Below are positions 1-46,770 of a stretch of 46,770 nt of DNA, one piece after another. The stretch covers positions 1 to 46,770 of the forward strand of contig JAZUIL010000116.1 in the NCBI GenBank assembly GCA_045642245.1, written 5' to 3'. Under the pieces are notes generated by a model. It was not told the origin of the DNA, did not search any database, and worked only from the letters and a program-made list of their open reading frames with translations. The translations under genes were made by a program, and so were the position numbers. Source of the DNA: Bacteroidales bacterium. GTDB lineage: Bacteria > Bacteroidota > Bacteroidia > Bacteroidales > UBA3663. Position 1 is the stretch's first letter. Every line of letters begins with the position of its first letter.

Positions 1-105
1 ATGAAAGAATAAAGGCGGGTTAGGTGCCTACACACGACGCCAATGTGATACTAAATTTGACGCTGTTATTTTCTGAAATATTTGTAATTACTTGATTTTC
101 AATAT

Positions 106-696
106 TTACAAAATATTACAGATGAGCGGGCGCAGATTATCTTCTAACGCTTTACTCTCACGAAGGAACTCTGGAGAGAAAAGAAGATTGAACTTTTTAC
201 CCTTCAGCGCTGGATCTGTCAAGAATTTAAGAGCATACTTCACATAGAGGGAACGACAATAACCTACAGGAATCGTACTCTTGATAACCATCACAGCATC
301 AGGATTGACGCTCAAAACAAGATCGATGACATCTTCAATATGATGCGTATCAAAAAAATTCTTGGCAGAATCGTAGTTAGTTGGAGCAGCAATAACTACA
401 AAGTCAGCATCCTTGTAAGCAGATACACCATCAAGGGTGGCAGTGAGAGACCCTCTCCTGTCTCCCTTAAAGGGAGATGATTCATTACCAACGCAAGGAA
501 TAATATTTGGATCTGCCAGATACTTCTCTATATACTCGTCCTGAATTGGGGAAATACGATTGTTAATCTTCCTCACCTTTTCGGGGATAACATCAACTGC
601 TGTAACCGTATGGTGTTGAGCCAACAAAGTTGCAATACTAAGGCCAACATAGCCTGTACCGGCTACAGCAATTTGTAAATCTTCAAAATTTCTCAT
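106..696 (-). pseudogene. ugd: UDP-glucose 6-dehydrogenase, first ~195 codons only (3'-truncated; frame leaves the family consensus after ...ALEDNLRP and stops at 106)
   Basis: Rossmann motif [41 protein letters not shown] and [12 protein letters not shown] are typical of UDPGDH, which is normally >380 aa. No continuation is seen in any frame of bases 1-105. Confidence 0.7.
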
Positions 697-711
697 ATCA
701 CTTAATATCTT

Positions 712-1980
712 TTATTCTCTACGTATATACAACTCTATCGCATCTGGATGGTCTATGCAAAACGTCTTGGAATCTGTTACAACAAGAGCTAAATAACCAC
801 CACCTCCAGCGCCAGGAAACTTTGTAGCCAAAACATCGGTCATTGACAGCCAATAATGGATTTCTGGCTGAAGTGAGGAGTGAGGAGTGAGAAGTGAGGA
901 GTTGCCATCCGGGTCGAATATCATTGGGGTGACCATACTGGGGAACATGGAGATCTGCGCTTCGAACGATGCTTTATATGCTGAAGCAAAAGCGGTAAGG
1001 TCGTGGGCGAGAATGGCATTCCAGCAAGCATCGGCGGCATCGGAAAGAGCTTTGACTTTCTGTGGGGTAATATCTTTGCCTTCTACTACTGAACATCCGG
1101 GTTGACGAGGATCAAGAGGAACTAAAACAAGATGCTGTTCTAGGAAACGAAGAGTCATCTCATCGGTAGTACTCTCAATCTTCTTCGGCCAGAAATTATT
1201 ATCATAATAATGACGACAGAGGCCTGGGACACAGATACCAATAGCATCTTGGGCTCCAGAAATATGCAAGCCTTTACGTTCTGGATTATTCTCAAAACAA
1301 AAGACAAGACGAGCCAAGGTCTCCGGATCCATCTTAGGGAGTTTGACTGGCCAGATCTTCTGAATCATCTTTCGCGTAGAGGTGGCAAGTCCACAACGTT
1401 CACGGATTTCGAAAGTGGGCTCTAAAGAGATGGTGATGGCCCAACCGGGGTGGTATTGGGAGACGTAGGGCTGGTCGATCCAGGTACCGGCGAGATCTAA
1501 CCTTGTTGGAATCAGTGAGGAGTGAGGAGTGAGGAGTGAGGAGTTATTTGCCTGACCCTCCCCTTGCAATAATACAGTTTTAAGGGAGCTGCTGCTACGG
1601 GCTTGAAGGCCTTCATGTGGGGTGCGGTCTAGTTCGATGTACTCAATGCCTCGTGCTTTACAGAGTTGACGTTTTTCTTCGCTACCACCGTCTTTGTTGA
1701 CTACAAAAAAATCCGGCTTTACAATGTCGAGCGTGGGGAGGAAGTCGATAACTCCATGTCCCTCATTGATAAAGGCTTCTTTCACGGCTTTGATGTTCTG
1801 AACCATGAAGAGTCGCTCTTCCTGAGGGAACATGGGACTACGATGTTTATATTCCTGATAGGTAACATCAGAACCAATGCCCACATAAAGATCTCCGAAC
1901 TGGGATGCCCGCTGGAAGAACTCTATATGTCCCGAATGTAACAGATCGTAGCAGCCGCTGACGAAGACTTTCTTGTTCAT
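712..1980 (-). CDS. Bifunctional cytidylyltransferase-fold nucleotidyltransferase / GHMP-type sugar kinase
   Basis: The N-terminus VFVSGCYDLLHSGHIEFF carries the HxGH motif of the CTP_transf_like fold. The C-terminal half has PTRLDLAGTWIDQP (GHMP N-terminal motif), GLATSTRK and the GAGGGGY glycine loop. Two in-frame NSSLLTPHSSL cassettes are present. Confidence 0.75.
   Translation of the reverse strand: MNKKVFVSGCYDLLHSGHIEFFQRASQFGDLYVGIGSDVTYQEYKHRSPMFPQEERLFMVQNIKAVKEAFINEGHGVIDFLPTLDIVKPDFFVVNKDGGSEEKRQLCKARGIEYIELDRTPHEGLQARSSSSLKTVLLQGEGQANNSSLLTPHSSLIPTRLDLAGTWIDQPYVSQYHPGWAITISLEPTFEIRERCGLATSTRKMIQKIWPVKLPKMDPETLARLVFCFENNPERKGLHISGAQDAIGICVPGLCRHYYDNNFWPKKIESTTDEMTLRFLEQHLVLVPLDPRQPGCSVVEGKDITPQKVKALSDAADACWNAILAHDLTAFASAYKASFEAQISMFPSMVTPMIFDPDGNSSLLTPHSSLQPEIHYWLSMTDVLATKFPGAGGGGYLALVVTDSKTFCIDHPDAIELYIRRE
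871..903 (-). repeat. 33-nt heptamer-repeat cassette, copy A (in frame, encodes NSSLLTPHSSL)
   Basis: The + strand reads AA GTGAGGA GTGAGGA GTGAGAA GTGAGGA GTT, with one substitution relative to copy B. Confidence 0.95.
1513..1545 (-). repeat. 33-nt heptamer-repeat cassette, copy B (in frame, encodes NSSLLTPHSSL)
   Basis: The + strand reads CA GTGAGGA GTGAGGA GTGAGGA GTGAGGA GTT, four perfect units. Confidence 0.95.
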
Positions 1981-1981
1981 C

Positions 1982-3115
1982 TTATTTTACAATGCCCTTT
2001 TCAAGGAATTCTGCCAAATTCATCTTTCGAACATCATGTGCAGCATTATCTGCAGCGACCTTTGCCATATCATGTTTAACCATCAATTCAACCAACTGCT
2101 CGAAGGTAGTGGTCATTGGATTCCAGCCGAGTTCTTTCTTTGCTTTCGTCGGATCACCCCAAAGATTTACAACGTCTGTTGGGCGGTAGAAATCAGGGCT
2201 GACTGCGACCAAAGTCTTGCCAACCAATTGAGAATTGTCAATTGAAAATTGAGAATTAACAGACTCACAAATTCCGACCTCGTTGACACCTTCGCCTTCC
2301 CAACGGAGCTCGATGCCGGCATGGTGGAAAGCTAGGGTAGCGAACTCTCGTACAGTATGCTGAACACCAGTGGCAATGACAAAATCTTCTGGTTTATCAT
2401 GCTGAAGGATCAGCCACATACACTCGACGTAGTCCTTGGCATATCCCCAGTCTCGAAGACTATCGAGGTTTCCGAGATAAAGGCAATCCTGCTTTCCTTG
2501 GGCGATACGTGCTGCTGCGAGCGTAATCTTACGGGTAACGAAAGTTTCACCACGACGCTCTGATTCATGGTTAAAGAGGATGCCGGAGCAGCAGAACATA
2601 TCATATGCCTCACGGTATTCCTTGATGATCCAATAGCCATAAAGCTTAGCTACAGCATAAGGTGAATATGGATGAAATGGGGTATTCTCATTCTGTGGCA
2701 CTTCCTCGACTTTGCCATAAAGTTCAGAAGTAGACGCCTGATAGATCTTACACGTTTTCTCCAAATGATTGGTGCGAACGGCTTCAAGAATACGGAGCAC
2801 GCCAACTGCATCCACATCGGCCGTAAATTCTGGCGCATCGAAACTTACTTGAACATGGCTCTGAGCCGCAAGGTTGTAAATCTCAGTTGGCTGTACCTTA
2901 CCCACAAGTTTGACAAGCGACATTGAGTCGCCCATATCGGCATAATGAAGGTGAAAGTTGGCCGCACCTTCAAGATGCGCAATTCGCTCACGATAATCAA
3001 CCGAAGATCTACGAATAATGCCATGTACTTCATAACCCTTTGCAAGAAGAAACTCTGAGAGGTAGCTGCCGTCTTGACCGGTAACGCCGGTGATCAATGC
3101 AATGTTCTTTGTCAT
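1982..3115 (-). CDS. gmd: GDP-mannose 4,6-dehydratase
   Basis: [52 protein letters not shown] and [13 protein letters not shown] are present. The tracked ORF starts at a TTG at 3124; ATG 3115 ([10 protein letters not shown]) is the likelier start. Confidence 0.95.
2225..2257 (-). repeat. 33-nt AT-rich internally repeated cassette in frame in gmd (encodes [11 protein letters not shown])
   Basis: The minus strand reads AATTCTCAATT TTCAATTGAC AATTCTCAATTG: two copies of AATTCTCAATT around the palindrome TCAATTGA. It lies in a loop that I remember as about 11 aa shorter in other Gmd sequences. Confidence 0.7.
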
Positions 3116-3152
3116 ATTTTTCAATTCATAATTAAAAATTCATAATTCATAA

Positions 3153-4388
3153 TCAAAGCAGACTCTGCTGATACCAGTCGAAGAGCTTCTGCACGCCATC
3201 CTCTATCTCCACTTTGTGTGTCCAGCCGAGGGAATGGAGTTTGCTGACGTCGATGAGCTTGCGCATGGTTCCATCTGGTTTGGTGGCGTCGAATTCTACT
3301 GTACCCGTGAATCCGACTGCCTTAACGACGAGTTCGGAAAGCTCACGAATAGTAAGCTCTTTACCAGTACCAACGTTGATATGGCAATTGCGAATCTCTC
3401 CGAGCGAAGGAATGGCGCCACCTCTTCCAGTACTGTGGTTACGATCAACGACTCCATCAGCTTTTACGCCATAATGAACACTAGAGTATTTCTCAATGCC
3501 GATGATATCTGAGAAATTGACATTCAAAAGTACATGGACGCTCGCGTCAGCCATATCCTCAGACCAAAGGAACTCTCGTAAAGGCTTACCTGTGCCCCAA
3601 AGTGTTACCTTATTGTTTTCGATGCCGTAGTATGCAAGAACTCTCTCAATCAATGCTTGATCACTGTTGCCATCAATGACATAGCGAGTAACTAGTGAGG
3701 AATGAGGAGTGAGGAGTGAGGAGTTGCCTGCTGGTTCCTTGATGTTGGCTCCGACAGGACGGATGGACAAGTCCTTGCGGATCATATCCCAGTTTCCATC
3801 GTTGAGGAGTTTTGCCAAATACACTTTACGCATCATGGCTGGCATAACGTGCGAGTTCTCCAAGTGGAAGTTGTCGTTAGGTCCGTAGAGATTTGTCGGC
3901 ATTACGGCTATATAGTTAGTACCATACTGGAGGTTATAGCTCTCACACATCTTCAAGCCCGCAATCTTGGCAATGGCATACTCTTCGTTGGTGTACTCGA
4001 GTTCTGAAGTTAGCAGACAATCCTCCTTCATTGGCTGTGGTGCATTCTTAGGATAAATGCAAGTAGAACCCAAGAAGAGAAGTTTTTCTACACCATGAGC
4101 ATAAGCCTCTGAGATAACGTTGCACTGGATCTTCATATTCATCATCATGAAATCTGCGCGATAGAGACTATTGGCCATGATACCTCCTACAAAAGCAGCG
4201 GCAAGGACAACTGCATCAGGACGTTCTTCATCAAAGAACTTCTTGACTGCATATTGATCAGTAAGGTCAAGCTCTTTATGGGTGCGACCTACAAGATTAT
4301 TATATCCTCTTGCTTTGAGATTATTCCATATAGCCGAACCTACAAGTCCAAGATGTCCGGCAACATAAATTTTACTTTGATAATCCAT
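3153..4388 (-). CDS. fcl: GDP-L-fucose synthase (GDP-4-keto-6-deoxymannose 3,5-epimerase/4-reductase), long variant with loop insertions
   Basis: IYVAGHLGLVGSAI, LAAAFVGGIMAN, LLFLGSTCIYPK, YAIAKIAGLKMCESYN, MPTNLYGPNDNF and KPDGTMRKLIDVSKLHSLGW align with the remembered E. coli Fcl sequence. It carries one NSSLLTPHSSL cassette. Confidence 0.92.
   Translation of the reverse strand: MDYQSKIYVAGHLGLVGSAIWNNLKARGYNNLVGRTHKELDLTDQYAVKKFFDEERPDAVVLAAAFVGGIMANSLYRADFMMMNMKIQCNVISEAYAHGVEKLLFLGSTCIYPKNAPQPMKEDCLLTSELEYTNEEYAIAKIAGLKMCESYNLQYGTNYIAVMPTNLYGPNDNFHLENSHVMPAMMRKVYLAKLLNDGNWDMIRKDLSIRPVGANIKEPAGNSSLLTPHSSLVTRYVIDGNSDQALIERVLAYYGIENNKVTLWGTGKPLREFLWSEDMADASVHVLLNVNFSDIIGIEKYSSVHYGVKADGVVDRNHSTGRGGAIPSLGEIRNCHINVGTGKELTIRELSELVVKAVGFTGTVEFDATKPDGTMRKLIDVSKLHSLGWTHKVEIEDGVQKLFDWYQQSLL
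3693..3725 (-). repeat. 33-nt heptamer-repeat cassette, copy C (in frame in fcl, encodes NSSLLTPHSSL)
   Basis: The + strand reads TA GTGAGGA ATGAGGA GTGAGGA GTGAGGA GTT, with one substitution. Confidence 0.95.
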
Positions 4389-4418
4389 AATTCAAATTTG
4401 AGTAACGATCTAATTTCG

Positions 4419-4426
4419 CAAAGGTA
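4419..4426 (-). promoter_or_regulatory. Bacteroidota -7 box (TACCTTTG) proximal to fcl
   Basis: The reverse complement of CAAAGGTA matches TAnnTTTG and lies 31 nt upstream of the fcl ATG. Confidence 0.5.
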
Positions 4427-4492
4427 ACAGCTTCGCTACAGCCCGCCACACGGCAGGTTGCAAAAATAGTATTATAACACAAATACGCGCGA

Positions 4493-4500
4493 CAAATATA
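4493..4500 (-). promoter_or_regulatory. Bacteroidota -7 box (TATATTTG), distal fcl promoter, part of the duplicated promoter module
   Basis: The reverse complement of CAAATATA matches TAnnTTTG. The same 23-nt context GCGCGACAAATATAATAAATA recurs at 11549-11571. Confidence 0.5.
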
Positions 4501-4630
4501 ATAAATATTTCTAACATTGACTTTTTTTTTAAAAAAAAAACTACTTTTGAACCATACAATAAGTACTTTTTTTGCTATTTTGCACACTTTCGCAATCAAA
4601 ATAATCCTCTATCGCTACATCTTTGATGAT

Positions 4631-4775
4631 CTTGCCACTTGCCACCCTCCTATCATAAATGCTTGATTTTCGAGGGATAAAAAGGGTGGCAAGTTGGTGG
4701 AGAGTTGCCACAACTTGCCACCAACTTACCACCCTGTCACACAATTCGATATTGCCCTTAGTGGCAAGTGGCAAG
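4631..4775. repeat. Nested inverted-repeat region built from TTGCCAC/GTGGCAA heptamers
   Basis: Perfect 15-bp IR: CTTGCCACTTGCCAC (4631-4645) with GTGGCAAGTGGCAAG (4761-4775). 11-bp IR: 4638-4648 with 4683-4693. 17-bp IR with one mismatch: 4684-4700 with 4718-4734. Confidence 0.9.
4684..4734 (-). terminator. Candidate Rho-independent terminator or attenuator hairpin inside the heptamer-repeat region
   Basis: A 17-bp stem with one mismatch (4684-4700 with 4718-4734) is followed on the minus strand by TTTTT (reverse complement of 4679-4683). Confidence 0.4.
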
Positions 4776-4982
4776 AGAAATGAAATTCAGGTTACGCGGC
4801 TTGCGTCAACGGGACGATATAATAAACCGTACCGTGCTTATTCTCTTTACGCTCGAAATGAAGCGCCTTGAGAAGCATACCCACCTTGATGTCCGTACCA
4901 TGATTCGGCTTTTAGGTCGGGCACTTTGTAAGCAAAGTTTGTCAGAAGTTGAATAGAAAATGTGTTTTTCTAAAAGCAGCCG

Positions 4983-4990
4983 CAAAGATA
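4983..4990 (-). promoter_or_regulatory. Bacteroidota -7 box (TATCTTTG) driving a non-coding unit upstream of fcl
   Basis: The reverse complement of CAAAGATA matches TAnnTTTG. It is located 52 nt downstream of the GT8-like stop codon. Confidence 0.4.
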
Positions 4991-5041
4991 ATGAAAAGAA
5001 ATGGTGATTCCAAGAGAATCATCAAAAAAAATAAAGACTAA

Positions 5042-6034
5042 TTAAAAATCAATCGTTCTAAAAAATTGGCTTATTGTATCTTTAATACGTAATAAATAAT
5101 TTGGTTTATCTGCACAGGCTTTATTCTCTACCCCAGGGTGCTTTATCAACAAAATATCCAAGCCATAGCGTTCGCGTAACATTTCTTTCTGCCTGTCAAC
5201 GATTCTAAGATAATTCCTATACAATGTCCTGACATAAAAGAAATCATACTTTAAGACTCCCGCAAGATTAATATCGACCTTACGTCTTTCTTTATATGCG
5301 ATATTCTCAAAATGATAGAAAACCAGCGTACAAGTTCTGGCATACTGCTTGTTATAAAGATATTTTCCCCTCGAGCGATATTGTCTTATATTCCAAGGTG
5401 CAACACCTGCACCCAGGTTCTCTGTTTCAATGACAAAATCATAATCTTCACACCAATGATCCTGGTATTTCTGATCACCCCAATGTATTCCATCCCTATC
5501 TATTGAACAATGCTCCAAACACTGGCTTCGCCAGATATTCAATAACATTAAGCCTTTTTCGTCATTCTTGAACGTATCAAACTCGACACAGTACTTACCG
5601 ACAAAATGCTCCTTCTCTGCGGCAAGATTACGATCAAATCGGTGCCCTATAACCTGAACCGAAGCCCCTTTAGAAAGCATCTCATCTATGATTATCTGTG
5701 GATCAGAGTAAAAATAAAGGTCTGCATCAATATATGTACAACACTCAGGCTTAAATGTCATCAGGATATAACGAACAAGCGACGAGGAGCAGGTCCAACA
5801 ATACTCACCGACTTTGCGAGCGGGTTTAACACGAAGCAATTCCTCATCTTCGAAATCTTCGAGTCTTATGGGCTTCAGGTGCGGGTAATGCAGATCCGTG
5901 AGGACTTCATAGCACTTGTCACTCATTGCCAAGACATACAGCTCAAACCCTTTACACACCTGTTCTAGGGACTCGTACATAGCCAGTCCCTTATCCAAAT
6001 AATTATGATCGAATAATGTGCAAAGCGTTGTCAT
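5042..6034 (-). CDS. GT-A fold glycosyltransferase (GT8-like)
   Basis: It has the TLFDHNYLDKGLAMYESL N-terminus and a YIDADLYFYSDP DxD motif. The tracked ORF begins at a TTG (6043); ATG 6034 is preferred. Confidence 0.6.
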   Translation of the reverse strand: MTTLCTLFDHNYLDKGLAMYESLEQVCKGFELYVLAMSDKCYEVLTDLHYPHLKPIRLEDFEDEELLRVKPARKVGEYCWTCSSSLVRYILMTFKPECCTYIDADLYFYSDPQIIIDEMLSKGASVQVIGHRFDRNLAAEKEHFVGKYCVEFDTFKNDEKGLMLLNIWRSQCLEHCSIDRDGIHWGDQKYQDHWCEDYDFVIETENLGAGVAPWNIRQYRSRGKYLYNKQYARTCTLVFYHFENIAYKERRKVDINLAGVLKYDFFYVRTLYRNYLRIVDRQKEMLRERYGLDILLIKHPGVENKACADKPNYLLRIKDTISQFFRTIDF

Positions 6035-6044
6035 AGAAAGCAAA

Positions 6045-7172
6045 TTACTTAAATGAATTTATGGCACGAACCACCTCTTCTGCCTGCTCTGGAGTCACCA
6101 CCTGATTCATTGGAATAGAGAGCTCCTGGGCATGGATACGCTCTGTGATAGGATATACACTATCGTTCCATTCCATATAGCACTCCTGCTTGTGAGGTGG
6201 AATTGGGTAATGTATCAATGTACCGATACCCTTGTCTGCAAGATAAGCCTGCAACTCATCACGCCGCTCACAGAAGATAGGGAACTGATGATATACATTG
6301 TTTTCGTCTGCAATGCGGGATGGAAGGGTGATTAATGGATTTGTGATGTGTTCATAGTAGTAAGCCGCCAACTTCTGGCGTTGTGCATTATCTGCATCCA
6401 AATACCTAAGCTTCACATCAAGTACGGCTGCATCAAGCTCACTCATTCGACTATTCAAACCCACATATTTAAAGACGTACTTCTTCTGGCTTCCATAGTT
6501 GGCGAGTGCTCGAATGACTCCAGCAAGTTCCTTGTCGGATGTAGTAACCGCACCCGCATCACCAAAGGCTCCAAGGTTCTTGCCCGGATAGAAGGAATGT
6601 GCGGCAGCATCACCAAGAGCTCCGGTCTTACGGCCTTTCCAAGTGCATCCATGACTCTGTGCACAGTCTTCCATCAGTCGGAGATTGTGCTTCTTACAAA
6701 TCTCTCCCAAATTATCATTGTAAGCGACACGGCCATATAAATGCACGATCATTATACCCTTCGTTTTAGGAGTTATAGCATCCACAATTCGATCTATATC
6801 GATTTCAAGATTCTCCCAGGTCGGTTCCACAAGTACAGGGACTAGATTGTTCTTAGTAATGGCAAGTATGGTGGCTATATAGGTGTTGGCTGGAACGATA
6901 ATCTCGTCACCATCCTGCATAATACCCATTTCCTTGTATGCTCGCATAATGAGATAAAGTGCATCCAGCCCATTTGCCACAGCAATACACTCTAGATCCG
7001 GCTTCACCTCCCCCGTCGATGTGGTTCCGATATATTGCGCGTAATCAGCCTCAAACTGCTTATTCTCGTTACCCTGAAGGAACCAGCCAGACTCTATAAC
7101 CCGGTTTACTGCAGCTTTGTATTCTGCTTCATGCTGCATAGTGATAGCCTGAAGGTCTAATAGCTTTACCAT
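6045..7172 (-). CDS. DegT/DnrJ/EryC1/StrS-family PLP sugar aminotransferase (FdtB/QdtB-like)
   Basis: GWFLQGNENKQFE, ANGLDAL, VPANTYIAT, FYPGKNLGAFGDAG, GLNSRMSELDAA and NVYHQFPI are present. It is adjacent to the FdtA-type isomerase. Confidence 0.9.
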   Translation of the reverse strand: MVKLLDLQAITMQHEAEYKAAVNRVIESGWFLQGNENKQFEADYAQYIGTTSTGEVKPDLECIAVANGLDALYLIMRAYKEMGIMQDGDEIIVPANTYIATILAITKNNLVPVLVEPTWENLEIDIDRIVDAITPKTKGIMIVHLYGRVAYNDNLGEICKKHNLRLMEDCAQSHGCTWKGRKTGALGDAAAHSFYPGKNLGAFGDAGAVTTSDKELAGVIRALANYGSQKKYVFKYVGLNSRMSELDAAVLDVKLRYLDADNAQRQKLAAYYYEHITNPLITLPSRIADENNVYHQFPIFCERRDELQAYLADKGIGTLIHYPIPPHKQECYMEWNDSVYPITERIHAQELSIPMNQVVTPEQAEEVVRAINSFK

Positions 7173-7185
7173 ATTTTATTATATT

Positions 7186-8073
7186 TCAGGAGTGTATATA
7201 CTTTAGAAATTCGTCATAGTCTCTTATATAGTCTGCCTCCGAATATCCATGACTCGCAAGGACAAGGCAAATGCTTCCCGAAGAAAACCCTTGCTCTGAA
7301 GCCCAGACTCCAGGTGGCACATGCAATCCCCAGAATGGGCGGTTGAGAGTGACGGTACGCTTATTGGTTCCATCATCCAAAACGACCTCGAAGCTACCCG
7401 ATGCCGCAATGATGAACTGATGGCATTCCTTGTGAGCATGTGCACCTCGGCTTTCCCCGCCCGGAATATCATAAGAGTAAAATACACGATTAATATTGAA
7501 TGGCACATGAACGTTCTCTGAAACTACGGTCAGATTGCCTTCTGGATCGTGGAATTTATTTAGCTGACAGAGCGAACAATCAAATACCGATACATTCTCC
7601 TTGATAGAGATAGATGTCCTGACATTGCTCATGGGAGCATAGTCTGCAGGTTTAGTATCAATCGGTTCTCCTGCCGACCATTTCTTAAACTCCTCATAAT
7701 CCATGATATAGTCTTTCACATCATACTCAGTAGAAGACAATACCAGTGCAAGCGAATTGGTGGAGAAGTTGGTCATTTTACGCCACATGCCTTTAGGTAC
7801 ATAGAGACCATTATACGAGCGGTTAAGCGAGAAGGTCTTTCTCTCCTGACCATCATCCAGCTCTACATCAAAAGCACCGGAAAGAGCCACGATAAACTCC
7901 TCATTCTCCTTATAAGCATGACCTCCTCGATCACATCCACCTGGTACATCATATATCCAATAGGTACGCTTGATTGTGAATGGTATCTGCTTGAGTTGCT
8001 CGATAATTGAGAGATTTCCTCTCGGATCCGCTATCTTTGGCAGATTTATAATTTTTGAGTCAGAAATATTCAT
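7186..8073 (-). CDS. Tandem double FdtA/WxcM-like cupin (NDP-4-keto-6-deoxyhexose 3,4-ketoisomerase-like)
   Basis: There are two homologous halves: LPKIADPRGNLSIIEQ...RTYWIYDVPGGCDRGGHAYKENEEFIVALSGAFDVELDDG and LNKFHDPEGNLTVVSEN...RVFYSYDIPGGESRGAHAHKECHQFIIAASGSFEVVLDDG. Confidence 0.85.
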   Translation of the reverse strand: MNISDSKIINLPKIADPRGNLSIIEQLKQIPFTIKRTYWIYDVPGGCDRGGHAYKENEEFIVALSGAFDVELDDGQERKTFSLNRSYNGLYVPKGMWRKMTNFSTNSLALVLSSTEYDVKDYIMDYEEFKKWSAGEPIDTKPADYAPMSNVRTSISIKENVSVFDCSLCQLNKFHDPEGNLTVVSENVHVPFNINRVFYSYDIPGGESRGAHAHKECHQFIIAASGSFEVVLDDGTNKRTVTLNRPFWGLHVPPGVWASEQGFSSGSICLVLASHGYSEADYIRDYDEFLKYIHS

Positions 8074-8079
8074 AAGACT

Positions 8080-9591
8080 TTATTCTTCATCTGTCATTGC
8101 GTTATAGTTCCCTACTGCCTGCTCATAAGTCATACGAAACTCTGGTTCGGTCAGTCGATGAAGGAGTGCTGCAATCTCCTCAACACTTTCACAATGTGGG
8201 AATCCCATCGCTGTAACACCCGCAAAGAAGTCTCGCCGGCCTGTAACATTGCAAGATGCAAACAGTATGCTCTTAAAGGCAGCATCTATCATTGAAATAG
8301 AATGTTCTCCGAAGACGACATCTACATCTTTCAGATCATCTTCAAAGGAACTTCGCTTATAAGACAAGATGAATTTTCCATCCGCATTAGCATTCGGGAT
8401 ATTACAAGATATCTTGAAGTTAGAAAGAAGAAGATAGTCAATGTATTCTGCTGCTCGATTAATTGAATTAACTCCCTGATGCGAGGGATGTATCCATACG
8501 GGATGACAGCGATAGATGAATTCAATATCAGGGAACATCGCAGCTATCTTACCGAAAGCATGTATCATCTTGTCTTCGTCCGACCGGTTTTTTACGGCCG
8601 TCCAGTCTCCTGCTCCTGATGCTACACACAGCACTTTCTTAATCTGACCAGGGAAACTAGGCTGTGGAAGATAGAGTTTTTTTCTAAATGGAATGACCCT
8701 GCTCTTAAGATGATGATAGTCGAATATCTGCTGTCCTAATTTATCCCAGGTGTAATACTCTATATGGTTACCGTTAAAAAGGAGATACTTACTACTATAG
8801 TTTGGAGGGAGATAGCCATCCTGCAGCAGTTTCAGATTAAAATGTGGATGATCGGGGAAACTCCACATGGTCCCTTCGTGTAAGGTCGACATGCGGACAA
8901 CGTTATTCTGTGGGATATAACCGAACAAACGATCTGAAAGATATTCACAAATGAATCTGAGATTTTCTATCTTTGAAGCTTTTGTAAAGTCTGCATCCAA
9001 TCGATAGGCAATACGATTCATACTTCCAAAGAAAAGATGCTTCTGGCCATCAATAATAGAAACATAGATATCATTCCTATATGAAACAAATATCGTATGC
9101 AATACTGCAGCGATTTTGCTGACTATATTTCGAATAGGGCCTCGCTTATGATTGGTATCCTGAACTGTCTCTCTTTGGTGATAATACTCACATTCTACCT
9201 TCGTGAACTTATATTCAAGCCAGACTTCTTCATCAAGTCCAAGGTCGTCGCACACCAACAGACGGTTATTGCAAGGATAATCTTTCAGGATCTTTTCTAC
9301 CACAGACCGATTCTTGAGTCTTTTGATCTCCTTGTAATACTCACTTGTATTCCTGACATCTACGGTATAAGCTTCTGTGTCACAACGATCCCAATCAGCA
9401 TCGGTCAAGAAATCTGAGAAGTTCCTAAACTCACACCCTGTATTTAGTGCCTGGCGGATTTGCTCTGCCTCATTTTCGAAGATGAACTGTGTTGATACGA
9501 CAAGGGTCTCTGTCCCTGCCTTCAATACATTTCTCAAAGAAGACAAAGACGGAATTTTCACATTCTGAGTAATTACAACTATATTATCCAT
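8080..9591 (-). CDS. Hypothetical protein, possible GT-B/TagF-like transferase (distant paralogue of 29467-30801)
   Basis: Long ORF in the operon. The C-terminal block FPDIEFIYRCHP...SNFKIS...DVVFGEHSISMIDAAF resembles the block in the 29467-30801 protein. I chose ATG 9591 (MDNIVVITQ) because the TTG/ATG at 9633/9630 would overlap the Wzx stop at 9602. Confidence 0.5.
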   Translation of the reverse strand: MDNIVVITQNVKIPSLSSLRNVLKAGTETLVVSTQFIFENEAEQIRQALNTGCEFRNFSDFLTDADWDRCDTEAYTVDVRNTSEYYKEIKRLKNRSVVEKILKDYPCNNRLLVCDDLGLDEEVWLEYKFTKVECEYYHQRETVQDTNHKRGPIRNIVSKIAAVLHTIFVSYRNDIYVSIIDGQKHLFFGSMNRIAYRLDADFTKASKIENLRFICEYLSDRLFGYIPQNNVVRMSTLHEGTMWSFPDHPHFNLKLLQDGYLPPNYSSKYLLFNGNHIEYYTWDKLGQQIFDYHHLKSRVIPFRKKLYLPQPSFPGQIKKVLCVASGAGDWTAVKNRSDEDKMIHAFGKIAAMFPDIEFIYRCHPVWIHPSHQGVNSINRAAEYIDYLLLSNFKISCNIPNANADGKFILSYKRSSFEDDLKDVDVVFGEHSISMIDAAFKSILFASCNVTGRRDFFAGVTAMGFPHCESVEEIAALLHRLTEPEFRMTYEQAVGNYNAMTDEE

Positions 9592-9601
9592 CCCGATGTG
9601 T

Positions 9602-11038
9602 TTAAGATTTCCTGATGAACCGCAATGCATCAATCAGAGATCTGAGCTTAAAGATATATGCCAGACTTATATAGGCAATAGCCCCTATGACAAATCCGCC
9701 GAACAATTGGACATAAATACTCGTAACAATACTATTAGCCAAGTAGATTACGATAACCATTATCAACGATACAGCTAGCGTCGGAACAAACTCCTTGATT
9801 TGTTGCCATAGACCGACATTCACTAATTTCTGGGTCGCCAATGTATTAATAACGAAAGCGATAAAGGTAGTAAATACTGTACCAGATACCATCCAGATGA
9901 TTCCCTGTGGTATGGTCACTATCATGGTAAGGACGATAACGGCCTTCTTAAGCAGTTCAAGCTTTAAGAATATATCAGAGCGACCTTTCACTTGAAGGAG
10001 ATTAAGATTGACCGCATTGATCGGTGTCCAAATCTTAGCAACACACAATATCTGCAAAAGCAGCACACAACCAAGCCATTTTTCTCCTAGAAATACAAGA
10101 ACAAAAGGTTTTGCAAGTATGGCAATACCAAACAACAATGGAAACATGATGAAGGCGGTTACCCTGAGCATGCGCAAATAATTCGTCTGAAGCCGGCTGT
10201 CGTCATTCTGTATTGAACTAAGGACAGGGAATGAGACTCTCTGTAAGATACCCGTACCATTCTTGATAGGCAAATCAACGAATTGCTGGGCACGTGTATA
10301 ATCACCCAAATCCTTGGCGGTATAGAACTTACCAATAACCAAAGGGTATATATTATTGAAAACCGTATCAAGGATTCCTACGCCCATTATCTTACTTCCA
10401 TACCCCCAAAGATAGCTGAAGGAAGTTTGTGACCAACCTGTGACAGGACGCCATCTGGACACCAGCCAAAGACTAATTGTCCGGATCAAAGCGGCCGACA
10501 CTTGCTGGAACACTAATGCCCAAACTCCCAATCCGGCATAGGCGAGATAAAGACCTACACCACCACTTACCATTGCTGCTGCAACCGAGACCTTCGCCTG
10601 CGATTTGAAGTCGATCTTCTTAGTCAAGATGGCCTGTTGTACTGCACATAAAGGATTGAACAAGGTAGCAAGTGCAGTGACCTTCAGCAGTTTTGTCAGG
10701 ACTGGCGTATGATAAAAATCCGCGATCCATGGTGAGGCGATGAACAGAAGGAGATAACAAACAGCTCCAACAATAATATTAAAATAAAATGCGGTCGAAA
10801 GATCCTCTTCTTTCAAATCGGGCTTACGTACAAGTGCATTGCTGAAACCGCTGTCGATAAAAACCTGCGCAAGAGCAAGAAAGACAAGCGGCATAGCTAT
10901 GATTCCATAATCCTCTGGGCTAAGGATTCGCGCGATAAGAATGCCAAATACAAACTGAATCCCTTGAGAAGAGAATCTCTCAATGGTACTCCATAAAAAT
11001 CCGTTCTTGGTTTTATTCTTTAAATTATCGCTTGCCAT
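9602..11038 (-). CDS. wzx: Wzx-type polysaccharide flippase (MOP/PST family)
   Basis: 478 aa and multi-pass hydrophobic. The N-terminus WSTIERFSSQGIQFVFGILIARILSPEDYG is typical of polysaccharide biosynthesis (Polysacc_synt) proteins. Confidence 0.85.
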   Translation of the reverse strand: MASDNLKNKTKNGFLWSTIERFSSQGIQFVFGILIARILSPEDYGIIAMPLVFLALAQVFIDSGFSNALVRKPDLKEEDLSTAFYFNIIVGAVCYLLLFIASPWIADFYHTPVLTKLLKVTALATLFNPLCAVQQAILTKKIDFKSQAKVSVAAAMVSGGVGLYLAYAGLGVWALVFQQVSAALIRTISLWLVSRWRPVTGWSQTSFSYLWGYGSKIMGVGILDTVFNNIYPLVIGKFYTAKDLGDYTRAQQFVDLPIKNGTGILQRVSFPVLSSIQNDDSRLQTNYLRMLRVTAFIMFPLLFGIAILAKPFVLVFLGEKWLGCVLLLQILCVAKIWTPINAVNLNLLQVKGRSDIFLKLELLKKAVIVLTMIVTIPQGIIWMVSGTVFTTFIAFVINTLATQKLVNVGLWQQIKEFVPTLAVSLIMVIVIYLANSIVTSIYVQLFGGFVIGAIAYISLAYIFKLRSLIDALRFIRKS

Positions 11039-11088
11039 AGATTATACCATGGGCAGAAATACCTATTAAGCTGCCCAAAGAAAACTGA

Positions 11089-11508
11089 CTATTTTGAAAT
11101 CCTTTCTCTTAACATAGAAGAACTGACGCCATCCGTATAATCAAGATATACTACTGTGCAGCCTACCTCTGCAAAGTCTTTTTCATACTGATTCCATGCA
11201 TCTGTACCCTTCCAATCAGACCCGACAAACACGGCATCTGCACCTAATTCCTTAACAGGGCGAATCTTCTCCATGTCAACTTGGGGGACGACCTTATCGA
11301 CATATCGTATTGCCTCAACGATGGCCATACGTTCCTCTTCATTGATGATAGGATACTTTTGTTTTCGATTGAAGCAAAGTTCATCAGTAGTCACACCTAC
11401 TACCAGATACTCGCATTGCTCTTTGGCCTTGCGAAGAATATTGAGGTGACCGATATGAAACATGTCATATACACCAGTGGTGTATCCGATTTTATATTTC
11501 TTCTTCAT
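11089..11508 (-). CDS. tagD: Glycerol-3-phosphate cytidylyltransferase
   Basis: 139 aa, with GYTTGVYDMFHIGHLNILRKAKEQCEYLVVGVTTDE and GSDWKG, which is the TagD/TarD architecture. Confidence 0.85.
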   Translation of the reverse strand: MKKKYKIGYTTGVYDMFHIGHLNILRKAKEQCEYLVVGVTTDELCFNRKQKYPIINEEERMAIVEAIRYVDKVVPQVDMEKIRPVKELGADAVFVGSDWKGTDAWNQYEKDFAEVGCTVVYLDYTDGVSSSMLRERISK

Positions 11509-11555
11509 ACTGTAGTCAAGACTGATTAGTATAAATACTATACAATCATGCGCGA

Positions 11556-11563
11556 CAAATATA
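11556..11563 (-). promoter_or_regulatory. Bacteroidota -7 box (TATATTTG) for the tagD-wzx-fdtAB operon
   Basis: The reverse complement of CAAATATA matches TAnnTTTG and lies 48 nt upstream of the tagD ATG, after three terminator-like hairpins. Confidence 0.55.
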
Positions 11564-11817
11564 ATAAATAATATTCATATTATTCTCTTTTTACGGAAAA
11601 ACTAATTTTATATTTTCTCAAAATGTACGTTTTTTTTTATTTTGTCCACTAACGTAATCAAAATAAGTATCTATAATACCCCGGACAATCCTTCTGTCGA
11701 CGACCTACCACTTAGCATGAATATTGCTTTGAAGGTCAAAAAAGTCATCAGAATTTCCTATACTACCTTTCATGAGAAAAAATAGGAACAAACGAAATCC
11801 TGACGGCACATTTTAAG

Positions 11818-11859
11818 CCGTGGCATCCTCTTTTGCGTACGCAAAAGAGGATGCCACGG
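11818..11859. terminator. Perfect 42-bp palindrome (bidirectional hairpin)
   Basis: CCGTGGCATCCTCTTTTGCGT/ACGCAAAAGAGGATGCCACGG has no mismatch. There is no flanking T-run, so terminator function is uncertain. Confidence 0.45.
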
Positions 11860-11906
11860 CCAAGAATTTCAACATCCGGTACACGATGTTGAAATCATAC
11901 ATAAAA

Positions 11907-11938
11907 AATATCAACACTTGGAATCAAGTGTTGATATT
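11907..11938 (-). terminator. Rho-independent terminator of the capD/wbpM-like gene
   Basis: A perfect 14-bp stem, AATATCAACACTTG/CAAGTGTTGATATT, with a 4-nt loop. It lies 5 nt after the stop codon and is followed by a T-run on the minus strand. Confidence 0.8.
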
Positions 11939-11943
11939 CCATC

Positions 11944-13875
11944 TTACTTATCGAGCGTTTCGTATTTCGAATGCTGACTCTTATATTCAGGAACAATCTC
12001 TTTCATCTTACCGACAATAGCCATATCATCATAGGTAAAGGAAAGATCATAAAGCTCTCTTTCGTTCTTCAAAGCCAACTCGAACGGATATTCTCGAACC
12101 GTAGCGACCTTAATCTTCGGATGGATGGTTGGCTTGGTCTGCTCTGCGTCGTTAAGAACCTCCTCATACAGTTTCTCACCATCACGCAAACCAGAATACT
12201 TGATTTCAACGTTCTTAGCGCCTGATAAATCAATCATACGTTTTGCAAGATCTGCAATTCGTACCGGTTTTCCCATATCGAAAACAAAGATCTCGCCGCC
12301 ATGGCCCATCGTACCTGCTTCGAGCACCAGTTGGCAAGCTTCTGGGATAAGCATGAAGAAACGGATGATATCCGGATGGGTAACGGTCACAGGTCCTCCT
12401 TTGCGGATCTGCTCACGGAAAATAGGGATAACGCTACCATTACTGCCCAGGACATTACCAAAACGTGTAGTGATGAACTGTGTGGTAGGCTTGCCTGTCC
12501 TCTGAGTCTCTTCCCAAAGTTTCTTATTCAATGCCTGACAGTATATCTCACAGATACGCTTCGAGCAACCCATGACATTGGTCGGATTCACAGCCTTATC
12601 TGTACTGATCATCACGAACTTCTTGGCCTCATATTTGACTGCAAGATCCGCAATGACACGTGTACCATAGACATTATTCTGAATGGCCATAGCAGGATTG
12701 TCTTCCATCATCGGCACATGCTTATAAGCAGCGGCATGGAAGACATACTCTGGCTTAAATTCGGAGAAAATCTGCTCCATGTGAGTTGCATTACTGATGC
12801 TACTCACAATGGTCTCACAGGGAATCTGCGAATAATTGCGCGCCATATAAAGTCGCACATCGTGCATAGGAGTTTCTGCCTGATCGATGAGAATCAAATG
12901 TGCTGGAGCGAACTTTGCTACCTGGCGCACCATCTCACTACCGATGGAACCAGCAGCTCCAGTGATGAGGATACGCTTATCCTTCAGCATCTCACCAATA
13001 GCAGCGAGATCAACTTCAATCTTATCTCGCGGAAGCAAATCCTCAATATCAACCTCTTTAAGGCGTTCATGTTTGAGCACAGTTTTCCCGTCCCATGTCT
13101 CTTCTGCAGGCATCATCATAATCTTGATGCCAGCCTTCATCAGTTGATCGACAAGAGCCTGGTTATTGCGGAAACGTTCTGAGGCTAAAGGGCTGACAAA
13201 AAGGACAGAAGCCCCTACTTTCTGCATACTTCTTACCAATGCATGATCTGCATTATAGACTTGTACACCAACAAGATATCGTCCCTGATAGGTAGGATCA
13301 TCAGACACAAAGCCTTTGACTACATAACGAATCGGATGTTCATTGCGCATACTCTTAGCCAATGAAATACCTCCATCACGAACACCGAAAATAAACACGA
13401 GTCTTGCATCCCGACTTTTATAACTCGTATCGAACACATATTTGACGACAATACGCATAGACCACATACACACCATGGCGATTATATACATAATCACCTG
13501 TTGTGACAATGAGATCGAAGCTAACTGAAAGGTAGTTCCTACAGCCTCAAGAATTATATTCAACAGTATCGAGCCTATGACGCCAACCATCAATGCACAC
13601 GATACTCGCATCAGATCAACAAATGATGAGTATCGAAGAATGCCACTATAAGTATGGAAGAGACGCATACCCAGGATAAAGAATGGCATCAAACAACATA
13701 AGGTGGTAATATAATGCCAAAATCCATGAGCCAGACCATCTCCCCCGACCGTCAAATATATGGATAAAATGCCAGAGAATACAATTATGACGCAATCTAT
13801 GGTAAGAATGCACCAATATGGTAATGCGTTGCGAGAGAAATACCAACGGGAGAATCTCGAGAGCATATAATTCAT
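11944..13875 (-). CDS. Membrane-anchored NDP-sugar 4,6-dehydratase (CapD/WbpM/PglF family)
   Basis: It has N-terminal TM helices, ILITGAAGSIGSE, FHAAAYKHVPMME, STDKAVNPTNVMGCSKR, RFGNVLGSNGSVIP and GLRDGEKLYEE. ATG 13875 follows the tracked TTG at 13878. Confidence 0.9.
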   Translation of the reverse strand: MNYMLSRFSRWYFSRNALPYWCILTIDCVIIVFSGILSIYLTVGGDGLAHGFWHYITTLCCLMPFFILGMRLFHTYSGILRYSSFVDLMRVSCALMVGVIGSILLNIILEAVGTTFQLASISLSQQVIMYIIAMVCMWSMRIVVKYVFDTSYKSRDARLVFIFGVRDGGISLAKSMRNEHPIRYVVKGFVSDDPTYQGRYLVGVQVYNADHALVRSMQKVGASVLFVSPLASERFRNNQALVDQLMKAGIKIMMMPAEETWDGKTVLKHERLKEVDIEDLLPRDKIEVDLAAIGEMLKDKRILITGAAGSIGSEMVRQVAKFAPAHLILIDQAETPMHDVRLYMARNYSQIPCETIVSSISNATHMEQIFSEFKPEYVFHAAAYKHVPMMEDNPAMAIQNNVYGTRVIADLAVKYEAKKFVMISTDKAVNPTNVMGCSKRICEIYCQALNKKLWEETQRTGKPTTQFITTRFGNVLGSNGSVIPIFREQIRKGGPVTVTHPDIIRFFMLIPEACQLVLEAGTMGHGGEIFVFDMGKPVRIADLAKRMIDLSGAKNVEIKYSGLRDGEKLYEEVLNDAEQTKPTIHPKIKVATVREYPFELALKNERELYDLSFTYDDMAIVGKMKEIVPEYKSQHSKYETLDK

Positions 13876-13896
13876 CAATTATATTATTATTTGGCA

Positions 13897-13904
13897 CAAA
13901 TATA
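13897..13904 (-). promoter_or_regulatory. Bacteroidota -7 box (TATATTTG) for the capD/wbpM-like gene
   Basis: The reverse complement of CAAATATA lies 22 nt upstream of ATG 13875 and directly follows a terminator. Confidence 0.5.
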
Positions 13905-13952
13905 TATAAAAAACAAATATAATCCTTAATATAACATAAAAAATTACAAAAA

Positions 13953-13994
13953 AAAAACGTGCACGAAGTCTAAAACAACTTTTTGCACGTTTTT
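13953..13994 (-). terminator. Rho-independent terminator after the capE-like gene
   Basis: A 10-bp stem, AAAACGTGC.../...GCACGTTTT (13953-13962 with 13985-13994), is followed by a long T-run on the minus strand (reverse complement of the A-run at 13944-13952). Confidence 0.65.
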
Positions 13995-14048
13995 CTTTGC
14001 AATTTATGATACAAATCTGCTATTCTAATAGATCGTAAATGAGGTCTC

Positions 14049-15143
14049 TTATTCTGAGCGAATCTCCTTTGATTTAGCACGAGGCTGTAATCCTAGATCC
14101 TCTCGAATAAATGTAAGCTTATGTAACAATTCCTTCATTTCCTCTACATTCAATCGACGAGTATTATGAGAATGATACTCTTCCATCTTTGCGACATCCG
14201 GGTTCCCGCCTTCAACTTTATCATAATTCAGGTCTCGACCGTCACAAGGAATACGGAAATACTCGCCACAATCAATAGCACGTGCCATCTCTTCTCGAGT
14301 AACAAGCGTCTCATAAACCTTCTCTCCATGGCGAGTTCCAATCACCTTAACTTCTGTATCAAGATATTTTGGATCTATCTCCGCATAGGTCTCCTTAAGT
14401 GCTTGAGCAAGCACATCCAAGCTACATGCAGGAGCCTTCTGCACAAAAAGATCTCCATTACGGCCATGCTCAAATGCATACATCACAAGATCTACGGCAT
14501 CGTTGAGGGTCATCATGTAACGTGTCATGTTCGGATCAGTAATGGTGATAGGTTTTCCCTCGGTCATCTGCTCTACCCAAAGAGGAATAACAGATCCTCG
14601 ACTGGCCATAACGTTACCGTAACGAGTACAACAAATAGTTGTCTGCGCATTTTCGCCCAATTGACGTCCCTTTGCCATAGCGACTTTCTCCATCATAGAT
14701 TTAGAGATTCCCATCGCATTGATAGGATATGCGGCCTTATCGGTTGAGAGAACGACTATATTCTTTACTCCATGACGGATCGCTGATTCAAGGACATTAT
14801 TAGTTCCAATAATATTAGTCTCAACAGCTTGCATAGGGAAAAACTCGCAAGAAGGCACCTGTTTGAGAGCTGCTGCTGAAAATATATAGTCTACACCGCC
14901 TCGCATCGCCACATCTATGCTATTACGGTCTCGCACATCTCCGATGTAGAACTTAACCTTATTTGCAATATCAGTAGGATACATATCCTGAATGTGATGA
15001 CGCATATCATCCTGCTTTTTCTCATCACGGGAGAATATGCGTATTTCTCGAATGTCTGAATCCAAGAAACGCTTTAACACCATGTTTCCAAAGGAACCTG
15101 TTCCTCCAGTAATAAGAAGGACTTTGTCTTTAAAAATACTCAT
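14049..15143 (-). CDS. UDP-GlcNAc 4,6-dehydratase/5-epimerase, CapE/FnlA/WbjB type
   Basis: FKDKVLLITGGTGSFGN, IRIFSRDEKKQDDMR, AALKQVPSCEFFP, STDKAAYPINAMGISK, TRYGNVMASRGSVIPL and IGTRHGEK closely match the remembered S. aureus CapE sequence. Confidence 0.9.
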   Translation of the reverse strand: MSIFKDKVLLITGGTGSFGNMVLKRFLDSDIREIRIFSRDEKKQDDMRHHIQDMYPTDIANKVKFYIGDVRDRNSIDVAMRGGVDYIFSAAALKQVPSCEFFPMQAVETNIIGTNNVLESAIRHGVKNIVVLSTDKAAYPINAMGISKSMMEKVAMAKGRQLGENAQTTICCTRYGNVMASRGSVIPLWVEQMTEGKPITITDPNMTRYMMTLNDAVDLVMYAFEHGRNGDLFVQKAPACSLDVLAQALKETYAEIDPKYLDTEVKVIGTRHGEKVYETLVTREEMARAIDCGEYFRIPCDGRDLNYDKVEGGNPDVAKMEEYHSHNTRRLNVEEMKELLHKLTFIREDLGLQPRAKSKEIRSE

Positions 15144-15217
15144 AGAGATATTTATTTCAATAATGACTTAATTCTTATAATAAATTCATAACAAGCGTCA
15201 ATCTGAATAATCCAAAA

Positions 15218-16645
15218 TCAATAGGCCTGCTTATCATGACCAGGGAGAAGTTGCCAGAGAGTCTTAAAGAATATCTCCGTATCGAGAAGGGGCGTCCAAT
15301 GCTCAATATACCAGATATCATATTCTACGCGACGCTTCATATCCTCTACTGTTTTTGTTTCTCCCCTACATCCTGAAACCTGGGCCCAACCAGTGATTCC
15401 AGGTTTAGCCAGATGTCGGACCATATAATCTGCAATAAGAGAACTATACATTTCAGTATGATACTCCATATGCGGACGAGGACCAATGACACTCATGTTT
15501 CCCAAGAAGACATTGATAAACTGAGGCAGTTCATCGATGGATGACCGACGGAGGAAATCGCCAAATGGAGTCTTTCGGGGATCGTCTTGCGTAGCCTGAA
15601 TCCTATCAGCATCGGCATTGACTTTCATCGATCTAAACTTGTAGATATAAAAAGATTCACCATTATAGCCTGTTCGCGCTTGTCGGAAATATAGAGGACC
15701 AACATTTCCCGTTACTTTATTACCTATCCACACAAAAAGCAAAACAAACGGATAGATAGTACACAAGAACAATGCACTAAATACAATGTCAAAAGCTCTT
15801 TTCCCCATTTTAGAGACCAAAGACTGTAAGGGCTCTTCTCTCAATTTGATGTAATTGACATTTCCTTTAGTTCGCACAGTAAGCCTTCGCTTTGGATAAC
15901 CATCAAAGTTTGGCACAAAATAAAACTCGATAAGTTTCTCGTTACAGATACGAATAATTTGGTCAACTTCACTTTTATTAATAGCAGGAGACAAAGAACA
16001 ATAAATCTCATCAGGACAATGACCGTCTTCATCAATCCAACTAAAGAAATCGCTCACACTCCCTAACAAAGTACTTTCTTTAGGTACCAATGCCTTTGGG
16101 AAAGAACTGAAAAAACCAAATACGCGATAGCCTGTAAACACGTAATCATCAACTAACGCATGATACATCTTCAGCTGGGTCTCATCAAGTCCAATCATCA
16201 CTACATTACGTGTATTATGGCCTAGTCCTCGAAGGTATTTTACAAAACGATTAGCAATGAGATGAATTATCATCAAAATAGGCAGACATATAAAAAATGC
16301 TTCTACCAGTAAATGACGTGGAGTTTCCTTATATACCATTGCCACAAGTACAGTATAGACCATGTAGGTGACAAATGTCTGCTTGAATGTGCGCCACGCC
16401 TCCATTCGCAAACGCATATAACGAGTATGCAGCTTTATTGGAATATTGCTAATTGCTACAATAAATGAGACAGCAAGAAGGACATATAACAATGACGGAC
16501 TATAGCCATCATCCATAACGGTGCTGACTTCCACAAACGGGATTGTCCGCATCAAAAAAAGTAACACAAATAAATGTGTTGCTAAATCTCCAAAAAAAAT
16601 AGGAATTTTATAATAAAGAAATTCGCGAGAATCTTGTGTCGTCAT
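15218..16645 (-). CDS. Undecaprenyl-phosphate sugar-phosphate transferase (large WbaP/WcaJ-type initiating PGT)
   Basis: It has N-terminal TM segments and the C-terminal bacterial sugar transferase domain KRAFDIVFSALFL...YKFRSM...DPRKTPFGDFLRRSSIDELPQFINVFLGNMSVIGPRPH. The tracked TTG start (16675) lies inside the -7 box, so ATG 16645 is preferred. Confidence 0.9.
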   Translation of the reverse strand: MTTQDSREFLYYKIPIFFGDLATHLFVLLFLMRTIPFVEVSTVMDDGYSPSLLYVLLAVSFIVAISNIPIKLHTRYMRLRMEAWRTFKQTFVTYMVYTVLVAMVYKETPRHLLVEAFFICLPILMIIHLIANRFVKYLRGLGHNTRNVVMIGLDETQLKMYHALVDDYVFTGYRVFGFFSSFPKALVPKESTLLGSVSDFFSWIDEDGHCPDEIYCSLSPAINKSEVDQIIRICNEKLIEFYFVPNFDGYPKRRLTVRTKGNVNYIKLREEPLQSLVSKMGKRAFDIVFSALFLCTIYPFVLLFVWIGNKVTGNVGPLYFRQARTGYNGESFYIYKFRSMKVNADADRIQATQDDPRKTPFGDFLRRSSIDELPQFINVFLGNMSVIGPRPHMEYHTEMYSSLIADYMVRHLAKPGITGWAQVSGCRGETKTVEDMKRRVEYDIWYIEHWTPLLDTEIFFKTLWQLLPGHDKQAY

Positions 16646-16672
16646 ATTGATCTGACTTGCTAATAATGTGTG

Positions 16673-16680
16673 CAAAGATA
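16673..16680 (-). promoter_or_regulatory. Bacteroidota -7 box (TATCTTTG) for the initiating PGT / capE-like unit
   Basis: The reverse complement of CAAAGATA lies 28 nt upstream of ATG 16645 and downstream of the 16781-16827 terminator. Confidence 0.5.
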
Positions 16681-16780
16681 AGAAATTTCGTTGAATTTTT
16701 CAAATATAGCTTATCCCCTATTCTCAAAAAAACTTAAATAGTCACATTTGACAACTCCGCATTGCAAAACTACACAAAAA

Positions 16781-16827
16781 TAATTACGACATCCTTAAAA
16801 TCAAAAGACCCAAGGATGTCGTAATTA
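16781..16827 (-). terminator. Rho-independent terminator ending the AT-rich polysaccharide operon
   Basis: A perfect 16-bp stem, TAATTACGACATCCTT/AAGGATGTCGTAATTA, with a 15-nt loop, followed by TTTTT on the minus strand. Confidence 0.8.
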
Positions 16828-16916
16828 GAAGTTCCTTTATAAGGTGTTCTACTTATATTGTCATAACACCAAAACAGGAGCGTTTAGGAATGAGGTATCT
16901 TTTTTCGCTCTTGATT

Positions 16917-18044
16917 TTATTGCTTAATTTTATCATAAATACGGTTCATCGCCTCAACCATATTGCCAATTAAGAAATTCTCAGCAACCCTCTTATGTGC
17001 TGCTTCTGAGAACTGCTTGTTCAAATCAGGCTGCATTATTAATTTATCTATTGCCGCTGCATAGTTTCTATCCATTTCAGGACCTTGGGAGACCTCAATA
17101 CCTGTAATTCCATCAAGATTCACCCAATTCACGCCACTACCCTCAATTGTAAATGTTACTGCTGGAGTATAACAATACATAGCTTCTGCCAGTGCCACAC
17201 CGAATGCCTCATTCTTCGTAATGCTCGGGAATGCAAATACCGTAGCCGCATAGAGATAACATCGCAAATCGTCTTCGCTAAGTCGTCCAGTAAAATAGAC
17301 TCTTTTACTCCCTTGTGATTCTTGTTTTAGTTGTTGGGTAAGCGGACCATTTCCTCCTATTACTATTACACAATCAGAGGTCAAATAGGATTCTGCTTTC
17401 AATAAATGTGGCAATCCTTTGTATTTGATATGACGACCCATGAAAAAAACAATCGGCTTATTTCCATAGGTGGCTTTGATCGCGGCAATTCTTTCTGCAT
17501 CTCCTTCCCGTAACTGCAGTTTATCTTCTTCTATACAATTGGGGACGACACTTACTTTGTCTTTGACTGATTGAAGAGGTTTGGATCCGTCTCGATACTG
17601 CGGACTTGTAACTACAATCTGATCCGCTCTTTTAATCAGCCATCTTTCCCAAGGTTTAACAGCCCAATAAAGATACCATTGGTGAATAATATCCATGTGC
17701 CAATGAATAACAAGTTTTGTCTCTTTTGGCATCATCATCTGTAAAAACAAAACCGGATAAGGATTGGCCCAATGGTATTGAATAACGTCAGGTTTTACTT
17801 TCTGAATAGCGAACTTTAGCAGTTTCCCATATGATAAAGACAATGCCTGCCGCGCTATATTTGCAAAAACTCCAGCACGATAGACCGTATGCCCATTAAC
17901 ATCATCAATCGTATCTTGGGTGTTTTCTGAAAAACATACTACACTTGTCTCATGTTGCGGCATTCTTTCTACAAGGTATTTACAGATATTCTCTACACCG
18001 CCAATGAATGGATAATAGTATTTTGAAATATGCAATATCTTCAT
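16917..18044 (-). CDS. GT4 (GT-B) glycosyltransferase
   Basis: It has an MKILHISKYYYPFIGG start and EAFGVALAEAM...GITG near the C-terminus. An upstream in-frame ATG at 18068 is also possible. Confidence 0.85.
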   Translation of the reverse strand: MKILHISKYYYPFIGGVENICKYLVERMPQHETSVVCFSENTQDTIDDVNGHTVYRAGVFANIARQALSLSYGKLLKFAIQKVKPDVIQYHWANPYPVLFLQMMMPKETKLVIHWHMDIIHQWYLYWAVKPWERWLIKRADQIVVTSPQYRDGSKPLQSVKDKVSVVPNCIEEDKLQLREGDAERIAAIKATYGNKPIVFFMGRHIKYKGLPHLLKAESYLTSDCVIVIGGNGPLTQQLKQESQGSKRVYFTGRLSEDDLRCYLYAATVFAFPSITKNEAFGVALAEAMYCYTPAVTFTIEGSGVNWVNLDGITGIEVSQGPEMDRNYAAAIDKLIMQPDLNKQFSEAAHKRVAENFLIGNMVEAMNRIYDKIKQ

Positions 18045-18057
18045 GTAATGTCTGCTA

Positions 18058-18861
18058 TTATTGACCATAATATCTGCAAATTCCTCGACTCTTATTATCT
18101 TTTATATCTTCCAGAACAGGGGTCACAAGACTATGCAGATCATCAATTATATAATACGAGATGCCATTTATAAGATAAGCATGCTCTAATCCGGTCTCAA
18201 CAAATATCTCCTCAATCCCTGTAAAATCTGTAACAACCTCTTTATCCAGATATCTTACCAACATTGAATATGTTCGTGTATCCAGTTTCCCTTCTGCATC
18301 AATATAACCAGCCGTGAAATCTTTCTTGAAACGATACTCAATGCCAGGAACCTTTTCTTCAATATAATGTATGTAAGTAAAGCAATCGGTCAAACTTACA
18401 TCAATAACTATCTGACGAGCGTGATTCCGATCTAAATATCCGAAGATAGAATCATCTCCAAATGAGGACTGATAATCAAGGGAACAAAGATAGTCCTGAT
18501 CCTTTCCACAAACTACACATGAATAAATAGGATGTTTTGTACGCTTAAAATCACCACGTTTCAGACAGGCGTTTCCCAATGAGCCGGTCTTTCCCTTCGT
18601 TTTTTTCCAGTCAAATGTGATTCCTTTACAAAAATCCCAATTATAAGTTGGAACCAATAAAGTCCCTTCTGGACCTATCTTTTCTAGAATAGTATCTATG
18701 AATAGATTAATGTCCGGAAATGTATCATGCACCATTGTCTCCTGAAAAAAAAGCTGTTTCAGATCCGATGACACAAAAACAACATCTCCCTTCTTGATTC
18801 CAAAGTAATCTACTACCTTAATATAATTGATAGTTTGATCATCAATGATGGTTTTCTGCAT
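18058..18861 (-). CDS. AAC(3)-like (Antibiotic_NAT fold) N-acyltransferase
   Basis: 267 aa, with GIKKGDVVFVSSDLKQL...GPEGTLLVPTYNW, which resembles the aminoglycoside 3-N-acetyltransferase family layout. It sits directly downstream of the ACP gene. Confidence 0.6.
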   Translation of the reverse strand: MQKTIIDDQTINYIKVVDYFGIKKGDVVFVSSDLKQLFFQETMVHDTFPDINLFIDTILEKIGPEGTLLVPTYNWDFCKGITFDWKKTKGKTGSLGNACLKRGDFKRTKHPIYSCVVCGKDQDYLCSLDYQSSFGDDSIFGYLDRNHARQIVIDVSLTDCFTYIHYIEEKVPGIEYRFKKDFTAGYIDAEGKLDTRTYSMLVRYLDKEVVTDFTGIEEIFVETGLEHAYLINGISYYIIDDLHSLVTPVLEDIKDNKSRGICRYYGQ

Positions 18862-18869
18862 CGATATTC

Positions 18870-19103
18870 TTATTTGCCAATAGAACGAATAATATCATTG
18901 ACAGACTGCCATTCCATCATCTCTTTACTGAGGAACTTTTTTCCGAAGGCATTTTGTATGGCAACAACTAATTGCACGTGTGCTAACGAATCCCATTCCT
19001 CTATATCTTTTGCTGTGGTAGCATCAGTAAGTACGATACTGTCATTATCGAGGACATCTCTAAAGATCTCCTGCAATTGGCTTAATATTGCGTTATGATC
19101 CAT
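18870..19103 (-). CDS. Acyl carrier protein
   Basis: 77 aa, acidic, four-helix-type length. The EEWDSLAHVQLV motif contains a candidate phosphopantetheine-attachment serine. Confidence 0.8.
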   Translation of the reverse strand: MDHNAILSQLQEIFRDVLDNDSIVLTDATTAKDIEEWDSLAHVQLVVAIQNAFGKKFLSKEMMEWQSVNDIIRSIGK

Positions 19104-19118
19104 TTCTATTTGTTTTAT

Positions 19119-19517
19119 TTAGTCTTTATTTAAAAACTCTATGAACCCAGTTTCTGAATTCAAAAAATATGTAATTTTACGATTACCAAAGGCAACTGCT
19201 TCTACTGGTGCAAATATTGGCAACCAACCTTCTGTCTCTGAGAGTTGACTATAAATGGCCTGAACATCCTCGACCTCATAACAAAGATGGTAGGGAGATA
19301 CTCCTCTTTTTGTCAGTAACTTCCGCATATTTGCGTTTTCTTCAAAAGGTTGAACCAGCTCAATCTTAGGTTCGTCAATTTCTCTTCTTAGAAAACAGAT
19401 AAAACACTTCTGTATCGGGTCCTTAATAACCTCTCCTCTATTATAACCCAATACTTCAAAACTGTTGGCACTATTCAATATATCATTTACGAGATATCCA
19501 ACATGGTCTATCTTCAT
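19119..19517 (-). CDS. VOC/glyoxalase-fold protein (methylmalonyl-CoA epimerase-like)
   Basis: 132 aa. It has an MKIDHVGYLVNDI start, a PYHLCYEVEDV second-half motif and IEFL near the C-terminus. Confidence 0.7.
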   Translation of the reverse strand: MKIDHVGYLVNDILNSANSFEVLGYNRGEVIKDPIQKCFICFLRREIDEPKIELVQPFEENANMRKLLTKRGVSPYHLCYEVEDVQAIYSQLSETEGWLPIFAPVEAVAFGNRKITYFLNSETGFIEFLNKD

Positions 19518-21198
19518 AATTCTCTACATTTAATTCGTATTCAGTTTCATTAATCGCTGTAAAACCGAGATTCGGAAAGTGCTCTTTAACCATGCCATTT
19601 TTCTGTGTTGGAAGATACTCTCCAATAATTTTCTTATACCCATTCGCACGAGCATAACGAACTAACGTGTTAAGCGTAAAGTTCTCCATACCCCTTTTTA
19701 GGACTCGGCAAGACATGAACCATGTATCAATAAAGAGTGTTTCTGAATTTGTCTTCTCCATGATTACAACCGCTATCAGTCCATTGTCTCCATACTTATC
19801 CTCCAGCGTAAAGCTGAAAGTGGCATATCGGCCACTATCCTCAATCGCTGTAATCTGGTCTTCTGTATAACGTATAGTTCTTAGATTGAACTGGTTACTT
19901 CGCTGACTCAATTGGGCAACACGAGGAATATTGAACTTATCAAATCCCTTAACTTCACTTACCATATTAAGAGATTGCAGGAACTCGGATTCATTGGCAA
20001 ACGCCTTTGCCGCTGTTACACGTTTTGCTTCAACCTGGTACTGTTTGGTACGATCTTTATCCGCACTACTATATGAAGCTGTCTCAAACAGATTCTGAGA
20101 ATATAGAAACTCAAGATAATCTCCCGGATCTTCTGGCATTTCGGGAACAGCTATTCCAGAGATGTTTTCGCGAACCATGTTACGCTCAAATGGGTTATCA
20201 TCAATGAAAACCATCGAGTCAAATCCTATATTGAGAATTCGCTGGATAGTACGAATGTTGTCAGCCTTATTTTCCCAATTGGCAATGAACACTGAGATAT
20301 CATCTAACTTCAGAACCATTTCTGGATTCTTTTCGAATGGTTCCTTAGCTTTCATTTCATCATTCTTCGAACATATAGCTATGATTATTCCGCGATTTTT
20401 TAACTTCTTAATCCATTGCTGAAATTCACTGAACGCTTTTCCGATACCTAAACCATGGCCAATCTGAATGTTTTCCCATCCATCATCACCTACAATTCCA
20501 CCCCATACAGTATTGTCCAGATCAAGAATAAGGCACTTCTTAAACTTTCCTTCTATGCTCTGGATAATATCCATTGTACGAGATGCAACATAAGGAAGAG
20601 CGTCCAAAGAGATTAACATCTCTGTAGACACATATATCGATGAGTCAAACATCCAATCCCTGCCGAACTTGTTCTGAAGCCCCGAAATATCACAAATTGA
20701 AAGGTTCTGGTATTCCTGAGCAAGGTTCATCAATTCATAATTCAGTTTCCTGAGCTGATATGAGAACGAAGTCTGCACTTTGTTAGCATACGAGCCAAAT
20801 ACTGTATCCTCTATCTCAGGATAATTGTAATATATTATGTGACCAGGAATCTGTTGACAAATAGTACGAATAAAAGCAAGACGATCATCAGCCATACGTG
20901 CCTGTTCCTCGAAAGACATGTGCGCATATGACTCCATCAATTTATGAGTAGACTGGTAAACGATAGTATACTGAGCCTCATGCTGATATAAAGTACTAGT
21001 AGGATCAAGTATCTGACGTTCTACCTGATTATACTCAGCCTCAAAGAGATCAATATTATACCCTCGTTCAATCGCCATTCCCTTGATGGCTATGGCCAAA
21101 AACTGGGTTGCAGAATCCCCCAAAAGGGAGAGTCGGATAGTGGGTAGTATACCGACGTCCCTTTTGAGATTTTGTTTGAGTTTCTTGAATTCTATCAT
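19483..21198 (-). CDS. FkbH-like HAD-IIIC phosphatase/acyl-ACP loading enzyme with C-terminal GNAT-like region
   Basis: LILDLDNTVWGGIVGDDG (HAD motif I, FkbH-type), ICSKNDE and VFIDDNPFER are present. At 571 aa it matches the usual length of FkbH-domain proteins found next to ACPs. Confidence 0.8.
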   Translation of the reverse strand: MIEFKKLKQNLKRDVGILPTIRLSLLGDSATQFLAIAIKGMAIERGYNIDLFEAEYNQVERQILDPTSTLYQHEAQYTIVYQSTHKLMESYAHMSFEEQARMADDRLAFIRTICQQIPGHIIYYNYPEIEDTVFGSYANKVQTSFSYQLRKLNYELMNLAQEYQNLSICDISGLQNKFGRDWMFDSSIYVSTEMLISLDALPYVASRTMDIIQSIEGKFKKCLILDLDNTVWGGIVGDDGWENIQIGHGLGIGKAFSEFQQWIKKLKNRGIIIAICSKNDEMKAKEPFEKNPEMVLKLDDISVFIANWENKADNIRTIQRILNIGFDSMVFIDDNPFERNMVRENISGIAVPEMPEDPGDYLEFLYSQNLFETASYSSADKDRTKQYQVEAKRVTAAKAFANESEFLQSLNMVSEVKGFDKFNIPRVAQLSQRSNQFNLRTIRYTEDQITAIEDSGRYATFSFTLEDKYGDNGLIAVVIMEKTNSETLFIDTWFMSCRVLKRGMENFTLNTLVRYARANGYKKIIGEYLPTQKNGMVKEHFPNLGFTAINETEYELNVENYEDRPCWISRK

Positions 21199-21201
21199 GA
21201 A

Positions 21202-23352
21202 TTACATTGCTTGGATCTGAGCATCAAGCCAACTAAGTTTATTAAGATAACTGGTCTTTAAACGTGTGACTGCAGCATCAAAATCCATCGTTTCATCACC
21301 GTTGTCTGCCATAGCTCTAATTGGCCACATCTTGATATTTATTGCATCAGATTTCTTCAGCTTCTCTCTTCTTTTCTCAATAATCTCAGGAATATCTTTC
21401 AAGAAAGATGGCTTAAACTTTACCCATCTAGTTTTCACCAAAGAAACGAACTGACTATCCCTAAACAATTGTGGATAGTATAAGCTCTCTTTTCCAAAGA
21501 ATGCATTTGCTCTAGATGGCATAAAGGTTCCGGCATCGAAATCCCAAACTGGGCCAGCCTTCATCTTGCCATTGATGTCTTTATTCATATAGCAGCTCTT
21601 CGGGAACTTACACTCATCATTCATTGTTAATTCATTGACAAACCACCAATCGACGAATGATTCAAGATCCATATAGTTTACGAACTCTCTATTCTTAAAT
21701 TTCGTCGTACTATATAATGCGTCCTCCATCGCATTGACATAATTCTGCACATAATTGAACTGTGCAGTATTCACTTCATCCGGATCCTTAAACATCCATG
21801 GGAAATTTGTTCGAGCTGCCTTGAACTTATATACCTCATCATAATAGGTATCAAGCTCGAAAAGATATCCGCCAGTTATACCTTCGCCACTAGTTACTTC
21901 TGGATCAAGTTCCGCAACATCTACACGGTTTTTGTCAACCTTTACCTGCTCACACAAATAGTAGCTACCGACATGCTTGCCATTAAAAACCAACTCTACG
22001 AATTCTCCACTTGGAGTCCATGCCAATTCAGTTCTTTTCGCAATCTCAAACGCAATATCATTACGCATCAAAGTACGATCTCTATAATTTGCAAGCAAAC
22101 ACCAACGTTTGTGTTTCTTCATTCCTAGAATAGATTCTTTGGTATCCAGTTTAAGGGCATAAGGTTTCTTGTCAAGAAGCCATGTGCTGTTTCCTCGACC
22201 CTTCATACTCAACGTACCTTGATAGTCTATCGTATTGTCTGGCTTGACAATCATCATATTAACACCAGCAAGCCAATCATCTTTAGTATCGATTGCAACA
22301 GAATTCGGGGTATTAATATATACAACAGGTAAACCTGTATTCAACTTAAGATCTGTACGACTTACATTGAATGGAGAAGAAGAAATCTGCATCTTTGAAC
22401 TACCAGAGCCTGCAATAGAGAGCACCAATGCCACTTGATCATTATAAGCAGATTGTCCCTTAGTATCCTGTATTGTAACACGATACTGTCCGACTTTCAT
22501 TGTCTTTCCCTCATAAACCTGCTCCAAAGAAAGAACCTTGTACGCTGTTGGAGAATTCACATTAAATGAACGAGTAGTGCCTACCTTATCAAGAACCACA
22601 TCATCCAAAGAAATCGCAGCGTTAGATGGATTGACGCGGAACTCTATGCTTGCTTTTGCTCCACTGGTAAGAACCAGAGATTTCTGTGAAAGAATAGAAA
22701 TACTCTTAGGCAATGAAAGATGCTGATTAAATGTGTAAGATGTACCATCTGCCAAATTCATAGTAATCACATGCGTACGATCATCTTGAGTCATAGATGA
22801 AAGAACATTATGTGAATCGGAAGTTATTTCAGACTTGACTTCGCGAATAATAACAGTTGGTTCTGATTCTCGATAGAATTGTATAATATAATTCCCCTGA
22901 GCATCTATAGAAGGGCGTGCAGAAAGGCCATCTATGCCATCTATGCCATCTATGCCAATAGCCTTTATTTTGTTCTCTTCTTCATCTAACAATGCTTCAA
23001 AAGACTCTCCATTATCGTATGATATGGTCCAGTATCCACCAGCATCGATCTTTAAGAACGGGGTAATAGCGTCAATGCCATCTTTACCATTAGGTATAAT
23101 AATATCCGAATTATCTGAAAAAGAGATCTTCCAACCTCCATTATTTGCATCAGAAAACGGTTTTACTCCAGTTACAATTTTACCATCAGAATATGCATCT
23201 TGAATAGCTTTAACCGCCGACTGAAGATTATTAACTGAAGAATCGAGATCATCCAAACGACTTCTGATACCATCAAGATCCTGACACGCGCCAAAGCAAC
23301 ATGCCATACAGATGGCCATTATAGACCAATAAGACTTCAATATCGTTTTCAT
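21202..23352 (-). CDS. Surface lipoprotein with C-terminal CotH kinase-family domain
   Basis: Signal/lipobox MKTILKSYWSIMAICMACCFGAC. The N-terminal ~330 aa are homologous to the neighbouring 347-aa lipoprotein. The CotH-like block is LPVVYINT...KGRGNSTWLLDKKPYALKLD...RWCLLANYRDRTLMRNDIAFEIA. The tracked start is a TTG at 23388; ATG 23352 is preferred. Confidence 0.8.
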   Translation of the reverse strand: MKTILKSYWSIMAICMACCFGACQDLDGIRSRLDDLDSSVNNLQSAVKAIQDAYSDGKIVTGVKPFSDANNGGWKISFSDNSDIIIPNGKDGIDAITPFLKIDAGGYWTISYDNGESFEALLDEEENKIKAIGIDGIDGIDGLSARPSIDAQGNYIIQFYRESEPTVIIREVKSEITSDSHNVLSSMTQDDRTHVITMNLADGTSYTFNQHLSLPKSISILSQKSLVLTSGAKASIEFRVNPSNAAISLDDVVLDKVGTTRSFNVNSPTAYKVLSLEQVYEGKTMKVGQYRVTIQDTKGQSAYNDQVALVLSIAGSGSSKMQISSSPFNVSRTDLKLNTGLPVVYINTPNSVAIDTKDDWLAGVNMMIVKPDNTIDYQGTLSMKGRGNSTWLLDKKPYALKLDTKESILGMKKHKRWCLLANYRDRTLMRNDIAFEIAKRTELAWTPSGEFVELVFNGKHVGSYYLCEQVKVDKNRVDVAELDPEVTSGEGITGGYLFELDTYYDEVYKFKAARTNFPWMFKDPDEVNTAQFNYVQNYVNAMEDALYSTTKFKNREFVNYMDLESFVDWWFVNELTMNDECKFPKSCYMNKDINGKMKAGPVWDFDAGTFMPSRANAFFGKESLYYPQLFRDSQFVSLVKTRWVKFKPSFLKDIPEIIEKRREKLKKSDAINIKMWPIRAMADNGDETMDFDAAVTRLKTSYLNKLSWLDAQIQAM
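22928..22957 (-). repeat. 9-nt tandem repeat (CCATCTATG x3 plus a partial unit) encoding GIDGIDGIDG
   Basis: Three perfect consecutive units read directly from the sequence, in frame within the CotH lipoprotein gene. Confidence 0.9.
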
Positions 23353-23365
23353 TTCACTATCAAAA

Positions 23366-24409
23366 TTAATAAGCTGACTTAATTTCAAATGATGATGATG
23401 AAATCTGGAATTCGCTATTTGACGAATCTTTCATTGTTAATACAATTGTCACCATATCATCATAAGACACACCTTTATTATTATCTGCGATAATCGCGCG
23501 ATACTGACCGGTCTTCATCGTATTACTAGAATCGTAGACCTGCTCAACTTTTACAAGGCTATAATATACAGGACTTGTTACATATGAAGCACGAGTACTA
23601 TATGCACCAATCTTATCAAGTTCTATCTTGCAGTTTCCGATTACAGCATTCGATGGGCTTATACGGAACTCAACCTTCGACTGACCGCCTTTACTGAGGC
23701 CAACTGCAGTATTTGTCAGAATAGTAATACTTGTAGGGAACTCATAATGCTGCGCGAAGGTGAATTCTTTTCCATCTGCCATTTTCATTGTCAATGTGTG
23801 TTTTTGTGTGTTTTCTGACAACGATGATATAACTCTGCTTGATGTAGATATATATGGAGTAACTATCTCACTAATTATATTGTCAGAATCAGACTCTTTA
23901 TAAGTCTGGATTACATAATAGCCAGATTTATTGGTATCCACTTTGACAGAAAAACCTTCTTCTCCATCATTTCCATCTTCTCCATCTTTACCATCTTTAC
24001 CATCCTTTCCTACAGCATTAATCATCTTGCCTTCCTCATCTAATATAGCAATAAAAGTCTCACCCTTATCATAAGATACTGACCAATAGCCATCCTGATC
24101 AATCTTCAAGTATGGAGTAATTCCATCAACTCCATCGAAACCATTCTCGATACGAATCTCAGACATATCTGAGAACGTCAACAACCATCCTCCTGCTTTT
24201 GCATCTGTGAGTGGAGTTACACTTTTGATAATCTTTCCACCACTATATGCATCTTGTAGAGCTTTTACGGCTGACTGTAAGTCATGAACAGACATCTCCA
24301 AGTTATCCAGTCTTTCTCTGATTGGATCAAGATCATGACAAGAACTAATACTAAGTGCAATGAAACTGGTAATCATCACCAGTTTAGCTGAAAATAAAAA
24401 CTTTTTCAT
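23366..24409 (-). CDS. Surface lipoprotein, paralogue of the N-terminal half of the CotH protein, with a collagen-like GxD repeat
   Basis: Lipobox LSISSC. LQSAVKALQDAYSGGKI, GGW..TFSD, ITPYLKIDQDGYWSVSYDKGETF and GKDGKDGKDGEDGNDGEEG align with residues of the 21202-23352 product. Confidence 0.75.
   Translation of the reverse strand: MKKFLFSAKLVMITSFIALSISSCHDLDPIRERLDNLEMSVHDLQSAVKALQDAYSGGKIIKSVTPLTDAKAGGWLLTFSDMSEIRIENGFDGVDGITPYLKIDQDGYWSVSYDKGETFIAILDEEGKMINAVGKDGKDGKDGEDGNDGEEGFSVKVDTNKSGYYVIQTYKESDSDNIISEIVTPYISTSSRVISSLSENTQKHTLTMKMADGKEFTFAQHYEFPTSITILTNTAVGLSKGGQSKVEFRISPSNAVIGNCKIELDKIGAYSTRASYVTSPVYYSLVKVEQVYDSSNTMKTGQYRAIIADNNKGVSYDDMVTIVLTMKDSSNSEFQISSSSFEIKSAY
23958..24008 (-). 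repeat. Imperfect 9-nt tandem repeat encoding GKDGKDGKDGEDGNDGEEG
   Basis: Repeated nnnCCATCT-type units read directly from the sequence. The position is homologous to the GID repeat of the paralogue. Confidence 0.85.
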
Positions 24410-24509
24410 AATAAATATAAAATTTAAACTGTTTAATTTCTAAAATAATATTTATAACTTTTAAAATTGTCTTAATTCGAATAATAATCTACAATCGCTT
24501 TTTCGGTTT

Positions 24510-25730
24510 TTAGAATTGCAGAATATCATTATATACATCTATTAATCGATCACAATGCCTTTGAATAGAATAATTCTCTGGAACAAAATGTGACTTTATA
24601 TAATCCTGCATCATGCTTAAATCACTCTTCTCATATTTCATAATGGTAGACTTTAAGTCCTCACAATCTCCCATCTTGAAAATATAACCATCCTTTCCAT
24701 CCGTGATCTGTTCTGCTGCGGCACAACCATCAGAGACAATCGAAGGGATACCATATGATTTTAGTTCAATTGTAGTTAAAGGAGATCCCTCATACAATAA
24801 AGATGGGAATACCAAACATTTCGCTTTTTCTCGTATAAGTATATCTTTCTGGATTCCTGTTATCCAACCCGAAAATTGTATATTGGGGAATTCCTCAGAC
24901 AATTCTTTATACAATGGACCACTACCCAAAACACATCCCTTTAATTTTAAGTCTGTTATCGCTTGGCAGAACATCCTTACACCTTTCTCCGTCGAAACTC
25001 TACCTACAAATATATAGTATTGGTTAGAACTTATATCAACGAACCCACTATGATTGAGATCTATCGGATTCTGAACACGATACCATTTTTTAACAAATGG
25101 AGAAAGAACGGGACGCGAAGCATTCTCATTTAACTCCCCAATTGAAATGACAAAAAATGGAGAATTCTTTTTCATTGCCCTATATTGTATGACCTGACGC
25201 ACATCTCTCCATAATTTATGAAAATAAGTACGAGAATCACAATTACAAAACAAACAGGATGCAGACAATAATTTTAAATGGCATACTTTATTGGTTCTAA
25301 AATTATATAAACCACCATTCTGGCACAACAAAAAATAATCATGTAAAGTAACGACACATTTATACCTATAACGCGCTAGTGCTCCCCATATTGAAGGAGA
25401 CAATGTCTTATACCATCCATGGATATGAACGATTGTATCTGAAGGATTGAATTCTCTTAATACTGCGTCAAGTTTTTTATAGACAATCCTATCCCATAAC
25501 CCCCAAAAGAATGCATTTGCTGCACTTCTGTCTGATATTAGATCAGTTTTTCCGATACATCGCACATCAACGCCCGCCTTTATCAAATCATAATCAATAG
25601 GAGATTTACCACAAAAAAATACAACATGATAACCTCTACGAACTAATTCTATAGCAGAAACGATAGCTACATGTGCATTTCCTCCATTTACATGAGCGAA
25701 ATCCTGTATGTAAATAACATTCTTAATCAT
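24510..25730 (-). CDS. GT4 (GT-B) glycosyltransferase
   Basis: It has the N-terminus IYIQDFAHVNGGN, FVGRVSTEKGV, and LVFPSLLYEGSPLTTIELKSYGIPSIVSD (E-x7-E region). Confidence 0.85.
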   Translation of the reverse strand: MIKNVIYIQDFAHVNGGNAHVAIVSAIELVRRGYHVVFFCGKSPIDYDLIKAGVDVRCIGKTDLISDRSAANAFFWGLWDRIVYKKLDAVLREFNPSDTIVHIHGWYKTLSPSIWGALARYRYKCVVTLHDYFLLCQNGGLYNFRTNKVCHLKLLSASCLFCNCDSRTYFHKLWRDVRQVIQYRAMKKNSPFFVISIGELNENASRPVLSPFVKKWYRVQNPIDLNHSGFVDISSNQYYIFVGRVSTEKGVRMFCQAITDLKLKGCVLGSGPLYKELSEEFPNIQFSGWITGIQKDILIREKAKCLVFPSLLYEGSPLTTIELKSYGIPSIVSDGCAAAEQITDGKDGYIFKMGDCEDLKSTIMKYEKSDLSMMQDYIKSHFVPENYSIQRHCDRLIDVYNDILQF

Positions 25731-25744
25731 AAGTCGTATACGTC

Positions 25745-26692
25745 TTAATATGGTCGGCCAGTGGAATATATTTGAAATTTCAATCTACCATATATCTTGA
25801 GAATGACCAATGTTATATATTTATTTATATTCAATAATCCAGAAATAACACTATATCGCAACCCATATGGATTAGCAACATAAAACTGTCGGTTTGTGAA
25901 AACATAAATGATGTTAGATATAGAGCTTCCTTTCTGTGCCAGATAATCTATTGTCATTTGTATCAATAATGTACCAATATAAACATTAAGTTCTGGAATA
26001 CATTTATATAAGCCAATCTGTACCACCGATTTTTCAGTATCATCAGCATTCAAATGATGTGCGGACGAGGTCGGCCATTGTATGTAATTATATAATGAAT
26101 CTGATATTTGCATTACTCGATTGGCATGTTGTAATAAATCTAAGACAAATAACTGATCTTCTGCTAATCTAATTGTCTCATCAAATGCTAGACTATTATT
26201 TGTAATGATTTGCCTCCGACACACTGTTGCCCATACACTTTTTTGAAATGTATTCGACTTTATATAATTGACATTATCTGTTGGCCCAAAATCTGCTCCG
26301 ACTCTTTCGATCAAGTCATCTTCTTTACTCAATATACTATGCCCAAATTGGAGGACATCAAGATTTCCTTGTGCTAAATACGAAGCACATTTTTCTAAAC
26401 ATTGAGAATCCAGATAATCATCCGCATCTAAAAAAGAAATATAGTCTCCTGTTGCTAATGTGATTCCATAATTCCGAGCAGAACTCACACCACCATTCGT
26501 CTTTCTCTTGTATAATATCCTACTATCATTCAAATAGCTGGCGCATTTAGCCGATACTTGATCTGGACTCCCATCATCAACGAGTATCAGCTGCCAAAAC
26601 GGATAGGTCTGACATATGACAGACTCAATACATCTATTGATATATTTTTCTGCATTATATATAGGAACAATGATGGAAAATACAAGTTTCAT
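25745..26692 (-). CDS. GT2 glycosyltransferase
   Basis: FSIIVPIYNAEKYINRCIESVICQTYPFWQLILVDDGSPD and the FLDADDY DxD motif are present. Confidence 0.9.
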   Translation of the reverse strand: MKLVFSIIVPIYNAEKYINRCIESVICQTYPFWQLILVDDGSPDQVSAKCASYLNDSRILYKRKTNGGVSSARNYGITLATGDYISFLDADDYLDSQCLEKCASYLAQGNLDVLQFGHSILSKEDDLIERVGADFGPTDNVNYIKSNTFQKSVWATVCRRQIITNNSLAFDETIRLAEDQLFVLDLLQHANRVMQISDSLYNYIQWPTSSAHHLNADDTEKSVVQIGLYKCIPELNVYIGTLLIQMTIDYLAQKGSSISNIIYVFTNRQFYVANPYGLRYSVISGLLNINKYITLVILKIYGRLKFQIYSTGRPY

Positions 26693-26727
26693 AATAGCTT
26701 CTTTAAGCCCGTATTATTTAGTAACTG

Positions 26728-27447
26728 TTATTTCTTCATTCTTAATACATTGAACTTCACTTGATACTTGATCCAATCGATCCACCATCGTAGATCTTTA
26801 TGCAAAGAACGAATTTTTAAAACCTCTGATCGCACCTGTTTTACTTTAACAGAGGAAATACCTTCTTCATTATCAAATATGGCAACCGTTATTGGCCTGT
26901 ATAAAAATACCGAAGCTCCGGATTTCAGATACAAGGTGTAAAACATATAATAATCGGCACATATATGATAATCGGCATTAAACAAACCAATTCCTTTTCT
27001 TATAAATGAAGATTGATGACAAAAAGGCATACAACGATCCAGATAAGATATTGGATGACATCGCAAGAAACTATTCCCTTTTGCTGTCTTAAACACAGTA
27101 TCTCCATACATTACTTTATACAGTTCAGGAACCTGGTCTTCAAACATACGGTCAAGAATAGATGCATTCATAAATGTATCTCCAGCATTCATAAAATTAA
27201 TCCATTCTCCTGATGCAATTTGTAATCCTTTGTTCATGGCATCATATATTCCATTATCCGGCTCACTAACAACAACATCAATATGTTCTTGATATTTCTG
27301 TATTATGGACATAGTTTCATCTGAAGAATTTCCATCTATAATGATATATTCCAGATTTGAATATGTCTGGTTTATAACACTAATAATGGTTTCTTCAATA
27401 GACTCAGCTGCATTATAACAGACGGTAATAACTGTCACTTTATCCAT
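26728..27447 (-). CDS. GT2 glycosyltransferase
   Basis: VTVITVCYNAAESIEETIISVINQTYSNLEYIIIDGNSSDET and FMNAGD are present. Confidence 0.9.
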   Translation of the reverse strand: MDKVTVITVCYNAAESIEETIISVINQTYSNLEYIIIDGNSSDETMSIIQKYQEHIDVVVSEPDNGIYDAMNKGLQIASGEWINFMNAGDTFMNASILDRMFEDQVPELYKVMYGDTVFKTAKGNSFLRCHPISYLDRCMPFCHQSSFIRKGIGLFNADYHICADYYMFYTLYLKSGASVFLYRPITVAIFDNEEGISSVKVKQVRSEVLKIRSLHKDLRWWIDWIKYQVKFNVLRMKK

Positions 27448-27450
27448 ACC

Positions 27451-28071
27451 TTATATCTTCCTTATGAATTGCGCTGGATTTCCTGCCCATATTTCTCCTG
27501 CAGGAACGTCTTTTGTTACAACACTTGCCGCACCTATTATTGAACAATCTCCAATATTAACACCACACAAAATAATAGTACCTGCTCCTATGAAGCAATC
27601 GTTGCCTATTGTTATAGCTGAACTTTTGCGTTTTTGGATGTCTAATTCAAAAATTCTTCTATCATGAAAATCTAGAGAATGAAAATCTGTTCCATAAATC
27701 TTCACTCCTCCTCCAATCAGCACATTATTCCCAATTCTAATATCCCCTCCTTTTGATGAATATAGAGTTGTTTGGGACATTCCGACACTATTACCGATCG
27801 TAATAGAACCGCCTTTCTCTACATGAAAGGTACAAGGAAGATTATACCCTATTTGATTTCCATAATACCCATTGTTCATTTTAAAGTTTTTTCCAATGGA
27901 AATCATGCAACCTTTTGATGTAAGAACCTTTGGTACTCCATTCGTCAAAAAACTACTAAATAAAACCCCATTTCCTTTTAATATAACCCATGTCGCTAAC
28001 CGACTATAAATAGAGAGAATAGAGCGATATATTTTTCGGATACTCCGAAATAAAAACTCAATTATTGACAT
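27451..28071 (-). CDS. Left-handed beta-helix (hexapeptide) O-acetyltransferase
   Basis: It has hexapeptide repeats IGNSVGM, IGNNVLIGGGVKI, IGNDCFIGAGTII and IGDCSIIGAASVV, followed by GNPAQFIRKI at the C-terminus. Confidence 0.85.
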   Translation of the reverse strand: MSIIEFLFRSIRKIYRSILSIYSRLATWVILKGNGVLFSSFLTNGVPKVLTSKGCMISIGKNFKMNNGYYGNQIGYNLPCTFHVEKGGSITIGNSVGMSQTTLYSSKGGDIRIGNNVLIGGGVKIYGTDFHSLDFHDRRIFELDIQKRKSSAITIGNDCFIGAGTIILCGVNIGDCSIIGAASVVTKDVPAGEIWAGNPAQFIRKI

Positions 28072-29477
28072 ATTGATTTTTTTACTAATGAAAGAACACG
28101 GAGGATTGTGCTATAGTTAGATAGAAATACAATAATGATTGAAAGAAGGATTATGAGTATTGAGATATATTGATTTGGAATTAAGATTAACGCCACAGAT
28201 ACTAGGATAAGACATATTGTATATGCCAATATGTCTCGAATCAGTGAAGTTTTAACATACCTCCGATTATATATATATCTTATTATCGCCATAATAAAGA
28301 AAGAAGCACATACAGAAATACATGCACCATACACACCCCAATATGGTATCAAAACGAAGTTTAGAATAATGGAAGTTCCTGCTCCCCAAATACTTGAATA
28401 GAAAAGATATTTACTCTGCTTTACTACAGAAAATGTCGTTCCAAAGAAAGATGATATGCAAGAAAAAAATGATCCTATAAAAAGTATAATTGTAAACTGC
28501 CATGCAATATAAAACTCAGGAGCTGCAAAAATACTAATAATATATTTCGAGAGAGACATCAAGACAAAACACCCCAAAAAAACACACAAAAACAAAGTCC
28601 TAAATGTTTTACGATAGAAATCCGTATATGTCGGCTTGCCATATTCCTCAAACAAAGAAATGTTCCACGATACAGTAAAGATATTAAATAGCATTGTAAT
28701 AATACCTGGGAACTTATTTGCAACTGCATATATTCCGATCTGTGTCAGCCCTAAATATTCCTCCATCAAAGGACGGTTAAGAGCATTAACTATCCACCAC
28801 ATTATACTATTCGGAATTAACGGAATAGTATATATCAAATAAGGTCTTATTATTTTAAAATCGACACTGTTAATTCTAAAATTTTTATATGAACCTGACG
28901 CCAGAACGGAGTATATTGAAGTCACTACATTTGCTGTAATGATGGAATAGACATATCCTATTACCCCATATCGAGGAATCATTACAATAGAAAAGATAAA
29001 AGTCGAAAGGCATAATATCATTCCCGTAAGTGAATAGACTTTCATCTTATCTAGGCTGATAACAAACTGCTGGGTGTAATTCTGAATAAACAAGGACAAC
29101 ACCATCATAATAATCAGCCAGATATTATCAACAAAAAAAGAATCCGAATCAAAAAATAAAAATCTTACGATACAACAACCCACTGCCCATAATAAAAACA
29201 AACAAAGGGTAAACATTGATAATGTTGTATAATAAGTTGTTCGCACCTCATCATTCTTGTTTTTGGTAAAAACGAAAATTCCATCTGCAGTACACAATGT
29301 TACAAGACCCAACATCAGGGATGAATATGTCGAAATAAGATCAGACATACCATAGCCAGCCGTTCCCAACCATCGTGTATAAAAAGGAAGTAATAAAAAA
29401 GCTAGAATCTTACTACCTGTATTACCTCCCAGTGTCCACAATGAATTTATGATAAGACGCTTATACTTATTCTCCAT
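28062..29477 (-). CDS. wzx: Second Wzx-type flippase (MOP family)
   Basis: 471 aa, about 12 predicted hydrophobic spans, and the N-terminus LIINSLWTLGGNTGSKILAFLLLPFYTRWLG. Confidence 0.8.
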   Translation of the reverse strand: MENKYKRLIINSLWTLGGNTGSKILAFLLLPFYTRWLGTAGYGMSDLISTYSSLMLGLVTLCTADGIFVFTKNKNDEVRTTYYTTLSMFTLCLFLLWAVGCCIVRFLFFDSDSFFVDNIWLIIMMVLSLFIQNYTQQFVISLDKMKVYSLTGMILCLSTFIFSIVMIPRYGVIGYVYSIITANVVTSIYSVLASGSYKNFRINSVDFKIIRPYLIYTIPLIPNSIMWWIVNALNRPLMEEYLGLTQIGIYAVANKFPGIITMLFNIFTVSWNISLFEEYGKPTYTDFYRKTFRTLFLCVFLGCFVLMSLSKYIISIFAAPEFYIAWQFTIILFIGSFFSCISSFFGTTFSVVKQSKYLFYSSIWGAGTSIILNFVLIPYWGVYGACISVCASFFIMAIIRYIYNRRYVKTSLIRDILAYTICLILVSVALILIPNQYISILIILLSIIIVFLSNYSTILRVLSLVKKSICQ

Positions 29478-30801
29478 GAATAATAGGCCGAATACGCTTA
29501 TATATTTCTTCGATTTCTTTTTCTGTTGCTATGTTCTTATCATACCCAGATACTAACATTGCCTGAAATTCGCTCTGACTCCTAAATTTTGACTTAAACC
29601 CTGGAATAAGCTTTAAATAACGTTTAAGAGATCTTAATGGATATAAAAACAGCATTCGCCAATGCAAATAATTATATTTTACTGTTTCCCCGAAAGTATA
29701 ATGAATATCATATTTGGGGGTATGATACATCTCCTCAAGTACATCACATATTTTTTGATATACAAATCCTTGAGGAATATAATAGTATTGATTAAAAAGA
29801 TCCTCTTCTAATATACTTTTATTGGACAAATCACGATAATCTTCAAGGAATTCTGACTCAGATGTTACATGAATAGCATTCTCAAAAATATAATAATCTA
29901 TATCTTTACGGATTTTTAATGGTCGAAGTAAACTCGTGGGTTTCTTAAGAACAACCACATCAATCATGCCAGTACTATACCAATTATACACCTTATCTGC
30001 GGCATTAATCCAATGCTTTATTGCCTCGTCTGATATAATCTTAAAATTAGGAAACTCCGCAGCCATTGCCCATAGTTCTTTAGATTTTGCGACTTCAATA
30101 GGGTGCGGTCTATAAATGATAATATCTTCAGGATAATTCAAAAGCGCTTTCTTGAACCAGTCTAAGATCTGTTTACGAGATTCAATGCTAATTTTTTCAA
30201 AATAGCTAGTACCTTCAATCCCCCAACATTCATTAAACATCTCTCGCTGATGATCGTCCATCTCACAACAAACAAAAGAGGAAATAAACAAGCTCCATCG
30301 TTTGTCTTTATTTAAGCCATATTTTTCAGCAAGAGAATCTTTGTCTATTAATATCTTACTAAATCCGCCGCGCAACAAATCAGTATTAATATGGCCCGTT
30401 AATACTGCATTGTTTGGTGAAACTCCTGATTTTATAATACGATTTCTCGACTTTTCTCCCCAACAAAAAGAAACGGCTCTAGCGCTAATACCAGTAACAT
30501 TATTTGCACTTTCTGGATTATCCTCAACATTAGCTTTAATCACTTGCTCCCATAAAAGATTAGCCACCTTTTTTTGGGGGCCATACTCAATAAGATCCCA
30601 TGCAATTTGCTTAGTTGAATAAAGAGATGGACATACAAGAACTTTTGGATTATACGTGTAATTACGTTTATAATCATAGTTCCCTACAAAATCAACAGAA
30701 TATCCTCTACGCTCAAGTTCCGTACGTATAAGCATAATAGATTCTAATTCTCGTAGCTTATGCTCATATCGAATCAAAAAATCTACATTCTTTACTTTCA
30801 T
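29467..30801 (-). CDS. Hypothetical surface-carbohydrate biosynthesis protein, possible GT-B/TagF-like transferase
   Basis: Long ORF. The C-terminal block YPEDIIIYRPHP...PNFKII...DKVYNWYSTGMIDVVV is homologous to the 8080-9591 product. The tracked TTG is at 30807; ATG 30801 is preferred. Confidence 0.5.
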   Translation of the reverse strand: MKVKNVDFLIRYEHKLRELESIMLIRTELERRGYSVDFVGNYDYKRNYTYNPKVLVCPSLYSTKQIAWDLIEYGPQKKVANLLWEQVIKANVEDNPESANNVTGISARAVSFCWGEKSRNRIIKSGVSPNNAVLTGHINTDLLRGGFSKILIDKDSLAEKYGLNKDKRWSLFISSFVCCEMDDHQREMFNECWGIEGTSYFEKISIESRKQILDWFKKALLNYPEDIIIYRPHPIEVAKSKELWAMAAEFPNFKIISDEAIKHWINAADKVYNWYSTGMIDVVVLKKPTSLLRPLKIRKDIDYYIFENAIHVTSESEFLEDYRDLSNKSILEEDLFNQYYYIPQGFVYQKICDVLEEMYHTPKYDIHYTFGETVKYNYLHWRMLFLYPLRSLKRYLKLIPGFKSKFRSQSEFQAMLVSGYDKNIATEKEIEEIYKRIRPIIHGE

Positions 30802-30832
30802 ATTCAATAACAGACAAGTTAATTCTCTGAAC

Positions 30833-31453
30833 TTACAAACAGTTCACACTCGCATAGCATGGTCTCAATGCTAAATGACGATGAATACTAAAACCATTCT
30901 TATTGATGCCATCAATATCATGATACTTACCGACATAGATACGATCGCCATTATGATCTACATCTTCACACCATACGAAATCGTGATACCATAACATCCG
31001 GCCATAAACGAAATAGTAAGCGAAAAATGTCAAAACGCACAATATAGCTGACGGAAATTTTATTCCATTGGAAAGTATATCTAATGGCATTATTGACCGC
31101 GTTTCTTCAAGAACTTCTTTCTTTATAAGGTACCATTTATTGTCCATCCGCCTTCGAATAAATCCCTCAGACATATACCAATCCTGATTGTAAAAACAGG
31201 GTTCAGACACATCTGGATCAAATCCGAAATGATTACGAAAAGCCAGTATATCAATTGCGTCTGATCCATAAACAAGAATGTAATCTGACGCATATTGGGT
31301 TAAAAGCTCTTTGTCATAGTTGACCTCTGGCACAGTACTTATATCAATTGGGGGAATCCCCATTATTCCCAAAAGATTATTTATCTCTTCTGGACCCAAG
31401 AAATTAGTTCTGAAGATTATTTGAGCTTCCTTCCAAGGAGTTGTTTTTTCCAT
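30833..31453 (-). CDS. Hypothetical protein (no recognisable family; one hydrophobic segment)
   Basis: 206-aa ORF tightly packed in the operon, with an ATG start and a 3-nt spacing to the next gene. Confidence 0.5.
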   Translation of the reverse strand: MEKTTPWKEAQIIFRTNFLGPEEINNLLGIMGIPPIDISTVPEVNYDKELLTQYASDYILVYGSDAIDILAFRNHFGFDPDVSEPCFYNQDWYMSEGFIRRRMDNKWYLIKKEVLEETRSIMPLDILSNGIKFPSAILCVLTFFAYYFVYGRMLWYHDFVWCEDVDHNGDRIYVGKYHDIDGINKNGFSIHRHLALRPCYASVNCL

Positions 31454-31456
31454 TTA

Positions 31457-32056
31457 TTAATGTTCTATATCAAGCAATGATTCCTTCCACTTTTGGTACT
31501 CTATGACCTCCTCTGCATTCGCAAGATGACCCAACGCTGAATATTTCTCAATTCGCTCAAATTCTGCTTCTAATCTATCTATACGTCTTCCCCATCCAGA
31601 ATCTACAAACCAATTGAGATTACGAACAGGAGCATTATAGAGAATTATCCCAGATTTAGTATCTATTACCTCTCGAAGGAATGTCAAATATGCTCTATAT
31701 TGATGTTCATGAGATGCTACAAGCGCCAGTTTTTTCCAGCCTTTTTCTAATGCCATTTTCACCACCTCAACAGCTTGTTGACGTGTATGCAATGAAATGT
31801 TCTCATGAATAAGATCTTCCTCTAAAACTCCTCCGCTAAGAATATACGGCTTTACTTCTTCAAAAGGATAACTACCATAATCCTTATCTATTATATTTCC
31901 GCTGAAGACGATCTTTTTAGCGAATCCTTTTTTATAAAGGCTAACTGCCTTTTGAAATCTAAAAAAACCATCACCTTCGAGCAATATAATCGCATCTGAC
32001 TTTGTCAAGCAGTCATTATCTACAATCGCAAGAATCTTCTCTCTTTCGGTAATCAT
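31457..32056 (-). CDS. DUF218 (YdcF/ElyC/SanA-like) protein
   Basis: DAIILLEGDGFFRFQKAVSLYKKGFAKKIVFSG and ALVASHEHQYRAYLTF are present. The tracked start is a TTG at 32083; ATG 32056 avoids overlap with the upstream stop at 32068. Confidence 0.65.
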   Translation of the reverse strand: MITEREKILAIVDNDCLTKSDAIILLEGDGFFRFQKAVSLYKKGFAKKIVFSGNIIDKDYGSYPFEEVKPYILSGGVLEEDLIHENISLHTRQQAVEVVKMALEKGWKKLALVASHEHQYRAYLTFLREVIDTKSGIILYNAPVRNLNWFVDSGWGRRIDRLEAEFERIEKYSALGHLANAEEVIEYQKWKESLLDIEH

Positions 32057-32067
32057 TTCTTTTAAGA

Positions 32068-33129
32068 TTATAGATCTTCCCAAAAAAGTGGATCTCCTGC
32101 AGGGATATCCTTATTTATAGCTTTACCAATAATAGTTTGCTTGTACTTTGGCTGAATACCAAGAGCCGGACGAAGAACGGTAATATCCTCTTCTGTCAAG
32201 ACCTGGCCAGCTTTGAGTGGACGAGCCGCGTAAAGGCAACGACGCTGAACGAATACGGTCTCACCCTCTTCCTTCTGTACCTCCTTTACTGTAGAACCCA
32301 TAGCACGTTCAACCTCACGGATAGAATCAACCATGAACTTGAACTCCTGTGGTTCCATTGAGTGAGGATGATCAGGTCCCTTATCGGTCTTATCAAGAGT
32401 GAAATGTTTCTCAATAACGCGTCCACCAATGACAGTAGAAGCAAGAGCAACTACATGACCTGGTGCGTGATCTGAATAACCTGTCAAGCAATCGAATGCT
32501 GACTGATAAGTTTTAAGTACATTGACATTAGCGCTATCAAGCTTTGATGGATAGTTAGTAATACACTGCATGAGGACAAAATCCTTATTTCCTGTCTTTT
32601 GGATGGTACGAACTGCTTCGTCAATCTCAGACATAGTAGCATCGCCAGTTGCCAACATTACAGGAATACCCTTACGTGCAATATAATCGAGCTGTTCTAA
32701 CCATGTTATCTCACCAGAACCGATCTTGATGAAAGGAACCTTGAGGTCTACACAAAGATCAACAGCCTCCTTGAAATATGGGGAAGTAGAAAAGTCAATA
32801 CCGACCTGTGCGCAATAATCTGCAATCTCCTGATGCCAAGCAACTGGGAATTCAGCATCCTTAAATACTTCACTAACAGTTCGTCCCCAAGAGCCATGAA
32901 CGCCATGAAGCTGCATCTTGGAGAAACCACCTTCTGATACAATTCGAGGAGTATCAAATGTCTGAAATTTTGCACAGTCCGCACCAGCAGCCTTTGCCGC
33001 ATCAATTAATCTTTTTGCCTTTTCAATAGAGCCGTCAAAATTGGCACCTATCTCAGCAATAAAATAGGTAGGATGATTCTCTCCAATCCACTTATTTCCT
33101 ATTCTAATTTCTTTATTAAAAAATCCCAT
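32068..33129 (-). CDS. NeuB-family (N-acylneuraminate/ulosonic-acid) synthase with C-terminal SAF domain
   Basis: FIAEIGANFDGSIEKAKRLIDAAKAAGADCAKFQTF, KIGSGEIT, GYSDH, IEKHFTLD and GPDH are present, with a SAF-like tail at RRCLYAARPLKAGQVLTEEDITVLRP. Confidence 0.85.
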   Translation of the reverse strand: MGFFNKEIRIGNKWIGENHPTYFIAEIGANFDGSIEKAKRLIDAAKAAGADCAKFQTFDTPRIVSEGGFSKMQLHGVHGSWGRTVSEVFKDAEFPVAWHQEIADYCAQVGIDFSTSPYFKEAVDLCVDLKVPFIKIGSGEITWLEQLDYIARKGIPVMLATGDATMSEIDEAVRTIQKTGNKDFVLMQCITNYPSKLDSANVNVLKTYQSAFDCLTGYSDHAPGHVVALASTVIGGRVIEKHFTLDKTDKGPDHPHSMEPQEFKFMVDSIREVERAMGSTVKEVQKEEGETVFVQRRCLYAARPLKAGQVLTEEDITVLRPALGIQPKYKQTIIGKAINKDIPAGDPLFWEDL

Positions 33130-33168
33130 ATCAGTTTTTGTTTTTTTATTATTAACCTATATAAAACA

Positions 33169-33900
33169 TCATTTTACTATGACCTGCTTAACATCTTTGT
33201 TCTTCTCCGATATCGACGGATTAGATTCCAAAAAGTTATATAACTGTTCGTTTGTAAATGGTTCTCCTTTATATAACCCATAATAGATTTCCTGTATCAC
33301 TTGATTATCTTCATCTGTATCCATTGTCAAACGATAAGGTTTGGATAATTTTTTCTTAAATTCATACAAGCCAACCTTGAAATTGTCTGGATTCTGGTAA
33401 TAGTACGGTGTAACATGTTCATGCTGAGGTTGTGTTTCTGCCTTTTCAAAGACCTTTTTGAAAGATGAAAACGTAAATACTTCAACACCTGTTCCCAAAG
33501 GCACATTATTACACTTTACATAATCATAATCCCCTGCAAACGCTATAACCTCATCAGCCATCTTCCAATCGACACAAGGATTATCGCATGTTGCACGAAC
33601 AATTACCTCCGGATTATAAGGCAACACGCAATTGTAAAAACGATCAAGAACATCGTCTTCACTACCCCTGAAATATGGGATCCTATGAAGAATCAGGAAA
33701 TCCTCCAATGGATCATTCAGTTTAGAATCTGGAATTGCAAATATAATCTTATCGATTCTTTGAGAAAGGCTTAATCGCTCATAGACGTGTTCTAAAACTG
33801 TTTTTCCAGAATCCCCTAGACACATCAAAACCTTGTTCGGCAAACGAGAAGACGTAAGTCTTGCCTGTACAACACAAATTGTTTTTACCATATTGTCCAT
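33169..33900 (-). CDS. SpsF/FlmC-like cytidylyltransferase (CTP_transf_3 fold)
   Basis: ICVVQARLTSSRLPNKVL, VRATCDNP and the RLTMDTDED motif are typical of the SpsF-type acylneuraminate cytidylyltransferase family. Confidence 0.75.
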   Translation of the reverse strand: MDNMVKTICVVQARLTSSRLPNKVLMCLGDSGKTVLEHVYERLSLSQRIDKIIFAIPDSKLNDPLEDFLILHRIPYFRGSEDDVLDRFYNCVLPYNPEVIVRATCDNPCVDWKMADEVIAFAGDYDYVKCNNVPLGTGVEVFTFSSFKKVFEKAETQPQHEHVTPYYYQNPDNFKVGLYEFKKKLSKPYRLTMDTDEDNQVIQEIYYGLYKGEPFTNEQLYNFLESNPSISEKNKDVKQVIVK

Positions 33901-34673
33901 CCTCCGTCAACAACTATATTTTGTCCTACAATATAATCGGAAGCATGTGATGCTAATAAAACCACTGCTCCCTTTAAATCTTCTGGTCGTCCAATACGAT
34001 GAGCAGGATTTTTGAGAGAGAGACGTCTTATGAACTCCTTGTTTTCCTGAATCTTCTTTGAAGGGAACGTACCAGGAGAAATTGCATTCACATTAATATT
34101 TTTTGCAATTAAATATGTCCCAAAGTATTTTGTCATTTGAATTACTGCAGCCTTTAGTGCTCCATAATGTACCGGGTTTAAATATGGGCTACAAACATCA
34201 TTATACATAGAAAGATCGGGAGAAACAATCCCATACATTGATCCAATATTAACAATCTTTCCATAACCATTTTTCTCCATATATGGCACAATCTCTCTAA
34301 TACACTTAAAAGCACCAGCCAAAACGCCTTCTGACGTTTCAAGCCACATCTCATCAGTAATCTGTTCTGGAAGACAACCACCGCCATTAATATAGACAGC
34401 ATTATTAATTAATATATCAATTCTTCCACATTCTTTAAAAATATAGCTAAACGCTTTTTTTATTGACTCTGTCTGTAAGATGTCTGCTTCAACAAATGAC
34501 ACATTATGTACATTATTGAAATGCTCGTTAAATGTTTCAACATTTCTAGCCATGACATATACTTTCGCCCCAGCTTCTAATAATGCTTCCGTCATTGCTT
34601 TGCCAAGATGACCAGCTCCGCCAGTAACTATTGCAATCTTGCCATCCAAAGATAGCATATCTATAACGTTCAT
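33885..34673 (-). CDS. Short-chain dehydrogenase/reductase (SDR)
   Basis: It has IAIVTGGAGHLGKA (TGxxxGxG), NNAV, the catalytic region S...YGALKAA, and a GQNIVVDGGWTIW C-terminus. Confidence 0.9.
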   Translation of the reverse strand: MNVIDMLSLDGKIAIVTGGAGHLGKAMTEALLEAGAKVYVMARNVETFNEHFNNVHNVSFVEADILQTESIKKAFSYIFKECGRIDILINNAVYINGGGCLPEQITDEMWLETSEGVLAGAFKCIREIVPYMEKNGYGKIVNIGSMYGIVSPDLSMYNDVCSPYLNPVHYGALKAAVIQMTKYFGTYLIAKNINVNAISPGTFPSKKIQENKEFIRRLSLKNPAHRIGRPEDLKGAVVLLASHASDYIVGQNIVVDGGWTIW

Positions 34674-34791
34674 AATAAAATATTTAACAGAAAATGATTT
34701 TTTCGTATATCAATCTCTTTTGTAAAGAGTCACTAAACAAAATCGAACAATCTTTCATAGCATAGTAGATCATTTTGTGAGTGACTATTCC

Positions 34792-35478
34792 TTATTGCAC
34801 GGGAATCCTTTCTGCCTTCCATTTAACATTTTGTTTTACAACTTTGGCAGGGATTCCCGCTATCACAGAATGCCCAGGGAAATGTTTGTTTGTAATAATT
34901 GAACCAGTTCCAATGATTGAATCATTTCCAATTGTAGCACCTTTCAGTAATTTACAATCATGACCAATCCAAACACGATTCCCTACGTTTATATCCATTG
35001 ATGGATTAATCCGGTTACCAGACTCTAAATCAATAATACTATGACTGTCCCCCACTCTAAATTCAATTTGATCTGAAAAGAGACAATCTTCGCCAATATG
35101 AATAGACCTTCCTTCAATTACCGCTAAATTCGTATTTCCAAAAATAGTGACATGTCGATCTAACAAAATTGAACCATTATCATTTTCAATATAGAAAGTA
35201 ACACCATTAAGAATAGAATCGGCATCGATTTTTATCTTATTATTATTACCTAAAATGACAAAAGAACAAAAATTTAACTTTGTTAATCCTCCACAAATAA
35301 TTATGGAATTATTGCTACCTTCTATTTGGAACTTACAATGCTTAGCAAAAACTCCAGACATAGAAATTCTATTACTACTGCCATGAATTCTCTTTATATT
35401 TCTGTTTACCAACCTATAAACAGCAGAAAGAATTCTTCCATATTTCGATATTATTCTGTTTTTCCTTTCTTTATCCAT
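34792..35478 (-). CDS. Left-handed beta-helix (hexapeptide) acyltransferase
   Basis: VGNRVWIGHDCKLLKGATIGNDSIIGTGSIIT and GIPAKVVKQNVKW are present. Confidence 0.85.
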   Translation of the reverse strand: MDKERKNRIISKYGRILSAVYRLVNRNIKRIHGSSNRISMSGVFAKHCKFQIEGSNNSIIICGGLTKLNFCSFVILGNNNKIKIDADSILNGVTFYIENDNGSILLDRHVTIFGNTNLAVIEGRSIHIGEDCLFSDQIEFRVGDSHSIIDLESGNRINPSMDINVGNRVWIGHDCKLLKGATIGNDSIIGTGSIITNKHFPGHSVIAGIPAKVVKQNVKWKAERIPVQ

Positions 35479-35522
35479 AGAGAAGACATTTTAGTCGACA
35501 GTTTAATTCTATGTTCTCAAAT

Positions 35523-36596
35523 CTAATAGCTTTTTAATGCACTTTTATATATGACATAAATAATATCTATCATTCTATCAATCGTGAATCTATCCATAAA
35601 AAAGTCCTTACTGTTTCGTGAAAGGACAGGGAGAATATTCGGCTGTTTTAGGATTCTATCGATTATTGAAATCGCTTCTTCTTTTGTGCTAAATAAAAAT
35701 CCTGTAACTCCATCCCGAACAACCTCATTATTTCCTCTCACTTTTGTCGCTAGTGTCGGGATTCCCAAACTGGCGGCTTCAATAATACCATAAGGAAGAC
35801 CCTCAAATCTTGAAGTAGAAAGATAAATAGATGCTTTTGCTACATATGACATCGGATCTCGAACAAACCCAGTAAACTCGATGTTACATCCTTCCTCTTT
35901 TGCATTTGTTTCAAGACGTGCTCGATCCTCTCCATCTCCCAACCACGTAAATTGAAGTCTAGGGTCAGATTTATAGTGCCGAGCAATATCAAATGCAAAA
36001 TCCATATTCTTAGAATAGTCAAAGCGAGAGAGTGTTATAACATTAAGCGAGTCTCCTGTTTTATATTCATTTTGACATGGAATTTCAATACCATTATATA
36101 CAATTATTCCTCCACATCGATTAATAAAATGCATTTGCTCTGCAACAGCATACTCACTTTCACTAACCAAAACAAAAAGATCTGTGAAATGCCGCAGAAA
36201 GCGTCCTATCATTTTATTTGCAATTGATTTCCCCAATGAATCATAGTTTTCTGTTATACCATGGAACGTATGTATAATTCTCGCCTTACACCCCAATAGT
36301 TTTAACAATCTTGAATACATTCCAGCTCCATTGCCATGAGAATGTATTATATCTATTTTATGATATTCAGTAAATTTCTTTAGTTCCATTAGTTTACTGA
36401 ATGAAAAACTTCTATGTGGGATATTAATGGATTCTACTATCCTATTGTTTTGTTTCCACATATCAGAATATGGATCTCCATCTACTGGATATGCCACATA
36501 TAAATCAACATCGGAGGGTAATCCATAAATAAGCTGATTCACATGTTTAGGTCCACCACCAAAATCACTACGAACTGTTATCAACAATACTCTCAT
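35523..36596 (-). CDS. GT4 (GT-B) glycosyltransferase
   Basis: It has MRVLLITVRSDFGGGPKHV, and STSRFEGLPYGIIEAASLGIPTLATKVRGNNEVVRDGVTGFLF. Confidence 0.88.
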   Translation of the reverse strand: MRVLLITVRSDFGGGPKHVNQLIYGLPSDVDLYVAYPVDGDPYSDMWKQNNRIVESINIPHRSFSFSKLMELKKFTEYHKIDIIHSHGNGAGMYSRLLKLLGCKARIIHTFHGITENYDSLGKSIANKMIGRFLRHFTDLFVLVSESEYAVAEQMHFINRCGGIIVYNGIEIPCQNEYKTGDSLNVITLSRFDYSKNMDFAFDIARHYKSDPRLQFTWLGDGEDRARLETNAKEEGCNIEFTGFVRDPMSYVAKASIYLSTSRFEGLPYGIIEAASLGIPTLATKVRGNNEVVRDGVTGFLFSTKEEAISIIDRILKQPNILPVLSRNSKDFFMDRFTIDRMIDIIYVIYKSALKSY

Positions 36597-36653
36597 AAGT
36601 ATTTATTGTTTGCTTTTATCCTAAGATCAAAAACAAAATTATATACGTTTTTT

Positions 36654-37769
36654 CTAGAATTCATCTATTTCATATGGGTACGTTGCCGTACTTCCTTGTA
36701 CTACAATAGTGATATACCAATAAAAAATAAAGAATAGGGCTAATAATACAGTAAATTTTCTTAAAACAAGACTTTTCTGAAAGAACAAAGCAATATGTAC
36801 AAATAAGTAAGGAAGTATATATAATCCCAATCGACCGGCCTGTGTAGATATATAATTAAAGGCGAATAAAGATATATATATCAAAAATAGATATATAAAA
36901 CTATTATATAGTTTAATTTGCTGTTTATGTAAAGGTCTTCCCCAGAAATACATTGAAAAAAACAATATAAACGTAAATAATAATTCAAAAACAGCAAGAT
37001 CACCATCCTTTCTATTCAAATATCCTGTAAATCTTATCAAAAGAGGATGTACCGACAATAATTTTGACAAAAAGAAATAATTTCCAAAGACCGTTGAAAG
37101 AAGTATTAAAACGAATGCATAACGTAACCATTTTGTTTTTATCTTACGTTCAAAGAAAAAAATAAGTATCGCTATAGATGTAAAATGAAACGTTAACGCT
37201 ATTCCTAATAATATTAGAGGAATAATTTTTTTGTTTTGATCCCACTTAACATATGCAATTAAGCATAAAGATATAGCAATGGATTGTTTTGCAAGATTCA
37301 TTGTTTGACAGAACAACATACAACAGAAGAAAAGCCATGGTAGCCAAATTGGCATATTGTATTTTCTTGAATGGTAATCAAAAAAGTACATAAAACCTCC
37401 ATTGATGATCAACGCTGTCATCATAAGCATAAAGTGAAAATCTGGCACCGTATGCGCACATATATATCCAAATGTAGCATACCCATATTCACTCATGTAA
37501 AGTCTGAAATTTGTAACAAACAAAAAGTGTGAAAATTCAGTCTCTTCAAGAGCATAAGTAAAAACTGGATACGGATATAATAACGTATCTGTTCCTACGG
37601 AAGGATCTCTCAATCCCGCTAATAAGGTGAACGCGACAACAATTAGTATAGAAATAAGTCGTGGCGTTGTTTGATTAGCGACAACTCTATTGTCTGAACA
37701 AACAACTCTATCCTTATTTTTAATACTTAATAATAAGGCACTCAACACGAAAAACAATATATATATCAT
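36654..37769 (-). CDS. wzy: EpsG-family / Wzy-type polysaccharide polymerase
   Basis: 371 aa, highly hydrophobic multi-pass protein. It has the GLRDPSVGTDT motif typical of the EpsG family and is located between glycosyltransferases. Confidence 0.7.
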   Translation of the reverse strand: MIYILFFVLSALLLSIKNKDRVVCSDNRVVANQTTPRLISILIVVAFTLLAGLRDPSVGTDTLLYPYPVFTYALEETEFSHFLFVTNFRLYMSEYGYATFGYICAHTVPDFHFMLMMTALIINGGFMYFFDYHSRKYNMPIWLPWLFFCCMLFCQTMNLAKQSIAISLCLIAYVKWDQNKKIIPLILLGIALTFHFTSIAILIFFFERKIKTKWLRYAFVLILLSTVFGNYFFLSKLLSVHPLLIRFTGYLNRKDGDLAVFELLFTFILFFSMYFWGRPLHKQQIKLYNSFIYLFLIYISLFAFNYISTQAGRLGLYILPYLFVHIALFFQKSLVLRKFTVLLALFFIFYWYITIVVQGSTATYPYEIDEF

Positions 37770-37770
37770 T

Positions 37771-38703
37771 CTAGCGGATTACCTTTTGATAAGATTTAAT
37801 ATCCTTATCATTTATTACGCCTTTTCGTCTGGAATAAAAACGTCGACCAGATTCTTTAATATCAATCATTATTCGACAGATCGGCATTTTAATTAAATAC
37901 CTAACTAATTCATATCCAAAAAAGCCAAAAGAGATTTTCTGAATATCAAAAATTGGGCCAATTAAATTCATCCAATATTGGATCTTAACCTGATTGTGTT
38001 GATATAATGAATTAATGCTATATGCAACTAATATTCTTGATTTGGCTGTATCTAGAGAGATTCGAGTGCAAATAGATCCATCACGAACAGTACTGCAATA
38101 TCCAACGAAATCATCATATGCAATTGATCTTGAGTATAAACCATAACATGCCGCAAAATATGCATCATTCGAAGCAGAGACTTCCTGAAAACTAATATGA
38201 TACTGTTGTGCGATATCTCGACGGAATAGTTTTCCCCAAACGCTATGATGCATGTATCGAAGAACATTTAAATCGTTCTTTTCTCGATATAACAATGTGA
38301 TGTCTTCTCGATTTGCTACAGGTTGTAAATTATTGGAAAATACACTATCTGTTTCAAAAACGACTAAATCCACATCCTGATCATCATATTTAGTGTAAAG
38401 GTCAAAAACACCTTCATGAAAAAAATCATCGGCATCTGCAAACATAAGCCATCTTCCTTTTGCATTTCTATAACCGACGTTTCTGGCAGCTCCTGCACCT
38501 TTTGACTCCTTTATAAAAAAAATACTAGTATTATTTCTCGCACTACCTGGGAAATTACCGAAATCTACAATTATAGGATCACTATTATCGTCAATAACCA
38601 ACACTTCAATATCATCTCGAACAGGAATTGAAGAAAGACATCTTTCTAATAGATCCGGTATGTTTTTATGAGGAATAATAACGGATATTGCTGGATCAAC
38701 CAT
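37771..38703 (-). CDS. GT2 glycosyltransferase
   Basis: ISVIIPHKNIPDLLERCLSSI...VLVIDDNSD, GAGAARNVG and FADADDF are present. Confidence 0.88.
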   Translation of the reverse strand: MVDPAISVIIPHKNIPDLLERCLSSIPVRDDIEVLVIDDNSDPIIVDFGNFPGSARNNTSIFFIKESKGAGAARNVGYRNAKGRWLMFADADDFFHEGVFDLYTKYDDQDVDLVVFETDSVFSNNLQPVANREDITLLYREKNDLNVLRYMHHSVWGKLFRRDIAQQYHISFQEVSASNDAYFAACYGLYSRSIAYDDFVGYCSTVRDGSICTRISLDTAKSRILVAYSINSLYQHNQVKIQYWMNLIGPIFDIQKISFGFFGYELVRYLIKMPICRIMIDIKESGRRFYSRRKGVINDKDIKSYQKVIR

Positions 38704-39556
38704 GATGTCTTAATTTATAAATATAAGGACAGAGCACATATAAATGCTGAACAGAAATCACTTTAATAGCATGAAATAAGCCTAAGTGTCTTTTACAAAA
38801 GATAAAAGATTTTATTGCACTATATTTATCAGAATACAATAGTTGTAATCTTTTACAAAATGAGTATTGGTTATTCAAATATGGTTCAGTATTATGATCA
38901 TGCCTATTACACACTCCGACATATTTAGACGTTAATTTAACTAGAAAACTATTCTTTCGAGCTCTACATCCATAATCCCAATCACCAAAAGAGTGGATAA
39001 AAACCTGATCGATAAAACCTAATTTATTAAATATGATTTGAGGGATAAGGACCAAATTTCCGTTCATTAAAAATATATCTTGATATACTCCGTTAGGACT
39101 TAACAACTTTCTTTCTTTATTTGATCCTCCGTAACTCACATTACCATACTTATTGCAGAATGCACCACTAATAATAGCTTTCTTCTCATAATTGAATGAT
39201 GCATTAAACAATGTTTCTAAACCATCGTTATATAATTCTACATCATCATTAAACCAAAGATAATAATCATATTTGATTTTGCTATCAATTGCAGTCTGCC
39301 ATGCTAAACGCATTCCTCTACTCCAAAAAAGATTCCCTTCACTATTTATTATGTTGACTTTAGGGAACTCCCTCTTAACAGCGGATCCTGTCCCATCAGA
39401 ACTACCGTCATCTGTCATATAGATATCAAAATGACAATTACTAAAAGACAAATTAGCAATAGAATTATATAAAGAATATAACCCTTTCAATGTAATATCC
39501 TTTCGGTTATAAACAGTCATTATGACTGCTATATAAAGATGATTCTCCGATTCCAT
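38696..39556 (-). CDS. GT2 glycosyltransferase
   Basis: IAVIMTVYNRKDITLKGLYSL...YMTDDGSSDGT and WFNDDV are present. Confidence 0.85.
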   Translation of the reverse strand: MESENHLYIAVIMTVYNRKDITLKGLYSLYNSIANLSFSNCHFDIYMTDDGSSDGTGSAVKREFPKVNIINSEGNLFWSRGMRLAWQTAIDSKIKYDYYLWFNDDVELYNDGLETLFNASFNYEKKAIISGAFCNKYGNVSYGGSNKERKLLSPNGVYQDIFLMNGNLVLIPQIIFNKLGFIDQVFIHSFGDWDYGCRARKNSFLVKLTSKYVGVCNRHDHNTEPYLNNQYSFCKRLQLLYSDKYSAIKSFIFCKRHLGLFHAIKVISVQHLYVLCPYIYKLRHHG

Positions 39557-39643
39557 CTTCTACCAACACTAGAATAACCTTATTCAAACTTAATAATTAA
39601 GCTATGTAAAAAGTCATTCTATTTGTCAATGTATAAAAATATG

Positions 39644-40936
39644 TCATTTTCGGATTACAAGTCCGTTTTGTTCTAATTTCTCAATAATAGGGATTAGAAT
39701 ATCTATAGGTTGATTAATACTTTTACTGATACTTATAAGATCATTATCTCCATCAGCATAAGCCAGAAAATCGCGAAGTGCAACAACTGCATCATATGCA
39801 CCCTTACGGCTTACTGTTGGATAAAGCCCTCTCTTACCAAGTTGAGGTTCACAATGGCAAGTTACCTGATATTTATAATTATGTTCAAGCGCATCGACAA
39901 TCTTTTGCATAAGCGACAATGTTCCTTGTAGACCTTCTGGTGAAATAAGTGTCATATCATCAGCTGATGTATGATACTCCGGATACTCGTGGTATTTACT
40001 TCTACAAATACCACAAAATGGAAGATTCACGGTAGGAGCACAAAACTGTCGCTCATCAGAACCTCGTTTAAGAAACGAATAAGTTTGATACTCTGGAGCA
40101 AAGAATCCCAAAACATTTTTAGCGACTCTATCTGCTAATGTATCTGCTGTTCTAGACTCGACAAGAGAATAAGCTCTATTATCACCTACACAACTCAAAA
40201 CAAAACCTGCCTTAACATGATCCTGAAGAGAGGTGAGATTTTTACTAAGATAAGTTATAGAGCCTATAGTCTCTGGATTAATAAGGAAACGATAAGTATA
40301 GCGACGTGTAGGAAAAGATTTGACATACTTAATGAGTTCCGTCATTACAATGGGACCAGAAAGTTCATTATTAGCCATTGATGGATGACAAAGATAAGTC
40401 GTAATCATTACTTCTTCCTCAGTCTCTCCTGGTAAAATCAATTCTCCATACGTCAAACTTCCATCCTCCAGGGAACTATCAATACAAACATGATAACTGT
40501 CATCGGTAAGGACCTTCTTTTGATTCTCGGTCATACAAAATCCCCAGCGCTCCTTATAGTAGGATGTTACATAAGGAATCCAATCCGGTTGCTCCGGCAT
40601 GGTATAAACATGTTCCAACAATTCTTCTTTTGAAACAATGGTATCCACCGGTATTGAATATCCTAAGACATGCAAGTTCGAATTCTTAAAATCTACGATT
40701 CTCTCCCCACTTAATGTCTCGATATATCCTCCTTTAATATTCCATTCCTTTGGGACTGTCCAATCAAAAACTTGCGTACCAGTAGGAACCTCAACAACAG
40801 TTATCTCTGGTAATTGTTCCCTGATAATGTTCAATGATTCCCTGAACCCATTTCCTGTAATACTTCTACAAATAGGGAAAAGGCGTTCTGCTAAGCTATA
40901 CATAACTTGACCATGGTTTTCCATAATTGACTCCAT
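39644..40936 (-). CDS. DUF4910/aminopeptidase-like (M28-fold) protein, first gene of the AT-rich polysaccharide operon
   Basis: MYSLAERLFPICRSITGNGFRESL...EVPTGTQVFDWTVPKEWNI matches my memory of the 'polysaccharide biosynthesis protein with aminopeptidase-like domain' family. The family name is from memory. Confidence 0.7.
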   Translation of the reverse strand: MESIMENHGQVMYSLAERLFPICRSITGNGFRESLNIIREQLPEITVVEVPTGTQVFDWTVPKEWNIKGGYIETLSGERIVDFKNSNLHVLGYSIPVDTIVSKEELLEHVYTMPEQPDWIPYVTSYYKERWGFCMTENQKKVLTDDSYHVCIDSSLEDGSLTYGELILPGETEEEVMITTYLCHPSMANNELSGPIVMTELIKYVKSFPTRRYTYRFLINPETIGSITYLSKNLTSLQDHVKAGFVLSCVGDNRAYSLVESRTADTLADRVAKNVLGFFAPEYQTYSFLKRGSDERQFCAPTVNLPFCGICRSKYHEYPEYHTSADDMTLISPEGLQGTLSLMQKIVDALEHNYKYQVTCHCEPQLGKRGLYPTVSRKGAYDAVVALRDFLAYADGDNDLISISKSINQPIDILIPIIEKLEQNGLVIRK

Positions 40937-41081
40937 CGATTAATCTAGCTATTTATAACCTTTAATTCTTTTTTCGTAAAAATAACAACTCTATCGAACA
41001 TTTCCATAAGGCAAAGCTTCGCCACAACCTCACACAAAAGAAAATGAGGCTGAAAAGAGAGTATATACATAATAATGCGCG

Positions 41082-41089
41082 GCAAATAT
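41082..41089 (-). promoter_or_regulatory. Bacteroidota -7 box (TATATTTG) for the AT-rich polysaccharide operon
   Basis: The reverse complement of CAAATATA lies immediately downstream of the glmS terminator and about 145 nt upstream of ATG 40936. Confidence 0.55.
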
Positions 41090-41141
41090 AAATATATTTT
41101 TCGTAAACAACAAATTTAAGGAGGTTATTTATAAAAAATAG

Positions 41142-41177
41142 GGCATTCAAAGAGGATTTAACACCTTTTTGAATGCC
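41142..41177 (-). terminator. Rho-independent terminator of glmS
   Basis: A 10-bp stem, GGCATTCAAA/TTTGAATGCC, followed on the minus strand by CTATTTTTTA. Confidence 0.75.
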
Positions 41178-41293
41178 TTATAGGCCAATTAGAACCCTAT
41201 TATATGAGAATTCTCTTCGATAAAAGAACATCAACGGCAATTATCGAATGCTAAAAAATATGCCAATAGTGGAGCTTCTCCCCCTATTTCAAA

Positions 41294-43174
41294 TTATTCT
41301 ACAGTCACAGATTTAGCCAAGTTTCGAGGCTGATCGACGTTGAGTCCCTTGCTGACCGCTACATGATATGAAAGCAACTGCAAAGGAATTACTGAGAGCA
41401 ATGGGGTGAGGCAAGAGAGTGTTTCTGGCACTTCAATATAGTCTTCAACCATGTTCTTGACGGTATCGTCCCCTTCATTGATTATAGCAAGAATCCGACC
41501 CTTACGAGAGATGACTTCTTGTAGGTTAGATATTACTTTCTGATAACGACGATGGTGGTTCGTGAGGAAGACTACAGGCATCTGATCATCGATTAATGCA
41601 ATAGGTCCATGCTTCATCTCTGCTGCAGGATATCCTTCTGCATGAATATAACTAATCTCCTTCAGTTTGAGCGCACCTTCAAGCGCTACAGGATAATTAT
41701 AACCACGACCCAAATAAAGGATGTTACGAGCGTAAGTTAAAGTCTGTGCTATCCGCTGGATCTTGTCATTCTGCTTCAAAACAACTTCTATCTTCTCGGG
41801 AATTCGCTGAAGTTCTTGAATGGTCTCTTCGTATTCATCCTGAGAAACCGTTCCCTTCGCCATACCCAGAGCTAAAGCAATAAGCGTAAGTACCACAACC
41901 TGACCTGTAAATGCCTTTGTAGAAGCAACACCGATCTCAGGGCCCACGTGTATATATGTACCCGTGTGCGATTCGCGCGCGATAGAGCTTCCTACGCCAT
42001 TCACAATACCAAAGACAAGAGCGCCTTGCTCTTTTGCAATCTGAATAGCTGCCAATGTGTCTGCAGTCTCTCCTGATTGAGAAATTGGAATGATGACATC
42101 ATCTGGCTCAATGACTGGCTCCGAATAACGGAACTCGCTCGCATAGGCTACCTCAACTGGAATACGGCAGAAATGTTCTATCAGCTGTTTGCCAATAAGA
42201 CCAGCATGCCATGAAGTACCACAAGAAACAATGACTATTCTTCGAGCGCGAAGTAACTGTCGGCGGTTATTTGTGACAGCAGAGAGAACAACCTGTGGAC
42301 CTTGTCCATATGGAGATTCTACAATTCGACCTCTCATACAATCCTTGAGGACATTTGGCTGATCGAAGATCTCCTTAAGCATGAAGTGCGGATATCCATC
42401 ATGATCGAGCATACTGAGATCAAGATCTACTTCAGTAACGGCATGTTCGGTAACTTCTCCCTTGAGAGTCATAACTTTGACATCCTGACCACATTTAACC
42501 TCCGCTACTTCCTCATCATTGAGATAGATAATACTCTTCGTATATTCAGCAATAGGACTTGCATCTGAAGCGATGAAGAATTCACTCTCCTCCTCACCAA
42601 TACCAATGGCTAAAGGACTACTCTTACGAGCACAGACCAAAGTATCTGGACAACGCTTGTCTATCACAGCAATAGCATAGGCACCGATAACTAACTGGAG
42701 AGCATGACGTACAGACTCAATCAGATTGGTCTTTCTCAACTCCATTGTGTATTCAATGAGCTGAACCAATACTTCAGTATCAGTCTCCGATTGGAATTTA
42801 TAGCCTCTCTTCTCTAATTGCTTTCGCAATGATGAATAGTTTTCGATGATACCATTGTGTACCAAAGTAATATTACCGCTCTGCGAAAGATGAGGATGTG
42901 CATTAACTTCTGATGGTGCGCCATGAGTTGCCCAACGGGTGTGTGCAATACCTAATTGGGCATCTGGAGTAACACCTTTACCTAAGGCGTTATCAACAAC
43001 TTTTTCAAGGTCAGAAACCTTACCCTTTGCTTTATATATATTCAGAGAATTGTCTTCAGAAGAGATAAGTGCACAACCTGCACTATCATAGCCACGATAT
43101 TCCAAACGATGTAATCCCTTAATCAGGATAGGATAAGCCTGACGGGTACCGATATAACCTACAATGCCGCACAT
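41294..43174 (-). CDS. glmS: Glutamine--fructose-6-phosphate aminotransferase (isomerizing)
   Basis: It has an MCGIVGYIG N-terminal nucleophile and RWATHG, two SIS domains (SQSGETADT), and a canonical KSVTVE C-terminus. Confidence 0.97.
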   Translation of the reverse strand: MCGIVGYIGTRQAYPILIKGLHRLEYRGYDSAGCALISSEDNSLNIYKAKGKVSDLEKVVDNALGKGVTPDAQLGIAHTRWATHGAPSEVNAHPHLSQSGNITLVHNGIIENYSSLRKQLEKRGYKFQSETDTEVLVQLIEYTMELRKTNLIESVRHALQLVIGAYAIAVIDKRCPDTLVCARKSSPLAIGIGEEESEFFIASDASPIAEYTKSIIYLNDEEVAEVKCGQDVKVMTLKGEVTEHAVTEVDLDLSMLDHDGYPHFMLKEIFDQPNVLKDCMRGRIVESPYGQGPQVVLSAVTNNRRQLLRARRIVIVSCGTSWHAGLIGKQLIEHFCRIPVEVAYASEFRYSEPVIEPDDVIIPISQSGETADTLAAIQIAKEQGALVFGIVNGVGSSIARESHTGTYIHVGPEIGVASTKAFTGQVVVLTLIALALGMAKGTVSQDEYEETIQELQRIPEKIEVVLKQNDKIQRIAQTLTYARNILYLGRGYNYPVALEGALKLKEISYIHAEGYPAAEMKHGPIALIDDQMPVVFLTNHHRRYQKVISNLQEVISRKGRILAIINEGDDTVKNMVEDYIEVPETLSCLTPLLSVIPLQLLSYHVAVSKGLNVDQPRNLAKSVTVE

Positions 43175-43233
43175 ATAAATAAGTAAAATTGGTTAAAAAA
43201 GAGAAATGTAAAACAAATACCACTTTCTCGGGA

Positions 43234-43241
43234 CAAATATA
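43234..43241 (-). promoter_or_regulatory. Bacteroidota -7 box (TATATTTG) for glmS
   Basis: The reverse complement of CAAATATA lies 60 nt upstream of the glmS ATG and downstream of the ilvC hairpin. Confidence 0.5.
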
Positions 43242-43293
43242 GATATTTTGCTATTTTTTTCCAACTTTTTCTTGTTTTTTGTCATAAAAAATA

Positions 43294-43337
43294 ATATTTC
43301 CAGCCACTATTCATCGAAAAATAGCAACTGGAAATAA
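43294..43337 (-). terminator. Imperfect hairpin plus T-run downstream of ilvC
   Basis: ATATTTCCAG pairs with CTGGAAATA(A) around an internal loop, followed by a TTTTTT run on the minus strand. Confidence 0.5.
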
Positions 43338-43398
43338 TATTTTTAGAGTATTTCCCATAATCAAGTCCTTCCTGGACATGAAAAACGGGGACACATTT

Positions 43399-44442
43399 TT
43401 AGTTGTTCTCTGGACGGAGCTTACGTACAGTAACAGCAGTCTGCCACATCTCTGACTCGCGGAGAGCCTTGAGCTCTGCCTCGAGACCCTGACGGTAGTC
43501 TGGCTTAGAGTTAGCATCGATAGAGATCTGTGCCTCGTTACCGGTCTTTACTGAGTTGTAGAGCTTCTCAACAACTGGCTTGCAAGCGTCATGGAATGGA
43601 CCCATCCAGTCGAGAGCACCACGCTGAGCGGTGGTTGAGCAGTTAGCATACATCCAGTCCATACCGTTCTTAGCGAAGAGTGGCATGAGTGACTGAGTGA
43701 GCTCCTCAACGGTCTCGTTGAATGCCTCTGATGGAGAGTGACCGTTCTCACGGAGAACCTCGTACTGTGCGAGGAGAAGACCCTGGATAGCGCCCATGAG
43801 TGAACCACGCTCGCCGGTGAGGTCAGAAGTAGCCTCGCGCTGGAAAGTAGTCTCGAACATGTAACCAGAACCGATACCGATACCGAGAGCAAGGGTACGA
43901 TCCATTGCCTTGCCAGTAGCGTCCTGATATACTGCGTATGAAGAGTTGAGGCCACGACCCTCGAGGAACATGGTACGGAGTGAAGTACCAGAACCCTTAG
44001 GAGCAACCATGATTACGTCATAATCCTTACCAGGAACAACGCCAGTGCGATCGTTCCAAGTGATAGCGAAGCCGTGTGAGAAGTAGAGAGCCTTACCTGG
44101 GGTAAGATAGTTCTTCAAAGTAGGCCATACGCTCATTACAGCTGCGTCAGAGAGCAAGCACATGATGATGGTAGCCTTCTCAGCTGCCTCCTCGATAGAG
44201 AAGAGGGTCTGACCAGGAATCCAACCGTCAGAAACAGCCTTCTCATAGGTCTTACCTGCACGCTGGCCAACGATTACGTTGAAGCCATTGTCACGAAGGT
44301 TCAATGACTGACCAGGACCCTGTACACCATAACCAATAACTGCGATGGTCTCATCCTTGAGGATCTCACGAGCCTTCTCAAGTGGGAACTCCTCACGCAT
44401 TACGACGTTCTCAATAACGCCACCAAAGTTTAACTGTGCCAT
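43399..44442 (-). CDS. ilvC: Ketol-acid reductoisomerase (class I)
   Basis: IGYGVQGPGQSLNLRDNG, MVAPKGSG, ERGSLMG and CSTTAQRGALDW are present. Confidence 0.96.
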   Translation of the reverse strand: MAQLNFGGVIENVVMREEFPLEKAREILKDETIAVIGYGVQGPGQSLNLRDNGFNVIVGQRAGKTYEKAVSDGWIPGQTLFSIEEAAEKATIIMCLLSDAAVMSVWPTLKNYLTPGKALYFSHGFAITWNDRTGVVPGKDYDVIMVAPKGSGTSLRTMFLEGRGLNSSYAVYQDATGKAMDRTLALGIGIGSGYMFETTFQREATSDLTGERGSLMGAIQGLLLAQYEVLRENGHSPSEAFNETVEELTQSLMPLFAKNGMDWMYANCSTTAQRGALDWMGPFHDACKPVVEKLYNSVKTGNEAQISIDANSKPDYRQGLEAELKALRESEMWQTAVTVRKLRPENN

Positions 44443-44662
44443 AATAAAATTTAAAATTTATAATGTATAATGTATAATTGTTTGTCTACGATTTTCTCTA
44501 CACCCAAAGAATAATTCTTGTCAATAATCTCCGTCAAAAGAAATCAAAGAAAACCTTTTTTTCTATCAGATTTGATTTCTTTTGTTTCTTTGATGGAAGA
44601 AAATATCTAAAGAAGATATATTCTCTCAAGATTCAATAAAAGATCTTTTGGAAAGATAGACT

Positions 44663-45238
44663 TTAGCACTCCTCGTCATTAATACCCTCCTCGAGGAAGC
44701 TGAACTGCTGGTTCTGCTGCTCCTTGAGGAACTCTGATACGCGCTCCACCTTGTCACGTGTGATAGCTACTACACCGCTTCGGGTATACTGCAGCACACA
44801 CTTGTACTTAGCAAGTTTCTTATAGAGGTCATCGACTGCAGCTGGCTTGACGCAAAGCTGCATGGTGGTATAAGTCTCGTTAATCTCAAGGATCTTAGCA
44901 CCTGAGTGACGTACGAAACGCGAGATCTCAGGATTCGCCATTACGATAGGAGTAGAAACCTTGAAGATAGCCACCTCGCTGACGAATATCTCCTCTTCAA
45001 CATAGAAGTTAGCCTTAATCACATCCACCTTACGCTCGATCTGCTTCACGAGCTTCTTAGCCTGAGCTTCATCAGTAATGACCGTAACGGTGTATTTGTG
45101 GACGTTAGGGATACCCGAAGGAGATACATTGAGACTCTCGATGTTGACCTGATTACGAGTAAAGACAGCCGTAACGAGATTCAAGACACCGACTACGTTC
45201 TCCGAATAGATAAGTATTGTATATAACTTCTTTTCCAT
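44663..45238 (-). CDS. ilvN: Acetolactate synthase small (regulatory) subunit
   Basis: The ACT-domain start is ILIYSENVVGVLNLVTAVFTRNQVNIESLNV. Its start codon overlaps the ilvB stop (TAATG at 45236-45240). Confidence 0.88.
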   Translation of the reverse strand: MEKKLYTILIYSENVVGVLNLVTAVFTRNQVNIESLNVSPSGIPNVHKYTVTVITDEAQAKKLVKQIERKVDVIKANFYVEEEIFVSEVAIFKVSTPIVMANPEISRFVRHSGAKILEINETYTTMQLCVKPAAVDDLYKKLAKYKCVLQYTRSGVVAITRDKVERVSEFLKEQQNQQFSFLEEGINDEEC

Positions 45239-46770
45239 TAGTTTGCCTCCTTCTCTAACATCATATCATTGACCGAAGCACCAGGTGCTGTCATTGGCAT
45301 CACATCATCCTCCTCCATGATGATGGTCTCGAGGAAGAATGGCCCATCTGTCTTCAACGCCTGCTGAATAGCAGCTGGCAAGTCCTTACGATCCTTCACC
45401 TTAAGATATGGGATCTTGTAGGCCGAACAGATTTCCTCATAGTTCGGATTGAGCATATGAGTGAAAGCATATCGCTTCTGGAAGAACATATTCTGCCACT
45501 GACGTACGTTGCCAAGGAAGTTATTGTTCATCAGGACGATCTTCACAGGGCAATGATACTCCATGATGGTACCCAATTCCTGAATGGTCATCTGCAGACC
45601 ACCGTCACCCATGAATGCGAAGACTGGACGCTCCTTCTCACCGAAGGTAGCACCAATAGCAGCTGGCAAACCGAAACCCATGGTACCGAGGCCACCGCTG
45701 GTGATGATCGAACGTGGCGTATTGTATTTTGAATAGCGAGTCGAGAACAACTGGTTCTGGCCTACGTCAGTCACCGTCACACCCATACCCTTAGTAGCCT
45801 CAGCCACAGCGTTAGCCACCTCACCCATGAGCAATGGACCTTCAGTAGGATATAAAGCCTTCTTTACGACCTTCTCCTGCTCCTTCTCGCGGAGTGGCTG
45901 GAAGCTCTCGATCCATTCCTTATGATCTGCCTCGTTGATCATCGAAGTCAACATTGGCAGTGACTCCTTACAGTCAGCCACGACAGCCACATCGACCTGC
46001 ACGTTCTTGTTGATCTCGGCATGGTCGATATCGAGATGAATGACCTTGGCCTGTTTCAGATAAGTAGCCAGATTACCGGTCACACGATCAGAGAATCGCA
46101 TACCGATGGCAATCACCACGTCAGCCTCCTGCTGCTTGATGTTAGGCGCATAGTTACCATGCATACCCAGCATACCCATGTTCAATGGATGGTTCGATGG
46201 CAAAGCCGAAAGACCTAACATGGTGCGACCTGCAGGAATATTAGCCTTCTCAAGGAAAGCCTTCAGCTCCTCATGAGCGCCTGCGAGCTCTACACCCTGA
46301 CCAACGAGTGCCAATGGCTTCTTAGCACCATTGATCAATGCAGCAGCAGCCTCAAGCTTCTCCTGCTTTGGACGAGGACATGGGATATATGAACGAACGA
46401 AATTTACTGTCTCAGGAACATATTCACACTTGGTGACCTGTGCATTCTTAGGGAAATCAAGCACCACAGGACCAGGACGACCAGACTTAGCCAAGTAATA
46501 AGCCTTGCTAACGGCCCAAGGAATATCCTCAGGACGGCGGATCTGATAGACCCACTTACAGATTGGCTGAGCCACAGTAATCAAGTCAAGTTCCTGGAAA
46601 GCATCTGTACCGAGTACGCTAACGCCTACCTGACCTGCAATCACTACCACAGGAGTAGAGTCGATCATCGCATCAGCAATGCCGGTAAGCGTATTAGCCA
46701 CACCAGGACCACTGGTTACAATGACAGTACCTACTTTGCCACTGACACGAGCATACCCTTGTGCCGCATG
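45238..46770 (-). CDS. ilvB: Acetolactate synthase large subunit (ThDP-dependent), 5' end outside the window
   Basis: The frame stays open to the window edge (HAAQGYARVSGKVGTVIVTSGPGVANTLTG precedes the tracked Met). GQVGVSVLGTDAFQE and the ThDP motif GDGGLQMTIQELGT...NN are present. Confidence 0.95.
   Translation of the reverse strand, partial: HAAQGYARVSGKVGTVIVTSGPGVANTLTGIADAMIDSTPVVVIAGQVGVSVLGTDAFQELDLITVAQPICKWVYQIRRPEDIPWAVSKAYYLAKSGRPGPVVLDFPKNAQVTKCEYVPETVNFVRSYIPCPRPKQEKLEAAAALINGAKKPLALVGQGVELAGAHEELKAFLEKANIPAGRTMLGLSALPSNHPLNMGMLGMHGNYAPNIKQQEADVVIAIGMRFSDRVTGNLATYLKQAKVIHLDIDHAEINKNVQVDVAVVADCKESLPMLTSMINEADHKEWIESFQPLREKEQEKVVKKALYPTEGPLLMGEVANAVAEATKGMGVTVTDVGQNQLFSTRYSKYNTPRSIITSGGLGTMGFGLPAAIGATFGEKERPVFAFMGDGGLQMTIQELGTIMEYHCPVKIVLMNNNFLGNVRQWQNMFFQKRYAFTHMLNPNYEEICSAYKIPYLKVKDRKDLPAAIQQALKTDGPFFLETIIMEEDDVMPMTAPGASVNDMMLEKEAN

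Follow-up and report, generated by a model that had tools for sequence, protein, structure and literature searches.

What places a 32-nucleotide tandem repeat, almost unchanged and in frame, three times in two different sugar-nucleotide genes of one bacterium? The window analysed here is a 46,770-nucleotide stretch of Bacteroidales DNA whose minus strand encodes a 422-residue cytidylyltransferase/GHMP-kinase-like fusion protein (positions 712–1980), GDP-mannose 4,6-dehydratase (Gmd; 1982–3115, with the start taken as the ATG at 3115) and the 411-residue GDP-L-fucose synthase (Fcl; 3153–4388). The original prediction placed three same-orientation cassettes in the fusion protein and Fcl genes, at 871–903, 1513–1545 and 3693–3725, and all three are confirmed as minus-strand coding and in frame. 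On the plus strand each reads N-A-(GTGAGGA)4-GTT, with A, C or T as the first base depending on the copy. The common core is the 32-nucleotide A(GTGAGGA)4GTT, which carries no more than one substitution per copy. The second copy (1514–1545; coding strand AACTCC(TCACTCC)3TCACT) is perfect and specifies residues 146–156 of the 422-residue protein, hereafter site 1. One G>A substitution is present in each of the others, yielding a CTT codon in the first (872–903; residues 360–370 of the same protein, site 2) and a CAT codon in the third (3694–3725; Fcl residues 220–230). The coding strand, AAC TCC TCA CTN CTC ACT CCT CAY TCC TCA CTN, is translated as NSSLLTPHSSL. All three copies are tandem repeats of period 7 with 4.4 copies and 91–100% matches (TRF), and a 28-mer search allowing up to three mismatches recovered these three sites only, with no hits in 100 dinucleotide-preserving shuffles.

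The placements claimed for the cassettes, in a linker, in a loop before GAGGGG and in an Fcl loop that E. coli lacks, hold when examined by Pfam and PDB comparison. Specifically, the cytidylyltransferase domain extends over residues 7–97 by Pfam and to about residue 139 by PDB matches, and site 1 occupies the linker between this domain and the GHMP-like C-terminal half, where pLDDT is low and no secondary structure is predicted. Site 2 is a loop 19 residues ahead of PGAGGGG, marked by a drop in pLDDT between helices 328–345 and 371–378. The Fcl copy falls within a stretch (residues 210–249) that is missing from both E. coli 1bsv and 7anh, and is predicted to form the tip of a β-hairpin, with pLDDT below 50 at residues 222–229 between strands 212–218 and 232–238. 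Structure prediction, which had been suggested as a check, thus puts the cassettes in low-pLDDT loop or linker segments of AlphaFold models whose overall quality is low (mean pLDDT 63 and 55). As modelled, intragenic arrays are kept only in structurally permissive segments, namely loops, the linker between two domains and the tip of a hairpin specific to the lineage.

Beyond the three cassettes, the window holds three further period-7 arrays that the original prediction had not listed, giving six of at least four units (TRF). An in-frame array of (AATTCTC)-type units at 2225–2261 (minus strand, 5.3 units) encodes an 11-residue peptide in Gmd. The other two are non-coding. The first (3123–3153, minus strand), with (AATTATG)-type units on its sense strand, fills the fcl–gmd spacer from the fcl stop codon (3153–3155) to 8 nucleotides before the gmd ATG. 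The second (44448–44479, minus strand), with ATTATAC/ATTTTAA sense-strand units, ends 5 nucleotides upstream of the ilvC start codon (44442).

The cassettes are members of a dense family of dispersed heptanucleotide tandem arrays in this Bacteroidales lineage, rather than a private cassette. In 169 kb of related Bacteroidales DNA, all of it polysaccharide loci and their neighbours at up to 20 kb per contig, 40 of the 47 arrays with at least three copies have period 7 (TRF). Similarly, 826 kb surrounding (GTGAGGA)3 arrays at 120 GTDB loci contains 308 period-7 arrays, versus 27–33 for each of periods 6, 8 and 9, and a third of the non-seed arrays (65/198, 33%) lie within one mismatch of the seed unit, versus 2% expected. 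These arrays form head-to-tail runs of at least three units, in excess at period 7 and with a favoured unit common to those of one genome, as in the heptanucleotide SSR/STRR-like class. Their modal length is about four units. In a hand count from TRF output and gene calls, 13 of 25 non-coding arrays end within 20 nucleotides of a start codon, whereas the three cassettes are themselves intragenic. The cassette unit occurs on two contigs in at least five MAGs and in more than 120 species genomes, and it is found in frame in other phyla, in genes for a TolC-like protein, UvrB, RfbB, a UvrD-like helicase and a histidine kinase. A genome-wide spread of the arrays is supported only indirectly, through polysaccharide-locus contigs.

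Orthologous positions reveal how such arrays change. Among 120 orthologues, 95 have at least two lag-7 matches at site 1, and lag-7 self-matches there total 371, versus 83–190 at other lags. Depending on the contig, the site-1 DNA unit is ACTCCTC, ACAACTC, ATAACTC, AGAATTC, CTCAACC or GGCCAAY, and a contig with few arrays (L001) has no evident 7-nucleotide repeat there by inspection. Even within clusters that are at least 90% identical, orthologues can differ wholly in site-1 content. The unit at site 1 resembles the other arrays of its own contig (mean distance 1.68) more than those of other contigs (2.73), a likeness matched by only 4 of 720 permutations. For example, one unit dialect recurs in frame in different genes of a single contig not only in the window, with its three copies, but also at site 1 and in UDP-glucose dehydrogenase on L126, and at site 1 and in ManC on L132. 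On a contig rich in 9-nucleotide arrays, the Fcl loop holds 9-nucleotide repeats instead. These comparisons show that a site can be old and its sequence young, with a unit like that of its contig's other arrays.

This turnover bears on a proposal of the original prediction, that the 32–33-nucleotide cassette is a discrete, selfish miniature mobile element surviving where it is tolerated in frame. The model for this logic is the Rickettsia palindromic elements, which are palindromes of 100–150 bp found in frame in unrelated genes and tolerated in surface segments. Like them, the cassettes are inserted in frame in unrelated genes where surface segments tolerate them, but they are 32-nucleotide, non-palindromic tandem repeats. 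The ends, length and codon phase are identical in the three copies, Fcl alleles without the cassette (400–402 residues) exist, and a second small element alternates with the cassette at the same junctions. A 31-mer, ACT(CCTCACT)4, is identical in seven unrelated genomes, and start phase is biased, with ACTCCTC first in 42 of 118 arrays and preceded by A in 30 of these 42. However, array lengths form a continuum of 21–124 nucleotides with every phase represented, and neither a transposase nor any other candidate enzyme is associated with the cassette. Terminal inverted repeats and a target-site duplication, the marks of a MITE or insertion sequence, are both missing from the sequence common to the flanks of the three copies. 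There is likewise no hairpin: minimum-free-energy folding leaves every base of the array unpaired, at −1.3 to −2.7 kcal/mol, energies no lower than those of shuffled sequences. A discrete element transposing into naive sites is decidedly unlikely, because the linker site holds other period-7 units in most orthologues. What survives of the proposal is the filter for in-frame copies and a copy-paste signature.

Where the cassette itself persists, its DNA is conserved to an unusual degree. In two 78%-identical orthologues it is retained at 32 of 33 nucleotides, versus 74% identity for the rest of the gene, an excess that is significant by Fisher test at site 2 (p = 4e-4) and at site 1 (p = 0.013). 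The site-1 match is in L125 and the site-2 match in L124, the L124 copy having its CTT variants in common with that of the window. Two nucleotide changes separate the orthologous cassettes, both nonsynonymous; synonymous changes are absent. This nucleotide-level conservation, together with the modal length of about four units, also fits selection for a binding site. Elsewhere among relatives the peptide decays, as in NSSLHTPHSS, HSSLLTPHSKS and SSLQIPHSKS. The original prediction had asked whether an ancient conserved loop might underlie the repeats. The outcome lies in between: the repeat sites are ancient, but their DNA is not normally diverged, having been either replaced outright or abnormally conserved. 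NSSLLTPHSSL does occur three times in the window and again in two orthologues, but close orthologues carry unrelated peptides at the same sites and the orthologous cassettes differ only nonsynonymously, so that a conserved functional loop is scarcely credible. The same verdict applies to an assembly artefact, since the unit is present in more than 120 species genomes and independent assemblies (L124 from Logan, L125 from ENA) have the cassette at matching positions.

A second proposal concerns the frame. A 7-nucleotide unit is not a multiple of three, and the original prediction envisaged slipped-strand gain or loss of units that would frameshift fcl or the 422-residue protein gene, toggling GDP-fucose or NDP-sugar supply. 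Surface glycans would switch with it, and the host genes do feed surface polysaccharide synthesis. Phase variation by heptanucleotide SSRs is documented in Haemophilus influenzae, at the hmw promoters and in a homologue of HI1369, where the units are likewise 7 nucleotides long and some tracts are intragenic, with potential for frameshift (PMC2651432). Those tracts comprise 8–38 units and vary in length between strains (PMC2651432), whereas the arrays here have 4.4 units and stable length. The length of the site-1 linker is almost constant across the 120 orthologues, and no unit-number polymorphism or frameshifted allele was seen in these or in eight protein clusters. Among the members read of the eight clusters, none is truncated at an array, and short members break elsewhere. 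Similar arrays also lie in housekeeping contexts (UvrB, upstream of ilvC, ManC). The description as a heptanucleotide microsatellite stands, but a contingency switch is very improbable.

Strand and frame constrain the arrays in a simple way. (CTCCTCA)n has no stop codon in any frame, whereas its complement (GTGAGGA)n reaches TGA within 21 nucleotides in every frame, and coding copies of TAA-containing dialects carry one altered unit (TCA GAA). Selection on intragenic copies acts as a filter for stop-free orientation and a total length that keeps the frame. Arrays in different genes nevertheless have the codon phase AAY TCN in common, which the filter alone does not predict.

The explanation that we consider probable is that arrays are copied from one another or regenerated, and that selection retains those with an intact frame, a stop-free orientation and a position in a tolerant loop. 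The cassettes would be three of many dispersed short heptanucleotide arrays, of about 4–5 units and 27–40 nucleotides, that are continually generated and refreshed in this Bacteroidales lineage, as in some cyanobacteria, Beggiatoaceae and xanthomonads. Most arrays would be non-coding and hug start or stop codons, with a part falling inside genes. Arrays may be overwritten or regenerated through non-reciprocal copying from one to another, with ectopic conversion and template switching primed by the common A-A-Y-T-C core as candidate routes, and the copies would then decay by point mutation. NSSLLTPHSSL would accordingly be a tolerated spacer and not a functional motif. With regard to the conversion route, tracts of 30 nucleotides are short for RecA-type conversion, which counts against copying between arrays.

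The array in gmd presents a different pattern. It is orthologous to an (AACTCTC)4.7 array in the gmd gene of L003 and is absent from that of L001. Between the window and L003, a C/T difference recurs at the same unit position in five of five units, while a unit-specific variant is kept. To judge from the aligned units, this looks like parallel change and not homogenisation of whole units, which counts against the array-copying reading. It favours instead an explanation in which the arrays are cis-acting mRNA or DNA sites for a factor that reads a 7-nucleotide periodic motif, with units co-evolving in each genome; arrays at start codons would tune translation, and coding arrays would be extra sites where the protein tolerates them. 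The contig-specific units, the nucleotide-level conservation of cassettes, in which synonymous changes are absent, the preferred size of about four units (also PMC4692102) and the proximity of non-coding arrays to start codons all agree with such binding sites, as do a G-poor sense strand and unstructured RNA. Moreover, a regulator of this kind has been proposed for TAACTGA repeats (PMC4679880) and for Nostoc heptamers (bioRxiv 2022.06.06.494920). We still consider this explanation unlikely. Close relatives swap the content of a site for unrelated units or a palindromic mini-element at no apparent cost, the array decays in some lineages, and coding copies are located just where the protein would accept any sequence. 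There is no known binding factor, and a covariance-model search of Rfam found no match for any cassette at E ≤ 1. The mRNA motif of the original prediction is a conceivable but unlikely reading, and its RNA is unstructured. Because CUCCUCA reads in the anti-SD sense, it is not complementary to the anti-SD sequence.

Comparable arrays have been described elsewhere. As far as the summaries in PMC4679880 and PMC4692102 convey it, the prokaryotic heptanucleotide ‘long simple sequence repeats’ (LSSRs) of Mrazek et al. 2007 are likewise over-represented tandem 7-nucleotide units, in many dispersed arrays per genome and in phylogenetically scattered lineages. Those summaries have the surveys stressing non-coding arrays, with coding repeats usually of multiple-of-three units, whereas the heptamer arrays here occupy in-frame positions within conserved enzymes, at hot spots common to orthologues. 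TAACTGA direct repeats occur in Beggiatoaceae, cyanobacteria and five Bacteroidetes including Paludibacter propionicigenes (MacGregor 2015, PMC4679880). As with the present arrays, each genome favours a single heptamer, in sets of 2–6 copies that mostly lie a few nucleotides upstream of start codons, and stop codons limit the orientation within ORFs (PMC4679880). TAACTGA can also be written as AACTGAT, of the AAYT-type family seen here, although our units (ACTCCTC, AATTCTC, AATTATG) are unlike it, and that study reports hardly any copies inside genes and does not compare orthologous sites (PMC4679880). The GGGNATC repeats of Xanthomonas and Nostoc (Rehm et al. 2015, PMC4692102) are a genome-spread heptamer family with a clear four-unit preference, enriched within 50 bp of ORF ends and with the G-rich strand as the non-coding strand. 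Their four-unit preference has been attributed to G-quadruplex formation (PMC4692102), yet the units here, with GG runs only or rich in A/T, cannot form stable quadruplexes and give the same array size.

It is conceivable, though doubtful, that a genome-specific active process writes or homogenises 7-nucleotide arrays of about four units in heptamer-rich bacteria, even in essential coding sequence. Either templated copying machinery or a nucleic-acid-binding factor that reads heptads could underlie this process, and the drifting specificity of such a factor could drag all arrays along. If so, orthologous in-frame sites would serve as a natural clock for measuring it, and would help to explain where STRR/LSSR heptamer repeats come from.

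The window also contains a small palindromic mini-element, TCTCCCTTTAAGGGAGA plus CAGGAGAGGGTCTC, at 443–480 (minus strand) in an N-terminal fragment of UDP-glucose dehydrogenase, where it is read in frame as a 10-residue peptide. Mazel in 1990 and Elhai in 2008 reportedly described, respectively, cyanobacterial STRR heptamers and ‘very small mobile repeated elements’ (SDR). STRR form genome-specific heptamer families, and SDR are hairpin elements of 21–27 nucleotides within heptamer arrays. The mini-element that shares heptamer hot spots here is a parallel to SDR by description, and the cyanobacterial repeats belong to another phylum, whereas in-frame occupancy of coding sequence is salient in the present case. 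In some orthologues this type of mini-element is found at heptamer-array hot spots, as at site 2 of L125, and peptides related to that of the mini-element occur at site 1 in P0145 and P0239.

The three cassettes share a 32-nt core, A(GTGAGGA)4GTT on the + strand. Two copies lie in the gene for a 422-aa cytidylyltransferase/GHMP-kinase-like fusion protein (ORF 712–1980), at 1513–1545 (site 1, residues 146–156) and at 871–903 (site 2, residues 360–370), and the third lies in Fcl (411 aa, ORF 3153–4388) at 3693–3725 (residues 220–230). On the + strand, each of the three is N-A-(GTGAGGA)4-GTT. All are read from the minus strand, which is the coding strand for every gene of the window, as AAC TCC TCA CTN CTC ACT CCT CAY TCC TCA CTN, specifying NSSLLTPHSSL. 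The copy at site 1 matches the repeat perfectly, and each of the other two departs from it by a single G>A change. A 28-mer search allowing up to three mismatches recovers exactly these three matches from the window and none from 100 shuffles, and this search, along with ORF translation, bears out the original prediction of three in-frame copies in one orientation encoding this peptide. The predicted limit of one internal substitution per copy also holds; base 1 of the 33 varies between copies, which leaves 32 nt in common.

The cassettes occupy permissive segments. Site 1 is C-terminal to the cytidylyltransferase domain (Pfam match to residues 7–97, PDB matches to about residue 139), site 2 is 19 residues N-terminal of PGAGGGG, and the Fcl copy falls within a query stretch (210–249) that is absent from the solved Fcl structures 7anh and E. 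coli 1bsv. The AlphaFold models are weak (mean pLDDT 63 and 55), so only their local features were used, together with PDB sequence alignment. In these models, no secondary structure is predicted at site 1, confidence dips at site 2, which has a helix on either side, and the Fcl cassette forms a low-confidence tip between strands 212–218 and 232–238. These results agree with the placements first proposed, in a linker, before the GAGGGG loop and in an Fcl loop lacking in E. coli. A larger element, considered on the basis of extended 5′ flank similarity (GGC AAC, GCA), was rejected, as the same codons are native to the host genes in cassette-free relatives. A structured RNA was also rejected, with no Rfam match for the cassettes and no fold.

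The cassettes are heptanucleotide simple sequence repeat (SSR) arrays, and they belong to a family that is abundant in this lineage (Bacteroidales, Paludibacteraceae-like, as judged by Fcl homologues). On the strength of these homologues, a cyanobacterial origin, first suggested by the STRR-like units, was rejected. Tandem Repeats Finder places further period-7 arrays in frame in gmd (2225–2261, minus strand), across the whole spacer from the fcl stop to 8 nt before the gmd ATG (3123–3153), and at 44448–44479, ending 5 nt before the ilvC start. Across 169 kb drawn from the window and nine related contigs, period 7 accounts for 40 of the 47 tandem arrays that have three or more copies, mostly of 4–5.6 units. 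In a manual count that drew on these arrays and on the gene calls, a start codon follows within 20 nt of the end of 13 of the 25 non-coding arrays, and the sense strand of such arrays is A-rich and G-poor. The gmd array has an orthologue on contig L003 (6462–6494) that shares its unit-2 variant and differs by C/T at the same position of all five units (AATT versus AACT), a pattern that looks like parallel change and not whole-unit homogenization.

A scan for (GTGAGGA)3 in one genome per GTDB species returned at least 120 loci, with hosts among the matches listed that include Planctomycetota, Campylobacterota, cyanobacteria, Xanthomonadales, rumen Clostridia and several Bacteroidales. Of 198 additional period-7 arrays around these seeds, 65 are within one mismatch of GTGAGGA, where about 2% would be expected, and the unit is present on two contigs in at least five metagenome-assembled genomes (MAGs). 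Among the matches listed, the commonest array lengths are 27 and 31 nt, or roughly four units, and seven unrelated genomes share the exact 31-mer ACT(CCTCACT)4. A total of 24 of the 122 arrays lie deep in long open frames, in every case with CTCCTCA as the sense strand, and 33 more lie just upstream of long ORFs. Genuine genes carrying the unit in frame encode a Prevotellaceae TolC-like protein, UvrB, RfbB (dTDP-glucose dehydratase), a Nostoc UvrD-like helicase and a histidine kinase. The CTCCTCA-sense orientation survives in genes because its complement, (GTGAGGA)n, meets TGA within 21 nt in every frame, whereas (CTCCTCA)n is free of stops in all frames. The window cassettes have this sole stop-free orientation and a length that preserves frame.

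Cassette-free alleles, whose existence was to be checked by comparing orthologues, do exist for Fcl. Its orthologues (~90% identical) are 399–433 aa long, and the variation in length resides entirely at the cassette position, where the basal allele reads KENGET and others hold unrelated low-complexity inserts. On contig L162, 9-nt arrays replace the 7-nt arrays, the Fcl loop included (L162:10662–10735), and the preferred repeat period seems to differ between genomes.

For the 422-aa protein, site 1 was compared among orthologues and in DNA from contigs found to encode them. At least two lag-7 self-matches are present in this linker in 95 of 120 orthologues (~75–78% identity), with 371 matches in total at lag 7 compared with 83–190 at other lags. 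Period-7 arrays at the same codons are confirmed in this DNA, and their unit is ACTCCTC in the window and L125, ACAACTC in L127, ATAACTC in L129, AGAATTC in L126, CTCAACC in L128 and GGCCAAY in L132; on the array-poor contig L001, site 1 has no evident 7-nt repeat. Even within clusters at least 90% identical the site reads SPFKGDGRGS, LNSKPSTLNS, LNSEFRNHKS, TTHDSQLTTQ or ANSQQPTANG, and thus its content is replaced faster than the gene diverges. That NSSLLTPHSSL is a functional peptide, or the cassette an assembly artefact, is contradicted by such unrelated peptides in close orthologues and by the cassette's presence in independent assemblies, and we regard either as extremely improbable.

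The window's own cassette is also found in orthologues of only 78% protein identity, at site 1 of L125 and site 2 of L124. Each matches the window at 32 of 33 nt, versus 74% identity over the remainder of the gene (tested against 30 codons to either side, Fisher P = 0.013 for site 1 and 4e-4 for site 2), and the differences are nonsynonymous only. Relatives carry putatively decayed forms (NSSLHTPHSS, HSSLLTPHSKS and SSLQIPHSKS). With regard to whether these are ancient loops or recent cassettes, the addresses are old, but the sequences within them are young and depart from normal divergence. Mosaic recombination with arrays as breakpoints was rejected, as sliding identity gives a short island per shared cassette and no domain-scale mosaic.

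Array content also follows the contig. The distance between the site-1 unit and other arrays, free of rotation and strand, averages 1.68 for arrays of the same contig and 2.73 for those of different contigs, a contrast attained by 4 of 720 label permutations. The window uses one unit in frame three times in different genes; L126 uses one at site 1 (HNSEFKTQNSS) and in UDP-glucose dehydrogenase (ANSEFINHNSEF), and L132 one at site 1 (TANGQQPTANGG) and in ManC (PTANGQEATVNS). Where TAA would occur in a perfect repeat of the favoured unit (ATAACTC, AATTCAT), the coding copy has one altered unit (TCA GAA); selection edits arrays minimally, only as stop avoidance requires. The codon phase AAY-TCN, too, is common to arrays that lie in separate genes of a single contig, with a chance of roughly 1/81 over three contigs. 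Stop codons cannot choose this phase, since successive heptamers pass through all three frames. The shared phase would arise either by copying of in-frame segments from gene to gene or by nucleation of arrays on in-frame Asn-Ser loop codons.

These comparisons show that site content turns over rapidly and tracks the contig's unit. Replacement faster than gene divergence, coupled with adoption of the current genome's unit, points to ongoing copying or regeneration rather than passive slippage. We infer that non-reciprocal array-to-array copying overwrites or regenerates arrays, perhaps by ectopic conversion or by a template switch at the AAYTC core that arrays have in common, and that point decay would then yield degraded forms such as those in relatives, with NSSLLTPHSSL serving as a tolerated spacer. 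We judge this combination of a dispersed heptamer family, overwriting, decay and a spacer peptide to be moderately probable as a whole.

A discrete mobile mini-cassette would account for the identical ends of the copies and the Fcl alleles that lack one. However, there are no inverted ends or target duplications, array lengths form a continuum, and arrays were already present at site 1, making such an element quite unlikely; of the selfish insert originally proposed, in-frame tolerance is retained and discreteness is not. Likewise, the proposed heptanucleotide microsatellite is correct as to array nature, but ON/OFF switching is very doubtful given 4.4 units here versus 8–38 in documented heptamer cases (PMC2651432), stable lengths across 120 orthologues and no allele truncated at an array among the members read in eight protein clusters. 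Binding sites for a factor that reads heptads would fit the nucleotide-level conservation of the cassette, the four-unit size, the proximity of arrays to start codons and the parallel C/T change in gmd. No such factor is known, and free swapping of content argues against a need for it; we consider this possible but unlikely.

The same junctions accept other inserts. A palindromic mini-element of ~40 nt, TCTCCCTTTAAGGGAGA plus GGAGAGGGTC, occurs at window 443–480, L001:1818–1860, L125:1613–1650, L132:2527–2560 and 2984–3010, and L126:5573–5589. It is in frame as SPFKGD(R/G/L)... in the UDP-glucose dehydrogenase fragment, at site 2 of L125, at site 1 of proteins P0145 and P0239 and at the N terminus of a Gmd-like protein, and is intergenic elsewhere; it and the heptamer arrays occupy identical junctions. 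At site 1 of L124 (2830–2870), a G/C-rich self-complementary insert, CCCCTCCCTTGCGGAGGGGCTGGGGGAGGG (peptide PLPCGGAGGG), stands in place of a heptamer array.

Knowledge of bacterial heptanucleotide repeats dates from 1990, and that of their over-representation from 2007. The arrays here are of a known kind, that of prokaryotic heptanucleotide SSRs and STRR. Their four-unit preference is that of GGGNATC repeats (PMC4692102), and their position near start codons is common to these, to Nostoc heptamers and to the TAACTGA repeats noted in Paludibacter (PMC4679880). In the literature searched, we found no description of in-frame orthologous hot spots in conserved enzymes, of wholesale unit replacement between near-identical orthologues or of heptamer hot spots shared with a palindromic mini-element. 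Unlike non-coding arrays, in-frame arrays that occupy orthologous positions in highly conserved enzymes stay at one address beside flanks that act as a molecular clock, and the copying or regenerating process becomes measurable in metagenomes. Annotators should be cautious, as 7-residue-periodic low-complexity loops in Bacteroidales proteins would be DNA-level artefacts of the array process and not protein motifs.

The GTGAGGA unit is also present in 29 viral loci, among which no link to the Bacteroidales cassettes emerged. Inverted (GTGAGGA)3–5 pairs, 130–180 bp apart with AT-rich spacers, form the stems of long hairpins in viral contigs L149, L151, L153, L155, L156 and L157, partly giant-virus-like, and in a rumen Clostridiales MAG (L040). 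Proteins P0255, P0257 and P0266, in the cluster of P0208, are 81–89-aa fragments of the 422-aa protein on long contigs that break at RHYYDNN, and are probably frameshifted pseudogene alleles unrelated to arrays. Within the window, 16000–42000 has a G+C content of 31–39% versus 44–46% at both ends and contains no period-7 array of at least three units; such a low-G+C middle is what an exchangeable core of a polysaccharide locus, bounded by conserved flanks, typically shows. ORF 106–696 encodes the N-terminal NAD-binding domain alone (196 aa) of a UDP-glucose/GDP-mannose dehydrogenase, followed by a stop, and is apparently a truncated gene or remnant at the locus edge. Upstream of fcl (4620–4780), direct and inverted copies of CTTGCCAC/GTGGCAAG form a long hairpin, with weak, chance-level Rfam matches to miRNA precursor models, that may be an operator or leader structure.

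What the first reader, a model, noticed from the sequence alone, without database searches (positions are those of the whole stretch)
18058..21198. FkbH-like loader / VOC-fold protein / ACP / AAC(3)-like transferase cassette embedded in a polysaccharide operon: candidate ACP-dependent N- or O-acylation of a sugar
- **Established knowledge:** FkbH-family enzymes capture a glycolytic three-carbon unit (1,3-bisphosphoglycerate) as glyceryl-S-ACP in polyketide and tetronate pathways.
- **Seen here:** an FkbH-type protein (DLDNTVWGG motif plus a GNAT-like tail), a free-standing ACP (WDSLAH), a VOC/epimerase-like protein and an Antibiotic_NAT-fold protein. They are translationally coupled, with overlaps at 19483-19517 and at 18058. 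Glycosyltransferases sit on one side and surface lipoproteins on the other.
- No ketosynthase or other PKS parts are present.
- **Inference:** an ACP-tethered glyceryl-derived acyl group, possibly rearranged or epimerised by the VOC protein, is transferred onto an amino or hydroxyl group of a sugar by the AAC(3)-like enzyme. This would be a polysaccharide-decoration route distinct from acetyl-CoA-dependent LbH or GNAT acylation.
- The 3-amino sugar predicted from 6045-8073 is an obvious candidate acceptor.
Basis: partly seen in the sequence, partly recalled or inferred. Interest (0 to 1): 0.65.

Follow-up and report, generated by a model that had tools for sequence, protein, structure and literature searches.

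The report
Carrier-protein glyceroyl cassette for surface sugar
Four tightly packed genes in a Bacteroides-like surface-sugar locus most likely build a three-carbon glycerate-type acid on a small carrier protein and attach it to an amino group of a sialic-acid-like sugar; the gene set has been noted before in Campylobacter and Clostridium, but its enzymes have never been tested.

Summary
Minus-strand genes encode an FkbH-type loader (19483-21198), a VOC/glyoxalase-fold protein (19119-19517), an ACP (18870-19103) and an AAC(3)-fold transferase (18058-18861). They are packed with 35- and 11-nt overlaps, and all catalytic motifs are intact.

- **Carrier-protein donor:** well supported by comparative genomics. 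An ACP gene lies within 3 kb of the transferase's homologues in 60 of 80 loci from several phyla.
- **VOC role:** the VOC gene occurs only where FkbH occurs (8/15 versus 0/65).
- **Acceptor:** probably not the Fdt 3-amino sugar. The transferase's constant partner is a DUF4910 (Cj1295/CA_C2195-type) protein, found in 49/80 loci and in all 8 full sets. This window encodes one at 39644-40936, in the same locus as a NeuB/CMP-transferase module. A strong terminator separates the Fdt unit.

The same gene set is published for the C. jejuni flagellar island (di-O-methylglyceroyl-pseudaminic acid) and for C. acetobutylicum, without enzymology. This scan has already flagged it in several other genomes.

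New here: the FkbH is 77-84% identical across many Bacteroides, where it heads swappable cassettes with LbH, GNAT, membrane O-acyltransferase or AAC(3)-fold transferases.

Verdict: new member of a known kind, moderate interest.

The parts
19483..21198 (-). FkbH-type glyceryl transferase/phosphatase. Three domains: N-terminal FkbH_N, HAD-IIIC phosphatase, C-terminal GNAT-fold domain with Cys497.
   Evidence: PF21211 E 8e-89. TIGR01686 295.8 bits (cut-off 146.65). PDB 3SLR E 2e-190. Invariant D226xD228xT230, S277-K278-N279, K311, D333-D334 and S496-C497-R498 in 14 homologues. GNAT-fold tail.
19119..19517 (-). VOC (Glyoxalase_4) protein, methylmalonyl-CoA-epimerase-like. Probably acts on the ACP-bound C3 unit.
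   Evidence: PF13669 E 2.8e-13. TIGR03081 43.8 bits, below its cut-off of 114.95. Putative metal ligands H5, E53, H77 and E127 are conserved in 7 homologues. Homologues occur only in FkbH-containing loci, 8/15 versus 0/65.
18870..19103 (-). Free-standing acyl carrier protein
   Evidence: PF00550 27.7 bits (cut-off 20.8). D38-S39 attachment motif, with Ser invariant in 40 aligned ACPs. A PPTase (PF01648) is present elsewhere in the genome.
18058..18861 (-). AAC(3)/FrbF/YokD-fold acyltransferase; predicted acyl-ACP-dependent N-acyltransferase
   Evidence: PF02522 73.6 bits. Model pLDDT 92.9. Foldseek hits to YokD, FrbF, AAC(3)-IIIb/VIa and BA2930, TM 0.70-0.74. H165/E168 align with the BA2930 catalytic H183/E186. 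ACP within 3 kb in 60/80 homologous loci.
39644..40936 (-). DUF4910/DUF2172/HTH_47 protein (Cj1295/CA_C2195 type). Usual partner of the AAC(3)-fold transferase; here it is the first gene of the same locus.
   Evidence: PF16254 E 5e-103. PDB 3K9T (CA_C2195) E 1.3e-113. Homologues at median 58% identity in 49/80 transferase loci, mostly adjacent.
29467..34673 (-). Ulosonic-acid module, the likely source of the acceptor sugar: SDR, SpsF-type cytidylyltransferase, NeuB-like synthase, DUF218, a 206-aa unknown, and a TIGR04396/BFO_1060-family transferase.
   Evidence: PF03102 E 1.7e-80 and PF02348. NeuB_NnaB 314 bits and PseI 294 bits, both below cut-off. TIGR04396 146 bits, above its cut-off of 125. 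The homologous module lies next to the sister transferases in L003/L004/L086.
11905..11940 (-). Intrinsic-terminator-like hairpin ending the locus that holds the cassette
   Evidence: 16-pair stem followed by a T run, directly after the WbpM/PglF-like gene.
6045..8073 (-). FdtA-type bicupin isomerase and DegT aminotransferase (3-amino sugar).
   Evidence: PF05523 E 6e-106 and PF01041 E 4e-95. It is the only strong DegT match in the genome. The unit has no N-acyltransferase of its own: the 5042-6043 product looks GT8-like.

Best explanation
The cassette is the acyl-donor and transfer part of a carrier-protein N-acyl tailoring system for a surface sugar.

1. **Loading (inferred from family membership and intact motifs).** The FkbH enzyme takes a phosphorylated C3 glycolytic unit, 1,3-bisphosphoglycerate in characterised FkbH/OzmB enzymes. 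Its HAD domain dephosphorylates the unit. The enzyme holds it as a thioester on Cys497 of its GNAT-fold domain and passes it to the phosphopantetheine arm of the adjacent ACP, giving glyceryl-S-ACP.
2. **Tailoring (inferred, weakest step).** The metal-dependent VOC protein resembles methylmalonyl-CoA epimerase. It acts on the acidic alpha-position of this thioester, most simply by epimerising C2.
3. **Transfer (inferred from fold, catalytic residues and gene neighbourhood).** The AAC(3)-fold enzyme uses its His165/Glu168 pair to activate a sugar amine. It then transfers the glyceroyl group from the ACP, giving an N-glyceroyl sugar.
4. **Acceptor (inferred from co-occurrence and C. jejuni genetics).** The acceptor is most likely an amino group of the ulosonic, sialic-acid-like sugar made by the NeuB/CMP-transferase module of the same locus. 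It is either a 4-amino precursor or an amine exposed with the help of the DUF4910 protein at 39644-40936.

None of these steps is shown biochemically for any member of this gene set.
For: **Loader.** TIGR01686 scores above its cut-off, and all HAD motifs and the SCR cysteine are invariant. The tail has a GNAT fold.

**ACP.** Ser39 is present and the genome holds a PPTase.

**Transferase.** AAC(3)/FrbF fold with the catalytic His/Glu retained.

**Link of the transferase to carrier proteins.**
- An ACP lies within 3 kb in 60/80 and within 5 kb in 64/80 loci from Bacillota, Bacteroidota, Spirochaetota, Synergistota and Deferribacterota.
- In Prevotella, AMP-ligase/ACP/transferase units sit between pnp and rpsB.

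**Recurrence of the set.** Eight of these loci hold the full FkbH+VOC+ACP+transferase set, and all eight have DUF4910 about 1 kb away.

**VOC.** Found only with FkbH.

**Ulosonic-acid context.**
- NeuB, CMP-transferase, PseB-type dehydratase and DegT appear around homologues.
- The window's transferase is sister (support 100/99) to L003/L004, which adjoin a module homologous to the window's NeuB/DUF218/unknown genes.

**Literature.**
- Cj1295 (same DUF4910 family) is required for Pse5(2,3-di-O-methylglyceroyl)7Ac on C. jejuni flagellin (PMC3068675).
- Cj1296/7 is an AAC(3)-family gene next to it (PMC3025981, PMC5135748).
- cj1302 is an fkbH-domain gene and cj1301 an 'epimerase' (PMC7099621).
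- C. acetobutylicum CA_C2186-2199 holds NeuB, SpsF, glyoxalase, DUF4910, Maf, N-acetyltransferase, ACP and a HAD-fusion protein (PMC4000134).
Against: - No enzyme of this set has been assayed.
- In the window, DUF4910 and the NeuB module lie 20 kb and 11 kb from the cassette, not beside it.
- The locus with the cassette has no aminotransferase. The NeuB-like synthase scores below the cut-offs for both NeuB and PseI, so the sugar and its amino groups are undefined.
- In C. jejuni 11168 the dimethylglyceroyl sugar was seen while the Cj1296/7 tract was scored out of frame (PMC3068675, Table 1). The AAC(3)-type gene may therefore not be needed there.
- Closely related FkbH genes in Bacteroides work with other transferases, in loci without ulosonic-acid genes.
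- I could not compare directly with Campylobacter, Clostridium or Tannerella sequences.
Confidence: 0.45

Rival explanations
1. Same donor chemistry, but the acceptor is the dTDP-3-amino-3,6-dideoxyhexose made by FdtA/FdtB at 6045-8073. It would give an N-glyceroyl Fuc3N/Qui3N residue in the neighbouring glycan.
For: - The Fdt unit has no N-acyltransferase of its own; the 5042-6043 product looks like a GT8-type glycosyltransferase.
- FdtB is the only strong sugar aminotransferase found in the 78%-complete genome.
- In the same phylum, 2 of 14 sampled FkbH loci sit with FdtA/FdtB.
Against: - FdtA is within 10 kb of none of the 80 homologues of this transferase.
- In the Fdt-linked FkbH loci the transferase is a GNAT (Acetyltransf_3), not an AAC(3)-fold enzyme.
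- A 16-pair terminator and a second flippase gene separate the Fdt unit from the cassette's locus.
Confidence: 0.2
2. The transferred acyl group is not glyceroyl. The VOC protein converts glyceryl-S-ACP into another C3 unit, for example by a glyoxalase-I-like isomerisation or an elimination towards a pyruvoyl- or lactoyl-type unit. The product would then be an N-lactoyl, N-pyruvoyl or similar sugar.
For: - The VOC superfamily includes isomerases as well as epimerases.
- The protein is far below the methylmalonyl-CoA epimerase cut-off, 43.8 versus 114.95 bits.
- Sister Bacteroides cassettes carry MaoC dehydratase plus SDR after FkbH, so the C3 unit is reworked in those cases.
Against: - The window has no reductase or dehydratase next to the cassette.
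- The chemically defined products linked to this gene set are glyceroyl derivatives (PMC3068675; Pse5Am7Gra in PMC5378307).
- The four VOC metal ligands fit an epimerase as well as an isomerase.
Confidence: 0.15
3. The AAC(3)-fold protein is an ordinary acetyl-CoA-dependent N-acetyltransferase, a PseH/LegH substitute or an aminoglycoside-type enzyme. The FkbH/VOC/ACP trio would then serve another, unidentified transferase or an O-acylation step.
For: - All solved members of the fold use acetyl-CoA.
- In Bacteroides the same FkbH works with LbH, GNAT or Acyl_transf_3 partners.
- 14-20 of the 80 loci show no ACP nearby.
Against: - ACP adjacency in 75-80% of loci across phyla is far above chance.
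- AMP-ligase/ACP/transferase units contain no other candidate user of the carrier protein.
- The protein scores 23.9 bits against 270 for the AAC(3) resistance equivalog.
- No other acyltransferase lies within the tightly packed cassette.
Confidence: 0.12
4. The FkbH/ACP pair supplies a methoxymalonyl- or hydroxymalonyl-ACP extender unit, or a tetronate building block, for a polyketide.
For: This is the only biochemically proven role of FkbH enzymes (established knowledge; PMC7489565 and PMC3679948 describe such clusters).
Against: The 46.8-kb window has no ketosynthase, acyl-CoA or hydroxyacyl dehydrogenase pair, O-methyltransferase or PKS. Every neighbour is a glycan gene.
Confidence: 0.02

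Closest known systems
Campylobacter jejuni NCTC 11168 flagellin glycosylation genes Cj1295, Cj1296/7, cj1301 and cj1302 (di-O-methylglyceroyl-pseudaminic acid)
   Same: The same families occur together: a DUF2172/DUF4910 'aminopeptidase-like' protein, an AAC(3)-family transferase, an 'epimerase' and an fkbH-domain gene, all in a nonulosonic-acid island. Cj1295 is genetically required for an N-glyceroyl-type Pse derivative (PMC3068675, PMC3025981, PMC7099621).
   Different: - The context here is a Bacteroidota polysaccharide locus with Wzx/Wzy, not flagellin glycosylation.
- There are no methyltransferase or FabH genes beside the cassette and no poly-G phase-variation tracts.
- DUF4910 lies 20 kb from the transferase.
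Clostridium acetobutylicum CA_C2186-CA_C2199 neighbourhood (Das et al. 2014, PMC4000134; CA_C2195 = PDB 3K9T)
   Same: NeuB-like synthase, SpsF-type cytidylyltransferase, glyoxalase, DUF4910, N-acetyltransferase, ACP and a HAD-fusion (FkbH) protein in one operon. The window's DUF4910 protein matches 3K9T at E 1.3e-113.
   Different: That operon is a flagellar glycosylation island with a Maf protein. The paper gives no mechanism and did not recognise the HAD fusion as an FkbH glyceryl loader.
FkbH/OzmB-type glyceryl-S-ACP formation in polyketide and tetronate pathways
   Same: The TIGR01686 domain scores above its cut-off. The HAD-IIIC motifs, the conserved Cys in the C-terminal domain and a dedicated free-standing ACP are all present.
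   Different: No downstream dehydrogenases, O-methyltransferase, FabH-like condensing enzyme or PKS. There is an extra N-terminal FkbH_N domain. The product is predicted to end as an amide on a sugar.
AAC(3) aminoglycoside acetyltransferases, FrbF and YokD (Antibiotic_NAT fold)
   Same: Same fold (TM 0.70-0.74) and the same His-x-x-Glu catalytic pair.
   Different: - Only 13-18% identity.
- Far below the AAC(3) resistance model: 23.9 versus 270 bits.
- A distinct, strongly conserved subfamily with PTYNWDFC and FT(F/Y)xHY(V/I)EE motifs.
- Linked to ACP genes, so an acyl-ACP donor rather than an acetyl-CoA donor is predicted.
Tannerella forsythia ATCC 43037 Pse5Am7Gra (N-glyceroyl pseudaminic acid)
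   Same: A Bacteroidota surface glycan carries an N-glyceroyl nonulosonic acid. The window also encodes a relative of the BFO_1060-family transferase.
   Different: The gene for the Gra group is stated to be 'elusive' (PMC6120980). Whether T. forsythia has this cassette could not be checked here.
Bacteroides thetaiotaomicron-type FkbH-VOC-LbH-ACP capsule module (uncharacterised)
   Same: FkbH is 82% identical and is followed by a Glyoxalase_4 gene and an ACP in a Wzx/Wzy capsule locus.
   Different: - The transferase there is a hexapeptide-repeat protein.
- There is no DUF4910 and no NeuB.
- Its VOC and ACP are only 29% and 36% identical to the window's.

Membership tests
FkbH (TIGR01686) glyceryl transferase/phosphatase | Whole-domain score above the curated cut-off | tested here: met
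   295.8 bits against a cut-off of 146.65.
FkbH (TIGR01686) glyceryl transferase/phosphatase | HAD-IIIC catalytic motifs: DxDxT, S/T, K and DD | tested here: met
   D226-L-D228-N-T230, S277, K311 and D333-D334 are invariant in 14 aligned homologues.
FkbH (TIGR01686) glyceryl transferase/phosphatase | C-terminal acyl-holding domain with a conserved cysteine | tested here: met
   S496-C497-R498 is invariant. The C-terminal ~160 residues fold like GNAT. That this Cys carries the acyl group is taken from established knowledge of OzmB-type enzymes.
FkbH (TIGR01686) glyceryl transferase/phosphatase | Uses 1,3-bisphosphoglycerate and loads glyceryl onto a dedicated ACP | not testable with these tools
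   Needs an enzyme assay. A dedicated ACP gene lies 380 nt downstream.
Acyl carrier protein (PF00550) | Score above the gathering threshold, phosphopantetheine-attachment Ser in a DS motif, and a PPTase in the genome | tested here: met
   27.7 bits against 20.8. D38-S39, with Ser invariant in 40 ACPs. PF01648 hit on contig C167.
AAC(3)/Antibiotic_NAT fold (PF02522) | Fold and the catalytic His/Glu pair | tested here: met
   73.6 bits against 25. Foldseek TM 0.70-0.74 to AAC(3), FrbF and YokD. H165/E168 align with BA2930 H183/E186.
AAC(3) aminoglycoside-resistance enzymes (NF033082) | Equivalog score | tested here: not met
   23.9 bits against a cut-off of 270. This is not a resistance enzyme.
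Methylmalonyl-CoA epimerase (TIGR03081) | Equivalog score | tested here: not met
   43.8 bits against 114.95. Only the VOC fold (PF13669) and the four metal ligands are shared.
Cj1295-Cj1302 / CA_C2192-2199-type nonulosonic-acid acyl-tailoring set | FkbH, ACP, VOC, AAC(3)-fold transferase and DUF4910 protein encoded together | tested here: met
   All five are in one co-directional locus. DUF4910 is 20 kb away here. In 8 other loci all five lie within about 5 kb.
Cj1295-Cj1302 / CA_C2192-2199-type nonulosonic-acid acyl-tailoring set | Embedded in a complete 5,7-diamino nonulosonic acid (Pse/Leg) pathway | tested here: inconclusive
   NeuB-like synthase, SpsF-type cytidylyltransferase and FnlA/PseB-like and PglF-like dehydratases are present. 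There is no aminotransferase in the locus, and the synthase scores below the NeuB and PseI cut-offs.
Cj1295-Cj1302 / CA_C2192-2199-type nonulosonic-acid acyl-tailoring set | Sequence orthology to the C. jejuni and C. acetobutylicum proteins | tested here: inconclusive
   Only DUF4910 could be compared, through PDB 3K9T (E 1.3e-113).
Methoxymalonyl-ACP / tetronate polyketide pathways | FkbI/FkbK-type dehydrogenases, an O-methyltransferase, or a FabH-like or PKS partner | tested here: not met
   None found in the window.

The most novel reading that the evidence does not exclude
In gut Bacteroidota the highly conserved FkbH gene is the fixed head of a mix-and-match family of carrier-protein acyl-tailoring cassettes.
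- **Tailoring enzymes seen:** VOC, MaoC/SDR, KSIII, transketolase.
- **Transferases seen:** LbH, GNAT, membrane O-acyltransferase, AAC(3)-fold.

Together these would write a so far unseen layer of C3-derived acyl chemistry onto capsules. In this window the AAC(3)-fold/DUF4910 version would make an N-glyceroyl ulosonic acid. That is the missing genetic basis of the 'Gra' type modification known from Tannerella forsythia.
Probability: 0.3. Interest if true: 0.6.

Novelty: new member of a known kind. Interest (0 to 1): 0.4.

Why it matters
N-acyl groups on sialic-acid-like sugars shape recognition by the immune system and by phages. Yet the genes that install non-acetyl groups such as glyceroyl are unproven. 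For Tannerella forsythia the literature states that the gene is unknown.

This window adds a Bacteroidota example of the candidate gene set. It also shows that its parts are modular. The FkbH loader is near-identical across many gut Bacteroides strains, while the tailoring and transfer enzymes are swapped.

This gives a short list of soluble enzymes for a direct in vitro test: loader, ACP, VOC, transferase and DUF4910. It also points to unexplored acyl chemistry in gut Bacteroides capsules.

It is not a surprise to a specialist. The neighbourhood was published in 2010-2014, and this scan has met it repeatedly.

Tried and rejected
- **Polyketide or tetronate reading:** rejected. No KS, PKS or dehydrogenase genes are present.
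- **Aminoglycoside resistance gene:** rejected. NF033082 scores 23.9 bits against a cut-off of 270.
- **Pairing of FkbH and the AAC(3)-fold transferase within the window's own phylum:** FkbH is in 26/401 sampled genomes, but the transferase subfamily is in only 3/401. They are never together outside this window. The pairing is therefore not a phylum-wide rule.
- **Does the transferase tree sort by donor type?** No. The FkbH label needs at least 7 changes on the tree, so donors were swapped repeatedly.
- **Fetching Tannerella forsythia ATCC 43037, C. jejuni or C. acetobutylicum sequences for direct comparison:**
  - The homologue lists were filled by closer relatives.
  - The papers' supplements hold no annotation of Tanf_01195-01230.
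- **Literature searches** for FkbH with O-antigen or polysaccharide found nothing relevant.
- overwrote one intermediate file, so one search printed nothing. The FkbH invariants were re-derived independently with alignment A2.

Full report
**1. Observation**

The window is co-directional: all long ORFs lie on the minus strand.

- **FkbH-type protein, 19483-21198.**
  - It matches PF21211 (E 8e-89).
  - It passes the curated cut-off of TIGR01686 FkbH (295.8 against 146.65 bits), and TIGR01681 HAD-IIIC also matches.
  - Residues 3-379 are a close relative of the solved N-terminal part of B. fragilis BF1531 (PDB 3SLR, E 2e-190).
- **The other three genes.**
  - VOC protein (PF13669).
  - ACP (PF00550, with the EEWDSLAH motif).
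  - Antibiotic_NAT-fold protein (PF02522, 73.6 bits).
- **Packing.** FkbH and VOC overlap by 35 nt. The transferase overlaps the next GT4 gene by 11 nt. The other gaps are 3-15 nt.
- **'GNAT-like tail' of FkbH.** Confirmed at fold level. In an AlphaFold model (pLDDT 82.4) the last ~160 residues match many GNAT acetyltransferases.

**2. Are the enzymes intact?**

- **FkbH.** Fourteen homologues from four phyla were aligned. The invariant residues are:
  - HAD motifs D226xD228xT230, S277-K278-N279, K311 and D333-D334;
  - S496-C497-R498 and E505 in the GNAT-like domain.
  - In OzmB-type enzymes a cysteine of this domain carries the glyceryl thioester (established knowledge, not tested here).
- **ACP.** It keeps Ser39, and the genome has a PPTase.
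- **VOC protein.** It keeps four putative metal ligands (H5, E53, H77, E127) shared with six homologues. It is far below the methylmalonyl-CoA epimerase cut-off.
- **Transferase.**
  - It models at pLDDT 92.9.
  - It matches YokD, FrbF, AAC(3)-IIIb/VIa/Xa and BA2930 at TM 0.70-0.74, with 13-18% identity.
  - A profile alignment puts its invariant H165 and E168 on the catalytic H183 and E186 of BA2930.
  - It scores 23.9 against 270 bits for the AAC(3) resistance model, so it is not a resistance gene.

**3. What the transferase keeps company with**

Homologues at 42-57% identity form a sharply conserved subfamily with PTYNWDFC and FT(F/Y)xHY(V/I)EE motifs. A scan of one genome per species found 279 species with it, and 80 loci were fetched. 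HMMs built from the neighbours gave these counts:

| Neighbour of the transferase | Loci (of 80) |
|---|---|
| ACP within 3 kb | 60 |
| ACP within 5 kb | 64 |
| DUF4910 protein, mostly adjacent | 49 |
| FkbH | 15 |
| AMP-binding ligase | 18-26 |
| NeuB | 15 |

- The VOC gene occurs only where FkbH occurs: 8/15 against 0/65.
- The complete FkbH+VOC+ACP+transferase set is in 8 loci, from Lachnospiraceae, Oscillospiraceae, Clostridia, Lysinibacillus, Treponema, Spirochaetia and Synergistaceae. All eight have DUF4910 about 1 kb away.
- In several Prevotella genomes a bare AMP-ligase/ACP/transferase unit lies between pnp and rpsB. There the transferase is the only plausible user of the carrier protein.
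- Together these results are the main support for an acyl-carrier-protein donor.
- FdtA is near none of the 80 loci.

**4. The window's locus**

- **Same locus as the cassette.**
  - The DUF4910/DUF2172/HTH_47 protein at 39644-40936 is the first gene of the locus. It matches PDB 3K9T, C. acetobutylicum CA_C2195, at E 1.3e-113.
  - A module at 29467-34673 encodes an SDR, an SpsF-type cytidylyltransferase, a NeuB-like synthase, DUF218, an unknown protein and a TIGR04396/BFO_1060-family transferase.
- **End of the locus.** It ends after the WbpM/PglF-like gene with a 16-pair terminator at 11940-11905.
- **Fdt unit.** The Fdt genes lie beyond that terminator, in a unit with its own flippase.
- **Phylogeny.** In a maximum-likelihood tree the window's transferase is sister (100/99) to those of a Bacteroidales MAG and a Prevotellaceae MAG (L003, L004). 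Their genes adjoin a NeuB/DUF218/unknown module 58-59% identical to the window's.

These facts favour an ulosonic-acid-pathway amine as acceptor.

Counter-evidence:
- The locus has no aminotransferase.
- The synthase is below both the NeuB and PseI cut-offs.
- The only strong DegT in this 78%-complete genome is FdtB.
- The Fdt unit has no N-acyltransferase of its own.

**5. Literature**

- **C. jejuni Cj1295.** Hitchen et al. (PMC3068675) showed that Cj1295, of the same 'aminopeptidase-like' family, is required for Pse5(2,3-di-O-methylglyceroyl)7Ac on C. jejuni 11168 flagellin. They proposed that it removes the 5-N-acetyl group.
- **Neighbouring C. jejuni genes.** Cj1296/7 is an AAC(3)-family, phase-variable gene (PMC3025981, PMC5135748). 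cj1302 is an fkbH-domain gene and cj1301 an 'epimerase' (PMC7099621).
- **Caveat.** The modified sugar was seen while the Cj1296/7 tract was scored out of frame (PMC3068675, Table 1).
- **C. acetobutylicum.** Das et al. (PMC4000134) listed CA_C2186-2199: NeuB, SpsF, glyoxalase, DUF4910, Maf, N-acetyltransferase, ACP and an 'N-acetyltransferase + HAD phosphatase'. They concluded only that a modified sugar is made.
- **Enzymology.** I found none for the set in the searchable library.
- **Earlier notes of this scan.** They describe the same cassette in several other genomes with the same reading. I reached mine before reading them, but they are not independent evidence.

**6. What is specific here**

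- **A conserved loader.** The FkbH protein is 77-84% identical to hundreds of protein clusters from Bacteroides, including B. thetaiotaomicron strains.
- **Variable partners.** What follows it varies:

| Loci | Gene order around FkbH |
|---|---|
| L102-104, L110, L111 | FkbH-VOC-LbH-ACP, in FnlABC-type capsule loci |
| L109 | FkbH-Acyl_transf_3-ACP-AKR |
| L105 | KSIII-KSIII-FkbH-MaoC-SDR-ACP-MBL |
| L106, L107 | DegT-ATP-grasp-GNAT-FkbH-MaoC-transketolase-SDR-ACP |
| L094, L097 | FdtA/B with FkbH, KSIII, MaoC-SDR, methyltransferase, AMP-ligase and GNAT |

- **Divergent VOC and ACP.** The window's VOC and ACP are only 29% and 36% identical to the B. thetaiotaomicron partners, although FkbH is 82% identical.
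- **Rarity in the phylum.** In a 401-genome sample of the window's phylum, FkbH is in 26 genomes and the AAC(3)-fold subfamily in 3.
- **Reading.** The window is thus a rare Bacteroidota combination of a common loader with the DUF4910-associated transferase.

**7. Verdict**

The acceptor is more likely the ulosonic-acid pathway, acting together with DUF4910, than the Fdt 3-amino sugar.

The system is a new member of a gene set already noted in the literature but never characterised. Interest is moderate.

Noticed in passing
window 19483-21198 compared with L103 10001-12937: FkbH is 82% identical to B. thetaiotaomicron homologues, and hundreds of clusters lie at 77-84%. The VOC and ACP that follow are only 29% and 36% identical. 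The conserved loader gene looks like a fixed head, or recombination anchor, for variable downstream cassettes.
   Followed up: partly
L102-L111 (Bacteroides FkbH contexts): At least five different partner sets follow near-identical FkbH genes in capsule loci: VOC+LbH+ACP; Acyl_transf_3+ACP+AKR; MaoC+SDR+ACP+MBL with two KSIII; GNAT/ATP-grasp/DegT with MaoC+split transketolase+SDR+ACP; and the window's VOC+ACP+AAC(3)-fold. The control genome of B. thetaiotaomicron has no FkbH, so the module varies between strains.
   Followed up: partly
L005, L006, L009, L013, L017, L024, L026, L038, L046 (Prevotella): A stand-alone AMP-binding ligase / ACP / AAC(3)-fold transferase unit lies between pnp and rpsB. 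It has no DUF4910 and no sugar genes nearby, and its target is unknown.
   Followed up: no
L030, L040, L044, L053, L072, L075, L079, L080 and others (Lachnospiraceae): The transferase, DUF4910, often an ACP, and a SIR2-family gene form a small unit in housekeeping surroundings, for example next to ATP synthase or fucose isomerase genes. No loader enzyme is in sight.
   Followed up: no
L108 367-5904: The 63%-identical transferase sits between a LuxE/LuxC fusion (acyl-protein synthetase/reductase) and DUF4910 plus an MptE-like (Maf-type) protein. This is a third kind of acyl-activating partner.
   Followed up: no
window 29467-30807: The 446-aa protein with no Pfam hit passes TIGR04396 ('surface carbohydrate biosynthesis protein'). 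It also partly matches the BFO_1060 family, the Tannerella forsythia legionaminic-acid-derivative transferase family. It is a likely ulosonic-acid transferase.
   Followed up: partly
L094 1697-12479 and L097: In two genomes of the same phylum, FdtA/FdtB 3-amino-sugar genes enclose FkbH, KSIII, a MaoC-SDR fusion, a methyltransferase, an MBL, an AMP-ligase and a GNAT. This looks like a route to a longer or methylated hydroxyacyl amide on a 3-amino sugar.
   Followed up: partly
window 6060-7130; genome G000: The FdtB-like gene is the only strong DegT-family aminotransferase found in the 2.6-Mb, 78%-complete assembly. The NeuB-like gene in the window is also the only one.
   Followed up: partly
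window 5042-6043: The 333-aa ORF after FdtB has no Pfam hit. Protein-language-model features resemble GT8-type glycosyltransferases (score 0.98), so it is not an acyltransferase.
   Followed up: partly
window 11905-11940: A 16-pair hairpin with a T run lies directly after the WbpM/PglF-like gene. It marks the end of the long upstream locus.
   Followed up: yes
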